Shown here piece after piece: positions 1 to 64,000 of a stretch of DNA of 64,000 bases. Below the pieces are notes generated by a model. The model saw nothing but the letters and a program-made list of their open reading frames with translations. It did not search any database and had not been told where the DNA came from. Source of the DNA: Planctomycetota bacterium (lineage in GTDB: Bacteria; Planctomycetota; UBA1135; UBA2386). Position numbers and translations under genes: made by a program. Each line of letters starts with the position of its first letter. Within the stretch, counting starts at the first letter, position 1. Where the stretch lies: contig OZ245838.1 of NCBI GenBank assembly GCA_965228735.1, positions 4,480,001 to 4,544,000 on the forward strand, written 5' to 3'.

Positions 1-450
1 GAACTGGCCGGTGCGGAACCTGCTCTCCTCCTCGGACGGCGGCCACAGCGGCACGAGCTTGCCGGCGACGAGCTGCGGATCGATCTTGAGCAGGCGGATC
101 TTGAGCTCGGGATCCTCGGGCAGGAGCCGCGCCTGGTGCACCGAACCGTCGTAGAGCACCACGCGCGTGCGGTCCTTCTGCAGCAGGATCTGATCGATCG
201 TGAGGATGTGTCCTTCGGCGCTCACGAGGATGCCGGTGGCGTAGCTCGTGATGCCGCGGATGCCCGACGCGCCGTGAATCTTCACGAGGCTCGGCATCAC
301 GCCGTCGATGACCTTCTCGACCGCGGTGCGCGGCCCGCGCTGGGCGAACGAGTAGGCCTTGCCGAAGTCCTCGGTCTGGGCCACAGCATCGATCGACAGC
401 ACCAGGACAGCGGCGATCGTCGACAGGAGTGTCGCGGTGCGGGCCATCAT
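1..450 (-). CDS. Trypsin-like (S1C/HtrA-like) protein, 5' part only (runs off window); probably non-catalytic
   Basis: Own translation, not in the ORF track: MMARTATLLSTIAAVLVLSIDAVAQ... (signal peptide) ...SLVKIHG...ATGILVSAEGHILTIDQI...VVLYDG...EDPELKIRLLKID. ATG at 450 overlaps the TGA of the upstream gene (ATGA). Confidence 0.75.
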   Translation of the reverse strand, partial: MMARTATLLSTIAAVLVLSIDAVAQTEDFGKAYSFAQRGPRTAVEKVIDGVMPSLVKIHGASGIRGITSYATGILVSAEGHILTIDQILLQKDRTRVVLYDGSVHQARLLPEDPELKIRLLKIDPQLVAGKLVPLWPPSEEESRFRTGQF

Positions 451-2330
451 TGCGGCCTCCGGAACGTCGAGTCCTGGACCTCGACTGCGGCGCTGCGCAC
501 GAGCCGGTAGTCGAACAACGGGGTCTTGCCGTCCTTCACGACGAACAGCTCGGGGGCGCCGTCGCCCGCGACCGGCCCGACGTGGAACTCCATCTGCGCG
601 CGGTGCAGCGGGTCGCGGAACGTGTATCCGATCGGCTCGCCCGTGATCGTCAGCCACGCCTCGCAGACGCTGCCGGCATCGCCGGGAATGACGAACCGAA
701 AGCCCGGACGGCCGTGCACGTGCACGCCGCCGATGAGCTCCGCGTTCTGCAGGCGCTCGCGCACCTTCGCGGCCGGCCAGAGGAACGGATTGCTGCGCAG
801 CTCACGATCGAGCCGCGCCTTCTCCTCGACGCCGAGCTGCCGCACGGTGTCGCCGTCGACCGCGAAGCCCTCGCCGCCTGCGCCGCGCACGAGCTGCAGG
901 CCGCCGGTCGTGAGGTGCAGCCGTTCGCCGTCGCTCACGAGCTTCGTCGTGACACCTTCCCCGTCGACATACTCGAAGTGGCGTCCGCCCGGATCGTTCG
1001 TCGCTGGCGCCGTGAAGCGCGCCAGCAGCGCTTTCACGGCAAGCCGCCGGTCGATGCGGTTGGCCATGCGCGCGTCCTCGCCGTAGCCGTCCTTGCTCGA
1101 GCCGGTGTCGAGCACGGCCATCTTCACGGTGACGCGACGTTCGTCGCCGAAGCCGCCGGCCTCGAGCGACGGCCGGAAGCCGACCTCGACCCACGTGAAC
1201 GCGGGCAGCACGCCGATCATCGTCGCGAGCTGGTTGGCCGAGCGCACGTCGACGCCGTTGAACCACGTGATCTCGTCGCCGATCGACACGCCGGCCTCGG
1301 CGACGACCGCGTCGCGGTAGATCTGCTGCACGTAGACGCCGCGCTGGCGCTCCTCGCCCGTGCCCGAGTTCATGAACCACGCGCTCATGTCGAGCGTGCC
1401 GTGCTCGGCGTGGCGCCCGGCCATCATGTCGCCGAGGAAGTTCTTGATCTGGTTGCTCGCGATCGCGAACCCAACGCCGACGTTCACGCGGCCGCGGTCG
1501 CCGATCGAGATGCGGCCGTTGATGCCGATCACCTCACCCGCCTCGTTGAACAGCGGTCCGCCCGAGTTGCCCGGGTTGACCGGCGCATCGACCTGGATGC
1601 AGTCGGGGTAGACGAGCATGCGCTGGCCGCCGCCCGACTGGTACCGGTGGGTGCCCGAGACGATCCCGAACGTCACCGTCGGCGTGAAGTCGGTCGCGAG
1701 CAGGAACGGGTTGCCCATCGCGAACACGGTCTCGCCGACGAGCAGCGCGTCGCTGTCGCCGAGGTCGCAGTAGGGCCAGGTCTGACCCTCGTACTTCGGC
1801 ACGAGGCGCAGCACCGCGAGATCGCTGCCCGGGTCGATCCCGAGCACGATGCCCTCGTAGAGCTTGCCGTCGGGCATGCCGACCTTCTTGTTCTTGTAGA
1901 GGTCGGTGCCCTGCGGCCAGTGGTCGAGCCGCCACTCGTCCTTCCATGCTTCGACGAACTCGTGGAACTTCGAGTCGTCGGCGTCCGGGTGCTCCTTGCG
2001 CCACTCGTCGACGAGTTCCTGCGGCGGCTCGGGCGTATCCGGCAGGTCGTAGTCGTCATCGGCCTTGCCGACGACGTGGAAGTTGGTGAGCACGTAGCCG
2101 TGCGGATCGAAGACGACCCCGCTGCCGCCGCCCGGCGCGTCCATCGACATCACGGAGCACACCGCGGCCGCGCAGCGCTCCATGGTCTCGACCCGGCGCT
2201 GCTGGCTCTCGAGCACCGCGGCGAGTTCGGGGTCCTGCATGCCGCACAGGGCGGCTGCCATCGCGAGCATCATGACTGGGATTCGGGGGTTGGGCGCGCC
2301 GCCTCGCGGGGCGCGCAGCGAGATGGCCAC
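447..2330 (-). CDS. HtrA/DegP-like serine protease (S1C) with PDZ domain and C-terminal extension
   Basis: GGGSGVV, LTNFHV (His), DLAVL (Asp), DAPVNPGNSGGPL (Ser), PDZ-like AGVSIGDEITWFNG. Start placed at GTG 2330 (or ATG ~2273); the longer ORF-track start overlaps the upstream gene. Confidence 0.9.
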   Translation of the reverse strand: MAISLRAPRGGAPNPRIPVMMLAMAAALCGMQDPELAAVLESQQRRVETMERCAAAVCSVMSMDAPGGGSGVVFDPHGYVLTNFHVVGKADDDYDLPDTPEPPQELVDEWRKEHPDADDSKFHEFVEAWKDEWRLDHWPQGTDLYKNKKVGMPDGKLYEGIVLGIDPGSDLAVLRLVPKYEGQTWPYCDLGDSDALLVGETVFAMGNPFLLATDFTPTVTFGIVSGTHRYQSGGGQRMLVYPDCIQVDAPVNPGNSGGPLFNEAGEVIGINGRISIGDRGRVNVGVGFAIASNQIKNFLGDMMAGRHAEHGTLDMSAWFMNSGTGEERQRGVYVQQIYRDAVVAEAGVSIGDEITWFNGVDVRSANQLATMIGVLPAFTWVEVGFRPSLEAGGFGDERRVTVKMAVLDTGSSKDGYGEDARMANRIDRRLAVKALLARFTAPATNDPGGRHFEYVDGEGVTTKLVSDGERLHLTTGGLQLVRGAGGEGFAVDGDTVRQLGVEEKARLDRELRSNPFLWPAAKVRERLQNAELIGGVHVHGRPGFRFVIPGDAGSVCEAWLTITGEPIGYTFRDPLHRAQMEFHVGPVAGDGAPELFVVKDGKTPLFDYRLVRSAAVEVQDSTFRRPQ

Positions 2331-2337
2331 GGCGCCG

Positions 2338-3588
2338 TCAGCGTCGCAGCACGCGGGCCTCGGCGAACGCGCAGTAGTCGCCGAGGTCGTAGTTCTTGCC
2401 GAAGTCGACTTCGAGCGCGAGGGTCTTGGCCTTGCCGAGCTCCAGGCGCACGCGCTCCGGCGGCATGCCGCGCGTGCGGCCGTCGGACTCGTACGCGACC
2501 TTGCCGTCGACGTGCACGCGGAACACGGCGTGCGCCTGCGGCCCGCCGCGGTCGTCGATGCCGATCGTCGCCTCGAAGACGTCGTACTCGCCGCCGAGGT
2601 CGAACGTGAGCCTGGTGTGCGGCACCATGCCGATCCCACGGCCGAACGTCTCGCCCGCGAGCTGGAAACCCGGGCCGGCGACGGACCGATCGACGGTCCA
2701 CGGCCACACCCGATCGAACGCGGGCGTCTGGGCGACGGTGGGCTCGAACTCGGACAGCCAGCGCAGCCGATCGCTCGCGACCGTGAGCCGCGCGAGTCGA
2801 CCGCTCGGGATCGCGACCTCGCAGCCCTCGTCGAGCCGCAGTCGCAGGTTCGCGCCGAGCGCGAGCAACCGGCCTTCGAGGTGATCACCGGTGTCACAAT
2901 CGATGGCGACGCGCGGCGGCGCCTGCTCGTCGGCTGCGAAGCCGGTATTGTTGCCGAAGACGATGCCGAGCACGTCCGCGAGTGGATACTCGATCTCCCG
3001 ATCGCGCAGCCGGAACAGCACCTTGTCGGCCTGCATGCCGGCGACGGTCACCTGGAAGCGGCGCTGCTCGCCGTCGCGTTGGACGTAGAGGAAGTCGCGG
3101 TTCTCCGGCGCGTCGTCGAGGTCGTTGCTGAACGACGCCGGTGCAGCGCGGCCCTCGCCGGCGTGCCGTACGGCGCGCAGCGTGCTGAGCGGCAGCTCGA
3201 GCGTGACCCCGACCGAGAGCTCGACGCCGAGGCGCGCGGGCTGCCCGCCGCCGGCCGCGATGCCGTGGATCTTCCGGGCGGCGAACTGCTGGCCCGAACG
3301 CAGCCACACCCGATGCGGCGCCGCCGTGTTCGCGGGCTTGACCGCATCCGGGGTGAAGCTCGTGACCTCGTCGAGCGTCAGCGTGACCGTTTCCCCCGCG
3401 GTCTGGACGGTCACGTTGCCGTCCCCGTTCGCGGTGAGCGTTCCCGTGAGCTTGCGGCCCTCGATCGTCTCGACGAGACCGACGGGGCCACCGGCGGGCG
3501 GCGCGGCCTCCTGGCTTCGCACCGCCCCCGCGACTACGGCGACGGCAGCGAGCGCCGCGACGGTGAACGCAGAACGGTCCGCGCTCAC
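2338..3588 (-). CDS. Secreted NPCBM/NEW2 domain protein
   Basis: C-terminal DRSVAG...RGIGM...LTFDLGGEYDVFEATIGIDD...FRVHVDG...LEVDFG..DLGD..AFAEAR fits NPCBM; signal peptide after GTG 3588, which overlaps the upstream stop (GTGA). Confidence 0.85.
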   Translation of the reverse strand: MSADRSAFTVAALAAVAVVAGAVRSQEAAPPAGGPVGLVETIEGRKLTGTLTANGDGNVTVQTAGETVTLTLDEVTSFTPDAVKPANTAAPHRVWLRSGQQFAARKIHGIAAGGGQPARLGVELSVGVTLELPLSTLRAVRHAGEGRAAPASFSNDLDDAPENRDFLYVQRDGEQRRFQVTVAGMQADKVLFRLRDREIEYPLADVLGIVFGNNTGFAADEQAPPRVAIDCDTGDHLEGRLLALGANLRLRLDEGCEVAIPSGRLARLTVASDRLRWLSEFEPTVAQTPAFDRVWPWTVDRSVAGPGFQLAGETFGRGIGMVPHTRLTFDLGGEYDVFEATIGIDDRGGPQAHAVFRVHVDGKVAYESDGRTRGMPPERVRLELGKAKTLALEVDFGKNYDLGDYCAFAEARVLRR

Positions 3589-4631
3589 CGGCTGCCCGTG
3601 CCCGTGCCGAGCTTCTTGTAGTACTGCTCGAGCATCTTGCGGTACTGCGGCGGCAGCGAGTTCTGGATCTCGGCCTCGATCTTCTCGCGGTCGCGATCCT
3701 TCATGTCGCCCCACCGGTCGGCGAGCGTCGGCTTGGTCTTGAGTTCACCGACCGAACCGTCGCCCTCGGGGAGGCCGCTGCTGTTGGCCGGGTTCTGCGA
3801 CGGGCCGTTGCCCGACGGCGGACCGCTCGACTGCTTCTCCATCTCCTCGTACATCTCGATGAGCTGCTGCAGCTCCTCGAGGTACTTCTCCTGCTCGATC
3901 TGCACCGGCTCGTGCGTGCGCTTCTTCTTCAGATCGCGCCGCGTCTTCTTCATCCGGTCCGCGAGGTTGTGGAGCTGGCTCTCCTGCTGGCGCTCGAGCT
4001 CGAGCACCTGCTGGTGGGCCGCCGAACGGAAGCGTTCGCTGGCCTCGGGGAACCACTGCAAGAACGCCTTGAAGCGCGGGATCGCGAGGTCCGGGTACGG
4101 GATCTCGGCGAGCGACTGCGCGTAGTAGAACGCCGCTTCGGCATCGAGCGGCGAGTTGTTGATGTCCTGGCGGATGTATTCGCCGAGCACCTCGACGGTG
4201 CGCTCGGGGTCATCGCTCTCGAGGAAGACCTCGGCCAGGTGGTAGCGCACGTGCGCGCGCAGCAGGCCCTGGTCCGGCTTGGCGCCGGCCAACACCTGCG
4301 TCAGCGCGAGTGCGGCCTTCGGATCGGCGTCCTCGTGCAGCTTGACCGCCGCATCGAAGGCCGGCACCGCCGCGCGCACGAGCATGTCGGCGGCGGTCGT
4401 GAGACCGTATTCGTCGACATTGGTGCGGAACGTCTCGATCTGCTGCGCCGTCGCGCCGAGCGCGGTCGCGGCAGTCTCGAACTTCTCCTGGTCGAACGGC
4501 CGGAACGGGTTCTCCGCGATGGGCTGACCGGAGCCGCCACCCTGACCGCTGCCTTCTTGGGCGAACGCCAGGCCCGCGCTCAGCGTGAGCGCGAGCAGAC
4601 CGGTGGCGCACGTCCTCACGAGGAGGCTCAC
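3585..4631 (-). CDS. Secreted TPR/coiled-coil protein
   Basis: Signal peptide; TPR-like helices (AAFYYAQSLAE..AIPRFKAFLQWFP); C-terminal WGDM...LPPQYRKMLEQYYKKL; SD GGAGGG upstream. Confidence 0.8.
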   Translation of the reverse strand: MSLLVRTCATGLLALTLSAGLAFAQEGSGQGGGSGQPIAENPFRPFDQEKFETAATALGATAQQIETFRTNVDEYGLTTAADMLVRAAVPAFDAAVKLHEDADPKAALALTQVLAGAKPDQGLLRAHVRYHLAEVFLESDDPERTVEVLGEYIRQDINNSPLDAEAAFYYAQSLAEIPYPDLAIPRFKAFLQWFPEASERFRSAAHQQVLELERQQESQLHNLADRMKKTRRDLKKKRTHEPVQIEQEKYLEELQQLIEMYEEMEKQSSGPPSGNGPSQNPANSSGLPEGDGSVGELKTKPTLADRWGDMKDRDREKIEAEIQNSLPPQYRKMLEQYYKKLGTGTGSR

Positions 4632-6625
4632 TTGCCCTCCTCGGTGTGGTTCTCCTTGTTGAGCTTGACCGCGAGCTTGCGCATCAGCTGCTGGACGCGA
4701 CCCTGCTTGCCGGACAGCAGTCCGGCCTCGGCGTCGCCTTCGGCAGTGTGCTTGGCTTCATCGGCTTTCTCTTCGTAAGCCTTGGTCGCCTTGTTCACGC
4801 GTTCCTGGAGGTACTTCAGCATCTTGAGCTCTGCCGACACGGGCACGAGCGGCGGTTCCCCGCCTCAACCAGACCCCGTTCAACCACCGCCTTCTTTGAT
4901 CTCGATGGTCTTGCGGAGCGCGTTGATCAGGAGCTCGAGGGTGTCCTCGACCTCCTTCTGCTTGAGCTGGACGATCGTGCCGGTCTCGTAGGCGCGGCAA
5001 CGCGACGCGACGTCGTGCAGCTGCTCCTTGAGGTCCATGACGATCTCGGGGAACACGGCCGTGCTGCCCTCTTCTTCGAGCAGCTTGAGCGCGTCGCTGG
5101 CCTCGACCTCGAGGTCACCCTCGCCGGTCGCGACGAGCATGATCTTGTCCTTGAGCGCGGCCGGCAGCGACCCGTCGGCCGTGAGGACCGTCTCGCGCTG
5201 ACCGTGCAGCGTCGTCGTCGCGATCGTCAGCTCGCGCTGGATCGCGAGCATCGCCGTGAAGCGTTCTTCGAGCGCGCGCAGCACCTCGTCCTTGAGCTGC
5301 TGGCGCAGCTGGGCGAGGGCCTCTTCGAGCTCCTTGCTCGCGGCCTCGAGGTTCTCCTTGGCGTCCTGCTGGTCCTGCTTGGCCGGCTTGTACTCCTTGA
5401 GCGTGCCGGCGGCCGAGCGCTGCTGCGGCACGGCCTGCTGCACGCGCTTCTTGCCGGGCGTCGGCTGACCTTCGTTGTTCTCGTCGCCCTTCTCCGCGTC
5501 TTCCATCTTCTGGGAGAGCGTGTCCGTGGCGTGTTTGGTGTTCTCCTGGCGTTTGGCCAGTTCGTCGAACGGCAGCTTGTCGAGCTCGCGGCGAGCCTCG
5601 TCGATCATGTCGTCGAGTTCGGCGACGGTCTTCTTCAGGTTCTCGATCGCGTGGTCCTGATCCTTGAGCGCCGGCTCCGGCTGGTTGTCGCCGAGCTTCT
5701 CGCACGCCTGCCCCATCGCGCCCGCGGCCTTGCCGGCGCTCCCAGCACTGCCCTTCGACGGCTTGCCGGGTTGCGACTCGCTCGGTTCGCCAGGCTTGCT
5801 CTCGCTCGGCTCGCCGGGCTCGCTCGGCTCACCCGGCTTGCCGGGCTCACCGGGCTTCCCGGACTCACCAGCCTTCGGCTCGCCCGCCTTCGGGTCGCCG
5901 GCCTTGGCCTCGGCGTCGAGTTCGGCCTTGTCGGCCTCGAGCTCCGCGAGATCCTCGGCGAGCTTCTCGGTGTCTTCCTGCAGGTCCTTCTCCTGCTTGC
6001 CGAGCTCGTCGGTCTGGCCTGCCGCGGCCTCCATGCCGAGCTCGTTCGTCGCCGCGCGCAGCTCCTGCTGACGACGCAGCAGCTCGGCCGCCTCGGCGCG
6101 CTTCCGCTCGGCTTCCTTGATGAGCTCCTGCAGCGCTTCGACGCGCGCGGAGTCTTCCTTCTCCTCGCCCTGTTCCTGCGCCAGACGATCGACCTCCTTC
6201 TTGAAGTTCTCGAGCTGCGCGATGCGCTCGAGCAGCTTCCGCAGGTCGTCGTTGCGGTTCTGCAGGATCTCGTAGAGCTTGGTGAGCTTCTCGCGCACCT
6301 GGCCGATCTCGACGAGCGCGTCGTCCCAGCGCTCCTGCCCGAGCAGCGTGCGCACGCGCGCCATCTGCTCGTGGATCTTGGCCTCCTGCACGTACTGGCT
6401 GCCGGCCCGCAGGATGCTCGCGTCGGTCGCCGCGTTGGCGTCGGCGTCGTCCTTCTGCAGGACGAGCATCAGCTTCTGCATGCGCTCGGTGAGATCGCGG
6501 AACTTGGTCCGCGCCATCTCCTGCTTCGTGATCGCCGACGGATCCTGCGCCACGAGGGGCGGGCCGATCGGCACCATCGCCACGAACAAGAGTGCCGCTA
6601 GGGCGGCGATTCCGCGTTGCATCAT
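4628..6625 (-). CDS. Secreted coiled-coil protein (665 aa if read through) with two in-frame UGA codons; candidate selenoprotein/readthrough gene
   Basis: ORFs 4880..6625 and 4628..4846 share a frame. Junction: ATC AAA GAA GGC GGT GGT TGA ACG GGG TCT GGT TGA GGC GGG GAA CCG CCG CTC GTG CCC = IKEGGG*TGSG*GGEPPLVP, continuing VSAELKMLKYLQERVNKAT. The coding status of both parts is well supported; the fusion is inferred. Confidence 0.65.
4828..4864 (-). promoter_or_regulatory. Two adjacent hairpins 3' of the in-frame UGAs (putative tandem bacterial SECIS-like elements)
   Basis: mRNA GGCGG-GGAA-CCGCC (4864-4851), loop 20 nt after UGA1; GCUC-G-UGCC-CGUGUC-GGCA-GAGC (4850-4828), loop 23 nt after UGA2. 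Folded by eye. Confidence 0.5.
5750..5905 (-). repeat. Low-complexity coding repeat ((K/E)PGEP-type linker)
   Basis: KAGDPKAGEPKAGESGKPGEPGKPGEPSEPGEPSESKPGEPSESQPGKPS. Confidence 0.85.
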
Positions 6626-6633
6626 GGGGTCAC

Positions 6634-8886
6634 CTACTTGCCATTCTTCTTCGGCTGTTTGTCGCCCTTGTCCGGACCACCGAAGAACTCGTTCTCGGAC
6701 GCCTGAGCCTTGCCCTCGACGTCCTGAATCACGGATTCCTCTATCTTTATCACGGTTCGGAGTTCCTCCAGCAGTGCCGCGAGGGTCTCCGCCTGTTCCA
6801 TTTCTGCGAACACGGCCAACAGGCGCCGCTCGATATCGATGTAACCGTCTATCGCCGCTTTGCTTACCTCGGCTTCGCGAGTCCGTGCAAAAGTATCCAC
6901 CTGGCGCCCCGTCGTCGGGAAAGCCTCCTTGGCAACGGCCGTCAGGGGAGCCGGGATCACCCGTTCCATCTGCCGCACCTTCCCGGACTCGATCAGGCGG
7001 TTGTTCTCGTACTCCCAGAGGATGCGCTGGTAGGACTCGGCGATGAAACTCGTCCGGCGGCCGAGCGAGACCTGCTGCCGCGCCAGGGTGCGCAGCCGCC
7101 CCATCACGCGGCGCTCGCGGTCGCCGACCTTGCCCTGGTTCACGACCGCGCTGAGCTCCCTGAGCTCGAGCAGGCCGGCCTGATGTTCGGTGATGATGCG
7201 GCCGAGCTCCTGACGCTGCTCGATCTGGCGGCGCCGCAGGTCCTCGAGCAGGCGCTCGCGGGTGACGACGCGGAACGTGAGCGTCTCGCAGTAGCCGGTG
7301 TGCGGTTCACCCGGCCCGAAGTTGTCGCGAGCGCGGTAGCGCATCGACAGCGTCATGCCGGGACGGATGCGGTTGTCCGCGTGGTTCTGCGCCGGCTGCG
7401 GATTCCATTGCCGCAGATCGACCGTCGCCTCGGTCTCGTAGCGCAGCGTGTTGGTCGTCATCGCCTCGACGTAGGACGCGGCGGCGTTCTCGAACGGTGC
7501 TGGCGGCACCACGGTGTCGCTGCCCGAGTCCTGCGGCGCGTCCTCGGCGATGCGCAGCTCGACGCCGATCTCACGCAGGCCGAAGTCGTCCTTCACCTTG
7601 AGCGTGCCCGGGATGCGCGCGTGGCTCGCGATCAACGAACCGATGCCACGCAGGCGCAGGTCGACCTTGGGCGCGCGGTCGTCGCCGACGCGCAGCAGGA
7701 GCTTGGGTGGCGCGCTCGCGCCGAGTTTGTCCGTGTCGATCACGTCGATGACGAGCAGCCCCGAACTCTCGGGCACGAGCTCGCCGGAAAAGGACCGGCC
7801 GTCGCCGGCACGTGTAAGCGGATACTTGCGGTCGTCGCCGAACAGCAGGAACGCCTCGTCGATCGGCTTGTGGGAAGTGCCCGCGACGAGCAGCTTGGAG
7901 CCGCTCGGCAGCCGCAGGTCGCCCTCGGTCGGCGGCACGACGTCGTTCTCCCGTTCCATGTACTCGGGATAGACGATCTCGAGCTGCAGGTCGCCGATGC
8001 GCGGCCGTTCGACGATCGTCACCGCGAGCTCGACCGGCAGCGCGTCGCCGCCCTCGGCCCGCAGGACGACGTCCTCGAGCACGGTGTCGAGCGTGAGCGT
8101 GAACTCGCCGTCGCCCGTGGCGCTCATCGGTTCGCTACCGACGTCACCGCCCGCGAACTCGTAGTCGAGGAACACCTGCTCCGGCATCTCGCCGCTCGCG
8201 ACGATGCGCACGGTGAGCGCGTCACCCTGCGGCAGGCGCACGGCGCCCTCGGCGTCCGCGAACGACAGCGTCGTGTAGCGCGGCCAGTCGACGCTGGAGA
8301 GCAGCAGGTTGCGCTGCGCCCAGATGCCCAGCGTCGAGCCGCTGATCGCGCCCCAGACGATGAAGAACAGCAGCGTGAAGACGATCGCGGCGAAGAACTT
8401 GCCGACGCGGCCGCCGTTGATCGCGTTGCCGAACGGGATCGAGTCGAGTCGCGCCGACGTGCTGCGCACCACCTCCGACATCATGTCCGTCGATTCGATG
8501 CTCGCGGCAGCCGCTCCGACGCCGCTGCCGACGAGCCGTTGGTCGAACTGCAGCGAGCTGATGAGCGATTGTTTGATGCCGGGCGCGCGGCGTTCGACCG
8601 CGAGCGCCATCTCCTCGTCGTCGAGCGTCACCGCCATCGGCCGCACGAACCGATGGCGCACCATCCGGAACACGACGACCGCGAAGCTCAGCAGCAGCAC
8701 CGCGCGGAACGCGAACTCGAGCCGCAGGAAGCGATCCGTGATCAGCGTCGGCATCGCGTAGGCCACGAGCAGCAGACCGAACGCGCCGAGCGTCTCGATC
8801 CAGATGCCACGGCGCGCGCGCGCCCGCAGTCCGTCGAACTTGGTCCTGGCCTGGCCGAGGATCACGCCGTCTGCAGTCGATGTCAT
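6634..8886 (-). CDS. Membrane-anchored protein with Ig-like middle region and coiled-coil C-terminus (DUF4175-like)
   Basis: Three N-terminal hydrophobic segments, LISSLQF, WPRYT, YPEYM, DDRAPKV, DDFGL; ATG 8886 overlaps the upstream stop. Confidence 0.75.
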   Translation of the reverse strand: MTSTADGVILGQARTKFDGLRARARRGIWIETLGAFGLLLVAYAMPTLITDRFLRLEFAFRAVLLLSFAVVVFRMVRHRFVRPMAVTLDDEEMALAVERRAPGIKQSLISSLQFDQRLVGSGVGAAAASIESTDMMSEVVRSTSARLDSIPFGNAINGGRVGKFFAAIVFTLLFFIVWGAISGSTLGIWAQRNLLLSSVDWPRYTTLSFADAEGAVRLPQGDALTVRIVASGEMPEQVFLDYEFAGGDVGSEPMSATGDGEFTLTLDTVLEDVVLRAEGGDALPVELAVTIVERPRIGDLQLEIVYPEYMERENDVVPPTEGDLRLPSGSKLLVAGTSHKPIDEAFLLFGDDRKYPLTRAGDGRSFSGELVPESSGLLVIDVIDTDKLGASAPPKLLLRVGDDRAPKVDLRLRGIGSLIASHARIPGTLKVKDDFGLREIGVELRIAEDAPQDSGSDTVVPPAPFENAAASYVEAMTTNTLRYETEATVDLRQWNPQPAQNHADNRIRPGMTLSMRYRARDNFGPGEPHTGYCETLTFRVVTRERLLEDLRRRQIEQRQELGRIITEHQAGLLELRELSAVVNQGKVGDRERRVMGRLRTLARQQVSLGRRTSFIAESYQRILWEYENNRLIESGKVRQMERVIPAPLTAVAKEAFPTTGRQVDTFARTREAEVSKAAIDGYIDIERRLLAVFAEMEQAETLAALLEELRTVIKIEESVIQDVEGKAQASENEFFGGPDKGDKQPKKNGK

Positions 8887-11381
8887 AGCAGGTTGAACCT
8901 CTTGCGCAGCGTCCACTCGATCGCGAGCACGATGATCAGGAACATGATCGTCGCCCAGCCGTCCCACAGCGGGTGCGGCGTGCGGAACGTGTCCGTGGCC
9001 GAACGCGACGGGATCTCGTCGAGCGCCGTCAGCAGTTCGCCCGGCGTGTTGAGCAGGCGTCCGCCCGTCGCCGCGGCGATCGCGGCGAGCTCGGAGCGAT
9101 CCATCGGACCGTCACGCTCGATCTGCGCGGCGACGACCTGGAACGTGAGCTCGACGTTCTTGCCCATCTTGCGCGCCGGTCGCACGCGATACGTGCCGAG
9201 CTGCGTCGGGCGGAACTGCAGCTCGTAGCTGCCGGGCACGCTCTCGATCGGGACGAGCTGCACGTTCTCGGTCTCGCCGCCCTCGCGTTCGACGAGGATC
9301 TCGAACGCGTCCGCGAGCCACGGCTGCAGCGCCTCGTCCTTGACGTCCGCCGTGACGAGCACGGCCTCGCCGAGGTCGACCTTCTCCGCGTTGGCCGTGA
9401 GCCGCAGTCGGCTGTTACCCGCGAAGATGCGGCCTTCGAACAGGTACCGGATGCCGTTGATCCAGAACTTCACGTAGGCGTCCATGAAGATGGAACGCCA
9501 GCGATAGGTCTCGTCCGTGCCGAGCCAGAACACGCGGCCGGCGCCGACGTTCTGCATCGCGAACATCGTCATGCCGTGGCCGTCCCGCCGGAACTTGGGA
9601 TCGGGGTTGGTGCTCTCGACGACGCTCGTCGCCGCGGCCTTGAGGCGCTTGACCGGGAACCAGAAGTGGAAGCCCGGCAGGCGCGACCACACGATGCGGC
9701 GCTTGCTCTTGTCGTCCTCGATGCGCGACACCTTCGCCGCGACGCCGTCCGCGCCGTCCGCGGCGAGCTCGTAGGGCCACGGCCGCGGGAACGCGATGCC
9801 GAAGTTGACCATCTTGCGCTGCGCGAAGTCGATGTCGGGGATGACCGGCAGCAGGTCCGCGAGCGGTGAGGTCTTGGCCTCGGGCACGAGTGCTGCGAGC
9901 GTGAACTTCTCACCGCACACCCACCACAGACCGCACCCGCCCTCGACGACGTGCGCCGCGAGGTTGTCGCAGAACGTCGACGTGAGCGTCTCCGGGTTGG
10001 GGTCGATCATCACGACGACGTCGTAGGGATCGAACTCGGACCGCGCCTCCGGCAGCTTGTCGATACGCACGCCGTCGTTGCCGTCCTGCGGGAACTTCGG
10101 ATCGGCGTTCTGCACCCAGCACGTGACGTCGATCGTCTTGTCGCGGACGAGCAGGTTGCGCAGCATCTGATACTCGAAGATCGACGCGCCGGCGACGAGC
10201 AGCACGCGCGCGCGCTCGTCGAGCACCTCGACCATCTGCACCTTGCTGTGGCGTTCGGGTGCCGGCGGTTCGCCATCCGGCGGCTCGACGACGCTGCGGT
10301 AGAGGAAACGTCCCGCGGTGTCCGACGTGAGCTCGCGCCACTCGACCGTCACCTCGGTCTGGCTGCCGCCGATCTCGACCTGTTGCGTCGCGACGGTGGA
10401 TTCGCTGCCCTTCTCGTCCGTGCGCAGCAGCCGCACCGTGACGGTCGTCGGATCGTAGCCCTGCGAGCTCACGTTGGAGCTCATCTGGAACTTGTCCTTC
10501 TGGAACACCTTCTCGGGCGCTTCGAATCGCGACAGCTCGACGGTCTGCGTCTCGGACGGATCCCCGATGCCGAGCACGAACGTGTGCGGGATCTTGCGCT
10601 GGTTGAGCAGACGCGCGACCTCGGCGCCCTGCGGCCCGGCGTTGCGGCGGCCGTCGCTGACGATCACGACCGCGGCGATCTCGGAGCTGCGGCTGCGATC
10701 GAGCGCGGTCCGCAGACTGCCGCCGAGGTTGCTGAAACGACCGTCGGCCGCGAGCTTGCTCAGGTCGAGCCGCGGTGCGGGCGGCTCGTCCGGCACGATC
10801 GGCTGTCCGTTCTCGTCGAGCGGGTTCGGCGGCGGCGGCAGCAGCGGCAGGTTCTCGAGCGCGCCGGCGAACGAGTAGAGCTGCGGCACGTTCTTGCGGC
10901 CGAGCTTTTCGACGACGGCGCCGTCCTCGTGGCCGAGCAGCGCCTTCACGAGATCGATGCGGCGCTGGCCGACCGGGTCGTCGACGCCGATCTGGCGCCA
11001 GCCGTTGCTGAGCTCCTGGACCTCGGCGCGGCGGAACGCGTCGACCTGCGTCATCGACTGCGACGAGTCGACGAGCAGGATCGTGTGGCCCGGTCGCGTC
11101 TCGCGCTTCACGGTCACGAGGTTGGGCTCGAGCAGCACGAGGATCGCGACGACGACCGCGAGGATGCGGAAGAACGCGAGGGTCGCGCGCTGCATGCCCG
11201 TGAGGTTCTTGCCGTCGCGGCGATACATCCAGCCGATCGCGATGACCGCGAGCAGCATGCCGAGCAGCACGAGCATGCCGAGGCCGCCCGTCGGGAACGC
11301 GGCGAATTCGAACTGCAGTTCGTCCCCCGGTTCGGGGGTCACGCCTTTCCAGGCGGCGAGCCAACGCAGGAAGTCGTCCAT
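8883..11381 (-). CDS. Membrane vWA-domain protein with glutamine-amidotransferase-like middle domain
   Basis: MIDAS LVDSSQSM, VIVSDGRRNAG, GGCGLWWVCGE, GAGRVFWLGTDETYRWR, C-terminal TM ending EWTLRKRFNLL; SD GGAGG before ATG 11381. Confidence 0.85.
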   Translation of the reverse strand: MDDFLRWLAAWKGVTPEPGDELQFEFAAFPTGGLGMLVLLGMLLAVIAIGWMYRRDGKNLTGMQRATLAFFRILAVVVAILVLLEPNLVTVKRETRPGHTILLVDSSQSMTQVDAFRRAEVQELSNGWRQIGVDDPVGQRRIDLVKALLGHEDGAVVEKLGRKNVPQLYSFAGALENLPLLPPPPNPLDENGQPIVPDEPPAPRLDLSKLAADGRFSNLGGSLRTALDRSRSSEIAAVVIVSDGRRNAGPQGAEVARLLNQRKIPHTFVLGIGDPSETQTVELSRFEAPEKVFQKDKFQMSSNVSSQGYDPTTVTVRLLRTDEKGSESTVATQQVEIGGSQTEVTVEWRELTSDTAGRFLYRSVVEPPDGEPPAPERHSKVQMVEVLDERARVLLVAGASIFEYQMLRNLLVRDKTIDVTCWVQNADPKFPQDGNDGVRIDKLPEARSEFDPYDVVVMIDPNPETLTSTFCDNLAAHVVEGGCGLWWVCGEKFTLAALVPEAKTSPLADLLPVIPDIDFAQRKMVNFGIAFPRPWPYELAADGADGVAAKVSRIEDDKSKRRIVWSRLPGFHFWFPVKRLKAAATSVVESTNPDPKFRRDGHGMTMFAMQNVGAGRVFWLGTDETYRWRSIFMDAYVKFWINGIRYLFEGRIFAGNSRLRLTANAEKVDLGEAVLVTADVKDEALQPWLADAFEILVEREGGETENVQLVPIESVPGSYELQFRPTQLGTYRVRPARKMGKNVELTFQVVAAQIERDGPMDRSELAAIAAATGGRLLNTPGELLTALDEIPSRSATDTFRTPHPLWDGWATIMFLIIVLAIEWTLRKRFNLL

Positions 11382-11391
11382 CATGTCCTCC

Positions 11392-13698
11392 TCAGCGACG
11401 GCCGAATCGCATGGCCAGGAAAGACTCGGCCAGGAGGCCGAGCACGAGAGCGGCGGCGAGGATCTTCCAGATCTCACCTTCGCCCGAACCACCACCGAGA
11501 CCGCCATCGGCCCCGACGAACGTCACGCGATCGTGCAGCTCCTGCGGGAAGAGCCGGGTGAACGCCTTCTTCTCGAACTTCTGCAGCCGGCTCTCCGTGG
11601 CCGGCGCGTTGCGCGCGAGGATGCGCGTCTCGGGCGCGCCGTCGTGCCGCGAGAACTCGACCGCGTAGGCGCCGAGCTCGCGCAGATCGCGCATCGGCAC
11701 CACGAGCTCCCACGCGCGCTGGTCGACCGTCGGGTCGGCACTGCCGCCCGGAACGTTGCCGCCCGGAACACTGCCGCCCTGGCTCTCGCCGCCCTGGTTC
11801 TCGCCGTTACCGGCATCGCCACCGGGCGTCTCCGGCTCGGGCTCGGTCGCGGTGAACGTGCGCTCCTCTCCGTCACCGCCGAGCGCGCGCAGCGTCACGT
11901 CGGGGCGGTAGACGCCCGGGTCGAGCTCGGTGCGGTAGGTGCCGTTCGGGTCGAGGTTGTTGCCGCTGAGGTCGGGCCGGCGCGCGGACGACTTGTGCAG
12001 CTCCATCACGGCCGGCACGAAGAGTTCGGTCACCGGCAGGTTCGACCAGTGCTTGTCCGCCGTGATGGCGAACGCCGAGACCTGACCGCCGCCGCTGCCG
12101 AACGGCCGCGTCACGATCAGCGGCGGCCCCTCGGCGTCGCGGATGCGCGCGACGATCGCCGCGTCGTGGTCGAACTCGTGATCGAAGGCGATCCAGCGCT
12201 TCACGAGCACGACGTTGTTCATCAGCAGCTCGAACACCTCGCCGAGCCCGCCGCACATCGGATGGTCCTTCTTCGTGAGCACCGCGGGTTCGGGCCGGTC
12301 CGGGTCGCCGTCGACCTCGAGCAGCGGCAGCGGCAAGAGTCCCTTGCCGTCCTTCCACAGCAGGTCGTTGTAGCGCTGCACGTCGATCAGCGCGCCGCAG
12401 AACACGCCGAGGCCGCCGCCGTTCCCGACGTAGGCCTCGAGCCGCTCTGCGAACTCCTCGGTCGGCGCCTGCACGTTGCAGAGCCAGATGAAGTCGAACG
12501 GTTCGAGGTCGAGCTCACCGAGACCGGTGTCGGACACGACCTGCAGTTCGAAGCCGAACCGCTGATCGCCCGTCGGATCGTACGCGGACACGACGAAGAA
12601 CGTCTCGCCCAGGTCCTCGTCCGGGTCGCCGTCGACGAGCAGTACGCGACTCTTCTCCTTCACCTCGATCGCGAACGCGCGCGCGTCGTCGAGCGGGAAG
12701 TGCTCCGTCGTCTCGAGCCTGGCCTCGACGCGGTGGAAGCCCGCGCTGCCGAACGTGTGCGACGCCGGCAACGCCACCTTCTCGCCCGGCGCGAGCTGCG
12801 GCACGTCGAGGCTCACGCTGCTCTGACCGTTGACCTGGAACGCGATCGACGTCGGCATCGTCGCGTCGAGCCCGTGGTTCTTCACGTCGATCGCGAGCGC
12901 GACCGGCACGTTGGCCACCGCGAGTCGGTCGACGAGGCGGATGTCCGTCACGCCGAGGTTGGGATGCTGGCCGCCAACGTCGAGCACGGTGAGGTGCTCG
13001 GTCTCGGGGTTCATCGCGGCGATCGCCGTAACGAGTGCGGGCTGCGCCTGGTCGTCCGGCGTCGCGAAGTCGTACTGCCGTTGATCGCAGACGAGGTAGT
13101 ACTCGGTCCGCCCGGCTTCCTCGACCGTGCTCGCGCGCTGCTGCGCGTTGCTGAACGCCTTGCCGAGGTCGGGCGACGTCTGGCTCACGAGCCACTCCTT
13201 GAGGCCGCTGCCGATGCGCCGCGCGACGTCGGGGCCGACCTGGACCTTCCACAGGTCGGGCTCGGTGCTCTTCGTGCTGCGGACGATCGAGATGAGATCG
13301 CCCGACCGCGTCTTGCTCAGGTCGTCGGCGAGCGCGCGGACGCGATCCTGCGCGCGTTCGAACAGGCTCGCGCTGCCGCTGATCTGGGTCATCGACGCGC
13401 TGTCGTCGAGCACGACGACGTGGTGCGTGATCGACCCGATGAGCCCGCCGCCGCCGAGCTGCGGCCGCGCCACGAGGAACCCGAGCAGCAGCACCGCGAG
13501 CACGCGGAGCAACAAAACGAGCCACTGCTCCATGCGCAGGCGCTTGCGGTTGCGCTTCATCGCCTTGAGCAGGAACTCCATCGCCGCCCACTGCACCTTC
13601 TTGAAGCGCCGGCGGTTGAGGATGTGGATGATGATCGGCACCGCCGCGAGCGGCAGCGCCCAGAGCAGCATCGGATTGAGGAAAGCGAGTGCGAGCAT
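11392..13698 (-). CDS. BatA-domain + vWA + CARDB/Ig-like membrane protein
   Basis: N-terminal FLNP..LWALPLAAVPIIIHILNRRR..V.WAAMEFL (BatA); VLDDSASM MIDAS; VLLVDGDP; C-terminal TM. Confidence 0.9.
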   Translation of the reverse strand: MLALAFLNPMLLWALPLAAVPIIIHILNRRRFKKVQWAAMEFLLKAMKRNRKRLRMEQWLVLLLRVLAVLLLGFLVARPQLGGGGLIGSITHHVVVLDDSASMTQISGSASLFERAQDRVRALADDLSKTRSGDLISIVRSTKSTEPDLWKVQVGPDVARRIGSGLKEWLVSQTSPDLGKAFSNAQQRASTVEEAGRTEYYLVCDQRQYDFATPDDQAQPALVTAIAAMNPETEHLTVLDVGGQHPNLGVTDIRLVDRLAVANVPVALAIDVKNHGLDATMPTSIAFQVNGQSSVSLDVPQLAPGEKVALPASHTFGSAGFHRVEARLETTEHFPLDDARAFAIEVKEKSRVLLVDGDPDEDLGETFFVVSAYDPTGDQRFGFELQVVSDTGLGELDLEPFDFIWLCNVQAPTEEFAERLEAYVGNGGGLGVFCGALIDVQRYNDLLWKDGKGLLPLPLLEVDGDPDRPEPAVLTKKDHPMCGGLGEVFELLMNNVVLVKRWIAFDHEFDHDAAIVARIRDAEGPPLIVTRPFGSGGGQVSAFAITADKHWSNLPVTELFVPAVMELHKSSARRPDLSGNNLDPNGTYRTELDPGVYRPDVTLRALGGDGEERTFTATEPEPETPGGDAGNGENQGGESQGGSVPGGNVPGGSADPTVDQRAWELVVPMRDLRELGAYAVEFSRHDGAPETRILARNAPATESRLQKFEKKAFTRLFPQELHDRVTFVGADGGLGGGSGEGEIWKILAAALVLGLLAESFLAMRFGRR

Positions 13699-13708
13699 CA
13701 GCGAGGGG

Positions 13709-14752
13709 TCAGCGCTGGTAGATGGGGACCAAGGCGTATGGCAGCTGCAGGATCAGCAGAGCGATCGCGGTGCCGTAGACCGGCCCGACGCTGTCACCGA
13801 GCCAGCTGCCGTCCGGACGCTGCTGCTCGCGCAGCCACGACGCCATCGCGATGAAGTAGTCGGACCACTGCGAGCCGCCGCGCTGGTAGCGCGCCTGGCT
13901 CCAGTAGAGGTGGGCGTAGTAGTGGTGACCCGTGGTGTCGGTGCGCACGGCGAGCGCGCGGTCGCAGTAGCGGAACGCGGCGTCGACGAACTCCGCGTCG
14001 TCGTAGATGCCGGCGTTGTAGAACACCGCCACGCCGGCCGCGGTGATCGCCGGCCGACTGCTCGGACCGCCGCGCAGCTTGTAGCGCACGCCGCCGTCCT
14101 CGTTCTGGCAGCGGCGGACGTAGCTCACGGCGCGGTCGACGATGCGACGGTCGACGACGATGCCGGCCATGCGCGCCGCGCGCAGCGCCTGCAGCTGCGT
14201 GATCGTGACGCTGCCCTCGTCGTCGTTCTGATCCGGCCGATAGATCCACCCGCCGGCGGTCGACTGCGCTGCGGCCGTGACCGCGACGGCGCGATCGAGC
14301 GCGCGCTTGAGCCGCCGCTGCTGGTGCAGGTCCTCTTCCATCCCGTAGACCGACGCGAGCAGCAGCGTCGCGAAGCCGTGGCCGAACATCGGCACCGGGT
14401 CGTCCGGGGTGTGGATCAGACCGTTCTCACGTTCGGCACAGCCCAGGAGGAACTCGACGGCGCTGCGCACCTGCCGCCAGAAGCGACCGCGCGTCGGCGT
14501 CGAGCCGGACGCGACGAACGCCATCGCCGCGAGCGAGGTCATCGCGACCGGGTAGCCGCCCGCGTCGGCGCCGTCCGATCGCCAGCTGCCGTCCGCCGTC
14601 TGCGATCGCGCGAGCCACTCGAGCCCGTCGTCGATCGCGCGCGCCGACGCGGCCGTGACACCGGCCGGCAGACCCTGCGCCCTCGCGGGCACGGCCGTGC
14701 CCACGAACGCGAACGCCGCGACAGCGGCGCCGATGCCCAGTCGGAAACTCAC
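13709..14752 (-). CDS. Prenyltransferase/squalene-oxidase repeat protein (paralog B)
   Basis: QW-type repeats GLEWLARSQTADGSW, AQSTAGGWIY, CQNEDGGVRY, QQRPDGSW; signal peptide. Confidence 0.9.
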   Translation of the reverse strand: MSFRLGIGAAVAAFAFVGTAVPARAQGLPAGVTAASARAIDDGLEWLARSQTADGSWRSDGADAGGYPVAMTSLAAMAFVASGSTPTRGRFWRQVRSAVEFLLGCAERENGLIHTPDDPVPMFGHGFATLLLASVYGMEEDLHQQRRLKRALDRAVAVTAAAQSTAGGWIYRPDQNDDEGSVTITQLQALRAARMAGIVVDRRIVDRAVSYVRRCQNEDGGVRYKLRGGPSSRPAITAAGVAVFYNAGIYDDAEFVDAAFRYCDRALAVRTDTTGHHYYAHLYWSQARYQRGGSQWSDYFIAMASWLREQQRPDGSWLGDSVGPVYGTAIALLILQLPYALVPIYQR

Positions 14753-14762
14753 CGTCGGAACC

Positions 14763-15815
14763 TCACCGCTGGAAGATCGGGCAGAGGGCGTAGGGCAGCT
14801 GCAGCAGCGTCAGCGCGATCGCGGTGCCGTAGACCGTGCCGACCCCGTCGCCGTCCCAGCTGCCGTCCTTCTTCTGCTGCTTGAGCAGCCAACGCGCCTT
14901 CTTGTCGTAGTAGTCCCGCCAGTCCGAGCCGCCGCGCTGGTAGAGCGCCTGCGACCAGTAGAGGTGCGTGTAGTAGTGGTGACCGGTGTTGTCGACCGTC
15001 ACCGAGATGTGCTTCTTGCAGTAGTCGTAGGCCTTCTCGGCGAACGGCTGGTCGTCGTAGATGCCCGCGTTGTAGAGCACCGCGACGCCGGCCGCCGTGA
15101 TCGCCGGGCGACTGCCGCCGCCGGAGTTGAGGCTGTAGCGGATGCCGCCGTCGCTCGTCTGGCAGCGCTTGATGTAGTTGACCGCGCGGTCGATCGTCTT
15201 CTTGTCGACGACGATGCCCGACATGCGGCACGCGCGCAGCGCCTGCACCTGCGTGACCGTGACGCTGCCCTCGTCGCTGTTGCTGTCGGGAGTGTAGATC
15301 CAGCCGCCGGCCGAACTCTGCGCGGCGGCGATCAGACCGACCGCCTTGTCGAGCACGCGCTTGAGCCGACGCTGCTTCGTCAGATCCTCCTCCATGCCAT
15401 AGACCGACGCGAGGTAGAGCGTCGCGAAGCCGTGGCCGTACATGCTGCGCCCTTCCTCGGCCGGCACGGAGACGAGCCCCGTTCGCGGGTCCGAGTTGTC
15501 GATGAGGAACTGCACGGACTCGCGCACTTCGCGCCAGTGGCGGCCGCGCGTCGGCGTCGAGCCCGACGCGAGCAACGCCATGCCGGCGAGGCCGGTCATC
15601 GCCGCGGGGTACGAGCCGTAGCCGCCGCTGTTGCGCCATGCGCCATCAGGGCCCTGGTTGCGCGCCAGCCAACCGAGACCGCGCTGGATCGAATCGGCGA
15701 TGGCCTTGTCGACGCCGGGCGGGAAGGCGTAGTCCTGAGCGGAGAGAGCGCCCGCGCACCCGCTGATGGCAGCGGTGAACGAGAACGCGAGCGTGAGTGA
15801 GTTGCGCAGGATCAT
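14763..15815 (-). CDS. Prenyltransferase/squalene-oxidase repeat protein (paralog A)
   Basis: GLGWLARNQGPDGAW, AQSSAGGWIY, CQTSDGGIRY, QQKKDGSW; signal peptide from ATG 15815. Confidence 0.9.
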   Translation of the reverse strand: MILRNSLTLAFSFTAAISGCAGALSAQDYAFPPGVDKAIADSIQRGLGWLARNQGPDGAWRNSGGYGSYPAAMTGLAGMALLASGSTPTRGRHWREVRESVQFLIDNSDPRTGLVSVPAEEGRSMYGHGFATLYLASVYGMEEDLTKQRRLKRVLDKAVGLIAAAQSSAGGWIYTPDSNSDEGSVTVTQVQALRACRMSGIVVDKKTIDRAVNYIKRCQTSDGGIRYSLNSGGGSRPAITAAGVAVLYNAGIYDDQPFAEKAYDYCKKHISVTVDNTGHHYYTHLYWSQALYQRGGSDWRDYYDKKARWLLKQQKKDGSWDGDGVGTVYGTAIALTLLQLPYALCPIFQR

Positions 15816-15826
15816 CCTGTTGCCTT

Positions 15827-18616
15827 CTATGATCTGCCTTCCATGAAGTCGTAGAGCCGCTGCTGCTCGGTCTCGTGCGCGCGCAGGTCGTTGGCGGTTT
15901 TGCACGCCTCGACGCGGCCGAGGTGCCAGCGCAGCCGCACCGGGCGAGTGTCGCACAGCGCGCCGATCTCGTCGAACGCGGCGAGCGCCGCCGCGAGGTC
16001 ACCATCCTCCGCGAGTCGGGTCGCCCGTTCGCGCACGAGCTTGAGCAGGCGCTGGCAGCCGCGTTCGCGTTCGCGCGGCGGCTGCTCCGTCGCCTCGAGC
16101 CATTGGCGCAGTGTCTTCTCCGCGCCGGCGAGGTCGCCCGCCGAGATGCGCAGGCCGGCCGCGCCCCACGGGTCCTCGGTCTCGGCCTCGCCGGCCAGCG
16201 CGATCAGCGAGCTCGCGGTGCTGAACACCTCGATGCCGCCGCGATAGCCGATGCCGAGCCACGGGCCCGATGCGACGATGTTGAACGGCAGCTGCAGCGG
16301 TTCGCTGCTCACGCCGAACTGCGGCAACCGCAGCCGCTGCATCGGCCGTTCGTTGGCCGCGTCGTACGCGAACACCTCCCCCTCACCGGGGATCAGGACC
16401 TTGTCGCCGACGACGGTCCCGCGCCCGCGACCGACGTTCTTGCGGCCGCTGATCGGCGGGATGTCCTGCGCCCACTTCACGAGCCCGCTCTGCAAACCGA
16501 CGCAGACAAGCGCTGCGTCGGAGGTGAAGAACACGTCGGTGCTCGTGCTGCCGACGATCGTCTTGAGCTTGCCGTACGGCGCGTAGCGGGTCGTGCCGTC
16601 GATGATCCACACGGGTTGGCCCGTCGCGCTGTCGAGGCAGATCGCGACGCCGCTGTCACAGCCCGCGAACACCACGAGCCCGTGTGCGACGACCAGGTCG
16701 TTCGGCAGGAACCCGGTGATCTCCGACTGGATGAACTGCGCGCCGTGGTGCTGCTGCTGCTTGGTGACGCCGCGCATCGAGGCCCGCGGCCGCAGCGGGT
16801 CGTCGCGCTCGTAACGGCGGATCCAACGCAGGTCACCGGCGAACGCGTCGACCGCGGCGAGACCACCCGCGTTGGTCAGCACGAACGCGATGCCGCCGCT
16901 GACCGCGACGGGCGTGCCGGGCGCCTTGTAGAACGGCGAGCCACCCGAGTGCAGCAACGTGTGCCACAGCGGCCGACCGGTGTTGCGGTCGATGCACTCG
17001 AGCGAGTAGATGTCGTCGCGCAGTGCGGGCAGCAGCAGACGCTCGCCGAAGATCGTCGGCGCCGCGAGGAACGTGACATCCCGCAGCCCGTTCTCGCCGT
17101 CGAGCCAATCGGACGACCGCCACTTCGGCGCCATCGTGTCGCGGTCGTAGGCCACGAGCGTCGTCGTCTTGAGCGCGGTCTCGCGCTGCGTCGGCGGCTT
17201 CTGGTAGCCGAGCAACGCGTAGCGGCGCTCCTCGTCCTCGACGGGTCGCATCACCGCGTGGTCGACCGCCGCGATGCGGATGCGCGGATAGCCCTGGCGC
17301 GGCTTGCTCGGCGCGTCGATGCCGTCGCCTTCGCTGAGCAGCAAGCCCGTGCGCGCGTCGGCGACGCGCAGCCGATAGTGATCGAAGAACAGCACGCGCG
17401 GCGGTTCGCCGACGGCCTCGCCGGGCCCGAAGCGCATCCACGAAGCCGGGCCGTAGCGATCGGCGTAGGGCATCGAGCTGTAGCGCCGGCCCTGGCTCCA
17501 GCCGGAGAACCGGTTCCGGTTCGAACTGTTCGACTTCGGATTGCGATACGGCCGCGGATCGACGAAGCGATACTGCCACAACGGCACGAGCGCTTCGATC
17601 TCGTCGCCGTCGAGTACCGAGAGCCTGGTGTCCGCGGTCGCCTCGTCGATCATCGCGATCATCTCGTCGGCGAAGATCGGCAGCTCGGGCAGGTCGCGAA
17701 CCGTCTGCAGCTCCCCGCGAATGCGCAGTGACTCGTCCGGGTGCGCCGCGGCGATCTCGCGCACGGCCTCGTGCGCGGCCGCCGTCTCGCCCGCCATGCG
17801 CAGGCAGAGCGCGATCTTGAACTTGCACCAGATCGGATCGACGTCGATGCGCGCGAGGTTGCGTTCCGGATAGATCTCGATGAGGTCGCGCAGCACCTGC
17901 ACCGCGACGCGGAAGCGCCCGGCGTGCATGAAGCGGTCCGCGAGCGCGACCATCGCGCGCCCCGCCGGCAGCGTGATGAAGAAGCGGTTGACGACCTGCT
18001 CGAGTTCGGACACCGAGCCGCTCGCGAGCGCCGCCTCGAACAACTGCCGGGCCTCGACCTCGTGCAGCGTGCGGTAGAGCTCGAGCCCCGTGTCCGGCAT
18101 CGCCGCGAGCAGCTCGTGGCAGAGCCGCCGCACCGGTCGGTAGAGCCGGCCGTCCTCGCTGAACACCGAGTTGGCCGCATCGAGCTCCGTCGCCGACATC
18201 GCGGCGCCTTTCGGCTCGTTGGCGGCGCCCTTCTTCCGGTCCGCCTGCGGCTCCTTCTGCGGGTCCTTCCCCGCGGGATCGCCGGCCTCGGACTCGCCGC
18301 CCGGCGGGGCAAACTCCTCCGAACTGCCGAGGAACTCGATCGTGCGGCCCTGGATCACGTCCTGGAGCACCTCGATCGCTGCGACGTAATTCTCCTGCTC
18401 GAGGAACGACTGCGCTCCCCGTAAGTACCTGTCCAGATTGGGGTTCTCGAGCATCCGCACCGGGATGCCGCGATCTTCATCCGGCGAGGCCGTATGTCCG
18501 ATCGCGCCGATCGGGGCAACCGCGCGCACGCGCTGGGCCAGACCAGCCGGCGCCAGCGAGAGCGCGACTGCGGCGAAGATCACTAGGAGTAGACGTCTTT
18601 GCACGGGCAGACCCAT
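15827..18616 (-). CDS. Secreted TPR + PQQ-like (BamB-like) beta-propeller protein
   Basis: Repeats CIDRNTGRPLW, AVDAFAGDLRW, CLDSATGQPVW, CVGLQSGLVKW; helical N-terminal region; signal peptide. Confidence 0.8.
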   Translation of the reverse strand: MGLPVQRRLLLVIFAAVALSLAPAGLAQRVRAVAPIGAIGHTASPDEDRGIPVRMLENPNLDRYLRGAQSFLEQENYVAAIEVLQDVIQGRTIEFLGSSEEFAPPGGESEAGDPAGKDPQKEPQADRKKGAANEPKGAAMSATELDAANSVFSEDGRLYRPVRRLCHELLAAMPDTGLELYRTLHEVEARQLFEAALASGSVSELEQVVNRFFITLPAGRAMVALADRFMHAGRFRVAVQVLRDLIEIYPERNLARIDVDPIWCKFKIALCLRMAGETAAAHEAVREIAAAHPDESLRIRGELQTVRDLPELPIFADEMIAMIDEATADTRLSVLDGDEIEALVPLWQYRFVDPRPYRNPKSNSSNRNRFSGWSQGRRYSSMPYADRYGPASWMRFGPGEAVGEPPRVLFFDHYRLRVADARTGLLLSEGDGIDAPSKPRQGYPRIRIAAVDHAVMRPVEDEERRYALLGYQKPPTQRETALKTTTLVAYDRDTMAPKWRSSDWLDGENGLRDVTFLAAPTIFGERLLLPALRDDIYSLECIDRNTGRPLWHTLLHSGGSPFYKAPGTPVAVSGGIAFVLTNAGGLAAVDAFAGDLRWIRRYERDDPLRPRASMRGVTKQQQHHGAQFIQSEITGFLPNDLVVAHGLVVFAGCDSGVAICLDSATGQPVWIIDGTTRYAPYGKLKTIVGSTSTDVFFTSDAALVCVGLQSGLVKWAQDIPPISGRKNVGRGRGTVVGDKVLIPGEGEVFAYDAANERPMQRLRLPQFGVSSEPLQLPFNIVASGPWLGIGYRGGIEVFSTASSLIALAGEAETEDPWGAAGLRISAGDLAGAEKTLRQWLEATEQPPRERERGCQRLLKLVRERATRLAEDGDLAAALAAFDEIGALCDTRPVRLRWHLGRVEACKTANDLRAHETEQQRLYDFMEGRS

Positions 18617-18747
18617 TGATCCGGCGCTCGGAAGAGATACCAGCGCGCCGCTCGGCGTCAGGTTCCAGGGTCAGACGGAGAACGCGCCGAAAAACTCGAA
18701 CGTCGTTCCACGACCGAAGGATCACTGCAGAGGGATCAACGGGAAAT

Positions 18748-19887
18748 CTACGGGTCCCGGCTGGTTGCAGCGAGGCCCCCCTGGGGATTCGGGCGCCGCA
18801 GGATGCCCGACCCGAGCGCCGCGAGGACGACGGCGAGGCCCGACCAGGCCAGCACCGGCGCGACCCGCTGCACGATCCAGACAACGAGCCCGAGATAGGC
18901 CGCGCCGCCCACGACCAGCGCCCCGGCGCGCAGCCCACCCGCCCGAACCCACATCCCACACAGCGCTGGCACGCGCTCCAAGGGCACGAAGACCCACAGC
19001 AGCAGCCAGACGCGCGCGAACGGCCCGGTGTCCATCGTCGCCCACGTCATCAGGTGGAACCCGGTCGCCGCGGGCAGATAGAACCACCTGCTGCGCGGCC
19101 ACAGCAGCACGACGGGAAACGTCGTCTGGACGAAAACGGTACCAATGCTCTGCAGCTGACAGAGCCACACGTCAGCGCCGATCACGCGCGACAGCGGCCC
19201 GTCGTGGCCGAGCATGATGCCCTGCAGCGTGTAGCCGTTGAACCAGTCGAGGCCTCCGAGCAGCAGCTTGGCGAGCCCCGCACCGCAGTAGCCGAGCGCG
19301 AGCGTGAACGCCGTGAGGGTGATCGGCAGCGCCGCGACCGGCGTGGTCGGCGCGGCGGGCACCGCGGACTCGGAACGCGAACGCCAGCGGCGCCAACGGG
19401 CCACGAGGAGCGCGTCGAGCGACAGCCCGGCCGAAACTCGCGCGAACGGCAGTGCCAGAACCGCGAACGCGAGCGCCACCTTGTCGTGGTGCGGCTTGCC
19501 GAACGAATACGCGAGGCCGGTCCAGTAGAGGAATCCGACTGCGGCGATCGCGCATGCCAGGCGGCCGCACAGTCCGAGCATCGCGCACCCGAGAGCGACG
19601 AGCGTGACCGTATACACGACGTGCGCCGCCTCCGCTCCGATCGGCTGCACCCCGAGCAATTCGAAGTAGTAGATCGGCGTCCACGGTCTGGTCGGGCCAC
19701 CGTCGCTGACCGCGGCCGCGTCCGCGAACACCGGCCCGGAGTAGAGCACGACGTCGTAGAACGCGACGAACGCGATCAACGCGCGCACGGCTCCGAGCCG
19801 CGCCGCCGGAACCGGTGCGAGGAACCAGCGCTCGACCGTCTCGAACGCGCGGCCGAGCGCCGTCGGTGCAGTCACTCCGCGACTCAT
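18748..19887 (-). CDS. HTTM-domain-like polytopic membrane protein
   Basis: WF..P.PAARLGAVR, YSFGKPHH, YCGAGLAKL, W.NGYTLQ, GFHLMTWATM; multiple TM helices. Confidence 0.7.
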   Translation of the reverse strand: MSRGVTAPTALGRAFETVERWFLAPVPAARLGAVRALIAFVAFYDVVLYSGPVFADAAAVSDGGPTRPWTPIYYFELLGVQPIGAEAAHVVYTVTLVALGCAMLGLCGRLACAIAAVGFLYWTGLAYSFGKPHHDKVALAFAVLALPFARVSAGLSLDALLVARWRRWRSRSESAVPAAPTTPVAALPITLTAFTLALGYCGAGLAKLLLGGLDWFNGYTLQGIMLGHDGPLSRVIGADVWLCQLQSIGTVFVQTTFPVVLLWPRSRWFYLPAATGFHLMTWATMDTGPFARVWLLLWVFVPLERVPALCGMWVRAGGLRAGALVVGGAAYLGLVVWIVQRVAPVLAWSGLAVVLAALGSGILRRPNPQGGLAATSRDP

Positions 19888-21347
19888 TCCGTTCGGTAGT
19901 GGACCATGACCGTCGGCGCCGCGTAGACGGGACCGTTCCGCGTCAGCCGAATGCGACCGTCGACGAGCACGTAGCCGACGAAACGTGGATCGTCGCGCTG
20001 CCGCGACCGCTTCACGAGTTGCCAGAGCTCATCGCGGCGCGCATCGTCGCCGTGCACGACCTCGCCGAGGACCTGCCAGTAGCCGTCCTGGATGACGCCG
20101 ATCGCGTGCGGCTCGCGCCGCAGCCACTCGCCTGCGGCGGTCAGCGCGTAGATCCGCGCGCGATGCAACACGTCGCCTTCGTGCCAGTTCTCCGTGTACA
20201 TCGAGAACCCGACGAACGGCCAGCTGCGGCCGTAGCCGAGCGTCGCGGCGAGCAGTTGGAGGCCGACGACCGCGACCAGGGCGGTGCGAACGCCCGCGAC
20301 GATCACGCGGCGCCAGCCCGTCGCGCGTGCCGACCAGAGCGCCAGGCCGAACACGAGCAGCACGGCGCCGAACGCCAGCGGCAGCAGCGTCCGCGGATCG
20401 AAGCGGGTCGGCAGCGGCACGTGCACGCGATAGCGCGCGACGACGGTGCGCCGCAGGTCGCGATCGACGGCATGCACCTCGACGGTGTGCCGGCCTGGTC
20501 GGAGTCCGGTCAGGGCGCCGTCGATCGGCCGCAGCAGATGGTGATGCACGTTGCGTTGGCGCAACGTCGCGCCCCCTGACGCAGCGACCCGGAGTGCGAT
20601 CGGCACCGTGCCATCGCTGCTCGCGGTCACCCGACGCAGAGATGGCTGGCGCTGGGATGTCGGGCCCGGGGTTGTCGGGAACTGGGTTGTCGGGTCGGTA
20701 TCGTCGGCGACGAGTCGCGGCGGCGGGCCGCGGTCGGGACGATAGGAGAACGCACCCGTCGCGGTCTGCAGCACGAGCTTGGCATTGCTCGCGCCAGCGG
20801 TCGCGGTCACTCCGAGATAGGGTCCGGGCGGCACGCCGTCGGCTGCACCGAACGTCCGGCCGAACCCGAACCGGGCATCGACGACCCCGAACGCCCGCTC
20901 GGTGCAGAGCCACACGCGCCCGGCGGCGTCGCAGTGCACCCCGACGGGCGCGCCGGGTGGCACGCCGTCGGCCAGATCCGCGCCGTCGAGCACGAGGTGG
21001 TCGCGGTCGCAGACGAACAGGCCGCGCTCGCAAGCGACGAAAACGGTGCCGTGCGGGTGCCGCGTGAAGGCCCGGCACGCGCCCGTCGGCGCGCTGCGCG
21101 CCAGTGGCCGTCGGCCCGCCGGCGTGACCGCGACGACCTCGCCGGCGACCAGCTCCAGCACCAGGCCATCGGCGAGCGGCAACTGCGTCGGGGCCGCGAC
21201 CGCGGCGTTTGCCCCCGCCGCCAGCCGCTCGAAAGCCGCCGTTTCGCCCTCCTGGGCCGCGAGCGGTCCGGCCAGGCCGAGCGCTGCGAGGCGAATCGCC
21301 GCCCTCGCGAGCCCTCCCGGCGACGGTTTCTCTGCTCGCGTGGCCAC
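19884..21347 (-). CDS. Hypothetical protein: sensor-type propeller + Ig-like segment + 2 TM + C-terminal WPF..FSMY domain
   Basis: HGTVFVACERGLF, AGRVWLCTERAFG, ADGVP repeats; LRPGRHTVEVHAVD; WPFVGFSMYT. Stop overlaps the HTTM gene start. Confidence 0.65.
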   Translation of the reverse strand: MATRAEKPSPGGLARAAIRLAALGLAGPLAAQEGETAAFERLAAGANAAVAAPTQLPLADGLVLELVAGEVVAVTPAGRRPLARSAPTGACRAFTRHPHGTVFVACERGLFVCDRDHLVLDGADLADGVPPGAPVGVHCDAAGRVWLCTERAFGVVDARFGFGRTFGAADGVPPGPYLGVTATAGASNAKLVLQTATGAFSYRPDRGPPPRLVADDTDPTTQFPTTPGPTSQRQPSLRRVTASSDGTVPIALRVAASGGATLRQRNVHHHLLRPIDGALTGLRPGRHTVEVHAVDRDLRRTVVARYRVHVPLPTRFDPRTLLPLAFGAVLLVFGLALWSARATGWRRVIVAGVRTALVAVVGLQLLAATLGYGRSWPFVGFSMYTENWHEGDVLHRARIYALTAAGEWLRREPHAIGVIQDGYWQVLGEVVHGDDARRDELWQLVKRSRQRDDPRFVGYVLVDGRIRLTRNGPVYAAPTVMVHYRTE

Positions 21348-21453
21348 GTTCCAAGCTTACACCGGAGGGAAGTGCCGGCTCCGTCGTCCGAAACGATCCG
21401 GCCCCGGACTGAACCCAGCAGGCGCCCGACCCGATCCGTAGACTGCTCGACTC

Positions 21454-23781
21454 ATGATGCTCGCGATGCTCCACCGCCGTTGTCTTGCACTCTGCCTCGC
21501 GTTGACCCCGACGCTCGCTGCCCAAACTCCCAGCAGCCCGCCCCCCGGCGGTCAGACCACAGGCAGCACCTCGCCAGCAGGCCAAGACGGCGAATGGAGC
21601 GGTGACCGGCTCGCCACCGAGTCGCAGGGCTTTCAGAACGAGAGCCTCGTGACCAAGCTCGAGCAGATCGGCACGCTGCTCCAGAACCAGGCCGCGGCCT
21701 ACTCCGCGATCGTCGCGCGGATCCACGGCGACCACCGCGAATACCTGCTGAAGATCGATCGGCTGATCGACGAGCTGACCGACGAGCGCTGGTCCGTGCG
21801 CGAGCAGGCCGAACGCACGTTGATCGAGATCGGCGGCCGCGCCAAGGCGATGATCCTGCAGCACCGCGACGAATACGATTACGTGGAGCAACGCCTGCGC
21901 TGCGCCCGCATCCTCGACGCGCTCGCCGCGAAGGGCACCGAGCAGGAGGATCGCGAACAGCGTCTGCTGCGCGGCCTCGTCCAGACGGCGCTCTACCTGA
22001 AGCCCGAGCCACGACTGCTGCGCGCGTTGCGCAGCGCGCTCGGCCACACGGATCCGAGCGTCGTCGCGGGCGCGATTCGCGCCCTCGGCAAGCTCGGTGG
22101 CGACGACGAGGTCGGCGCCGTCGAGCAGATGCTCGAATGGAAGGGCGGCATGCACCGCACGACGACGGTCGCCGCGCTCGCCCGCATGCAGTCGGACAAG
22201 GCGCTGGCCGTCTGCGAGCGGCTGCTGACCGATCCGGCCAACGACGACACGACCGAGAAGTTCGTCATGCTGCGCGCGCTGCACTCCCGCACGGACGCCG
22301 GCGCGCAGCAGCTGCTCGGCCGGCTCGGCGCCAACAAGGACAAGCTCGTCGCTGCTGGCGCGAAGATCGCGGCCGGGGGCGGCGCCGTGACGCCGGCGCT
22401 GTTCTCGCTGCCGGACCGCAGCAAGGTCGAGGCCGGGTTCGGCGGCTTCTTCGGCGAGTCGGTGCTCGCCCACGACGGCTTCGCCGGGTTGCCGGTCGCC
22501 GAGCTCGCGTTCCAGGACGCGGACACGATCGACTTCGCGCACGACAAACAACCCGTGAGCGGCGCGCGCGTGTTCCTCAACCAGGGCAGTCTCGTGATCG
22601 GCGATGTCGTCGCCATCGATCCCGAGGGTCTGCGGCTGCGCTCCGAGATGTTCGGCGAGCTCACGCTGGCACGCGGCGAGATCCAGGGCCTCGCGCTCGA
22701 TCCGGACCTCGATCGGCTCGTGGGCGCATCCACCGATCACGACCGCATCCGGCTGCGTGACGACACGTTCCTCGACGGCCAGATCCAGGCCACGGACGGT
22801 GAGTCGATCCGCTTCGAGGACCTCGAGGGCAAGACCCAGACGGTCGAGCTCAGCAAGGTCGCGGGCATCCTGTTCACCCGCCCGCGCGTGGTGGAGACCG
22901 ACAACACGCTCTACACGCGGCTCGACCTCGTGACGGGCGAACGCCTGATCGCGTTCGTGGCGGCGGCTTCGGGCTCCGAGGTCGCGATCGTCGCGCCGCA
23001 GCTCGGCTCGGCCGTCGTGCCGCTGCAGAAGGTGCACCACCTCGAGCTCGGCGTCGGCGGCGGCGCGCTCTGGGGCTTCACGCTCGTCGCGGACTACAGC
23101 GACAACCGCGTCGTCGAGATCGACGACCAGGGTCGCATCGTGTTCGTGCTCGAGGACGTCTTCGGCGCGTGGGACGCGGAGTGCCTCGACAACGGCAATC
23201 TGCTGATCACCGAGTTCTCCGTGAGTCGCGTGCAGGAGCTCAACCGCAAGGGCGAGCAGGTATGGGTCTACGAAGAGCTGAAGAACCCGTACGACGCGGA
23301 CCGCTTGCCCAACGGCAACACGCTCATCGCCGACACGTTCGGCAGCCGCATCGTCGAGGTCAACCGCGAGGGCCAGGAGGTGTGGACCTTCGACATGAAC
23401 ATCCGGCCGTTCGACTGCGACCGCCTGCCCAACGGCAACACCCTCATCGCCGACGTGCTGAAGGACCGGGTGATCGAGGTCAGCAAGGAGGGCGAGATCG
23501 TCTGGGAGGCCAAGAACCTGCCCAACGTCCACGATGCCGACCGCCTGCCCAACGGCAACACGCTCGTGACGCTGCGCAACAAGGGCGTCGTGCTCGAACT
23601 CGACCGCGAGAGCAACGTCGTGTGGCAGATCACGAGCCTGAGCTCACCGAGCGATGCCGACCGGCTGCCGAACGGCCACACGCTCGTCGCGGAGAACACG
23701 CAGGTGCGCGAGTTCGATCGCCGCGGCAACGAGGTGTGGAAGAAGGAGACGAGCTGGGCCGTCGAGGTCAACCGCTACTGA
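21454..23781 (+). CDS. Secreted HEAT-repeat + beta-propeller protein
   Basis: HEAT-like LTDERWSVREQA, LGHTDPSVVAGAIRALG; about five C-terminal repeats DADRLPNGNTL. Confidence 0.8.
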   Translation: MMLAMLHRRCLALCLALTPTLAAQTPSSPPPGGQTTGSTSPAGQDGEWSGDRLATESQGFQNESLVTKLEQIGTLLQNQAAAYSAIVARIHGDHREYLLKIDRLIDELTDERWSVREQAERTLIEIGGRAKAMILQHRDEYDYVEQRLRCARILDALAAKGTEQEDREQRLLRGLVQTALYLKPEPRLLRALRSALGHTDPSVVAGAIRALGKLGGDDEVGAVEQMLEWKGGMHRTTTVAALARMQSDKALAVCERLLTDPANDDTTEKFVMLRALHSRTDAGAQQLLGRLGANKDKLVAAGAKIAAGGGAVTPALFSLPDRSKVEAGFGGFFGESVLAHDGFAGLPVAELAFQDADTIDFAHDKQPVSGARVFLNQGSLVIGDVVAIDPEGLRLRSEMFGELTLARGEIQGLALDPDLDRLVGASTDHDRIRLRDDTFLDGQIQATDGESIRFEDLEGKTQTVELSKVAGILFTRPRVVETDNTLYTRLDLVTGERLIAFVAAASGSEVAIVAPQLGSAVVPLQKVHHLELGVGGGALWGFTLVADYSDNRVVEIDDQGRIVFVLEDVFGAWDAECLDNGNLLITEFSVSRVQELNRKGEQVWVYEELKNPYDADRLPNGNTLIADTFGSRIVEVNREGQEVWTFDMNIRPFDCDRLPNGNTLIADVLKDRVIEVSKEGEIVWEAKNLPNVHDADRLPNGNTLVTLRNKGVVLELDRESNVVWQITSLSSPSDADRLPNGHTLVAENTQVREFDRRGNEVWKKETSWAVEVNRY

Positions 23782-23812
23782 TCGCGCAACCGACTGCCGC
23801 GTCGCCGATGCG

Positions 23813-25603
23813 TCAGTCGATCACCGCCCGCAGCTCGGCCGGCACGGGCCGCCGCTTGATCACCGCGCGCACGGCCTCGACGCGCTCGGAATCGCCGTCC
23901 TCCGCGGCCTGGCTCAGCTCGAACAGCTGCTGCCGCAGCAGCGCATCCGGCCCGCCCGTCTCGGCCGCGATCGCGAACCACGGGTAGGCCGCGGCCGGCC
24001 CGTCGGTCAGCAGGACCTGCACGCCGCGCTCGTACGCGGGCCCGCGTAGCGCCGCGCGCGCCGACTCCCAGTTCGTCGCCGTCGGTGCGAGCTCGTTCGC
24101 CGCGGCGAGCTCGGCGTCGAACATCGACCACGTGTCGCGCCAGCGCTCGGGCACGTCGTCGCCGATCTCCGCGCGGAGCGCGGTCGCCGCGATCACGTCA
24201 CCGTTCTGGAAGCGCCAGAGTGCGCGTTCGTACGGCCAGTCGACGCACCACACGACGACGGCCGTCACCACCGCGATCAGCGTCGCTCCGAGCACGGCGA
24301 ACCGCAGCCGGCGGCCCGCGCGGTCGAAGCGCGCGCGGAAGTCGGTGTCCTGTTCGTAGCGTGCCATCGTCGACAGTCGCGTCGACTCGTCGGGATGCAG
24401 GCTCGCGAGCCGACCGAAGAAGTGGCGCCGCAGCGGCATGGTGCCGTTCATCACGACCTGCAGCGCGCGCGAGCACGGCCCGGCGCCGAGCGCCCGCACC
24501 GACGCGATGTCCGCCTCGAGTTCGAAACGGTGCGCGAGAGAACGCACGACGAGCCAGATCATGCCGCCGATCAAGAGGCCCGCCGCAATCTGCAGCACGG
24601 GATCCACGTCGCCGACCGGCAGCAAGCTCAACGGATGCAGCAGCAGCATCGGCAGCACGACGGCGAGCAGCATCAGCAGACCCGGGTGTCCCATGCGCGC
24701 GTGGCCGACCTCGTGGGCGACCACGCCCGCGAGCGCGTCGGCGTCCAACATGCGAACGAGCCCGTCCGTGATGCAGAGACAGCGCGACGCGGGCAGGGGC
24801 CCGACCATCATCGCGTTGATCGCCGTCATCCCGGTCGGCAGCAGCAGCACGCGCGATGGTTGGAAGCCGAGCGTCGCGGCCGTCATCCGCAGTTCGGCGC
24901 CGAGCGGCTCGGGGAAACGCGTCGACGTGCGAAATGCGAAGCGAAACAGCAGCGGCAACGTGATCGCGGCAGCCACGAGCAGCGCGAGGAAACCGACGGT
25001 GAGACCCAGGGACGTGCCGAGCACGAACGTGTAGAGCGGCCGCCACAGGGCGAGCAGGTCGAGTCCGACACCGATCAGCACCCACGGCAGCGTGACGAGC
25101 ACGACCCAGCCGAGCCGCAACCGGACCACGGGCCACAGCTCCGCGACGGTCGGGAGCGTGCGACGGGTGACACCGCGCCGGTGCGCCACTTCGATCGCGA
25201 GCTCCGTCCAGACGCTCAGCTGCGTCGCGAGCACGATGCGCGGCAGCTCGACGACGAGCAGCGGCAGCAGCAGCAGCAGCAGGGTCAACGCGTTGCTGAA
25301 TCCCACCCACTGCCAGACGAAGTCCGGCCAGCCGCCCCAGGTGAAGAGCGCCAGCACGACGAGCGGCGACGCCGAGATCGCGAGTCGTTGCAGGATCGCC
25401 GGGCCGCCGAACGTGTCGCGCCCGCGCGCGAGGTCCCAGCGCAGGAGCACGCGGCCGAGCAGCACGAGCGCGATCGGCAGCGCGAGCGCCGCTGCCGTGA
25501 GCCACAGCTGGGTCGGGTCACCGCTGCCGGCGATCGACGGGTCGAGCTCCCGCGCCCCGAAAACGACGAGCAGCCCGATCAGGAAGACGACGGGCAACCC
25601 CAC
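23813..25603 (-). CDS. M48 family (HtpX/Ste24-like) membrane zinc metalloprotease
   Basis: INAMMVG, ITDGL, VVAHEVGH, FELEAD, LHP; many TM segments. Confidence 0.85.
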   Translation of the reverse strand: MGLPVVFLIGLLVVFGARELDPSIAGSGDPTQLWLTAAALALPIALVLLGRVLLRWDLARGRDTFGGPAILQRLAISASPLVVLALFTWGGWPDFVWQWVGFSNALTLLLLLLPLLVVELPRIVLATQLSVWTELAIEVAHRRGVTRRTLPTVAELWPVVRLRLGWVVLVTLPWVLIGVGLDLLALWRPLYTFVLGTSLGLTVGFLALLVAAAITLPLLFRFAFRTSTRFPEPLGAELRMTAATLGFQPSRVLLLPTGMTAINAMMVGPLPASRCLCITDGLVRMLDADALAGVVAHEVGHARMGHPGLLMLLAVVLPMLLLHPLSLLPVGDVDPVLQIAAGLLIGGMIWLVVRSLAHRFELEADIASVRALGAGPCSRALQVVMNGTMPLRRHFFGRLASLHPDESTRLSTMARYEQDTDFRARFDRAGRRLRFAVLGATLIAVVTAVVVWCVDWPYERALWRFQNGDVIAATALRAEIGDDVPERWRDTWSMFDAELAAANELAPTATNWESARAALRGPAYERGVQVLLTDGPAAAYPWFAIAAETGGPDALLRQQLFELSQAAEDGDSERVEAVRAVIKRRPVPAELRAVID

Positions 25604-26692
25604 TCAGCGTCGTCCTGCCCGCGGTCCCGTGGCTTTCGTTCGCGGTTTCGGACTGTGCTCGAGCGCGCGTTCGAGCAGCGCATCGAACCCGCTCTGCTGA
25701 CGCAGCGCATCGATCTCCGGATCGGTCTCCCACACCCGCCGTTCGACCTTGTGCGAGCTGTCGACGTCCGGGGAGGCCTGCAGCTCGACGGCCCGCCGCA
25801 GCGCCGCCATGCCGTGCTCGATCTGACCCGCGAGCGAATGCAGGCACGCCGCCCAGTACCAGTCCACGGGCTTGAGCTGCACGTCGCCGTCCTGCGCGAC
25901 CTTCTGCAGCGTGCGGTGCGTCGCGGCCGCCGCGCGGTAGTTGCGCAGCTGGTAGTGCAGATCGGCGAGCATCAACAACGTGCGAACCCGTTCGAACGCG
26001 TCGCCCTCGACGCTCTGCCGCTGCAGCTCGTCGAGCCGCGGCTGGATGAAGCGCTTCTCGCCCCACTGATAGAGCATGCACGACAGCGCCTGGCGCAGAT
26101 CGCGCGGTTCGAGCGCCTCGTCCTCGACGATCGCGACCACACCTTCGACCGTCCCTTCGTCCGGCCGCTCGGTCTGCAGATCGCGCAGCGCCGGGACGAG
26201 ATGCACGCGATGCGTGTGCGGATACCAGTCCGGAGTCTCGAGCAGCCAGCCGAAGAACAGCGTCGTGACGAACGGCCGCAGCGGCTGCAGCCCGTCGTAT
26301 TGACCGGCGTAGATCACGCCGCTGGTCGTCTGCTCCTTGAGGAACGCGAGCGCGGTCTGCGTTGCGACGCTCTTGACGCCGCGCGCGCGCGGGCTCTCGG
26401 TGTCGTCGCCGACGGCGGTCAGCTCGCGACCGAGCAGCGGCAGCCCGACCTTGCGCCTGGCCAGCATCGCCGCGACGGTCCGCTCCATGAGCTCGGGCGA
26501 CGACTGTTCGGACGCGATCCAGGCCTGCAGCGCGGCGGCCGGCTCGGGGTGCTGGGGGTCCTGCGTCGCGCTCGACTCCGACGGCGCCGGGGCTTGGGCC
26601 CGGGCCCGGGCCACGGCTGGCGCCGGCAGGCCCACGGCACAACCGACGACCGCCGCAACCAGCAGTCCAGGCCCGATGCGTGTCGCTCTCAT
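25604..26692 (-). CDS. Secreted hypothetical protein with C-terminal TPR
   Basis: WYWAACLHSLAG..EHGMAALRRAV...DPEIDALR; signal peptide. Confidence 0.7.
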   Translation of the reverse strand: MRATRIGPGLLVAAVVGCAVGLPAPAVARARAQAPAPSESSATQDPQHPEPAAALQAWIASEQSSPELMERTVAAMLARRKVGLPLLGRELTAVGDDTESPRARGVKSVATQTALAFLKEQTTSGVIYAGQYDGLQPLRPFVTTLFFGWLLETPDWYPHTHRVHLVPALRDLQTERPDEGTVEGVVAIVEDEALEPRDLRQALSCMLYQWGEKRFIQPRLDELQRQSVEGDAFERVRTLLMLADLHYQLRNYRAAAATHRTLQKVAQDGDVQLKPVDWYWAACLHSLAGQIEHGMAALRRAVELQASPDVDSSHKVERRVWETDPEIDALRQQSGFDALLERALEHSPKPRTKATGPRAGRR

Positions 26693-26701
26693 GCCCCCCT
26701 T

Positions 26702-27376
26702 CTAGTCGCTCGCCGGGAACGGCAACAGTGGCCCGCTGCCAGGGCGTGAACCGAACGCCGCTGCCATGAGCTCTTCGACCGCCACGGCAATGCGCGCTTC
26801 GGTGTCGAGCGTGTCCGCGACGAGCACCGACGCGCGCAGCTCCGAGCCGGCGAACGACGCGTCCAGCGCCCGCACGTACTCGTGCACCGCGGCCTTGCTC
26901 GCGAGGTAGTTCGCCGCGACGTCCTTGCCCACCCCCACGGCGGCGCTGCCGACGAACGTGATCGTTCCCCGCCCCCGGCGCCGCATCCCGGGCAACGCCG
27001 CCCGGACGAGCGTCGCGCCGGACAGCAGGTTGGCCTCGACGAGCTCCGCGAGTTCGCCCGCCGGCTCCTGCCCGACGGCCGCCGTGCGGAACGCGCCGGC
27101 CGTCGAGACGACCGCGGTGAGCGGCCCGAGCGCGTCGTTGCAACCCTTGACGAAGCCGGCCGCGGCCTCGGAATCCTGCGCGCCGACGACGCCGACGAGC
27201 AGCCGCTCCGCGCCGACGTCGGCGAACCGTTCCCGGACCTTGTCGACCTGCCACGGCCGCCGCACGGCCGCGGCGAGCCGGTGCCCGTCCGCGAGCACGC
27301 GGCGCGCGAAGGCAGTGCCGAGCTGGCCGGTCACCCCGGCCAGCAGCACGACCTGATTCGAATCGGTGGTGCTCAC
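26702..27376 (-). CDS. Short-chain dehydrogenase/reductase
   Basis: AGVTGQLG Rossmann motif, GS, YLASK. Confidence 0.9.
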   Translation of the reverse strand: MSTTDSNQVVLLAGVTGQLGTAFARRVLADGHRLAAAVRRPWQVDKVRERFADVGAERLLVGVVGAQDSEAAAGFVKGCNDALGPLTAVVSTAGAFRTAAVGQEPAGELAELVEANLLSGATLVRAALPGMRRRGRGTITFVGSAAVGVGKDVAANYLASKAAVHEYVRALDASFAGSELRASVLVADTLDTEARIAVAVEELMAAAFGSRPGSGPLLPFPASD

Positions 27377-27402
27377 GCGTCGTCAGCGGAGTGGTCGTCC
27401 GA

Positions 27403-27978
27403 TCAGAAGCTGACCTTCACGTTCTGGCGTTCTGCGGCGACGTCGATCTCGAAGAACTCGGCCTGCTTGAAGTTGCCGAATCCCGCGACGATGTTGCCCG
27501 GGAACTGCTCGATCGCGTTGTTGAAGCGCATCGCGGCGTCGTTGTAGGCCTGGCGCGCGAAGCCGATCTTGTTCTCGGTCGACGTGAGCTCTTCCTGCAG
27601 CTTGAGCATCGTCTGATCGGCCTTGAGGTCGGGGTAGTTCTCCGACACGGCGAACAGGCGACCGAGCGTCTGGGTCAGCACGCCCTCGGCCTTCATCAGC
27701 TCACCGATCTTCTCCGCGTTCTTGAGGTCGACGCAGGTCTGGCGCGCCTGGATCACGGCCTCGAGCGTTTCGCGCTCGTGGTTCATGTAGCCCTTGGCCG
27801 TCTCGACGAGGTTGGGGATCAGGTCGTAACGCCGCTTGAGCTGGACGTCGATCTGGCTCCACGAGTTCTTCGTTTCGTTGCGCCGCGCCACGAGCCCGTT
27901 GTAGGTCGAAATCACCCAGAAGATGACGATGAGCGCGATGACGGCGATGACGATGACGGCGATCCAGAGTGGTTCCAT
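27403..27978 (-). CDS. lemA: LemA family protein
   Basis: YNGLV..RN...WSQIDVQLKRRYDLIPNLVET.KGY..HE; ENYPDLKAD; ENKIGFARQAYN. Confidence 0.97.
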   Translation of the reverse strand: MEPLWIAVIVIAVIALIVIFWVISTYNGLVARRNETKNSWSQIDVQLKRRYDLIPNLVETAKGYMNHERETLEAVIQARQTCVDLKNAEKIGELMKAEGVLTQTLGRLFAVSENYPDLKADQTMLKLQEELTSTENKIGFARQAYNDAAMRFNNAIEQFPGNIVAGFGNFKQAEFFEIDVAAERQNVKVSF

Positions 27979-28006
27979 GGGGCGTTCCTGACAGAAAAGG
28001 GCCGAT

Positions 28007-28846
28007 CTACTTCGTGGCCGACGGCGGCAGCGGAATGTCGCCGCGGTAGACCATTCGCGCCGGTCCTTCGATCCTAGGGACTGGCCCGTCGAGAAGCACG
28101 CGGAGCACGCCGCCGCGCAGCGAGACCGCGATCTCGTGGGCCGAGACCCGGCCCGACACGAGCGCCGCCTTGGCCGCCACCGCGGCGCCGGTGCCGCACG
28201 CCAGCGTCTCGCCGCTGCCGCGTTCGAACGTGCGCTGGTCCAGCCGATCCGGCCCGGTCACGGCGACGAACTCGACGTTCACGCCACCCGGGAAGTTCGG
28301 GTGTTCTTGCATGGCGGCGCCCACCGTCTCGACGGGCGCGGAATCGACGTCGTCGACGAACACCACCGCGTGCGGATTGCCGGCATCACCGGCGTGGTAG
28401 CTGACGTGCTGACCGCAAACGTCGAGTTCGCGTTCGGTGAGCACACGCACGTCCCCCATCGCGGTCCGCACGAGGTCGCCGCCGAGCAGCTCCACGGCGC
28501 GCGGCCCGGCATCGGTCTCGACCTCGAATGCGACCTCACGCACGTGCCCTTGCCGCTGCGCGAGCAGCGCGAGACAGCGCAGGCCGTTGCCACACATCGC
28601 GCCGCGCGAACCGTCGGCGTTCCACATGACCATCCGCACCGCGCAGCTCGAGCTCGGCGCCATCACGATGAGGCCGTCGGCGCCGATCCCGAAGTGGCGA
28701 TCGGACCAGCGGCGCGCGCATTCCGACCCGAGCTCGAGCGGGAAGTCGTTCTGCAGTGCGTCGACGTAGACGTAGTCGTTGCCCGCGCCCTGCATCTTGA
28801 AGAACGGGATCGTCGGCCCGCCGCTGGTCGCGTGTCGGTCACTCAT
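28007..28846 (-). CDS. dapF: Diaminopimelate epimerase
   Basis: KMQGAGNDY, RHFGIGADGL, MCGNGLRC, GNPHAV, ERGSGETLACGTG. Confidence 0.97.
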   Translation of the reverse strand: MSDRHATSGGPTIPFFKMQGAGNDYVYVDALQNDFPLELGSECARRWSDRHFGIGADGLIVMAPSSSCAVRMVMWNADGSRGAMCGNGLRCLALLAQRQGHVREVAFEVETDAGPRAVELLGGDLVRTAMGDVRVLTERELDVCGQHVSYHAGDAGNPHAVVFVDDVDSAPVETVGAAMQEHPNFPGGVNVEFVAVTGPDRLDQRTFERGSGETLACGTGAAVAAKAALVSGRVSAHEIAVSLRGGVLRVLLDGPVPRIEGPARMVYRGDIPLPPSATK

Positions 28847-30225
28847 CGCAGTTCGATCCGGTCGCGCTTGCTCGGCACGTGCACCTCGCGGAAGCCGGCG
28901 TCGAGCAGGCGCTGCGCGTGCGCTTCGGCCGGCTCGTCCTCGCCGTGCACCACGAACACCTGTTTACAACGGTCGACGAGGTGGCGCGACGCTTGCATGA
29001 GCTCGCTGTAGTCGGCGTGGGCCGAGAACCCGCCCATCGACCGCACCTTGCAGCGCACGGGGTACTCCTCGCCGTAGATCCGGACGGTGTCCGCGCCGTC
29101 GCGGAGCTTGCGACCCAGCGTGCCGTGCGCCTGGAACCCCACCATCAGGACGCAGTCCTCGCGGCGCCCCACCGTGTTGCGCAGGTGATGCAGGATCCGG
29201 CCCGACTCGCACATCCCGGACGCCGACAGGATGACGCCGCTGCGTTGACCGTTGAGCGACTTGCTCTCCTGCACGTCCGCGACGTAGCGCACGCCGTCGA
29301 AGAAGAACGGGCTGTGGCCCTTCTCGAGCAGCGCCTTCGTCTCGTCGTCGAAGAGCCCGGGATGCCGCGCCATGATCTTCGTCGCGTTCGTGCTCATCGG
29401 CGAGTCGACGAAGATCGGGATCTGCGGCAGCTGGCGCTCGTGCATGAGCTGACCGAGGAAGAGCACGACGGACTGCGTGCGCCCGACGGAGAACGCGGGG
29501 ATGACGATGCGGCCACCGTCGCGCATCTCTTCTTCGACGATCCCCGCGAGCTCCGTCATCATCGCCGGGCGCGCGTCGTGCAGACGGTCGCCGTACGTCG
29601 ATTCGGTGATCAGCGCATCGCATTCCGGGATGCGGTCGGGATCGCGCAGGATCGGCAGATCCTTGCGGCCGTGATCGCCCGTGAACACGATGCGCCGTTG
29701 CCGGTTCGCAGCGTCGACGTCGAGGACGACGATCGCGGCCCCCAGGATATGGCCGGCGTCGATGAACTCGACGCGCACCTGCGGGTCGATCGTGAACGAC
29801 TCGTAGTACGGTTTCGGCCGCAGGAGTCGCAGCGTGCGCTCGACGTCGTCCGCGGTGTAGAGCGGCTCGTAGTCGTGGCCACGCTTCCGCAGATGCCGCG
29901 CGTCCTGCGCCTGGATGTGCGCCGAATCGAACAGCATCATCCGCAACATGTCGGCGGTCGCGTCCGTGCACCAGATCGGCCCGTCGAAGCCCTCCTTCAC
30001 GAGCTTCGGCAGACAACCCGAGTGATCGATGTGCGCGTGGCTCAGCACGACCGCGTCGATCGACCCGGGATCGAACGGCAGATTCCGGTTCTGTTCCTCC
30101 GCGACGCGCCGCGGCCCCTGAACGAGTCCGCAGTCCAGCAGGACGCGTTTGTCGCCGACCTCGACGAGGTGCTTGCTGCCGGTGACGTGCCGTGCCGCGC
30201 CGAGGAACCGGATGGCGATCGTCAT
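28843..30225 (-). CDS. MBL-fold beta-CASP metallo-hydrolase (RNase-like)
   Basis: SHAHIDHSG, AGHILG, ESTYGDR, PAFSVGRTQ, SASGM, FSAHAD. Confidence 0.95.
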   Translation of the reverse strand: MTIAIRFLGAARHVTGSKHLVEVGDKRVLLDCGLVQGPRRVAEEQNRNLPFDPGSIDAVVLSHAHIDHSGCLPKLVKEGFDGPIWCTDATADMLRMMLFDSAHIQAQDARHLRKRGHDYEPLYTADDVERTLRLLRPKPYYESFTIDPQVRVEFIDAGHILGAAIVVLDVDAANRQRRIVFTGDHGRKDLPILRDPDRIPECDALITESTYGDRLHDARPAMMTELAGIVEEEMRDGGRIVIPAFSVGRTQSVVLFLGQLMHERQLPQIPIFVDSPMSTNATKIMARHPGLFDDETKALLEKGHSPFFFDGVRYVADVQESKSLNGQRSGVILSASGMCESGRILHHLRNTVGRREDCVLMVGFQAHGTLGRKLRDGADTVRIYGEEYPVRCKVRSMGGFSAHADYSELMQASRHLVDRCKQVFVVHGEDEPAEAHAQRLLDAGFREVHVPSKRDRIELR

Positions 30226-30231
30226 CGTGGT

Positions 30232-30543
30232 CTACAAGCGCACGACGACGGTGCGCGAGGTCGACAGCAGCGGCAGCAGGAGCGGCGCGAGCAGAACGTC
30301 GTAGAACCCGTAGCTCGTTTCGATGCTGTAGCTCGTGAGGTTCCCGGCCATCCGTCGCGCATCGACCTCGTTGAACTGCACGAACCCGAACAGCCAGTAG
30401 TACTGCCGTTCGACGACGACCTCCGAACCGGTCGCCCCGAGACCGACGTTGTGGGTGTGGGTCACGCACCCGGAAGCGCCCGTCGTCGCCACGACGGCCA
30501 GCAGGAGACCGAGAGTCCGCAGACCCGAGATGAGCGTTCGCAC
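30232..30543 (-). CDS. Bor/Iss-like small lipoprotein
   Basis: Lipobox-like ASGC, then HTHNVGLGA..QYYWLFG...SRTVVV; start uncertain (GTG 30543 or TTG 30579). Confidence 0.7.
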   Translation of the reverse strand: MRTLISGLRTLGLLLAVVATTGASGCVTHTHNVGLGATGSEVVVERQYYWLFGFVQFNEVDARRMAGNLTSYSIETSYGFYDVLLAPLLLPLLSTSRTVVVRL

Positions 30544-30581
30544 GACGCCCGGAGTACCGTGCCGCGCCGCGCGCGCCAACC

Positions 30582-32930
30582 TCAGGACCGGATTTCCTGC
30601 AGCGCTGCCCCGAGCGCGCGCAGCGCCATGTCGATGTCACCCTCGGTCAACACCATGGGCGGCTTGATCTTGAGCACGTTGTCGAACGGTCCGTCGGTGC
30701 TCAGCAGAACGCCGTTGTGCCGCACTCGGTTGACGATCGCCCTCGCCACTGCGGGCGCCGGTTCGCGACTCTCCCGATCCGCCACGATCTCGACGCCGAG
30801 GAACAGGCCGACACCGCGCACGTCCCCGATCACGGCATGCTCCCGCTGCAGCTCCTGCAACCCACGCATGAACCGTTCGCCGAGCCTGGCCGCGCGATCG
30901 ATGAGGCGCTCGTCCTCGATCACGTCGAGCACGGCGTTGCCGATCGCGCACGACACGGGATTGCCGCCGAACGTCGCGAAGAACTCCATCCCGTTCGCGA
31001 ACGACCGCGCGATCGCCCGCGTCGTGACCACGGCTGCCATCGGGTGGCCGTTGCCGATCGGCTTGCCGAGCACGACGACCTCGGGAACGACGTCCTGCAG
31101 TTCGAACGCCCAGTAGCCGCGGCCCGTGCGCCCGAACCCGACCTGCACCTCGTCCGCGATGCAGATGCCGCCGTGCTCACGAACGTGCTCGTAGGCGCGC
31201 TCGAGATAGCCCGGCGGCGGCACGAGCTGACCGCCGCACGACAGGAGTGACTCGCAGAGGAGGCCGGCGATCGGCCGTTCGCTCGCGGCGATCACGCGCC
31301 CGATCGCGTCGCCGTAGGCCTGCCCCGCGGCGCGGTCGTTGGTGCGGTGCGGGCCGCGATAGACGTCGGGGTTGGGCGCGACGTGCACCCAGGGCTCGGG
31401 CTCACCGGTGCCGCCCTTGCCCATGAACTTGTACGGGCTCAACGCGATCAACGCCGACGTGTGGCCGTGATACGCGCTGTCGAGGACGATCATGTCACGC
31501 CGGCCCGTGTGGGCCCGCGCGAGCCGCAGCGCGAGCTCGTTCGCCTCGCTGCCCGAGTTCACGAGGAAGCAGGTATCGAGCTCGTCCGGCAGCGTCGCAC
31601 ACAGACGCTCCGCGTAGTCCGTGAGCGCGCGGTAGAGGTAGCGCGTGTTGGTGTTGAGTTGCGCCATCTGCCGCTGCCCCGCAGCGACGACGTGCGGATG
31701 GCAATGACCGACGTGGCAGACGTTGTTGACGAGGTCGAGGTGCGGCCGACCATGCTCGTCGATCAGATACTGACCGCGGCCGCGCACGACCTGCAGCGGT
31801 TCGTCATAGGCGACCGACAACGCCGGGTTGACGTGCCGCCGGCGGCGCGCGAGGAGGTCGTCCTTCGACGGCGCCGACGCCGACCGTTCGCCGTCGCGGC
31901 CGGATCCGACCGCGTCGGCGAACGCGCGCGACCCGGCTGCGGGCGACAGCGCCGACAGCTCGTCCAGGGCCGCCACTGCCGGCGCCTCCGAGACGAACCA
32001 GGTCACGCGTTCGGGATCGATCCGCCGGCGGGCTTCGCACATGCACAACGTCACGGCGAGCCGCGCGAGCACGAGGGGGAAGAGGACGTCGAGTTCCGCG
32101 GCCGACAGTTCGCGCTCGCCGTGATAGCTCGCAACGACGGTCGCCGCTGCGGCCAGACGTTCGCCGGCCGGCGCGTGCTGCACGACGTACGACAACGCGA
32201 TCGCGAGGTCACAGACGAACGGGTTCTCGAGCGCGTCGCCGAAGTCGAGCAGGCCGACCACCCGTTCGTCGTCGACCAGCACGTTCTCGTCGTTCACGTC
32301 ACCGTGGACCAACCCTGCGGGCAGCTCATCGAGGCCTCTGCAATGGGCCTGGAACGACTGGAACGCCCGATCGAGCTGGTCGCGGCGTCGGGGATCGGCG
32401 ACCGCTGCGACCTCGCCCCAGTGCTGCGTGGCGGCCGTGAGATCCCAGGCATGCGTGCGGGCCGCGGCACGACCGGGCACACCCGCGAACACGCGCGGCA
32501 GCTGGCCGAGCAGTCGACCGAGGTCGCGCAGCAGTTCGGGCCCACGAGTCTGGGCGGCGCCGAATGCCGTGCCGTCGACGAACTCGAGCAGCCGCCCGGT
32601 GCGACCGTCACGCAACGTCACGAACTGCGTGCCGGCCGTCGTGCGGCGACCGAGCGGCACGCCGAAGCCGGGCCGCGCCGCGAGCAGCTCGGCGGCCGCG
32701 GCAGCTTCCACCTCGGCCATGCCGGGCACGGCATCCTGCTCGAGCTTGAGCACCCATCGCGCGGTCCGCTCGGCCGCGGCCTCAGCGGCGGCCGGCCTGG
32801 GCAGCGCGACGAGGTAGTTCTCGTTCTCGCCCGGCAGCCGGCTCAGCTCGACGTCGGCCGGCAAACCGTAGTCCGCGACGAGGATGTCACGCACGGCGCT
32901 GAGGCGATCGCTGTCGGCGGGATCCGGCAT
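30582..32930 (-). CDS. APH-like kinase fused to class-III aminotransferase fold (hydroxylysine kinase/phospho-lyase-like)
   Basis: N-terminal HGDVNDENV, LLDFGD; C-terminal NNVCHVGHCHP, VNSGSEANELALR, IADEVQVGFGR, LGKPIGNG, TFGGNP. Confidence 0.9.
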   Translation of the reverse strand: MPDPADSDRLSAVRDILVADYGLPADVELSRLPGENENYLVALPRPAAAEAAAERTARWVLKLEQDAVPGMAEVEAAAAAELLAARPGFGVPLGRRTTAGTQFVTLRDGRTGRLLEFVDGTAFGAAQTRGPELLRDLGRLLGQLPRVFAGVPGRAAARTHAWDLTAATQHWGEVAAVADPRRRDQLDRAFQSFQAHCRGLDELPAGLVHGDVNDENVLVDDERVVGLLDFGDALENPFVCDLAIALSYVVQHAPAGERLAAAATVVASYHGERELSAAELDVLFPLVLARLAVTLCMCEARRRIDPERVTWFVSEAPAVAALDELSALSPAAGSRAFADAVGSGRDGERSASAPSKDDLLARRRRHVNPALSVAYDEPLQVVRGRGQYLIDEHGRPHLDLVNNVCHVGHCHPHVVAAGQRQMAQLNTNTRYLYRALTDYAERLCATLPDELDTCFLVNSGSEANELALRLARAHTGRRDMIVLDSAYHGHTSALIALSPYKFMGKGGTGEPEPWVHVAPNPDVYRGPHRTNDRAAGQAYGDAIGRVIAASERPIAGLLCESLLSCGGQLVPPPGYLERAYEHVREHGGICIADEVQVGFGRTGRGYWAFELQDVVPEVVVLGKPIGNGHPMAAVVTTRAIARSFANGMEFFATFGGNPVSCAIGNAVLDVIEDERLIDRAARLGERFMRGLQELQREHAVIGDVRGVGLFLGVEIVADRESREPAPAVARAIVNRVRHNGVLLSTDGPFDNVLKIKPPMVLTEGDIDMALRALGAALQEIRS

Positions 32931-33001
32931 CGCGCGCGCAGCCTACGACGCGACGCTGCCGCGGCAACCCGATCACCGCCGGATCCGTGATCCGGTCGGC
33001 C

Positions 33002-34072
33002 TCAGTCCCGGCGCGCACCGAGCCGTCGCCACCGCAACGCCCGCCCGCCCGGCGGCGCCACATCGAGCGACGCTTCGGGCTCGTCGCCGCCCGCGAACAG
33101 CTCGGGCGGCGCCGGCGGGCCGAGGAAACCCGGGGGCAGTCCGCTGAACTCGTGCGGGTGCGTCGCCTCCCGCAGCTCCATCGCAGCCTTGAGCCGGCGC
33201 GCGCGCCGCCGCCGCCGAATCACCGCGACGAAGAACACCGGCAGCGCGAGCACCAGCAGCGACGAGAAGCAGTTGCCGAACAGCACGCGCCACCACGCAC
33301 CCGAGCCGTAGACGAGGTATCGCTTCCAGGCGTCCTCGAGCTCGAGGGTCGTGCGCCCGGTCTGTTCCACGAGCACGTGTTCGAAGCTCAGGTCGTCGGT
33401 CGTATCCGCGGCGACCCGCACGACGAGCTCGAGGCCGAAGTGGCGCACGAGCCACGACACGTAGCTGTAGCTCTGCGCGTAGGCGACGCGAACCTGCTCC
33501 TCGGCGATCGGGAACGCGCCGCGAATCCGCGAGAAGCTGTGCAGGCCGCCGAGGTCGACGCGCCAGACGATGTCCTCCTCGCGCGCACCGAGGTAGGTGT
33601 CACCCGCGAGGTGCTGCGCGAGACCCTCGTGGAACCAGCGCGGGATCTCGCGGCCGTGCGGCGCGACGTGCTGATCGAGCAGTTCGTGCACGAGCTCGTG
33701 CGCGACGACACCATCGAGTCTGGCGTCGCTGCGGCGCACGTTCTCGAGCACGAGATGGATCTGGTGACGACCGAGCAGCGCGAAACCCGGGGCGCCGGGA
33801 TGCCGGATCGTTCGCAACGAGTCCGGCATCGAGCCTTCGCGTTCGTGCACGAACACGGCGAACGGCCGCGGCGAAAGGTCGGGGAAGTGGACCGCCAGCG
33901 CGGGCAGATGCGTTGCGACGAGCGCCTCCACGAGCGTGAGCGTCGCGGGCGCGACCTCGCCGCTGCCGACCCGGACCACGAACGGTGCAGGCTCCTGCTC
34001 TGGCGAACGGTCGCCCTGGGGCGCGGCCCACGCCGGCCCGGCCAGGACCAACGCCCACAGAATCCAGATCAC
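33002..34072 (-). CDS. Peptidase MA-like (gluzincin) protein with C-terminal TM
   Basis: HELVH ... PRWFHEGLAQ, AYAQS; start uncertain (GTG 34072 vs ATG 34141). Confidence 0.8.
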   Translation of the reverse strand: MIWILWALVLAGPAWAAPQGDRSPEQEPAPFVVRVGSGEVAPATLTLVEALVATHLPALAVHFPDLSPRPFAVFVHEREGSMPDSLRTIRHPGAPGFALLGRHQIHLVLENVRRSDARLDGVVAHELVHELLDQHVAPHGREIPRWFHEGLAQHLAGDTYLGAREEDIVWRVDLGGLHSFSRIRGAFPIAEEQVRVAYAQSYSYVSWLVRHFGLELVVRVAADTTDDLSFEHVLVEQTGRTTLELEDAWKRYLVYGSGAWWRVLFGNCFSSLLVLALPVFFVAVIRRRRRARRLKAAMELREATHPHEFSGLPPGFLGPPAPPELFAGGDEPEASLDVAPPGGRALRWRRLGARRD

Positions 34073-34155
34073 ACGCAAGAATCCGACGATCGACCCGTCA
34101 TAGTCCCCGGAGCCCGGCGGCAGAACCCGGGCTTTCTTCATTCGGAGTTCGTCGC

Positions 34156-34521
34156 ATGAAACTGCATACGAAGCTGTTGCTCGCCGTCCCCGTCGTCGCC
34201 GCCCTCGCGATGGTCCCGCAGGGCCAGGGCCCCGGGAACCCCACCCTGACCGAAAACCAACACGTGCTGCCGATCTCGGAGCTGCAGTACGTCGACCTGC
34301 AGGGCAAGAAGGTCGCCATCAGCGCCCGCAACGTCGTCGAGATCCGGCTGCTCGAGGACATCACGGAGACGATCCGCCTCGAGTTGTTCTACGACAACGG
34401 CGACTTCTCGCTGATCGATGCGCAGGCGTTCCACCTGCTGCGCAACGGCGCGACGACGCGCGAGGTCAAACTCGTCCGCGGTCAGGTTTCGGGCATGCGC
34501 TTCCCCAAGGGCATTCGCTGA
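34156..34521 (+). CDS. Small secreted hypothetical protein
   Basis: SD GGAG; MKLHTKLLLAVPVVAALAM signal; genome-typical codon usage. Confidence 0.75.
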   Translation: MKLHTKLLLAVPVVAALAMVPQGQGPGNPTLTENQHVLPISELQYVDLQGKKVAISARNVVEIRLLEDITETIRLELFYDNGDFSLIDAQAFHLLRNGATTREVKLVRGQVSGMRFPKGIR

Positions 34522-34635
34522 GTCGAGCCGTCGCTCGCGGCGCCGGCACGCAGGCGCCATGCCATCGCGGTCTCGACCCGGATCCGTCGCGCCCTTCATC
34601 GGAGGCGGCGCGAGTGCCGAAAAACCGGGCAGGGA

Positions 34636-36225
34636 ATGACCGCACTCGCACCAACACCGGACCAGCACGTTCTGACGCGGGCCGACCTCGCCGCGCTGGC
34701 GATTCCCGCCGACGAAGTCGTGCAGTGGTTGCGTGACGGCGGCCTCCGCGAGCTCGGCAGCATCGCGCTCGCGGCTGGCGAGCAGCCGGTGTTCGGCGTG
34801 TGCGATCCCGACCTCGAACAGGACCTGCGCGTTCGGCTCGCGACCCTCGGCAAGACCGACGTGGCGCTCGACCCGAACCGGGCCCGCAACGCCCTCGTGC
34901 AGGGCACGATGGCCGCGCGGGGCTGGGTCGCCCCCATCGAGCCCGACGTCCAACCGGCGGGCGAAGCCGAACCGTTGGCGGCGGCGGACGCCCCGCTCGC
35001 CGAGGATGGTCCGGTCCACGTGATCGAGGCCGAGCCCCGCGAGCCCGAGCAACGAGATCTCGAGCTGGCCGAGGCCGAGTTCGAAGCGCTCGCGGAGATC
35101 TACGAGTCCGCGCCGACCGATGACCCGCCGTCGGCCGAGGACTTCGGCGACGACCTCATCGACGCGGACGCGCTGCTCGCGGCGCTGAACGGCACGGAGC
35201 CCGACGCCGCTGACACTGCCTTCGGACCCGCCGAGACCGAACCTCCCGCGTCGAACGACGCGGACGGCTCGGATGCGGCCGGTTCGGTGGAACAGGAGCA
35301 CCCGCAGGAGGAGAGCCTGCCGGAGGAAACCATGCCCGCAGAGGCCAACGTCGCAGAAGCGCCAGTCCCAGTAACCCCGGTCGCAGAGGCCCCGGTCGCA
35401 GAAACCCCGGTCGCAGAGGCCCCGGTCGCAGAGACCCCGGCCCCAGCGGTCCCGGCCCCGGAAGTCCCGGTCGAGGAGAGCGTGATCGACACCGAGGTAT
35501 CGTCGACCGACGTCGAGACCCCGGGCGAAGCACCACTGGTCGAAGCAGCGCCCGCGACCACGGTCGAAGAAGCCCCTGCGGATGCCCCGGCGGCAGCAGC
35601 CGCACCCGAACCGGTCGCTGTCGATGAAGCCACCGTCGACGAAGCCACTGTCGACGAAGCCACTGTCGACGAAACCACTGTCGAGAGCGCTGTCCCCGAA
35701 GCGGCGCCGCCGGCGGATCCGACGCCGGACGTCGCCGAGCCCACCAACATTCTGTTCGGGTCCGAAGCCGCCGCCCCGGCATTCGATGCGGCAGCGCCAG
35801 CACCACCTGCCGAAGCCGCGATGGCCACGATGGAGCGCGTCGAGGGCTTCCTCGGTGAGCTGCGGCATACGCTCGTCGAGATCGCGCAGCGCCCGGCGGG
35901 CGACGACAAGCCGGGTTTCGACATCGAGCCGCTCGTGGCGGCCGTCGGCGAGTTCGGTGAGCGCGTGGAGCACGGCGTCGCGGTCGGCGTGCACGCGGCC
36001 ATGATGAGCCGCGACTGCGCGCAGCAGCTGAGCCAGCCCGCTCCCGCGCCGTTCGAGCAGCCGACCTCGAACGGTCGCGAGATCGTGATGCTGAGCGTCG
36101 CGTTCCTCGTGCTGTGCTGGTCCGGGATCCTGTGGTTCAAGACCGGGAATGCCACGCTCGCCATCAGCACGCTCGTCGGTGCGAACGTGATCGCCTGCTG
36201 CCTGCTCGCGCGCCGCCGCGCCTGA
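34636..36225 (+). CDS. Acidic, largely disordered protein with two C-terminal TM helices
   Basis: Short folded-looking N-terminus, A/E/P/D-rich middle with pentapeptide repeats, hydrophobic C-terminal hairpin ending ARRRA. Confidence 0.75.
   Translation: MTALAPTPDQHVLTRADLAALAIPADEVVQWLRDGGLRELGSIALAAGEQPVFGVCDPDLEQDLRVRLATLGKTDVALDPNRARNALVQGTMAARGWVAPIEPDVQPAGEAEPLAAADAPLAEDGPVHVIEAEPREPEQRDLELAEAEFEALAEIYESAPTDDPPSAEDFGDDLIDADALLAALNGTEPDAADTAFGPAETEPPASNDADGSDAAGSVEQEHPQEESLPEETMPAEANVAEAPVPVTPVAEAPVAETPVAEAPVAETPAPAVPAPEVPVEESVIDTEVSSTDVETPGEAPLVEAAPATTVEEAPADAPAAAAAPEPVAVDEATVDEATVDEATVDETTVESAVPEAAPPADPTPDVAEPTNILFGSEAAAPAFDAAAPAPPAEAAMATMERVEGFLGELRHTLVEIAQRPAGDDKPGFDIEPLVAAVGEFGERVEHGVAVGVHAAMMSRDCAQQLSQPAPAPFEQPTSNGREIVMLSVAFLVLCWSGILWFKTGNATLAISTLVGANVIACCLLARRRA
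35374..35440 (+). repeat. 15-bp coding tandem repeat (PVAE[A/T]) x4
   Basis: Repeated ccccggtcgcaga(g/a)(g/a) units. Confidence 0.9.
35620..35685 (+). repeat. 15-bp coding tandem repeat (VDEAT) x4
   Basis: Repeated gtcgacgaagccact-like units. Confidence 0.9.
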
Positions 36226-36252
36226 CGACGACGGCTGCGGCTGCGGCTGCGG

Positions 36253-38694
36253 CTACTTCGACCGTTCGCGCGGACTCGGCGTCAGCAGGTTGGCCAGCAA
36301 CCGCACGGCGCCGGGGTGGAGCTTCTTGAGCTGACGCCACAGCGCGAGCGCGCAGTACACGTACTCGCCTTCACCGGTCTTGGCGTACAGCAGCGCGCCG
36401 CGCTCGGGCTCTTCACCCGGGTCGTGGATCTCGACGACCTCCTCGAAGCGCGGCGAGTAGACCCGCGGCAGGTAGAGCGCGCGTTCTTGCCCCCAACCGT
36501 CCCAGTCCGCGGGCGCGATGACGTTGGGGTAGTTGAGTAACACGTGGTCCGGCACGAGCACCCTCACCGGCGCGTCCGCGCGCGTCACGCGGGCGGTGCC
36601 GATCTGGAACGGCGCGTAGGGTGCGCCGATGAAGCCCTCACCCACCGGATGGAACTCGTTCTGCTTGTGATAGAAGACGACGAGCCGGCGGCCGGCGCCG
36701 GCCGCGAACTCGAGCAGGCTGCGAAAGCCCCGGCGCGCCCCCCGGCGGTCGCGCAGGGCCCGCACGTCGACGACGATCGTGTCGAAGCGCGACAGTTCGC
36801 CGGCGAGGATGTCGGCATCGCTGAGCTCGGACCACAACAGACCGAGGCCGGTGACGCCGAGGATGCCGGGCAACGTGTTGTCGCTGCTGCGCAGGACGCC
36901 GACGCGAAGATCTGCCGGCACTTCGACGTCGACCTTGTGGATCGGCAACGCGACCCGCGTGCCGGCGAGCGAGATCCCGAGCACGTCGACACCCGGCCGC
37001 CGCCCTTCGCCGGCGCGCACCTCGAAGCGGAAGCGATCACCGGTGTGTTCGCGCAAGGACACGGGCCGCAGGTGCTGATCGATCGCGTAACCCGCGCGCG
37101 CCCGCACCTCGAGCGGCCCTTCGACGGGGAAGTGCGTGTTGCGCACGACCTCGACCGAGAACTGCAGCTCGCGGCGCGATCTCGGCAGCAGCAAGATGCG
37201 CGGCACGACCGCGAGCTCGACTGGCGCGCGTTCCTCGATCGGCACGGTCATGGTCACGGGCACGGCAACGCCGTCGAGGTCGACGATGAACCGGAGTCGC
37301 ACGGGCGGGATGAACCGATCCGCGCGGAACCGCGGCCCCATCGGGTCGGAGCTCGAACCCGCTTCGAGCGGCAGGCGCACGGCCGCGTCGAGGCGCAGCG
37401 TGCCCACGGTCGCGATGTTCGGTGGACTCGCGTCGTTCGTCGCGAGGGTCACGCGCACCCCGTCGAGGCCCTCCGCCCGAATCGCGACGGGCCGCGGCTC
37501 GGCGACGTGCAGGCGCACGCCGATGTGGAACTCCTCGCCGGCGATCGCGAACGTGCGCGGCGGGACGTCGAGCCCGACCTTGACGCCGGACATCAACAGC
37601 AGGAGCCGTTCGAGCGCTTCGATGCGCCGCGCGAACCGGCGCCGCAGATCCTCGTGTCCCCCCCCGGTGATGCCGTCCCGCACCGCGCGCAACTCGAGCA
37701 ATGCCGCGATCACCGCTTCGCGACCGGCAGTGCCGGCGCGCACGTCTTCGCGCAAGAACCGCTGCAGCGGCTCCCGCCGCGCCGGATCGCCGGGCCAGAG
37801 AGCGCTGTCGAACAGGCTCGGGAGGCGGGCGAACGGGAAACCGTCCGCGCGTTCGGGCACGCGCAGTTCGAACCGCAGCATCGGCAGGAACAGCTCTTCG
37901 AGCGGCGTCGGCTCACCCGGACTCTTGTGCGCGGTGCGCAGGATCTCGCGCGCGAGATGGCGGAACGACGCGCCGCGCACGGGTTCGAGGCGATCCATCG
38001 GCAACGCGATCGCAGCCGGCGAATCGGTGTTCGCCCCGAGCGCGAAGATGCGCGGCTCGTGCGGCGGCAACGGCGAGGCGAAGTCGGGGTCGGCGGCGAG
38101 CGGCACGGCGGTCTCGAGCAGTTCGACCAGCGCGACGTCGTGACCGTGCTTCTCGGCCGCGTGGTGCGTGCTCAGGATCGCATCGGGCCGGATCGTGCGC
38201 AGCAGCCGCACGAGATCGGCGACCGTCTCCGTGCGCCCCCATTCGCCGAACGTCGCCTCCGCCGTGCGACAGTAGCCGCCGTCCGGGCGATTGAGGTACC
38301 AGACCTCGCCGTCGAAGTGCGAACACCCCGCCTCCGTCTCGAGCGTGCGGATGCGATCCAGCGCGTCACCGCTCTCGGGTCCCGTGCTGTTCTGCCCGCC
38401 GCCACCGCGCGTCGCGAGCAACACGGCCACGCGGATGCCGTGCTCGTAGCGCAGCCAGACCGCGGGCAACACGTAGCGGTCGTCGGGGTGCGAAGCGACG
38501 ACGAGCACGAGCGCATCACTGCCCGCATCGAGCCGCGCCTGATGCAGGTCGACGATGCCGGCGGGCGACTCCCCCACCGTCTCGCGCCAGCTCTGGCCAG
38601 CCAGTCGGTCGGCGCCCGCGACGCCGGCCGCGAGTGCGAGCAACGCGACGCACCGAGGCCTCATGCGCGTCGTCGATCGCGCGCGCCGACTCAT
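36253..38694 (-). CDS. Secreted PIG-L/LmbE family deacetylase with C-terminal GATase-like domain
   Basis: SHPDD, TRGGGGQN..GPE..DAL..IRT.E, IRPD, HGHD; C-terminal DWDGW.QERALY...GAVRLLANLL. Confidence 0.85.
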   Translation of the reverse strand: MSRRARSTTRMRPRCVALLALAAGVAGADRLAGQSWRETVGESPAGIVDLHQARLDAGSDALVLVVASHPDDRYVLPAVWLRYEHGIRVAVLLATRGGGGQNSTGPESGDALDRIRTLETEAGCSHFDGEVWYLNRPDGGYCRTAEATFGEWGRTETVADLVRLLRTIRPDAILSTHHAAEKHGHDVALVELLETAVPLAADPDFASPLPPHEPRIFALGANTDSPAAIALPMDRLEPVRGASFRHLAREILRTAHKSPGEPTPLEELFLPMLRFELRVPERADGFPFARLPSLFDSALWPGDPARREPLQRFLREDVRAGTAGREAVIAALLELRAVRDGITGGGHEDLRRRFARRIEALERLLLLMSGVKVGLDVPPRTFAIAGEEFHIGVRLHVAEPRPVAIRAEGLDGVRVTLATNDASPPNIATVGTLRLDAAVRLPLEAGSSSDPMGPRFRADRFIPPVRLRFIVDLDGVAVPVTMTVPIEERAPVELAVVPRILLLPRSRRELQFSVEVVRNTHFPVEGPLEVRARAGYAIDQHLRPVSLREHTGDRFRFEVRAGEGRRPGVDVLGISLAGTRVALPIHKVDVEVPADLRVGVLRSSDNTLPGILGVTGLGLLWSELSDADILAGELSRFDTIVVDVRALRDRRGARRGFRSLLEFAAGAGRRLVVFYHKQNEFHPVGEGFIGAPYAPFQIGTARVTRADAPVRVLVPDHVLLNYPNVIAPADWDGWGQERALYLPRVYSPRFEEVVEIHDPGEEPERGALLYAKTGEGEYVYCALALWRQLKKLHPGAVRLLANLLTPSPRERSK

Positions 38695-39431
38695 ACGCCG
38701 AGGGAGAGGCGATTGGCCAGCACCTCGGGGAGACCCGCCGCGAGGATCTTCTTCTTCACGCTCTCGATGTCGTACTCGACGCGTCGGATGCAGGCGATCT
38801 GTTCGTCCGTGTCAACGAACCCGTAGGCCGCGCGCGGATCCTCGTCGCGCGGCTGGCCGACACTGCCGACGTTGATCAGCACGCGGTCGTAACCGCGATA
38901 CGAGATCTCCGCCTCGGAGTTCATGACGACCCGCAGGTCGCGCAGGGCGTCCTTCTTGGCCAGATACATCGCCGGCACGTGGCTGTGCCCGACGAAGCAG
39001 AGTTCGGTGTCCTGGTGCTGCAGCGACTCGAGCGCTTCGACCGGACTGATCACGTAGCCGAACTGCTCGGGCATGTGCAGCGTGCCGTGCACGACCGTGA
39101 ACGGTGGCTGGCGCACGACGAGCGGCAGACCGCGGAGGTAGGCGAGATCGGTCTCCCCGAGCTGTTCGCGAGTCCACTCGATCGCGGCGCGCGCGAACTG
39201 GTTGAAGTACGACGCGTCGAGCAGGTCGAGGACCGCCGCATCGTGATTGCCGAGACAGACGACCGAGCCGAGGTCGCGGACGATCTCGATGCAACGGGAC
39301 GGCTGCGGGCCGTAGCCGACGATGTCGCCGACCTGCACGAAGAGATCCGCGCCATCGTCGCGCAACGCGCTGACAACCGCCGCGAGCGCTTCGACATTCC
39401 CGTGGATGTCACCGAGGATGCCGATGCGCAT
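38691..39431 (-). CDS. Calcineurin-like metallophosphoesterase
   Basis: GDIHGN, GDIVGYGP, GNHD, VHG, GHSHVP, NVGSVGQPRD. Confidence 0.95.
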   Translation of the reverse strand: MRIGILGDIHGNVEALAAVVSALRDDGADLFVQVGDIVGYGPQPSRCIEIVRDLGSVVCLGNHDAAVLDLLDASYFNQFARAAIEWTREQLGETDLAYLRGLPLVVRQPPFTVVHGTLHMPEQFGYVISPVEALESLQHQDTELCFVGHSHVPAMYLAKKDALRDLRVVMNSEAEISYRGYDRVLINVGSVGQPRDEDPRAAYGFVDTDEQIACIRRVEYDIESVKKKILAAGLPEVLANRLSLGV

Positions 39432-39449
39432 GAGGTCGTGAGGGGAGGT

Positions 39450-40262
39450 TCAAGTACGTCGAGCGGCTGCGAGCCGAAGCAACACGAGACCGGCGACGGC
39501 CAACACGGCCGCAATCACGGTCCAACGATCCGGTGCTTCAAACCATACCGTTGACCAGCCGAACGAGAAGCCGGCTCCGGCGACCACCGCGACATACGTT
39601 GCCGCGCGGTGCACCGGCGAGCCCGCGAAGAGCACGACCGCCACGGTGAGCGGCAAGTTCGCGAACGCGAATCCGAAAACCGAACACAAGGTCAGGTCGA
39701 CGTCGAGGATGGCCCCCATGATCTGGTCCGCGAGCAGCGCCAGGCTCGCTTGCACGACCGCGACCAGCGCGGTCAGGGTCGCCGCGACGACCAGACCCGG
39801 CGCGACTTCGAGACGCGCCGCGCTCGGCAGGTCGCCCCCGCCCGTGGTGGCGGCCGACGGCACTGGTGGCGTGGACGCCGCGGATCGCGCGACCGCGAGC
39901 GGCTCGTCGGCGCCCCCACCCGGGGCCGGGGATCGTGCGGCGACCGCGGATCCTCGCAACGGCATCGTTTCGGACAAGCGCATATTGGGGCTGCGATGGT
40001 GTCCGGCCCCACCGGATCCGGTGATGCCAGATTCCGGCCGCCGGGGGCCCGAGACCGCGAGCACGAGGAGCAGAACCAGCCCCCCCGCCCAGACTCCCTG
40101 CCAGGTCAGCACGACCCCGAACCCGCGCATGACCCGGGGCTCCTGGGCGGCCGCGATGGCCGCCCAACCGACCAGCACGAGCCACGGCCACAGGCCGACC
40201 TGGCGCAATCGGAGCTTGAGTTCAAGGCGCGCGAGGCGCAGTTCGACCAGCGTAGACAGCAT
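39450..40262 (-). CDS. Hypothetical membrane protein
   Basis: About six hydrophobic segments around a low-complexity linker; ATG 40262; fills the gap divergent from parA. Confidence 0.55.
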   Translation of the reverse strand: MLSTLVELRLARLELKLRLRQVGLWPWLVLVGWAAIAAAQEPRVMRGFGVVLTWQGVWAGGLVLLLVLAVSGPRRPESGITGSGGAGHHRSPNMRLSETMPLRGSAVAARSPAPGGGADEPLAVARSAASTPPVPSAATTGGGDLPSAARLEVAPGLVVAATLTALVAVVQASLALLADQIMGAILDVDLTLCSVFGFAFANLPLTVAVVLFAGSPVHRAATYVAVVAGAGFSFGWSTVWFEAPDRWTVIAAVLAVAGLVLLRLAAARRT

Positions 40263-40419
40263 CCCTCGGGGGCCATTCTGACCTGCGATGCTCCCACACG
40301 CAAAAGGAGTCTGGCGCTCTTCCGCCCGGTCGCTACGATCCGGGCTCGCGAGCGATGGCCGGGTGGTTGCCGTGCCGATCCTCGCATTCCACTGGACCTG
40401 AGGCGGCGGGGCGGAGCAC

Positions 40420-41136
40420 GTGCGTTCCCTTGTGTTGGCGAACCAGAAGGGCGGGGTCGGCAAGACCACGACCGCGATCCACCTGGCTCACGGCTTCGCG
40501 CTGAGCGGAGCCAGAGTCGGGCTCTTCGACATGGACCCGCAGGGCAATGCGACCGTCGCGGTCCATGGCATGGCGGGGGGCACCGAAGGCGCCGCAGCTC
40601 TGTCCATGCTCGAACCGGTGACGGAGAACCTCTGGCTGCTGCGGTCGCCGGGGGCCGAGTCCCTCGTCGAGCCCGGCGCCGACATCGAGGTCGACCGGCT
40701 GCTCGAGCTCGTGCGCGAGCTGAGCAAGACCCTCGACTGGCTCGTCGTGGACTGCCCGCCCCGGATCGATGCCTGGGGCTGGGCTGGTCTGCAGCTCGGT
40801 GACGAGGTGCTCGTGCCCGTGCAGGCCGAGTTCTTCGCGATTCACGGGCTGTCGCAGATGCTGACCGCGATGGACGTGATCGCGAAACAACTCGCGGGAA
40901 AGACGCGAATTCGCGGCGTCCTGCCCACGATGGTAGACGCGAGCGAGCCGGTGACCCTCGAGGTCGTCGAGGACCTGCGACGGAATCTGGGAGACCTGGT
41001 GATGGGCACCATGGTCCTCCGCGACTCTCACCTGGTCGAGGCGGCGAGCCACGGCCAGACTGCGTTCGCGCACTGCCCCTGGGCACGTGGCGCCCTTTGT
41101 TATGGTGAACTGGTAATGGAGCTTCTCGATGGTTGA
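40420..41136 (+). CDS. parA: ParA/Soj chromosome-partitioning ATPase
   Basis: ANQKGGVGKTTT, DMDPQGNAT, VVDCPP, PVQAEFFAIHGL, EAASHG. Confidence 0.95.
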   Translation: MRSLVLANQKGGVGKTTTAIHLAHGFALSGARVGLFDMDPQGNATVAVHGMAGGTEGAAALSMLEPVTENLWLLRSPGAESLVEPGADIEVDRLLELVRELSKTLDWLVVDCPPRIDAWGWAGLQLGDEVLVPVQAEFFAIHGLSQMLTAMDVIAKQLAGKTRIRGVLPTMVDASEPVTLEVVEDLRRNLGDLVMGTMVLRDSHLVEAASHGQTAFAHCPWARGALCYGELVMELLDG

Positions 41137-42028
41137 TCGACGACTGGGCCGTGGGCTCGACTTCTTCCTGTCAGGCCGTGGTGGGGGCGCCAAGGGCGAG
41201 GCCGAGGCCGAGCCACAGTCGCAGGACACGATGATGGTCGAGGTGGCCAAGCTGGCTCCCAACCCGCATCAGCCGCGCGATCCGATCGACCCGACCGAAC
41301 TCGGCGAGCTCGCGGCCTCGATTCAGGAGAACGGCATCCTGCAGCCGATCCTGGTGCGCAAGGCGGGCACGACCTTCGAGATCGTGGCGGGGGAACGACG
41401 CTGGCGCGCGGCCCAGCTCGCGAAGCTGGACAAGGTCCCGGTGCTCGTACGAGAGATCAGCGACCAGGACTCGGCGGTGTTTGCCCTGGTCGAGAACGTC
41501 CAGCGCGAGGACCTCAACGCGATCGAGAAGGCCAAGGCGTTCCAGCAGCTGCAGAAGCAGCTCGAGGCGACCCAGGATCAGGTCGCGAAGAAGGTCGGCC
41601 TGAACCGCTCATCGGTCGCCAACTTCATGCGCTTGCTCGAACTGCCGAGCGAGGTTCAGGATCATGTTTCACGTGGAACACTCTCGATGGGGCATGCGCG
41701 TAGCCTGCTCGGGCTCGTGGATCGGGACCTCATGGTGACCATGGCGGACGAAGCCATCCGGGGCACCTGGTCCGTCCGCGGCCTGGAAGAGCGCGTCCGC
41801 GAGGCTAACGAGGCAACCAAGACCCCCGGCAAGCCCGCTTCCGCGCGTGGCAGCAAGGGGGGCTCGAAGGAGCGTCCGGTCTGGCTCAAGGAGCTCGAGG
41901 AGACCCTGATGGAGAACCTGGCCGCACCGGTCTCGATCAAGTACGGCCGCAAGCGCAGCCAGATCACGTTCGAATGCGGCAGTCGCGAGGAGTTCGAGCG
42001 GCTCTACGAGCGGTTGAAGAACGCCTGA
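41129..42028 (+). CDS. parB: ParB/Spo0J CTPase
   Basis: LGRGL, NPHQPR, GILQPILVR, IVAGERRWRAA, ENVQREDLNAIE, RSSVANFMRLL. Confidence 0.97.
   Translation: MVDRRLGRGLDFFLSGRGGGAKGEAEAEPQSQDTMMVEVAKLAPNPHQPRDPIDPTELGELAASIQENGILQPILVRKAGTTFEIVAGERRWRAAQLAKLDKVPVLVREISDQDSAVFALVENVQREDLNAIEKAKAFQQLQKQLEATQDQVAKKVGLNRSSVANFMRLLELPSEVQDHVSRGTLSMGHARSLLGLVDRDLMVTMADEAIRGTWSVRGLEERVREANEATKTPGKPASARGSKGGSKERPVWLKELEETLMENLAAPVSIKYGRKRSQITFECGSREEFERLYERLKNA
41665..41680. promoter_or_regulatory. parS site inside parB
   Basis: TGTTTCACGTGGAACA (reverse complement TGTTCCACGTGAAACA) matches the consensus TGTTNCACGTGAAACA. Confidence 0.9.
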
Positions 42029-42069
42029 TCGCCAAGGGGGCAGCTCGGCTGCCCAAGTTGCAAAACCAG

Positions 42070-42103
42070 AACTGGCCGGTGGGGGCGTCCCCACCGGCCA
42101 GTT
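42070..42103. terminator. Perfect 15-bp-stem hairpin between convergent genes (probable bidirectional terminator)
   Basis: AACTGGCCGGTGGGG-GCGT-CCCCACCGGCCAGTT, with T-rich sequence 3' and an A-run 5'. Confidence 0.8.
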
Positions 42104-42136
42104 TCGTGTTCGGCGTGCGCTCCGCGGCGCCAGCCC

Positions 42137-43282
42137 CTACTGCTTGGTCACGCTCTTGATCGTGATGTTCTCGGTCGGCGCGCCCATGCCGCTGGTCTCC
42201 TCCTGCGCGGTCATCGACGCTCTGCAGATCTCCTCGACAACGTCCAGGCCCTCGACCACGTAGCCGAACACCACACGGCGATCGTCCTGGTCGGGGTTGT
42301 CCTCGACGGAGATGTAGATGCGATCCACGGCCGACTTGCCGTCCTCACCGGCCCGCGCCGAGACCGCACCCGGGAAGTGGCTCAGGCCGGTCTCCTCGAA
42401 CGCGATCTGGTGCTCGCTGGCGTCGGTCTTGACCCATTTCGTGCGGTCGGCCTCCTTGGTCGACGCGAAGCCGAAGTGCAACTGCATCGGCCGCTTCGAC
42501 CACGCCGACTCGCCATCGCGCTGGATCTCGTCGACGTTCTGGCCGTCCCAGAAGTTCTCGTCGACCAGCGCCAGGAACTTCTCCTCGTGCTTCGGCGCCT
42601 GCGGCATGAGCGCGATCGTCACGTTGCCGTAGCCCTCGAATTCGATGACGACTTTGGTCGCGTCCGCCGGGATCTCCGGCTTCTGGAAGTGCTCGGGCGT
42701 CGAGTAGTCACGCGCGGCTGCGATCTGCTCCCGCATGCGGGCCACGATGCTGCCAGCGACCGGCTCTTCGTACTCGGGCTTGCGGCGCTGCGCGGGGGTC
42801 GGATCCTCGACCTCCTTCTGCTCGCGGATCTGGATCGGGTGCGACGTCGCCGTGACCAGCGAGTGCTTCGGGTACTGCGTCTCGAGCTCGGTGAGCGCGG
42901 ACTCGGCGCGATCCCAATTGCCGTCGAGCATCGCCTTGCGCGCGACGGTGATCAGCAGGAACGGCTTCTGTTGCGCGTCCGCGGCCGCGAGCCGCGATTC
43001 GAGCTCGGCGAGATCCTGATCGGCCAGCAGATCGGTGAGCGCCGGCGGCAGCCCCGCGTGCTCTTGCGTGTAAATCCCTTCTGTACCGATAGTTACGTTG
43101 AACTGGGTCCAGTACTCGTCGACCGCCTTCTGCTGCTGGTACTTGAAGAAGTAATAGGCCGCAAACACGCCGACGACCACCACGAGCAGCCACTTCAGCG
43201 CGGGCCGGTAGCGTTCGTACAGATACTCGATCTGGTTGGGTGCCTGGGTTCCCTCCATGGGTTGGGGGGTCGTTGCGGTCAT
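42137..43282 (-). CDS. Membrane-anchored TPR + cyclophilin-like protein
   Basis: N-terminal TM; G.VTIAL..QAPKH...FLALV..NFWDG, HFPGAVSA, VVFGYVVEGLDVVEEI, P.ENITIKSVT. Confidence 0.8.
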   Translation of the reverse strand: MTATTPQPMEGTQAPNQIEYLYERYRPALKWLLVVVVGVFAAYYFFKYQQQKAVDEYWTQFNVTIGTEGIYTQEHAGLPPALTDLLADQDLAELESRLAAADAQQKPFLLITVARKAMLDGNWDRAESALTELETQYPKHSLVTATSHPIQIREQKEVEDPTPAQRRKPEYEEPVAGSIVARMREQIAAARDYSTPEHFQKPEIPADATKVVIEFEGYGNVTIALMPQAPKHEEKFLALVDENFWDGQNVDEIQRDGESAWSKRPMQLHFGFASTKEADRTKWVKTDASEHQIAFEETGLSHFPGAVSARAGEDGKSAVDRIYISVEDNPDQDDRRVVFGYVVEGLDVVEEICRASMTAQEETSGMGAPTENITIKSVTKQ

Positions 43283-43430
43283 TGGGTCATACTCCTGCGT
43301 GCAGTGGGGGGAGCGCGTCGGGCGCCCGGCCCCGTTTGGGTTCGGCTACCGGCGGGGTTGGCTGCCAGTGGGTCAGCGCGCCGGTCGGGTAGCGGGTCGG
43401 GGTTCAGCGGTTGGGGTCAGCGGGTCGGGA

Positions 43431-43868
43431 TCAGCGATCCGAGTAGTCCGTCGTGTAGTCGACGACCATCTCGGTCTTGCCATCGCGCCGGGTGAATAAA
43501 TACTCTTGGACGTAATAGCCACGTTCGAACCGCAGCTTGGTGCGGTCGGGGTTGGCCGTGTCTTCCTGCACCAACGTCCAGTTGTGCAGCGGCAGCCGCT
43601 CGCGCACGTAGGCCACGGCGTCCTCCGCCCGCACGGCGCCGGTGTAGACCAGCCTGCCGTTGCGGTAGCTCGCGGCCTCGACGGTGTGGCTCTGGTGCGC
43701 GTTGTCGACGATCTTCAGACCATCCGGCACGACCACGTCCTGGAACTGCACCGACGAGACTCCGTCCTGGCCACGCGGCAGCCCCTGGCAGGCCGCCAGA
43801 ACGGTCAACGCGGCGATCGTCGCGATCGCCAACCGGGTGGGGAACGAAGTCAACATGCGGTGCATCAT
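43431..43868 (-). CDS. Hypothetical lipoprotein
   Basis: Lipobox LAAC; QFQDVVVPDG; start 43868 or 43856. Confidence 0.75.
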   Translation of the reverse strand: MMHRMLTSFPTRLAIATIAALTVLAACQGLPRGQDGVSSVQFQDVVVPDGLKIVDNAHQSHTVEAASYRNGRLVYTGAVRAEDAVAYVRERLPLHNWTLVQEDTANPDRTKLRFERGYYVQEYLFTRRDGKTEMVVDYTTDYSDR

Positions 43869-44161
43869 GCGCCTCCCGCCGGCTCCGGCGGGCCTCGAAA
43901 GGGGGAAAAAGCTTAGCGACCCCGCAGGCGCGGAGCAACGCCACGCCGACAACTGGCCACTACGCGCCGAGGATACGCGGCGCAAGGCCCGAGTTCGACT
44001 CCGGTCTGCCCACCGGCCGACGGCGCGCGGGCGGCGCACCCGGCCGCTTGCCCGCGGCGCGAACCGATCTACACTCCGGCACCATCCTGTCGGCTCCGCG
44101 CCCTGGATCGCGGCGTCGGCGAGTGCGCGGAGCTCGCGCGCTTCAGCATCCATCTCACCGC

Positions 44162-44800
44162 ATGCGACGCATCGACGACGGCAGCCGCCAGGATTCGGGG
44201 GGGACCTCCGACCCGCACGTCCTCGATCGGCCGACGCTCGTCCTCAACCGCTCGTTCTGCCCGGTGCACGTGACGACGGTCCGACGCGCCCTCTGCCTCG
44301 TGTTCCGCGAATCGGCGCGAATCGTCGATCCTGGCGACTACATGACGTTCTCGTTCGCCGAGTGGGTGATGCAACCGCTGCCGGCCGTTGGCCCGACGAT
44401 CCGCTCGCCCGCGCTCGAGATCGCGCCGCCCGAGGTCGTCGTGCTCGCGCGCTACAACCGCGTGCCGACGCACGACGCGCCGTTCACGCGCCGGAACCTG
44501 TTCTTGCGTGACGACTACACGTGTCAGTATTGCGGCGGCCGATTCCACGCGGACCGACTCAGCGTCGATCACGTCGTGCCGCGATCGCGCGGCGGGCCGA
44601 CCAACTGGGAGAACTGCGTGCTCGCGTGCATCGGCTGCAACGCGCGCAAGGCCGATCGCACGGTGCGCGACGCCGGTCTGCAGCTGCTGCGGCCGCCCGC
44701 CCGGCCGCGCTGGACGCCGTATCTGAACGTGCGGCCCGGTCAGCGCCTCGACTCGTGGGCCCGCTTTGCGGGCCGCCGCGAACGCCGCGCGAGCTCGTAG
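44162..44800 (+). CDS. HNH endonuclease (McrA-like)
   Basis: TLVLNRS, FTRRNLFLRD..TCQYCG, SVDHVVPRSRGG..NWENCVLACIGCNARKA. Confidence 0.93.
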   Translation: MRRIDDGSRQDSGGTSDPHVLDRPTLVLNRSFCPVHVTTVRRALCLVFRESARIVDPGDYMTFSFAEWVMQPLPAVGPTIRSPALEIAPPEVVVLARYNRVPTHDAPFTRRNLFLRDDYTCQYCGGRFHADRLSVDHVVPRSRGGPTNWENCVLACIGCNARKADRTVRDAGLQLLRPPARPRWTPYLNVRPGQRLDSWARFAGRRERRASS

Positions 44801-45065
44801 GAGCGGCCGGCGCCGGATTCGGGCATTCCTGACCGCAACGTCTTTTGTGACACCTGCCCCTTTGCGGAACCGCGGCCGGCGGCGGATCATGCCGGACTCC
44901 CCGGCTCGCCGGCTGCCCGCCGGTTGCCGCCGACTCTCCCCGAACCTACCTCTTCCGGGGGGCCGACTTCTTCCGGAGCCGACTTTCCGGGTCCCACGTC
45001 TTCCGGGGCCGAAACCGCCCCGGGCCAGAATCGACAGCCCGCCCGTTCCCCTGCCCGACCCAGCA

Positions 45066-46445
45066 ATGTTCAAGCAGCACGCCGTCACCGTTCTCGTGTC
45101 CTCGCTGATCCTCGCAGCACCCGCGCTCGGCCAGTCCGCGCGCGAACTCAAGCGCGAACTCCGCCAGCGCGAGTCCGCAGCCAAGAAGGAGCAGACCGCC
45201 GAAGCGCTGCTCGCCGTCGCGCAGTGGGCGCGCGAGAAAGGCATGGCCGCCGACGCCAAGCGCCTCTTCACCAACGTGCTCAAGAAGGACCCGGCCAACG
45301 CCGACGCGAACATCGGTCTCGGCAACGCGCAGTGGGAGGGCAAGTGGATGCCCAAGCGCAAGGCCGACGCGCTACGCAAGAAGGCGATGGAGGCGATGTA
45401 CAAGGAGAAGGGCTGGGTCGAGGTCGATGAGATCTGGGTGCCGAAGGACCAGGTCGACGACGCCAAGAACGGCCTCTTCCACCACGACGGCCGGCTCGTG
45501 ACGCGCGCGGAGAAGAAGGCGCTGCTCGAGGGCATGGTCCCGCATCCGGAGACCGGGATGCTGATCCGCAAGGACGATCTCGAGAAGGCCGAAGCGGGCG
45601 AGTTCCCGATCGGCAGCGAGGGTCGGTGGGCGAGCCTCGACAAGGCCAACCAGTACTACGCCGATCCGGCGCATCCGTGGGTCGTCCGTTCGCACCACGG
45701 CACCGTCGTCACGACGCTCGAGCTCGAGAAGATCAACACGCTGAAGCAGAGCGTGGATCGCGCGTTCGAGCGCATCGGTCCGATCTTCGGCGGCACGACG
45801 CTGCCGCCGACGCACCGGCCGACGATCCTCGTCGCGACGACGGAGGACGAGTACAAGGCGTATGGCAACGCGTTCGGCGACGGCAGCAGCGCGGGCTCGG
45901 CGTTCCTCATGACGGACGAAGCCCGGCTCGAGGTGCCGTTCCAGGGCAGCGTGCGCGGCGGCGTCTGCACGGGGCAGCAGCCCGGGATGCTGCCGTATTA
46001 CGCGCGGCATGCCGCGGGGCTCGCGTTCGTGCACGGCAAGGCCCAGGCTGCGGGCGGCGCCGAGATCCCGAGCTGGTTCGCGCACGGCATCGGCGCGCTG
46101 TCGGGCTTCTACGAGAACGACCGCGACGGCACGCACTTCCTGCGCACGATGGTCGTGAAGCGCGGCGGGCTGAAGGACGTCGGCACGTTCCTCAACGACT
46201 TCACGATCAACGGCGACATGGAGGCCAACGCGATCACCTACAACTGGACCGTCGCCGGTCTGCTGATGCACTTCGCGACCCTCGGCGGCGACCAGGCGAC
46301 GACCGACGCCATGGTCGAGGTGACCAAGGCGTTCACGAACGGCGCGGGCGTCGAAGGCGCGATCGCTGGCCTGCAGAGCGCGCTCGAAGCCGCCAACGAC
46401 AAGGTCAAGGCGCACATGCAGAAGCTGCTGACCGAGAACCGCTGA
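45066..46445 (+). CDS. Secreted hypothetical protein
   Basis: Signal peptide; LLAVAQWAREKGM..DAKR; LGNAQWEGKWM; degenerate PSWFAHG motif. Confidence 0.75.
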   Translation: MFKQHAVTVLVSSLILAAPALGQSARELKRELRQRESAAKKEQTAEALLAVAQWAREKGMAADAKRLFTNVLKKDPANADANIGLGNAQWEGKWMPKRKADALRKKAMEAMYKEKGWVEVDEIWVPKDQVDDAKNGLFHHDGRLVTRAEKKALLEGMVPHPETGMLIRKDDLEKAEAGEFPIGSEGRWASLDKANQYYADPAHPWVVRSHHGTVVTTLELEKINTLKQSVDRAFERIGPIFGGTTLPPTHRPTILVATTEDEYKAYGNAFGDGSSAGSAFLMTDEARLEVPFQGSVRGGVCTGQQPGMLPYYARHAAGLAFVHGKAQAAGGAEIPSWFAHGIGALSGFYENDRDGTHFLRTMVVKRGGLKDVGTFLNDFTINGDMEANAITYNWTVAGLLMHFATLGGDQATTDAMVEVTKAFTNGAGVEGAIAGLQSALEAANDKVKAHMQKLLTENR

Positions 46446-46455
46446 GGCAGCGGAA

Positions 46456-47616
46456 TCAGGCCGTGAGCAGCTGTTCGCTGACGTGGTCGGCGAGCAGCAG
46501 ACCCTCGGATGTGAGACGCAGCACCTCGCCGTCGTAGTCGACGAGGCCGGCGTCGCGCTGCCTCGCGACCACGGCGTCGAACCACTCACGCACGGGCAGA
46601 TCGAGGCGCGCCTCGACGGCCGGCAGATCGACGCCGGCCGCCCGCCGGATGCCGAGCCAGAGCGCTTCGGCGGCGCGCTGGCGCGGCGTCAACGTCTCGG
46701 CCGTCGCCGCCGCGGGGCGCCCCGCGAGCACGGCGTCCGCCCAGGCGTCGACGGGCTTGAGGTTGGTCCAGCGCACCCCGCTGCTGTGGCTCGCGGCTCC
46801 GGGCCCGACGCCGACGTAGTCGCCCTGGCGCCAGTAGTGATCGTTGTGCCGGCACGGGCCGCCGCGACCGGCGAAGTTGCTGACCTCGTAGGCCTCGTAG
46901 CCGGCCCGACCGAGCCGTTCGCGCGTGTGCAGGAACATCGCCCGATCGACCTCCTCGTCGTTCGGCCGCACCTTGCCATGCTGCATGGCGTGCGTCAGGC
47001 GGGTGCCGGGTTCGAACGTGAGGTTGTAGCAGGACAGATGGTCGGGCGAGAGCGCGAGCGCGCGGTCGAGGTCGCTGGCCCATTCCGCGGCGGTCTCGCC
47101 CGGGATGCCGAACATGAGGTCGAGGCTGACGTTCTCGTAGCCGGCCTCGCGCAGCGCCGCGACCGCCGCCTCCGCGCCGGCCGCCGAGTGGGCGCGATCG
47201 AGGAACTCGAGGTGGCGGGCATGGAACGACTGCACGCCGACGCTGGCCCGGGCGACGCCGAGCTCGCGAGCGATCGCGGCCTTCTCGAGGGTGATGCTCT
47301 CCGGATTGGCTTCGAACGTGACTTCGGGGCAGTCCCGCAGGGCGACCCGGGCGTCGACGATCTCGAGCAGTCGCCGGAACCGCTCCGGGCTCAGCAGGCT
47401 CGGCGTGCCGCCGCCGAAGAACACCGAAGTCGGGCGGATGGCCGCGGGCCAGCTCGCCCCCAGCTCGCGTTCGAGGGCCAGGAGAAACCGGTCGTGCACG
47501 CCCTCGTCCTCGACGACGTAGGAGTTGAAGTCGCAATACCCGCACTTGACGACGCAAAACGGGACGTGGACGTACAACGAGGTCATGGGCGCGGTCGGAG
47601 CGGCGGTTGGTGCCAT
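46456..47616 (-). CDS. hemW: Radical SAM heme chaperone HemW (HemN-like)
   Basis: LYVHVPFCVVKCGYCDFNS, FFGGGTPS, EANPE, DLMFGIPGE, YEVSNF, HNDHYW; start 47616 or 47586. Confidence 0.9.
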   Translation of the reverse strand: MAPTAAPTAPMTSLYVHVPFCVVKCGYCDFNSYVVEDEGVHDRFLLALERELGASWPAAIRPTSVFFGGGTPSLLSPERFRRLLEIVDARVALRDCPEVTFEANPESITLEKAAIARELGVARASVGVQSFHARHLEFLDRAHSAAGAEAAVAALREAGYENVSLDLMFGIPGETAAEWASDLDRALALSPDHLSCYNLTFEPGTRLTHAMQHGKVRPNDEEVDRAMFLHTRERLGRAGYEAYEVSNFAGRGGPCRHNDHYWRQGDYVGVGPGAASHSSGVRWTNLKPVDAWADAVLAGRPAAATAETLTPRQRAAEALWLGIRRAAGVDLPAVEARLDLPVREWFDAVVARQRDAGLVDYDGEVLRLTSEGLLLADHVSEQLLTA

Positions 47617-47729
47617 CCGACAGATTCCACAGCCGCCCGTCCACAGTGTGGTTCCGGCGGCCCGTGGGGCCGGCCACCATCCGTCCGAGAGCTGTTCGAG
47701 AGCCCTCCAGTTCGCCTAACCAGATTCGT

Positions 47730-49598
47730 ATGACTCATCCTAAGTGCCTTGCCCTGGCCACGATCGCGCTGCTCAGCGCGCCGGCCTTCGCCCAGAACTC
47801 CGTCCTGCCATACCTGCCTCGCAACACGCTGATGGCGATCTCGGCCCCGGACCTCGCGACCACGATGACCGAGTTCCAGAGGACGCCGCTCGCCAAGATG
47901 TGGCACGAGGACGAGGTCCAGACCTTCTTCGGCGACGCGCTCGAGTACGCGAAGGAGATGATGGACCAGCAGATGGGGCAGGCCCGTCAGGCGCACGAGA
48001 ACGGTCAGTTCCCGGTCAACCCGGACGACCTGATGAAGCTGCGCGTCGGTGGCGTCACGTTCGCCCTGACCCAGCTCGACCTCGGCATGGGTGAGTTCGG
48101 CCCGATGCCGACCGTCGGCATCGCGCTGCACCTCGACTTCGGCGACTCCGCGGCGACGTGGAACAAGCTGATCCAGATGGGCATGGGCATGCTCGAAGCC
48201 CAGGCCGGCGACGAGATGCTCAAGACCGAGAGCACCGTCGGTGAGGTCAAGATCGTCTCGATGATGCCGAACGAGGCCGGCGCGCCCGACATGGGCCTCA
48301 ACGTCGCGTTCGTGCCGAACGGCGTGCTGATCTGCACGCTGCCCGACGAGTGCAAGTCGATCGTCGAGTCGTGGACCCAGCAGAAGCCGGTCATCGGCGC
48401 GACCGAGGTCTACCAGGCGCTCAACCAGCGGGTCGGTGCCGATGGCGCCGAGATCAAGAGCTTCGTCCGGTTCGACCCGATGATGCAGTTCGGCCTCAAC
48501 GTCCTCGGCATGGCGACCGAGATGGAGCCGGATCTCGCCATGATCGACATGGACGGCGTCGAGCGCGCCCTGCTCGCCATGGGTATGCGCAACCTCGGCG
48601 TCTACGCCGAAGCCGGCCGCTACCTGGACAGCGGCATGACGCAGTACACGTCGGTGCACATGCCGAGTGCGGCGCCGCAGACGGGCGCGCAGAGCAGCAT
48701 CGACATGGGCTTCCTCAAGTGGGTGCCGAAGGACGCGGTGTCGTTCAGCGCCATGACGTGGGACGTCGCGGCGGTCTACGACACGCTGCAGAAGGGCCTC
48801 GAGGCCTACGATCCGGAGTTCGCGCGCCAGATGCTCGGTCAGCTCGGCAAGATCGAGGAGCAGCTCGGCTTCAAGATCCGCGACGACCTGTTCGGCGCGT
48901 TCGGCGATCACGTCATCAACTGGTCGATGCCGGTCAGCACGATCGCGTCGATGCCGGAGTCGGCGATGCTGCTCAAGGTCAACGACGAAGAGAAGCTCGT
49001 GAAGGTGCTGCGCAACGTCAGCAAGCTCAGCAACGGCATGGTCGAGTTCGAAGAGGGCGAGCGCCGCGGCATCCAGGTCTACTCGATCCGCGTCAACGCC
49101 GACCCGACGAACGGCATGGGCATGAACCCGTTCGACATGTTCACGCCGACCTTCTCGTTCAAGAAGGGCTACATGGTCGCCGGCTTCTCGGTTGGCGACA
49201 TCAAGCGCGTGTTCAAGCGCATGGACCGCGAGGACGAGCCGAAGGGCGACATCCGCAGCAACAAGGAGTTCGCCAAGGTCGCGCAGCAGATCCCGGCCGG
49301 CGCGACGAGCGTGTCGTTCACCGACTGGCGGACGCAGTTCGAGAGCTTCTACCAGCTCGGCACGGGCATGCTCGCGCTCGTCCCGATCGGCGAGGAAGTC
49401 CCGATCGACATGTCGCTGCTGCCCGACTCGGGCACGCTGACGCGCCACCTGTCGCCGACGGTCAGCTTCTCGCGTTCGACCGAGAACGGCACGGAGACCG
49501 TCACGACGAGCCCGTGGGGCCCGGAGATGGCGCTCGGCCTGATGGCCGTCGGCGCGGCCGCGGCCGCGGCCATCCCGCAAGTCATGCGGATGCGCTGA
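47730..49598 (+). CDS. Secreted hypothetical protein (DUF3352-like)
   Basis: Signal peptide ..PAFAQ; two halves with similar openings (LPYLPRNT, LKWVPKDA); Met-rich. Confidence 0.65.
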   Translation: MTHPKCLALATIALLSAPAFAQNSVLPYLPRNTLMAISAPDLATTMTEFQRTPLAKMWHEDEVQTFFGDALEYAKEMMDQQMGQARQAHENGQFPVNPDDLMKLRVGGVTFALTQLDLGMGEFGPMPTVGIALHLDFGDSAATWNKLIQMGMGMLEAQAGDEMLKTESTVGEVKIVSMMPNEAGAPDMGLNVAFVPNGVLICTLPDECKSIVESWTQQKPVIGATEVYQALNQRVGADGAEIKSFVRFDPMMQFGLNVLGMATEMEPDLAMIDMDGVERALLAMGMRNLGVYAEAGRYLDSGMTQYTSVHMPSAAPQTGAQSSIDMGFLKWVPKDAVSFSAMTWDVAAVYDTLQKGLEAYDPEFARQMLGQLGKIEEQLGFKIRDDLFGAFGDHVINWSMPVSTIASMPESAMLLKVNDEEKLVKVLRNVSKLSNGMVEFEEGERRGIQVYSIRVNADPTNGMGMNPFDMFTPTFSFKKGYMVAGFSVGDIKRVFKRMDREDEPKGDIRSNKEFAKVAQQIPAGATSVSFTDWRTQFESFYQLGTGMLALVPIGEEVPIDMSLLPDSGTLTRHLSPTVSFSRSTENGTETVTTSPWGPEMALGLMAVGAAAAAAIPQVMRMR

Positions 49599-49670
49599 GC
49601 CCGCGTCGCGCGGGTCCGCCGCCGGCCGGCGAGCCGGGCCCGCGCCAGCAGCAATCGGGCCGCCGCTCGA

Positions 49671-50525
49671 CTACTTGCGGCCCGCGACGCGCTTCTTGCG
49701 CGCCGCGCGGCGCTCCTCGCCGAACTCGCGGGACATCACCGCGCCGAGCTTGTCGAGCGCCTGCTGCTCCATCTGGCGCACGCGCTCGCGCGTCAGGCCG
49801 AAGCGCTTGCCGATGGCCTTGAGCGTCATCGGATCGGCGTTGTCGATCCCGAACCGCAGCTTGAGGATCTTCGCCTCGCGCGGCTCGAGCCGGTCGAGCA
49901 GCTCGCGCATGCGTTCGATCTCCATCGCCGCGAGGATCTGTTCCTCCGGCGGCTGCGAGCGCACGTCCTCGAGCGAGTCGGACACCGATGAGCTGTCCTC
50001 GCTCATCGAGTGCGTCGGCTGCGAGTTCGCGAGCACCGTCTCGCGCACGACGTTCCAGTTGCTCTCCGGCAGCTCGAGCTCTTCGGCGACCTCCGCCGTC
50101 GTCGCGTGCCGACCGAGCCGGTAGTTGAGTTCCATCGCCGTCGCCTTCCACTTGGAGACGATCTCGGACATGTAGGACGGCACGCGCACCGTCTTGACCG
50201 TGTTGACGAGCGAGCGGCGGATGCCCTGCTTGATCCACCACGTCGCGTAGGTCGAGAACCGGCAGCCGGCCGCGGGGTCGAACTTCTCGACCGCCTTCAT
50301 CAGGCCGATGTTGCCCTCCTCGATCAGGTCCATGAACGAGAGGCCGCGGTTGACGTAGTTCTTCGCGATCGAGACGACGAGCCGCAGGTTGGCGCGGATC
50401 ATGTGCTCGCGCGCCGCCATGTCGCCCTGCTGGATGCGCTCGCTGAGTTCGATCTCCTCAGCCGCGGTCAGCAGCGGCACTTCGTTGATGTCGGCCAGAT
50501 ACGTGTCGAGCCCGTGGTCCCTCAT
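49671..50525 (-). CDS. RNA polymerase sigma70 factor (RpoD/RpoS-like, no region 1.1)
   Basis: [52 protein letters not shown]. Confidence 0.95.
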
Positions 50526-50671
50526 GGTCGTCCTTCCCGCGTGTGTGGTGTGACATGCGGGTTATCGACCGAGGTGACGGACTCCTGGCCAGTCGAACCT
50601 TTGGGTCGTATCGATCCGGGACGGCGGTGTCCGCGTCCCGGCGGTGCCATGGAGGCCGACCGTGGCCCGGA

Positions 50672-50890
50672 CTACATCAGCGCGTAGATGAACGGCGCGA
50701 CACCGGTCGCTCCGAGCACGAGCAGCACGCCGAGCAGCAGGAACACGACGAGGATCGGCGTGAGCCACCACACCTTGTTCTCGGCCATGAACTGCACGAA
50801 CTCGCCGACGATGCCCTTGTCCTCACCGCCCGCAGCCTGCAGGAATTCGTCATCGGTCGGGTCGGTCTGCTTGTCGTCGTTTTCGGTCAT
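50672..50890 (-). CDS. DUF5989/SxtK-like small membrane protein
   Basis: EFVQFMAENKVWWLTPIL...VAPFIYAL. Confidence 0.85.
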   Translation of the reverse strand: MTENDDKQTDPTDDEFLQAAGGEDKGIVGEFVQFMAENKVWWLTPILVVFLLLGVLLVLGATGVAPFIYALM

Positions 50891-50944
50891 GGTCGGTCGA
50901 GGTGGTTGTCTGGGCTGCGGACCCGCGGGGGGTCAGCCGCATCG

Positions 50945-51379
50945 TCAGTATAACTTGAAATAGCTGGCGGGGCTGCGCGGCGGGCCGCGGTCGTGCCAGT
51001 AGGACGTCGCCTCGGGGTCCGGGCGGCGGCCGAGCACGTCGCGGCCGATGAGGCGGAACACCAGCGCGATCGGCGTCATCACGAGGTAGTAGATGGCCGC
51101 CATCAGCACGTGCGACAGCACGAAGCCGATCGGCAGTGCGATCACCATCAGCACGACGAAGATCACGCGTGTCAGCGGCTTGAAACCCGCGAGGAACGCG
51201 ACGAGCTGCAGGACGCCCGCGCCGAGCGCCCAGAGGACCGCCTGGTGCGAGATCGCCTCGCCCCAGTCGAAGCCACTGAACTTGAGGACCGCGAACGCGA
51301 TCAGCGGCAGGCCGAGCACCGCGATGAACGCGAACTGTTTGAGCTGCGCTTCGGGCGGGTTGGTTTCGAGCTTGAACAT
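50945..51379 (-). CDS. SxtJ-like membrane protein
   Basis: LKQFAF, PIGFVLSH, YYLVMTPIAL..RLIGRD.L, SYW. Confidence 0.85.
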   Translation of the reverse strand: MFKLETNPPEAQLKQFAFIAVLGLPLIAFAVLKFSGFDWGEAISHQAVLWALGAGVLQLVAFLAGFKPLTRVIFVVLMVIALPIGFVLSHVLMAAIYYLVMTPIALVFRLIGRDVLGRRPDPEATSYWHDRGPPRSPASYFKLY

Positions 51380-51400
51380 CGGGCGGCGGCGTTCGTGGTG

Positions 51401-53233
51401 CTAGTCGAGGGCGAAGGCGGACAGGTACTTCTCGCGGTCGACCTCGGGGAGGTCCTTCTGCGCGACGCGACGGATGACGAAGTTCTCGAGGACGAGCACG
51501 TCCATCTCCGTGCCGAGGAAGCAGCGCAGCGCGTCCTGCGGGGTGCAGACGATCGGTTCGCCGCGCACGTTGAAGCTCGTGTTGATGAGCACCGGGCAGC
51601 CCGTGCGCTCCTTGAAGCGCGTCATCATCCGCGCGAGTCGCGGGTTGCGTTCGTTGTCGACGGTCTGCAGGCGCGCCGAGTAGTCGACGTGCGTGACCGC
51701 CGGGATGTCGGATCGCAGCTGCTTGAGCTTGTCGAGCCCCATGAGACCGGGTTCGACGTCCTTGCGCTTGTCGTCCCGCACGGGCGCGACGATCAGCATG
51801 TAGGGGCTGTCGTGGCGCTCTTCGATGTCGAAGTACTCGCTCGCGTCGTCGCGCAGCACGATCGGCGCGAACGGCCGGAACGACTCGCGGAACTTGATCT
51901 TCAGGTTCATCACACTCTGCATCTTGGGCGAGCGCGCGTCGCCGATGATGCTGCGCGAACCGAGCGCGCGCGGCCCGAACTCCATCGGGCCCTGGAACCA
52001 CCCGATGACGTTCTCCTCCTCGATGAGCTGCGCGACGCGGTCGGCGAGTTGCTCCTCGCTCTCGCACTCCTCGTAATTGACGTTCTCGCCGCTGAGGAAG
52101 CTGCGGATGTCGTCGCTCTCGTACTTCGGCCCGAGCAGGCTGCCGCGCTGCGAATCGCCGGTCGACACCGTCCGCGGCTTGTTGAGCAGGTTGTGCCAGA
52201 CCATCTGCGCGCAGCCGAGCGCCCCGCCCGCGTCACCGGCCGCGGGCTGGATCCAGATCTTGTCGAACGGGCCCTCGCGCAGGATCTTGCCGTTGCCGAC
52301 GCAGTTGAGCGCGACGCCGCCCGCGAGGCAGAGGTTGCTCTTGCCGGTCACTTCGTGCGCGTGGCGCACCGTGCGCAGCATGACCTCCTCGGTGACCTTC
52401 TGCACCGACGCGGCCAGGTCCATGTGACGCTGCTCGAGGTCGGTCTCGGGCCGCCGCGGGTCGCTGCCGAACAGCTGGTGGAATTTCGGGCCCGTCATCG
52501 TGAGGCCCTGGCAGTAGTTGAAGTAGCTCTGGTCGAGGCGGAACGACCCGTCCGCCTTGAGGTCGATCAGGTTGTCGAGGATCAGCTGCTCGTACTTCGG
52601 CTCGCCATACGGCGCGAGGCCCATGAGCTTGTACTCGCCGCTGTTGACCTTGAAGCCGCAGTAGTAGGTGAACGCGGAGTAGAGCAGCCCGATCGAATGC
52701 GGGAAGCGCACCTCCTTCAGCATCCGCATCTTGTTGCCCTCGCCGACCGCGATCGACGTCGTCGCCCACTCGCCGACGCCGTCCATCGTGACGATCGCGG
52801 CCTCCTCGAACGGCGACGGGAAGAACGCCGACGCCGCGTGGCTCTCGTGGTGCTCGGGGAACACGTACCGGTTCTTCGGCTTGACCCCGAGGCTCTTGGT
52901 CAGCTGGCTGCGCATGTGCAGCTTCTTGCCGAGCCAGATCGGCACGGCCTTGCTGAACGACTTCAACCCGATCGGCGCGAACCCGATGTAGGTCTCGATC
53001 AGCCGATGGAACTTCAGGATCGGCTTGTCGTAGAACGCGACGAAGTCGATGTCCTTGGCCGTGATCCCCGCGGTATCGAGGCAGTAGCGCACCGCGTTCG
53101 CGGGGAATTCGGCGTCGTGCTTCCTGCGGGTGAAGCGTTCTTCCTGAACCGCCGCGACGATCTCGCCATCGCACAGCAGGGCGGCGGCCGAGTCGTGGTA
53201 ATAGGCAGAGATGCCGAGGACGTAGGTGGGCAT
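51401..53233 (-). CDS. O-carbamoyltransferase (NodU/CmcH/SxtI family)
   Basis: LGISAYYHDSAAAL, QEERF.R.KH, HHESHAASAF, DGVGE, EYKLMGLAPYG, AGGVALNCVGNG, EFGPRALG.RS, KFRESFRPFAP, NTSFNVRGEPIV. Confidence 0.97.
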   Translation of the reverse strand: MPTYVLGISAYYHDSAAALLCDGEIVAAVQEERFTRRKHDAEFPANAVRYCLDTAGITAKDIDFVAFYDKPILKFHRLIETYIGFAPIGLKSFSKAVPIWLGKKLHMRSQLTKSLGVKPKNRYVFPEHHESHAASAFFPSPFEEAAIVTMDGVGEWATTSIAVGEGNKMRMLKEVRFPHSIGLLYSAFTYYCGFKVNSGEYKLMGLAPYGEPKYEQLILDNLIDLKADGSFRLDQSYFNYCQGLTMTGPKFHQLFGSDPRRPETDLEQRHMDLAASVQKVTEEVMLRTVRHAHEVTGKSNLCLAGGVALNCVGNGKILREGPFDKIWIQPAAGDAGGALGCAQMVWHNLLNKPRTVSTGDSQRGSLLGPKYESDDIRSFLSGENVNYEECESEEQLADRVAQLIEEENVIGWFQGPMEFGPRALGSRSIIGDARSPKMQSVMNLKIKFRESFRPFAPIVLRDDASEYFDIEERHDSPYMLIVAPVRDDKRKDVEPGLMGLDKLKQLRSDIPAVTHVDYSARLQTVDNERNPRLARMMTRFKERTGCPVLINTSFNVRGEPIVCTPQDALRCFLGTEMDVLVLENFVIRRVAQKDLPEVDREKYLSAFALD

Positions 53234-53285
53234 TGGGGGCGGAGAAGCATAGCCGCGGCCGGTATGCTGCCAACGCTCGCCCGCG

Positions 53286-54581
53286 ATGAAGTCCACGATC
53301 AAGAAGAGAGTGCTCCTGCTGACCCTCTCGACGGCGGTCGTCGGACTGCTGGCCGAGTTCGGCTATCGCGCCCTTGGCGGCGCGGCCACGCCGCCGCCAG
53401 CCATGCACTTCCGGGCCGCGGACCGCACGCTGCTGCCGGACAAACCGACCGCCGAGGAGGACCTCGCGTTCCGGCTCCAGATCCAGGTGCCATGGCCCCG
53501 CCAGGACCTGCCCCCGGGGATTCCGACGACGCCGGCGGTGGGGGCGAGCGCCCCGTGGTTCGGGACGGGCTACCCGATGCCGCGCACCGAGAACGTGTTG
53601 TCGAACGTGACGTGGAAGCCGAACTCGCGCTTCTTCATCTGCTACCGCGGCCTGCAGCAGCCGTACTTCGACGCGGACGGCTGCGTCGAGTACCGATTCA
53701 ATCGCTTCGGCCTGCGCGAGCGCGACGACCTGCAGCTCGAGAAACCCGCGGGCACCAAACGCGTGGTCTGCCTCGGTGATTCCTTCACGCTCGGGTGGGG
53801 CGTGCGACGCGAACACAACTGGCCGGTGCTCGTCGAGCGTGAGCTGGCAAGGAGCCAACAGGTGACGGGCCAGCAGGACGGCGCGGTGGCCGTGCAGGTG
53901 CTCAATTGCGGCGGCACGGGCTCGGCCTACGCGGATGAATACGAGCTCGCGCTGCGGCACCGCCACGGGCGTTTCGACCCCGACCTCGTCCTCGTCACGC
54001 TCTGTCTCAACGACCTGTTCGTGACCAACGGCAAGCTCGGCCACTACCGCACGCTCGCACTGCCGGACGGCGACCTGCCCGAGTCCGAGCGGCGCTGGTG
54101 GATGGGTTCGCGCCTGCTGCACGACCTCGTCCGCGGCGTGGCCGCGAGTTGGGCCCTCGCGCTCGATCCGCAGCGCGACTGGGTCGGCGAGCTCATGCAG
54201 CTGCCCGGCGACCACCTGTGGTACCGCAACAAGAACGAGACGCCCGCGGTCTATTGGGTCGGCGGCGCGCCGCAGCGCAGCCTGCGCGGCATCCGCGACT
54301 GGTGCGACGAGCACGATTGCCAAGCCGCGGTCGTGATCTGGCCGCTGCTGCAGGGACTCGGCGCCGGCCGCGAGTATCCGTTCACCAAGATGCACGACCT
54401 CGTGCGCGAGTTCTGCGCGAGTGAGGCCATCCCGTGCCTCGACCTGCTGCCCGTGCTCGCGGACCACGCGCAAGAAGCGCTGTGGGTCAGCCCCGCGGAC
54501 ATGCACCCGAACGAACACGCGCAGAGGGTCGTCTACGCGAGCATCGCGGCGTTCGTTGCGGATGGGCTCGGGCTGAAGTAG
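53286..54581 (+). CDS. SGNH/GDSL hydrolase-family membrane-anchored protein (paralog 1)
   Basis: CLGDSFT.GWG, CLND, DMHPN; N-terminal TM. Confidence 0.9.
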   Translation: MKSTIKKRVLLLTLSTAVVGLLAEFGYRALGGAATPPPAMHFRAADRTLLPDKPTAEEDLAFRLQIQVPWPRQDLPPGIPTTPAVGASAPWFGTGYPMPRTENVLSNVTWKPNSRFFICYRGLQQPYFDADGCVEYRFNRFGLRERDDLQLEKPAGTKRVVCLGDSFTLGWGVRREHNWPVLVERELARSQQVTGQQDGAVAVQVLNCGGTGSAYADEYELALRHRHGRFDPDLVLVTLCLNDLFVTNGKLGHYRTLALPDGDLPESERRWWMGSRLLHDLVRGVAASWALALDPQRDWVGELMQLPGDHLWYRNKNETPAVYWVGGAPQRSLRGIRDWCDEHDCQAAVVIWPLLQGLGAGREYPFTKMHDLVREFCASEAIPCLDLLPVLADHAQEALWVSPADMHPNEHAQRVVYASIAAFVADGLGLK

Positions 54582-54635
54582 CGCGCCCTGCATCAGCTAG
54601 CGCCACCGCGGCTGGCTCCGACCGAACGGCGCGCT

Positions 54636-56126
54636 TCAGAACACGGTGATCGCGCGTCCAACCGTCGCCGATGCGCGCACGCCGAAGCCCTGGAACGCGC
54701 CCGTCGGGTCGAGCGCCGCGCCCTGCCAGAACAGCGTCACGCCGGTGGTGCCGGCCGGCGGGATCGACCAGTGGACCGCGAACTCGCCCATCGGATTCGC
54801 GAGGCCCGCGAGCACGGCGTGGGAGCCCGGACCGATGTCCACCTGCAGGCCGCACGGGCCCGCCGTCGCGCCGAGCGATGCGAGGATCACCGCGAGGCTG
54901 GTGGGCGGCACGTTGCGCAGTTCGACCGCGCAGTTGGTGTTGCCCGGTGACGCGACGCCGATCGCGAGTTCGGGTGCGCCAGCGGCACCCGGGCAGGCAT
55001 TCCCGTAGATCGCGCGGTTCTCCCAGCGGTGCAGTCGGTAGTAGTGCAGGAACGGCCGGTTCTGGAACAGGTCGGGGTCGCCGTCGCCGTCGCCGTCTGC
55101 GAGGAAGCTGTTGAGCCCGAACCCCGGCAGGGCCATGCCGGCGGACAGACCGCCCGACCCGTCGCCGCGGTAGAGCAGGGCCGCTGGCGGCACGTTCGGG
55201 TCGGACGTGAAGAACACCAGATCGCGATTGCCGTCGGCATCGAGATCGTGCGCTTCCGGCCAAACGTGGTCGACCGGGAGCGGCATGACCGAGCCTGCGA
55301 CGAGGCCGTTGCCGCTGCCGAAGTGCAGCTGGATCGAAGCCGAGGTCGACACCGACCCGGGCAGATACTGCAGCACGTCCGCGAAACCGTCCCGATCGAG
55401 ATCGCCCGCCGGAACGAGGTTCGTCAGCCCTTGGAGCGCAGCCGTGCCCTGCCCCGGAGTGAAGTTGCCGCCGAAGATGACCGCGATGCTGTTCGGCGTG
55501 TCCGAGTAGACGATATCCGGCAGCGTGTCACCGTTGACGTCCGCGAGCGTCACCGATGTGGTGCCGGCCACGGTCGCCGACAGCGCGAGCGCGAAGGCAC
55601 CGCTTTGCTGCTGCTCGTAGACCTCGACCGCCTGCGTGGTCGTCCCGCTGAGCACCAGATCGACGCGACCATCGCCCGTCACGTCGCCGGCCAGCAGGCC
55701 CACTCCGGAGAAGTAGGTGGTCACCCCCGGCACGACGGTGACGGGCGATCCGAACGTCCCGTCGCCATTGCCGAACATGATCTGGACGTCGGAGGCGGCA
55801 ACGAACTCTGACGGGCTCAGCAGCAGATCGAGCGCGCCGTCGTTGTCGAAGTCGGCAGTCGCGGCGATCGGTCGACCGATCGGTCCGATCGTCATGCCCG
55901 TCCTGGGCCCGCTGAGAACGAGCCCCTCGAACCCAACGACACCGTTGGAATCCCATGTGAGGGCATCGAGCTGACCGTCATTGTCGAAATCGCCGAGCAG
56001 CCGCCCGGCGATCGGATTGCTCACCGTCAACCAGGTCCGCGGCCGGAAGCCCTGACCGGGGAGCAGCTGGCCGAGACCGACCATCGCCAGCGCAACCAGG
56101 AGGAGACGGTTCAGGGAACAGGGCAT
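54636..56126 (-). CDS. Secreted FG-GAP/VCBS repeat protein
   Basis: Seven repeats: DFDNDG.LD (twice), DVTGDG.VD, DVNGDTLPD, DLDRDG.AD, DLDADG.RD, DGDGDGDPD; C-terminal YGNACPG...LFWQGAALDP. Confidence 0.9.
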   Translation of the reverse strand: MPCSLNRLLLVALAMVGLGQLLPGQGFRPRTWLTVSNPIAGRLLGDFDNDGQLDALTWDSNGVVGFEGLVLSGPRTGMTIGPIGRPIAATADFDNDGALDLLLSPSEFVAASDVQIMFGNGDGTFGSPVTVVPGVTTYFSGVGLLAGDVTGDGRVDLVLSGTTTQAVEVYEQQQSGAFALALSATVAGTTSVTLADVNGDTLPDIVYSDTPNSIAVIFGGNFTPGQGTAALQGLTNLVPAGDLDRDGFADVLQYLPGSVSTSASIQLHFGSGNGLVAGSVMPLPVDHVWPEAHDLDADGNRDLVFFTSDPNVPPAALLYRGDGSGGLSAGMALPGFGLNSFLADGDGDGDPDLFQNRPFLHYYRLHRWENRAIYGNACPGAAGAPELAIGVASPGNTNCAVELRNVPPTSLAVILASLGATAGPCGLQVDIGPGSHAVLAGLANPMGEFAVHWSIPPAGTTGVTLFWQGAALDPTGAFQGFGVRASATVGRAITVF

Positions 56127-56197
56127 GTTCTGCGGTGGGCAACACTCGTGCCACGCCGACCCAGGTTCGTGCCGAGTCGGCGATCCCGGAGCACGGT

Positions 56198-56236
56198 GTT
56201 CTCGTGCCGGGTTCTCGTGCCGGCTTCTCGTGCCGG
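56198..56236. repeat. Intergenic 13-bp tandem repeat x3
   Basis: gttctcgtgccgg gttctcgtgccgg cttctcgtgccgg. Confidence 0.9.
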
Positions 56237-56309
56237 TTGCCAGCCGCTACCAGTTGTCGCAGTCGTTACGCCGCAGAAGCGATAGGATCCGCTCGCCGCG
56301 CCCGACCGC

Positions 56310-57458
56310 ATGACCCGCCGACGAACCAGCCTCATTGCCCGCGTGATGCTCGCGACGATCGTGCTCGGCGTCACGCTCGGGATCGCCGAGTTCGTCGTGC
56401 GGCGGCTGCCGCCGCCACCGCCGCCGCTCGGGCAACTCAGCTACCAGGATCGCGACGGCCAACCCGTCACGCTCGCGGACGCGGTCGCGCGCGGCCAGAT
56501 CGTGCCCGTGCCGCCGCGCAAGACGCCGCGCGCGCGGTTCACGTGGGGGCCGAACGCCGACTTCTATCTGTGCTACAGCGACGCCGAGGCGCTGCGCCGC
56601 GACTGGTTCGACGACCAGGGCCGCGTGTTCGTCGACATCAACGAGCACGGCCTGCGCGACCGCACGGGACTGCCGGTGCAAAAGCCCGCCGGCCAGCAGC
56701 GCATCCTCTGCGTCGGCGACTCGTTCACGTTCGCGTGGGGGATCCCGATCGAGCTCGGGTGGGTGCGGTTGCTCGAAGAACGGCTGCGGGCGGACGACCG
56801 CGATCTCGTCACGATCAACTGCGGCGCGGTCGGCGCGCTCTGCGTCGACGAGTACCAGTGGGCGGTCGAACACCGCTTCGGCAAGTTCGAGCCCGACGTC
56901 GTGATCCTCACGATCTGCCTCAACGACCTGATCCCGAGCAGCGGTCTGTTCGTGCAGGGGCCGGCGCCCGACACGGGCAGTCGGCTCCTCGACCTCGTGC
57001 TCGGCGCGGCCGGCCATTCGCCGCTCGCGCTGGATCCGGACCGCGACTGGGTCGGCGAACTGCTCGCGTTGCCGCGCGCAGCCGGCGAGGCCGGCGGGCT
57101 CTACGGCCGCGACAAGCCGTTCGACGCGATGTGGTCGCAGGGCGCACCGCAGGCCGCGTTGGCCGCGCTGAAGACCTGGTGCGAAGCACACAACTGTCGA
57201 CTGTTGGTGACGTTGTGGCCGTTCCTCCAAGGGCTCGGGCCCGGCCGGCACTACGCCTTCGAGCCGCTGCACGAGCTGGTCGCGGCCGAATGCCAACGCC
57301 TCGGGATCCCGTTCCACGACGTGCTGCCGGCGCTGCGCGACACGCCGGCCGAGGACCTCTGGGTCACGCCTGCCGACATGCACGCAAACCCGACGGCCCA
57401 ACGCCTCGCGACGCCCGGGATCGAGGCGTTCGTTCGCGAACACTCTGGACTCTTCTGA
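56310..57458 (+). CDS. SGNH/GDSL hydrolase-family membrane-anchored protein (paralog 2)
   Basis: CVGDSFT, CLND, DMHAN; shares LALDP.RDWVGEL and WP.LQGLG with paralog 1. Confidence 0.9.
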   Translation: MTRRRTSLIARVMLATIVLGVTLGIAEFVVRRLPPPPPPLGQLSYQDRDGQPVTLADAVARGQIVPVPPRKTPRARFTWGPNADFYLCYSDAEALRRDWFDDQGRVFVDINEHGLRDRTGLPVQKPAGQQRILCVGDSFTFAWGIPIELGWVRLLEERLRADDRDLVTINCGAVGALCVDEYQWAVEHRFGKFEPDVVILTICLNDLIPSSGLFVQGPAPDTGSRLLDLVLGAAGHSPLALDPDRDWVGELLALPRAAGEAGGLYGRDKPFDAMWSQGAPQAALAALKTWCEAHNCRLLVTLWPFLQGLGPGRHYAFEPLHELVAAECQRLGIPFHDVLPALRDTPAEDLWVTPADMHANPTAQRLATPGIEAFVREHSGLF

Positions 57459-57792
57459 ACGCTACGTGGTGTAGCTCCGTTGCCCGCCAACCCCATGATC
57501 TGGCGGTTGGGCGGTCGAACTCGCACGGCACCCGGGCGACCGGCGCTAAGCCCTGATGGCGAAACGGGAAAGTCTGAAATTGACCACGGGATGACGATCT
57601 TTTAGATGGGTCGCCCTTTCCGGGCCTGCACGTGCTCTTACCCGACCGGATCCTCGAGCCTCGGCTCGACGCCACGGATTCGGCTCGGTCCCGAACGTTC
57701 CATGCGCTGCTCCGCACTGCGGACGGCGTTTGGACGTTCCGCCCTAACTCATGCGACCGTAACACCATCCGCTCCGGCGGGAGGGATCCACA

Positions 57793-58470
57793 TTGTCCGA
57801 TCTGTTCCCAAAGTGGACCAACAAGGTCCCCGGCATGCTCGCGCTCGGCGCGGCTGTTCTGGGCCTGTCCGTCGTGTTCATCGTCTCCTACTGGTTCTCG
57901 CCGAAGCACACGGACGTCGGCTACCAGCCGTTCCAACCGGTCCCGTACAGCCACAAGCTGCACGCGGGCGCGCTCGGAATGGACTGTCGCTACTGCCACC
58001 GCATGGTCGAGGAAGGCCCGCACGCGTCGATCCCGGACAACGACACCTGCATGGGCTGCCACGCGCACGTGAAGAAGGACAGCCAGCTGCTCGCGCCGCT
58101 GCGTGAGGCCTACGGCGATGGTGGCGCGGACAACGAGCCGCTCGAGTGGATCAAGGTCCACATGCTGCCGGACTACGCCTACTTCAACCACGCGGTGCAC
58201 ATCCACGCGGGTGTCGGCTGCCAGAGCTGCCACGGTCGCATCGACCAGATGGAGATCGTGCGCCAGGTGCAGCCGCTGTCGATGGGCTGGTGCCTCGAGT
58301 GTCACCGCGACCCGACGCCGCACATCCGACCCGACTCCGTGTCCGTAACCGAGATGGGCTGGGAGCCCGACGAGGCCAGCATCGCCGCCGCGCGCGCCCG
58401 CCTCGAATGGGCCGGCACGACTCCGCCCGAACTCAACCCGCCGGAGCACTGCTCGGCGTGTCACCGCTAA
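57793..58470 (+). CDS. actA: Alternative complex III pentaheme cytochrome c subunit
   Basis: N-terminal TM; five CxxCH (CRYCH, CMGCH, CQSCH, CLECH, CSACH); TTG start after GGAGGG. Confidence 0.92.
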   Translation: MSDLFPKWTNKVPGMLALGAAVLGLSVVFIVSYWFSPKHTDVGYQPFQPVPYSHKLHAGALGMDCRYCHRMVEEGPHASIPDNDTCMGCHAHVKKDSQLLAPLREAYGDGGADNEPLEWIKVHMLPDYAYFNHAVHIHAGVGCQSCHGRIDQMEIVRQVQPLSMGWCLECHRDPTPHIRPDSVSVTEMGWEPDEASIAAARARLEWAGTTPPELNPPEHCSACHR

Positions 58471-58498
58471 CACCTCGCCAACGCCAACCGCTGCCACG

Positions 58499-61400
58499 AT
58501 GACGAGCACCGATCCCAAGATGACCGAGACCCGCGCCGCAGAGCCTCGGCCGGACGACGCGCAGTCGGCGTCGCCGACGTATTGGCGCAGCTTCGATCAG
58601 CTCGAGAACTCGACCGAGTTCCAGGAGATGGTCGCGCGCGAGTTCCCCGAAGGTGCCGAGGAAGGTCCCGACGCGGTGTCGCGTCGCGGGTTCCTCGGCG
58701 CGGTCGCCGCGTCGGTCGCGCTCGCCGGCATGACGAGTTGCCGCAAGCCCGTTACGCCGATCGTCGCGTTCAACAAGCGCCCGGCGGGCTTCCGTCCCGG
58801 CATCCCCGAGTTCTACGCGTCCACGATCGGGCGCGACGGCTACGGCATCGGCGTCCTCGTCAAGAGCAGTGACGGTCGCCCGACCAAGGTCGAGGGCAAC
58901 GCGATGCACCCGAGCAGCCTCGGCGGTTCGGACATGCGCCTGCAGGCCGAGCTGCTGCAGCTCTACGATCCGGCGCGCAGCCACGCCGCGCGCGGTCCGG
59001 GGGCCGAGGCGCACGACGACGGCCACGGGCATGACGACGGCCATGGCCACGGTCCGGCGATGGACTATTGGGCCGAGTTCGATGCGGTGTGGGAGGAGAA
59101 GCTCCGCGCCGACATCGCGAAGCAGGGCGAGGGCTACCACTTCGTGCTGCCGCCGAGCACGTCGCCGACGCTGCAGGCCCTGATCGGCCGCATCAAGTCG
59201 GTCACGATGCCGAAGGCGCGCTTCCACTTCTGGTCGCCGACGCACGAGGACAACGTGCTCGCCGGCGCGCGACTCGCGTTCGGCCGCCCGCTGACCACGA
59301 CGCACCACTTCAGCAAACCGAACAGCGACGGCAGCCACGAGATGCTGGCGGACGTCGTGCTCGCGGTCGACAGCGATTTCCTCGCGACGGATGGCGACAC
59401 GCTGCGCGCGGCGCGCGAGTGGGGAGCGACCCGCAAGAGCCCGGCGCCCGGTCAGAAGATCTCGCGCCTCTACGCCGTCGAGGCGAGCTACTCGACGACG
59501 GGCGCCGCCGCGGATCACCGCTTCCGCCTCAAGGCGAGCGCGATCCCGACCTTCGTGTTCGCCCTCGCCAAGGCGCTCGGCGTCGCCGGCGACTTCGGCA
59601 GCTCGAGCACGGCTGGCTACACGAAGAACGGCAAGAACTGGTTCAACGCGGTCGTCAAGGACCTGCAGCAGAGCGCCGGTCGCTGTCTCGTGACCGCCGG
59701 TGCAGGCCAGCCCGCCGCCGTTCACGCCGCGGTCCACGCGATCAACGCGCAGCTCGGCAACGTCGGCAAGACGGTGAGCTACCGCCAGGTCGCCGAGGGC
59801 ATGCAGCACGGCGCGGTCGCCGGCCTGCAGGAGCTCAAGGCCGCGCTCGAAGCCGACGCGGTCGACACCCTGTTCTGCCTCGGCACCAACCCGGTCTACG
59901 ACGCGCCCGCGGACTTCAAGTTCGGCGAGCTCGTCGACAAGGCGAAGATGACGGTGCACGTCGGCGACTACGACGACGAGACCGGCCATCACTGCCAGTG
60001 GCACTTCCCGCTCGCGCACGAACTCGAGGCGTGGGGTGACCTGCGCGCGCGCGACGGCACGGCGTCGGTCACGCAGCCGCTGATCCGGCCGCTGCACGGC
60101 GGCGTGTCGGTCCTCGAGTTCCTCGGCTTCCTCTTCCGGGAGACCAACTTCGAGTATCTCGCCGCGAGCCGCGACGGCACGTTCGGCCTCGAGCTCGTCA
60201 AGGCGCACTGGCGCTCGGCGTCGGGCGCGGCCGACTTCGACAACACGTGGTGGCCCAAGGTGCTGCACGACGGCCTGGTCCCCGACTCGGCGTTCGTCGC
60301 CGAGACGGCCACGGTCAACACCGGCGCGATCGGCAACGCGGCCCGCAGCTACTCGGCCGGCGACGGCGTCGAGGTCGTGCTGCGCCGCTGCCCGAAGATG
60401 GACGGCGGCCGGTTCGCGAACAACTCGTGGATGCAGGAGACGCCGGACCCGCTGACGAAGCTGACCTGGGACAACGCCGCGATGCTCAGCATGGCGACGG
60501 CCCAGCGCCTCGGCGTCGAGAACGGCGACCAGCTCACGATCACGGCCGGCGGCGGCACGATCGAGATCCCGGCGTGGATCCTGCCGGGCCACGCCGACGA
60601 CAGTGTCTCGATCTTCCTCGGCTGGGGCCGCGACCTGCCGGCCGACTGCAAGGTCAGCAAGGGTTCGGGCTTCGACGCCTACCCGCTGCGCACGGCCAAC
60701 GCCCAGTGGATCGTCACGGGCGCGACCGTGAGCAAGGCCGGCGGCAGTTACCCGCTCGTCTGCACGCAGGAGCACGGCACGATGGCCGGGCGCGATCTCG
60801 TGCGCGAGGCCGACAAGGCCACCAACGACAGCGACAGCCGCTGGGCCCCGAAGCGCTCGCCGCTCGACAAGGCCGCGCGCCTGCACGACCCGGAGAACGG
60901 CAAGGAAGCCGACCTCAACCACTCGCTCTGGAAGGAGCGTTACGAGGAGGGCGGCATGGACGACGAGGTCAAGAAGGCGCAGTACCAGTGGGGCATGGTC
61001 ATCGACCTCAATGCCTGCACCGGCTGCAGCGCCTGCGTGACCGCGTGCGTCGCCGAGAACAACATCCCGATGGTCGGCAAGATCCAGGTCAGCCGGAACC
61101 GCGAGATGTTCTGGATCCGCGCGGACCGCTACTTCTCGAGCGCACCCGGGGACGACCTCGCCATGGCGGAGGACCCGCAGGTGGCGAACATGCCCGTCCC
61201 GTGCATGCAGTGCGAGAACGCGCCGTGCGAGGCCGTCTGCCCGGTCGCCGCGACCGTCCACAGCCCGGACGGCCTCAACGCGATGGTCTACAACCGCTGC
61301 ATCGGCACGCGCTACTGCAGCAACAACTGCCCCTACAAGGTCCGGCGCTTCAACTACCTCGACTACCTCGGCAACGTGCCCGAGACCAAGCGCATGGCGT

Positions 61401-61723
61401 TCAACCCGGACGTCACCGTGCGCAGTCGCGGCGTGATGGAGAAGTGCACCTACTGCACGCAGCGCCTCAACGGCGCGCGCATCGCGGCCAAGCTCGAGGG
61501 CAAGACCGTCGGCGACGGTGAAGGTCAGATCGCGGTGAAGACGGCGTGCGCCGAAGCGTGCCCGACGAGCGCGATCACCTTCGGCAACCTCAAGGACGAG
61601 ACGAGCGACGTGAGCAAGGCGCGCGCGCTCGACCTCAACTACGGGCTGCTGTCCGAACTCAACACCAAGCCGCGCACCACCTACCTCGGCCGCGTCCGCA
61701 ACCCCAACCCTGAGCTGGCCTGA
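58499..61723 (+). CDS. actB: Alternative complex III ActB (molybdopterin-oxidoreductase-like fold + Fe-S domain)
   Basis: YWRSFDQL, Tat SRRGFL then [59 protein letters not shown]. Confidence 0.95.
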
Positions 61724-61728
61724 TCCCG

Positions 61729-63132
61729 ATGACCGCCATCACAGTAATCGACGAACCGGAGAACCCGCTGCGGCGGGCGCCCCTGGTCGAGGGCAACAAC
61801 GACTTCGCGTCGGTGACCGAGACCATCGCCCGCGTCGCGGAGAAGAAGACTCCGCGCGGGTGGTATCTGATGTTCGGCATCTCGGTCGCGCTGCTGCTCA
61901 ACCTGGGCGCCGCGGTCGGCTACCTCGTGTTCACCGGTGTCGGTGTCTGGGGTAACAACGTGCCCGTCGGCTGGGGCTGGCCGATCGTCAACTTCGTCTT
62001 CTGGATCGGCATCGGCCACGCCGGCACGCTGATCTCGGCGGTGCTCTTCCTGTTCCGACAGAAGTGGCGCACCTCGATCAACCGCGCCTCCGAGGCCATG
62101 ACGATCTTCGCCGTCATGGCGGCCGGCATCTTCCCGGCCATCCACGTCGGTCGCATCTGGGTCATCTACTGGGTGTTCCCGCTGCCGAACCAGATGGCGA
62201 TGTGGCCCAACTTCAAGAGCCCGCTGCTCTGGGACGTCTTCGCGGTCTCGACCTACTTCACGATCTCGCTGCTGTTCTGGTACATCGGCCTGGTCCCCGA
62301 CCTCGCGACGTTCCGCGACCGCGCCGTGAAGGCCGGGCGCACGATCGCGGCCAAGGCCTACGGCGTGTTCGCCATGGGCTGGCACGGCAGCAACCGCCAC
62401 TGGCTGCACTACGAGAAGGCCTACCTGATCCTCGCGGGTCTGAGCACGCCGCTCGTCCTGTCGGTGCACTCGATCGTTTCGTTCGACTTCGCGGTCTCGC
62501 TGCTGCCGGGCTGGCACACGACGATCTTCCCGCCGTACTTCGTCGCGGGCGCGATCTTCTCCGGGTTCGGCATGGTGCTGACCCTGATGATCCCGGCGCG
62601 CAAGTGGCTCGGCCTGCACGAGCTGCTGACGCTCAACCACCTGGACAACATCGCGAAGATCCTCCTGCTGACCGGCACGATGGTCGGCTACGCCTACGGG
62701 ATGGAGTTCTTCATCGCGTGGTACTCCGGCGTCGAATACGAGCAGTTCGCGTTCATCAACCGCGCCACGGGCCCCTACTGGTGGTCCTACTGGATCATGG
62801 TGAGCTGCAACGTGATCAGCCCACAGTTCTTCTGGTTCCGGAGTCTGCGTCGCAACCCGACCGTGCTGTTCGTCATCTCGATCTTCGTGAACATCGGGAT
62901 GTGGTTCGAGCGCTTCGTGATCACGGTCACCTCGCTCCACCGCGACTTCCTGCCCTCTAGCTGGGCCTACTTCACGCCAACGCTGATCGACGTGCTCACC
63001 TACGCCGGCAGCTTCGGCCTGTTCTTCACGATGTTCCTGCTGTTCTGCCGCTTCCTGCCGATCCTCGCGATCAGCGAAGTGAAGGGCGTCATGCCGCAGG
63101 CCGACCCGCACCACGGTCAGGACCACCACTAG
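61729..63132 (+). CDS. actC: Alternative complex III ActC (NrfD family)
   Basis: [60 protein letters not shown]. Confidence 0.95.
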
Positions 63133-63157
63133 GCCCGGACTCAAAGGAACTACCGAG

Positions 63158-63709
63158 ATGACATCTGCAACTGCAACGTCAACCGGCAACTGGGGAGTGG
63201 TGGCCGAGTTCGAATCGGCCGCCGCGATCTTCGAAGCCGCGAAGAAGACGACGGACGCGGGCTACACCAAGGTCGACGCCCACACGCCGTTCCCGGTTCA
63301 CAACATCGACCGCCAGCTGAAGCAGCCCGAGAGCGGCCTCGGCTGGATCGTCGTCAGCTGCGGCCTCTGCGGGATCATCCTCGCACAGCTGATGATGTGG
63401 TGGATGAACGCCGTCGACTACCCGATCTGGGTCTCCGGCAAGGAGCCCTACTCGTGGCCGACGACGATCCCGATCACGTTCGAGCTCATGGTCCTGCTGG
63501 CCGGCTTCGGCGCCGTGTTCGGCATGTTCGGTCTCAACCGCCTGCCGCGGTTGCACCACCCGATCTTCCGCCACAGCACGTTCCACCGCGTGACGGACGA
63601 CCGCTTCTTCCTGTCGATCGAGGCGACCGATCCCAAGTTCGATAGCGTTCAGACCAAGACCTTCCTCGAGAGCGTCGGCGGCACCAACGTCGAGATCGTG
63701 GAGGACTGA
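63158..63709 (+). CDS. actD: Alternative complex III ActD (DUF3341)
   Basis: [34 protein letters not shown]. Confidence 0.92.
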
Positions 63710-63713
63710 CTCG

Positions 63714-64000
63714 ATGACCCGAATCCAACAGATCTTCGTCGCCGGGTGCACCGCCATCGCGCTGCTCACCCTCGCGAGCTGCGAGGGCAGCGACGGTCGC
63801 GACATCTTCCGCGGCGGCACGAGCACGTCGCCGCCGATCCATCTGGTGCTGGACATGGACTTCCAGCCCAAGGTCAAGACGCAGAGCAAGAGCGAGTTCT
63901 TCGGCAACGGCCGCGGCATGCGCATGCCGGTGACGGACATCAATGGCGCCATCGCCGTCGTCCCGCGCGGTTCGCTCGCGGACCCGAAGCTGACCAACAA
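63714..64000 (+). CDS. actE: Alternative complex III ActE lipoprotein cytochrome c, 5' part
   Basis: Own translation [23 protein letters not shown]...[35 protein letters not shown]; lipobox and operon position. The heme motif lies beyond the window. Confidence 0.8.

Follow-up and report, generated by a model that had tools for sequence, protein, structure and literature searches.

The gene analysed here lies in a 64,000-nucleotide window (the whole stretch of DNA examined) from a Planctomycetota bacterium (GenBank assembly GCA_965228735.1, contig OZ245838.1) and is encoded on the reverse strand, from 6625 to 4628. Translation of this segment gives 665 residues, interrupted by two stops only, both TGA, at codon 582 (4882-4880) and codon 587 (4867-4865), and the gene ends at a third TGA (4630-4628). 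The original prediction of a single frame, divided by two UGAs into a 581-aa and a 72-aa ORF, was borne out: both ORFs are listed, no frameshift lies between them, and the frame is continuous in the 34 of 87 orthologs that carry no UGA. The family HMM matches on both sides of the stops, with model positions 1-145 before them (E 1e-63) and 152-229 after them (E 1e-29), which indicates one interrupted domain. The codons at the junction are indeed rare in this genome (GGT 13%, TCT 1.7%, AAA 5%), and GGU stands directly before each of the two TGAs, in accordance with the U-before-UGA pattern described below. The region 4600-5200 is letter-identical in the contigs of four out of four runs from four studies (contigs and not raw reads, possibly from near the source), and run X14, from a strain with about 2% divergence, shows 15 differences over 4460-5032, one of them a synonymous Gly change between the two TGAs and none in either TGA or hairpin. 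Since identical contigs from four runs and a diverged strain keep both codons, assembly error is excluded as the cause of the TGAs. The single RNA run compared (X20) has no coverage over the UGAs.

The gene belongs to an operon on the same strand. Upstream of it are a 777-aa ORF, membrane and helical, without family match in Pfam or NCBIfam scans (6634-8967), a membrane protein that weakly resembles BatD (8883-11507; E 0.007, below the cut-off), a BatA/TIGR02226 double-transmembrane protein that also matches CARDB and, weakly, vWA (11392-13698), two squalene-cyclase/prenyltransferase-like alpha-toroid genes (13709-15956) and a protein combining TPR with a PQQ-like (BamB-type) beta-propeller (15827-18616). 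On the downstream side, a gene of 348 aa with a signal-like N-terminus and no Pfam or NCBIfam family (3585-4631) starts at a GTG overlapping the true stop (GTGA), followed by a gene with an NPCBM domain (2338-3714) and an ORF with trypsin-like and PDZ domains, an HtrA-like protease whose true start is probably downstream of the ORF start (447-2897). The BatA/TIGR02226 vWA gene supports the proposed assignment to a vWA-BatA envelope cluster. None of the 10 DUF58 matches of the genome falls in the window, and no MoxR AAA+ ATPase was matched among the 13 ORFs scanned over 447-21347. A search for related loci in genome contigs found one, whose genes are arranged identically and whose loop reads CU.

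The protein begins with a predicted signal peptide (residues 1-26, 6548-6625), a hydrophobic stretch ending in LVA-Q (consensus LRA-Q), and an alignment shows conservation of the signal-like N-terminus across 24 other homologs of full or nearly full length. The export claimed for the product is thus suggested by inspection of this segment. AlphaFold2 models the C-terminal 230 residues as all-helical, with a predicted four-helix bundle (residues 436-580, 4886-5320; mean pLDDT 88.8, pTM 0.83) and, in the readthrough product only, a conserved segment of 78 residues comprising PLVPxSAELK and a predicted helical hairpin (4631-4864); the U pair is placed in the loop between the two. The bundle resembles generic four-helix bundles only. 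Foldseek against the PDB gave no match at E<=0.001, and the best VIA-align match was a designed four-helix bundle (Z 14.7, rmsd 2.1, 127 residues aligned, residues beyond about 154 being barely tested), which is uninformative on function since unrelated bundles score close behind. Pfam and NCBIfam 20.0 scans of the protein brought no family near its cut-off, the SMC-like coiled-coil matches being weak and far below it. With an all-helical model, U in a loop and no thioredoxin Pfam match over the full protein, the product is predicted not to be a thioredoxin-fold selenoenzyme.

The 87 orthologs show what occupies the position of the UGAs elsewhere. Two UGAs are present in 14 and one UGA in 39 (53 genes with UGA, distributed over 20 of 39 genera), 26 have Cys only and eight have neither. 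TGA and Cys thus alternate in one loop, as would be expected for selenocysteine, although the pairing of Cys and U by column is approximate since the loop spacing varies; UAA, UAG and a frame offset were each found in 0 of 87. These relatives are not independent, the tree requiring about 11 changes between U and non-U rather than 53, in a quick IQ-TREE search with a long outgroup, which does not separate gains from losses. Three weak paralog loci were used for the outgroup alone, the weak match in G057 was left out, and G023, G030 and G066 had no match. The complete machinery asked for by the original prediction, selA, selB, selC (tRNA-Sec(UCA)) and selD, is present in the genome of the window, where selD itself contains an in-frame TGA. 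Across the family, selA was found in 85 of 91 genomes, and the four TGA carriers without a selA match (62-81% complete) all have tRNA-Sec. This co-occurrence discriminates little, because nearly the whole family, Cys-only members included, has Sel genes. The gene thus shows the features of a bacterial selenoprotein gene, namely an in-frame UGA flanked on either side by conserved coding sequence, selA/selB/selC/selD in the genome, and homologs with Cys at the UGA site together with UGA in other Sec-using genomes.

The context of the UGAs points in the same direction. U occupies position -1 in 67/67 family UGAs, against 115/2077 terminal TGAs and 3/48 Cys codons, and in 13 of the 14 canonical Sec genes of the window's genome whose UGA is not preceded by Trp. 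A hairpin of the bSECIS type (G in the loop, 16-37 nt after the UGA, <= -7.5 kcal/mol) follows 50/67 family UGAs compared with 6/48 Cys codons in Cys-only genes. In the window's genome the same test is passed by 13/18 canonical Sec genes, 81/600 Cys codons and 84/600 terminal TGAs; 17/67 family UGAs fail it in its strict form, and 7/67 if 40 nt are allowed. Both UGAs of the window gene pass, U582 with a GGAA loop at 20 nt (-12.3 kcal/mol) and U587 with a CGUGUC loop at 23 nt (-10.7 kcal/mol). Taken together, these sequence comparisons make it very likely that both in-frame UGAs are decoded as selenocysteine.

Readthrough without a SECIS, or reading of UGA as Trp or Cys by another tRNA, is very improbable. 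SECIS-independent UGA readthrough of about 5-8% has a precedent in E. coli (PMC4513850), but two such leaky steps would yield less than 1% full-length protein, and the SECIS and -1 U signatures are the same as those of canonical Sec genes. The tRNA-Sec is moreover the only tRNA with a UCA anticodon found in the window's genome, and Trp occupies the UGA positions in 0/87 orthologs. TGA ends 2780 of 4085 long genes of the genome and is therefore the normal stop, so that a genome-wide code change had rightly been discounted. Hardly credible is a pseudogene, a sequencing error or a split into 581-aa and 72-aa proteins, for which the shorter ORF has a possible start in the in-frame GTG at 4846 and 7/150 public representatives end at the loop, since both TGAs are kept in independent assemblies and diverged strains, TGA accounts for 67/67 internal stops, tail and body show similar conservation (58% versus 63% identity), a separate tail would be without signal peptide, and the public truncations look as mis-called Sec genes would.

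Two hairpins lie downstream of the UGAs. Hairpin 1 (4851-4864, reverse strand) has a 5-bp stem with its GGAA loop 20 nt past UGA582, and from folding, the SECIS test and alignment it could be either the SECIS for U582 or a spacer. It occupies the alignment columns of the GGUCA-loop SECIS of single-UGA relatives, and its stem is 96% paired, with 11 double-change cells indicative of covariation. Part of this pairing could be a by-product of Gly-Gly/Pro-Pro codons, and the covariation in hairpin 1 comes from a small number of events. Hairpin B (4828-4850, reverse strand) has 8 bp and the CGUGUC loop, lying 23 nt downstream of UGA587 and 38 nt downstream of UGA582, and is the likely SelB-binding SECIS. 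Its synonymous sites are nearly frozen (difference 0.034 versus 0.38 elsewhere, the lowest among 207 windows), and it is found in 13/14 two-UGA genes and 0/34 genes without UGA, the 17-gene group used for hairpin B having originally been chosen by that very motif. No covariation was observed in hairpin B because it is invariant. CGUG-type loops recur among other Sec candidates of the window's genome. Whole-region folding z-scores ranged from -0.01 to -1.37 and were not significant, so stability alone is no evidence, and the single Rfam match over 4600-5100 was attributed to chance.

We lean towards a single SECIS, hairpin B, serving both UGAs. SelB carrying Sec-tRNA would bind hairpin B and insert Sec at 587, whereas insertion at 582 would probably rely on hairpin B again, now at 38 nt, while hairpin 1 folds out the RNA in between. 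In all 14 two-UGA genes the distance from the first UGA to the distal loop is 37-38 nt, each with a hairpin between. Tandem elements, hairpin 1 serving U582 and hairpin B serving U587, appear possible but less probable. Hairpin 1 of the window gene does fit the consensus and sits at the canonical SECIS columns of single-UGA relatives, and in this gene particularly it could itself act as a SECIS; in 12/14 two-UGA genes, however, the first two loop positions of the intervening hairpin are without G, and this loop varies freely. Hairpin B is also frozen where only the first UGA exists: in the single-UGA genes G021, G022 and G059, which have no second UGA, it is unchanged (0/9 synonymous differences versus 25-34% elsewhere).

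The loop that bears the Sec pair is variable. The UxxxxU spacing of the window protein occurs in 2/87 orthologs, together with UxxxU (11), UxxC (16), CxxU (9) and CU (8), and the range extends from CU, CxC, UxxC and CxxU over UxxxU up to Ux5U. At least two Cys/Sec are found in the loop of 67/79 chalcogen-bearing orthologs, and Cys pairs recur there in 13/141 full-length distant representatives. Since 12/79 have a single Cys/Sec, 8/87 have none and 38/40 of the best homologs examined outside the family lack Cys at the loop, the pair is not essential, and it is dispensable in most Planctomycetota homologs.

For the function, we tentatively propose a periplasmic diselenide staple or redox switch. 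After export, the loop between the four-helix bundle and the C-terminal helical hairpin would be oxidised to an Se-Se ring, which relatives could form as Se-S or S-S; such a staple would be optional and non-catalytic, and could be reduced by the organism's TlpA/thioredoxin-like selenoproteins. A soft-metal site (Cu, Zn, Hg or similar) in place of a diselenide staple, with Sec inserted all the same, seems rather unlikely. Free selenols tend to oxidise in an oxidising periplasm, no metal-handling gene was recognised by Pfam and NCBIfam among the operon genes scanned, and neither the window gene nor the 13 other two-UGA genes have His beside U. On the other side, His directly precedes U in 19/53 UGA genes, which fits metal binding equally well, the motifs C-x-H-U, H-U-x-x-C, CC-x-C, CxC and CU lie in a flexible Gly-rich loop, and according to a 2026 review (PMC13188914) Sec may coordinate metals in the SaoB, SaoC and UXX-star proteins. 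Still less likely is a role of the inserted Sec in intermolecular Se-Se or Se-S bonding, which could join subunits to one another or to an operon partner, or in electron transfer to such a partner. The 12/79 orthologs with one Cys/Sec, where an intramolecular ring is impossible, would fit such links, as would the earlier proposal that Bat proteins act as reductants of periplasmic proteins or carry reducing power outwards (PMC3557215); no oxidative-stress role was found for Bat in Leptospira biflexa (same source), and the protein has neither a thioredoxin fold nor a fixed spacing.

The reading that we consider probable as a whole is that the UGAs encode Sec in a helical 665-aa protein that is predicted to be exported and would be a subunit of a Bat/vWA-like envelope complex, the Sec pair most likely being a diselenide staple in a flexible loop. 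The selenoproteins would thereby gain a family with a fold unlike those of the usual redox enzymes, and a Bat-type envelope complex would be given a redox-active pair. At least 53 genes of this kind would be truncated at the UGA by standard annotation, and U before UGA offers a simple filter for Sec genes in this lineage, whose genomes seem rich in unannotated ones. The natural series of Cys-only, one-Sec, two-Sec and chalcogen-free members offers a way to ask what favours the gain of Sec in a loop without catalytic role, and the hairpins suggest a testable rule for how SelB reads two neighbouring UGAs, which would help in the design of proteins with several Sec. A more speculative combination, which we regard as unlikely in its entirety, is that a Bat-like subunit repeatedly swapped Cys and Sec with SECIS elements arising at several positions, that a single SECIS decodes both UGAs with the stem of a retired ancestral SECIS as spacer, that U before UGA is a lineage-wide rule, and that selenium gates complex assembly, the diselenide being a redox handle for Bat-type systems. 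Gating by selenium supply would follow from the position, past the UGAs, of both the conserved C-terminal hairpin and the downstream genes that are coupled in translation. If true, a periplasmic diselenide would give a concrete chemical basis to the long-proposed redox role of Bat-type systems.

Judged against Table 1 of a 2026 catalogue (PMC13188914) and the NCBIfam 20.0 models, this is very likely an uncatalogued selenoprotein family: the protein has no counterpart among the 119 prokaryotic families of that table. The literature searched on planctomycete selenoproteins, families since 2018, DUF4175, double-Sec/TsoB, UxxU and SECIS spacing, and that on two-UGA SECIS genes and the codon preceding UGA, does not describe it. 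With the Bat operons (Bacteroides batA-E; Leptospira, PMC3557215), the locus shares the BatA/TIGR02226 vWA, BatD-like, TPR and secreted genes and their tight coupling, and differs by its extra toroid, propeller, NPCBM and HtrA genes and by the absence of DUF58 from the window; the papers examined describe no selenoprotein for Bat operons. DUF4175 (PF13779) likewise has long coiled coils separated by Gly/Gln/Pro-rich linkers, but the window protein has no match to it, and the weak matches in 3/17 representatives scanned, one above the cut-off, lie outside the Sec-bearing domain. The gene shares with bacterial SelB/bSECIS genes (PMC13188914 section 5; prototype E. coli fdhF) the in-frame UGA, a downstream hairpin within the ORF, 16-37 nt away and with G among the first two loop nucleotides, selABCD and Cys homologs. 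It departs from them by two UGAs 15 nt apart, by a first UGA 38 nt from the conserved hairpin, just over the limit, with a second hairpin between, and by the near-universal U before UGA in the family, which is not part of the model quoted there. The original prediction that the protein is unlike known selenoenzyme families holds for the family searches and not for the motif, which is already catalogued: in Table 1 of PMC13188914, TsoB (NF045694), UxxU Prx-like proteins, the NF041115 metal-binding protein and FmdB-family UxxU proteins likewise carry two Sec a few residues apart, TsoB with the same UxxxxU spacing. None of them matches the window protein in sequence, and they have rhodanese/DsbD, thioredoxin-like or small metal-binding folds, whereas the window protein is a predicted all-helical scaffold in a family of variable spacing.

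The gene at positions 6625–4628 (minus strand) translates without a frameshift into 665 residues, TGA standing at codons 582 and 587, as expected from the original prediction of a single frame with two in-frame UGAs. Both codons, proposed for checking in other data, are kept: the stretch 4600–5200 is letter-identical in the contigs of 4 of 4 runs from four studies, and a strain diverged by about 2% has 15 differences over 4460–5032, none of them in the TGAs or in the hairpins that follow. One domain spans the stops, since family HMM matches lie on each side of them. In the source genome (7.19 Mb, 69% GC), TGA is the stop of 2780 of 4085 long genes, indicating a standard genetic code, in agreement with the earlier claim that no genome-wide code change is involved.

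The C-terminal 230 residues were matched in 88 of the 91 genomes of the same GTDB family, and the 87 strong matches were aligned. Their loop contains two UGAs in 14 genes, one UGA in 39, Cys only in 26 and neither in 8, whereas UAA or UAG was found in none of the 87. UGA (53 genes) or Cys alone (26) is thus present in the loop of 79 of the 87, the outcome that had been said to support Sec. A Cys partner accompanies the UGA in 33 of the 39 single-UGA genes. The loop motifs are UxxC (16), UxxxU (11), CxxU (9), CxC (9), CU (8), CxxC (6), single U (6), single C (6), CxxxC (3), UxxxxU (2), CCxC (2) and Ux5U (1). UGA-bearing genes occur in 20 of 39 genera, and 11 changes between U and non-U are needed on a quick tree built with the loop left out, direction not being inferred. 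The selA gene is found in 85 of the 91 genomes; the four UGA carriers without a selA match are incomplete genomes, with tRNA-Sec in all four and selB in three. Co-occurrence is a weak test, since Cys-only members also have the machinery.

Phylum-wide, 216 of 401 sampled genomes gave a match. Among 40 loci fetched from the best-scoring non-family matches, none has UGA in the loop and two have Cys, the internal stops being C-termini. Of 150 public representatives, seven terminate at the loop; 23 of the 141 full-length ones have loop Cys (two Cys in 13). Cys pairs (CDC, CKPC, CC) occur in this loop in distant lineages otherwise with Gly/Gln linkers (loci L112 of genome G115 and L122 of G234; proteins P0028, P0043, P0051, P0091, P0100). 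In many orthologs (L025, L028, L032, L033, L039, L041–L044, L048 and L050 in the full-length alignment A4) the central linker, rich in Pro and Gly, closes with a further Cys site of sequence C-S-G-S-A-G, in some cases CxC; this site is absent from the window protein, and no UGA was noted at it in the full-length genes inspected.

The SECIS test used the consensus in the accessible text of PMC13188914, narrowed to loops of 3–6 nt with G-G or G-U. It was passed by 50 of 67 family UGAs, including both of the window gene; among the Cys codons in Cys-only genes, 6 of 48 passed. Calibrated on the source genome, the test accepted 13 of 18 genes of canonical Sec families, along with 81 of 600 Cys codons and 84 of 600 TGAs at gene ends. 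A signature independent of RNA folding is that the codon before UGA ends in U in 67 of 67 family UGAs (GGU, CAU, ACU, UGU, CCU, rare codons each at 3–17% usage in this GC-rich genome). Among canonical Sec genes without Trp in that position the U is present in 13 of 14, compared with 115 of 2077 terminal TGAs and 3 of 48 Cys codons; no description of the pattern was found in the literature, thinly covered.

The hairpins differ among lineages. Twenty-five single-UGA genes have a stem of six pairs, topped by a GGUCA or GGUCC loop, that begins 12 nt past the UGA and is 100% paired, with one compensatory pair. In the window gene and 16 others, hairpin B (4828..4850, minus strand; 8 bp, CGUGUC loop) lies within the PLVPVSAEL codons. 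In this group, which was selected by the motif itself, synonymous difference over the hairpin falls to 0.034, the minimum among 207 windows, compared with 0.38 elsewhere; in the other groups these codons are free to vary (0.52 and 0.44). Counted without that circularity, hairpin B is present in 13 of 14 two-UGA, 4 of 39 single-UGA and 0 of 34 no-UGA genes. The 17 genes do not form a single clade (3 changes; AU p 5.5e-7), which implies repeated origin, spread by recombination or several losses. CGUG-type loops also occur in other Sec candidates of the genome.

In all 14 two-UGA genes the distal loop lies 37–38 nt from the first UGA and 19–26 nt from the second, with a hairpin in between. This hairpin 1 (4851..4864, minus strand; 5-bp stem, GGAA loop in the window gene) shares alignment columns with the canonical SECIS of relatives that have one UGA. 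Over 34 distinct rows it is 96% paired and shows 11 double-change cells, and its loop is without G in 12 of the 14 genes. In three members (G021, G022, G059) only the first UGA is present and hairpin B is nonetheless unchanged. The simplest reading, which we consider somewhat more probable than not, is that hairpin B serves both UGAs: at the first, the older stem would be folded out as a spacer; at the second, it would be melted inside the ribosome. A similar weak hairpin precedes a GGUC loop at 31 nt in the genome's four TlpA-like Sec genes. Against a single SECIS, 38 nt barely exceeds the consensus, a hinge in SelB tolerates differing spacings (PMC4605307, accessible part), Gly-Gly/Pro-Pro codons in themselves favour stems of the hairpin 1 type, and the window gene's hairpin 1 passes as a SECIS alone.

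The Sel genes, whose presence had been left to be checked, are all encoded: selA, selB, tRNA-Sec (UCA anticodon) and selD, the latter with its own in-frame TGA. On the source contig selA and selD adjoin at 121595–123694, selB (1.54 Mb) and selC (2.83 Mb) lying elsewhere. A scan for well-coding sequence beyond TGA gave 261 candidates, and 17 of 20 picked from these by motif match known families across the TGA (glutaredoxin, MsrA, peroxiredoxin, TlpA/ResA, deiodinase-like, AhpD, SelL-related, VPGUxxT, thioredoxin-like). Judged from its genes, this organism uses the Sec machinery heavily. Of 54 readthrough candidates in which U (or Trp) precedes the TGA, 34 have a SECIS-type hairpin, a test that a small number of further canonical genes do not pass. 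The predicted selenoproteome is large, roughly 35–40 Sec genes in an incomplete list, many apparently exported; the record in the accessible part of BSepDB is 63.

Several more candidates lie on the same contig. Three paralogs, at 7087946 (−), 4855623 (−) and 3484699 (+), share GHPLGCT-U-(N/G)NG and a SECIS-like hairpin; one (L171) has a signal-like N-terminus and no Pfam or NCBIfam match, and they are a candidate new Sec family, probably thioredoxin-like. A second set of three paralogs, at 3065085 (+), 5872224 (−) and 406817 (−), have U-C then S/C-x-P-Q-F-V-D and an identical AGUUC-loop hairpin at 19 nt, a candidate UC-motif family. Further readthrough candidates with SECIS-like hairpins, at 2546238 (+), 5458926 (+), 5497385 (+), 3235945 (+) and 5150736 (+), have the unfamiliar motifs CU-S (twice), GFA-U, GMW-U-P and WL-U-MC. 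Candidates at 2123 (−), 2372 (−), 3694905 (−) and 583577 (+) bear motifs that may be heavy-metal-associated-like; the first two, in the same frame and 249 nt apart, are perhaps one multi-Sec protein.

On inspection of the full-length alignment, the N-terminus of the window protein looks like a cleavable signal peptide. The AlphaFold2 model of the last 230 residues (pLDDT 88.8, pTM 0.83) places four helices before a 17-residue loop with both U (pLDDT about 65–68), followed by a helical hairpin. Fold searches matched generic bundles alone, and DUF4175 shows a weak resemblance in some representatives only. The gene is part of a closely spaced operon that also contains BatA/vWA, alpha-toroid, TPR-propeller, NPCBM and HtrA-like genes, an order conserved at locus L111; no DUF58 gene is found within the window. 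Downstream of the L111 ortholog (12944–16982) are three trypsin-like genes in a row, of which one matches the window protease closely and the other two distantly.

Cys or Sec is paired in the loop of 67 of the 79 chalcogen-bearing orthologs and, together with the repeated Cys pairs of distant lineages, this favours a ring. In our preferred reading, held at slightly under even chances, the pair would form an optional diselenide staple, or a redox switch, in the periplasm between the bundle and the C-terminal hairpin. Metal binding by the loop, to which His directly before U in 19 of the 53 UGA genes would point, is less likely than the ring, and inter-subunit or redox-relay links are less likely still. 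The varying spacing, the all-helical fold and the lack of the loop pair across most of the phylum speak against a catalytic centre. A part in upkeep of periplasmic redox has been proposed for Bat proteins, but their deletion in L. biflexa gave no sign of it (PMC3557215, accessible part). In E. coli a single Sec codon is read at 30–40%, depending on selenium (PMC4513850, accessible part), and two codons would therefore give about 10–15% full-length protein if that rate applied in this organism. A possible start of the next gene overlaps the true stop in 47 of 51 UGA genes and in 33 of 34 non-UGA genes as well; gating of downstream genes by selenium supply is thus a possible consequence rather than a demonstrated adaptation.

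From its sequence the window gene is very likely a new selenoprotein family. The claim that the protein is unlike known selenoenzymes is strengthened by the all-helical model, the lack of a Pfam or NCBIfam family (NCBIfam 20.0) and its absence from the 119-family table in the available portion of PMC13188914. Planctomycetes are unmentioned in the accessible parts of the BSepDB and deep-Sep papers, and a planctomycete paper (PMC4807772, accessible part) names fdhA- and fmdB-type selenoproteins only. The decoding system is already known and the protein family very likely new; close double-Sec motifs are known in other folds, namely TsoB and the UxxU proteins described in the accessible part of PMC2398784.
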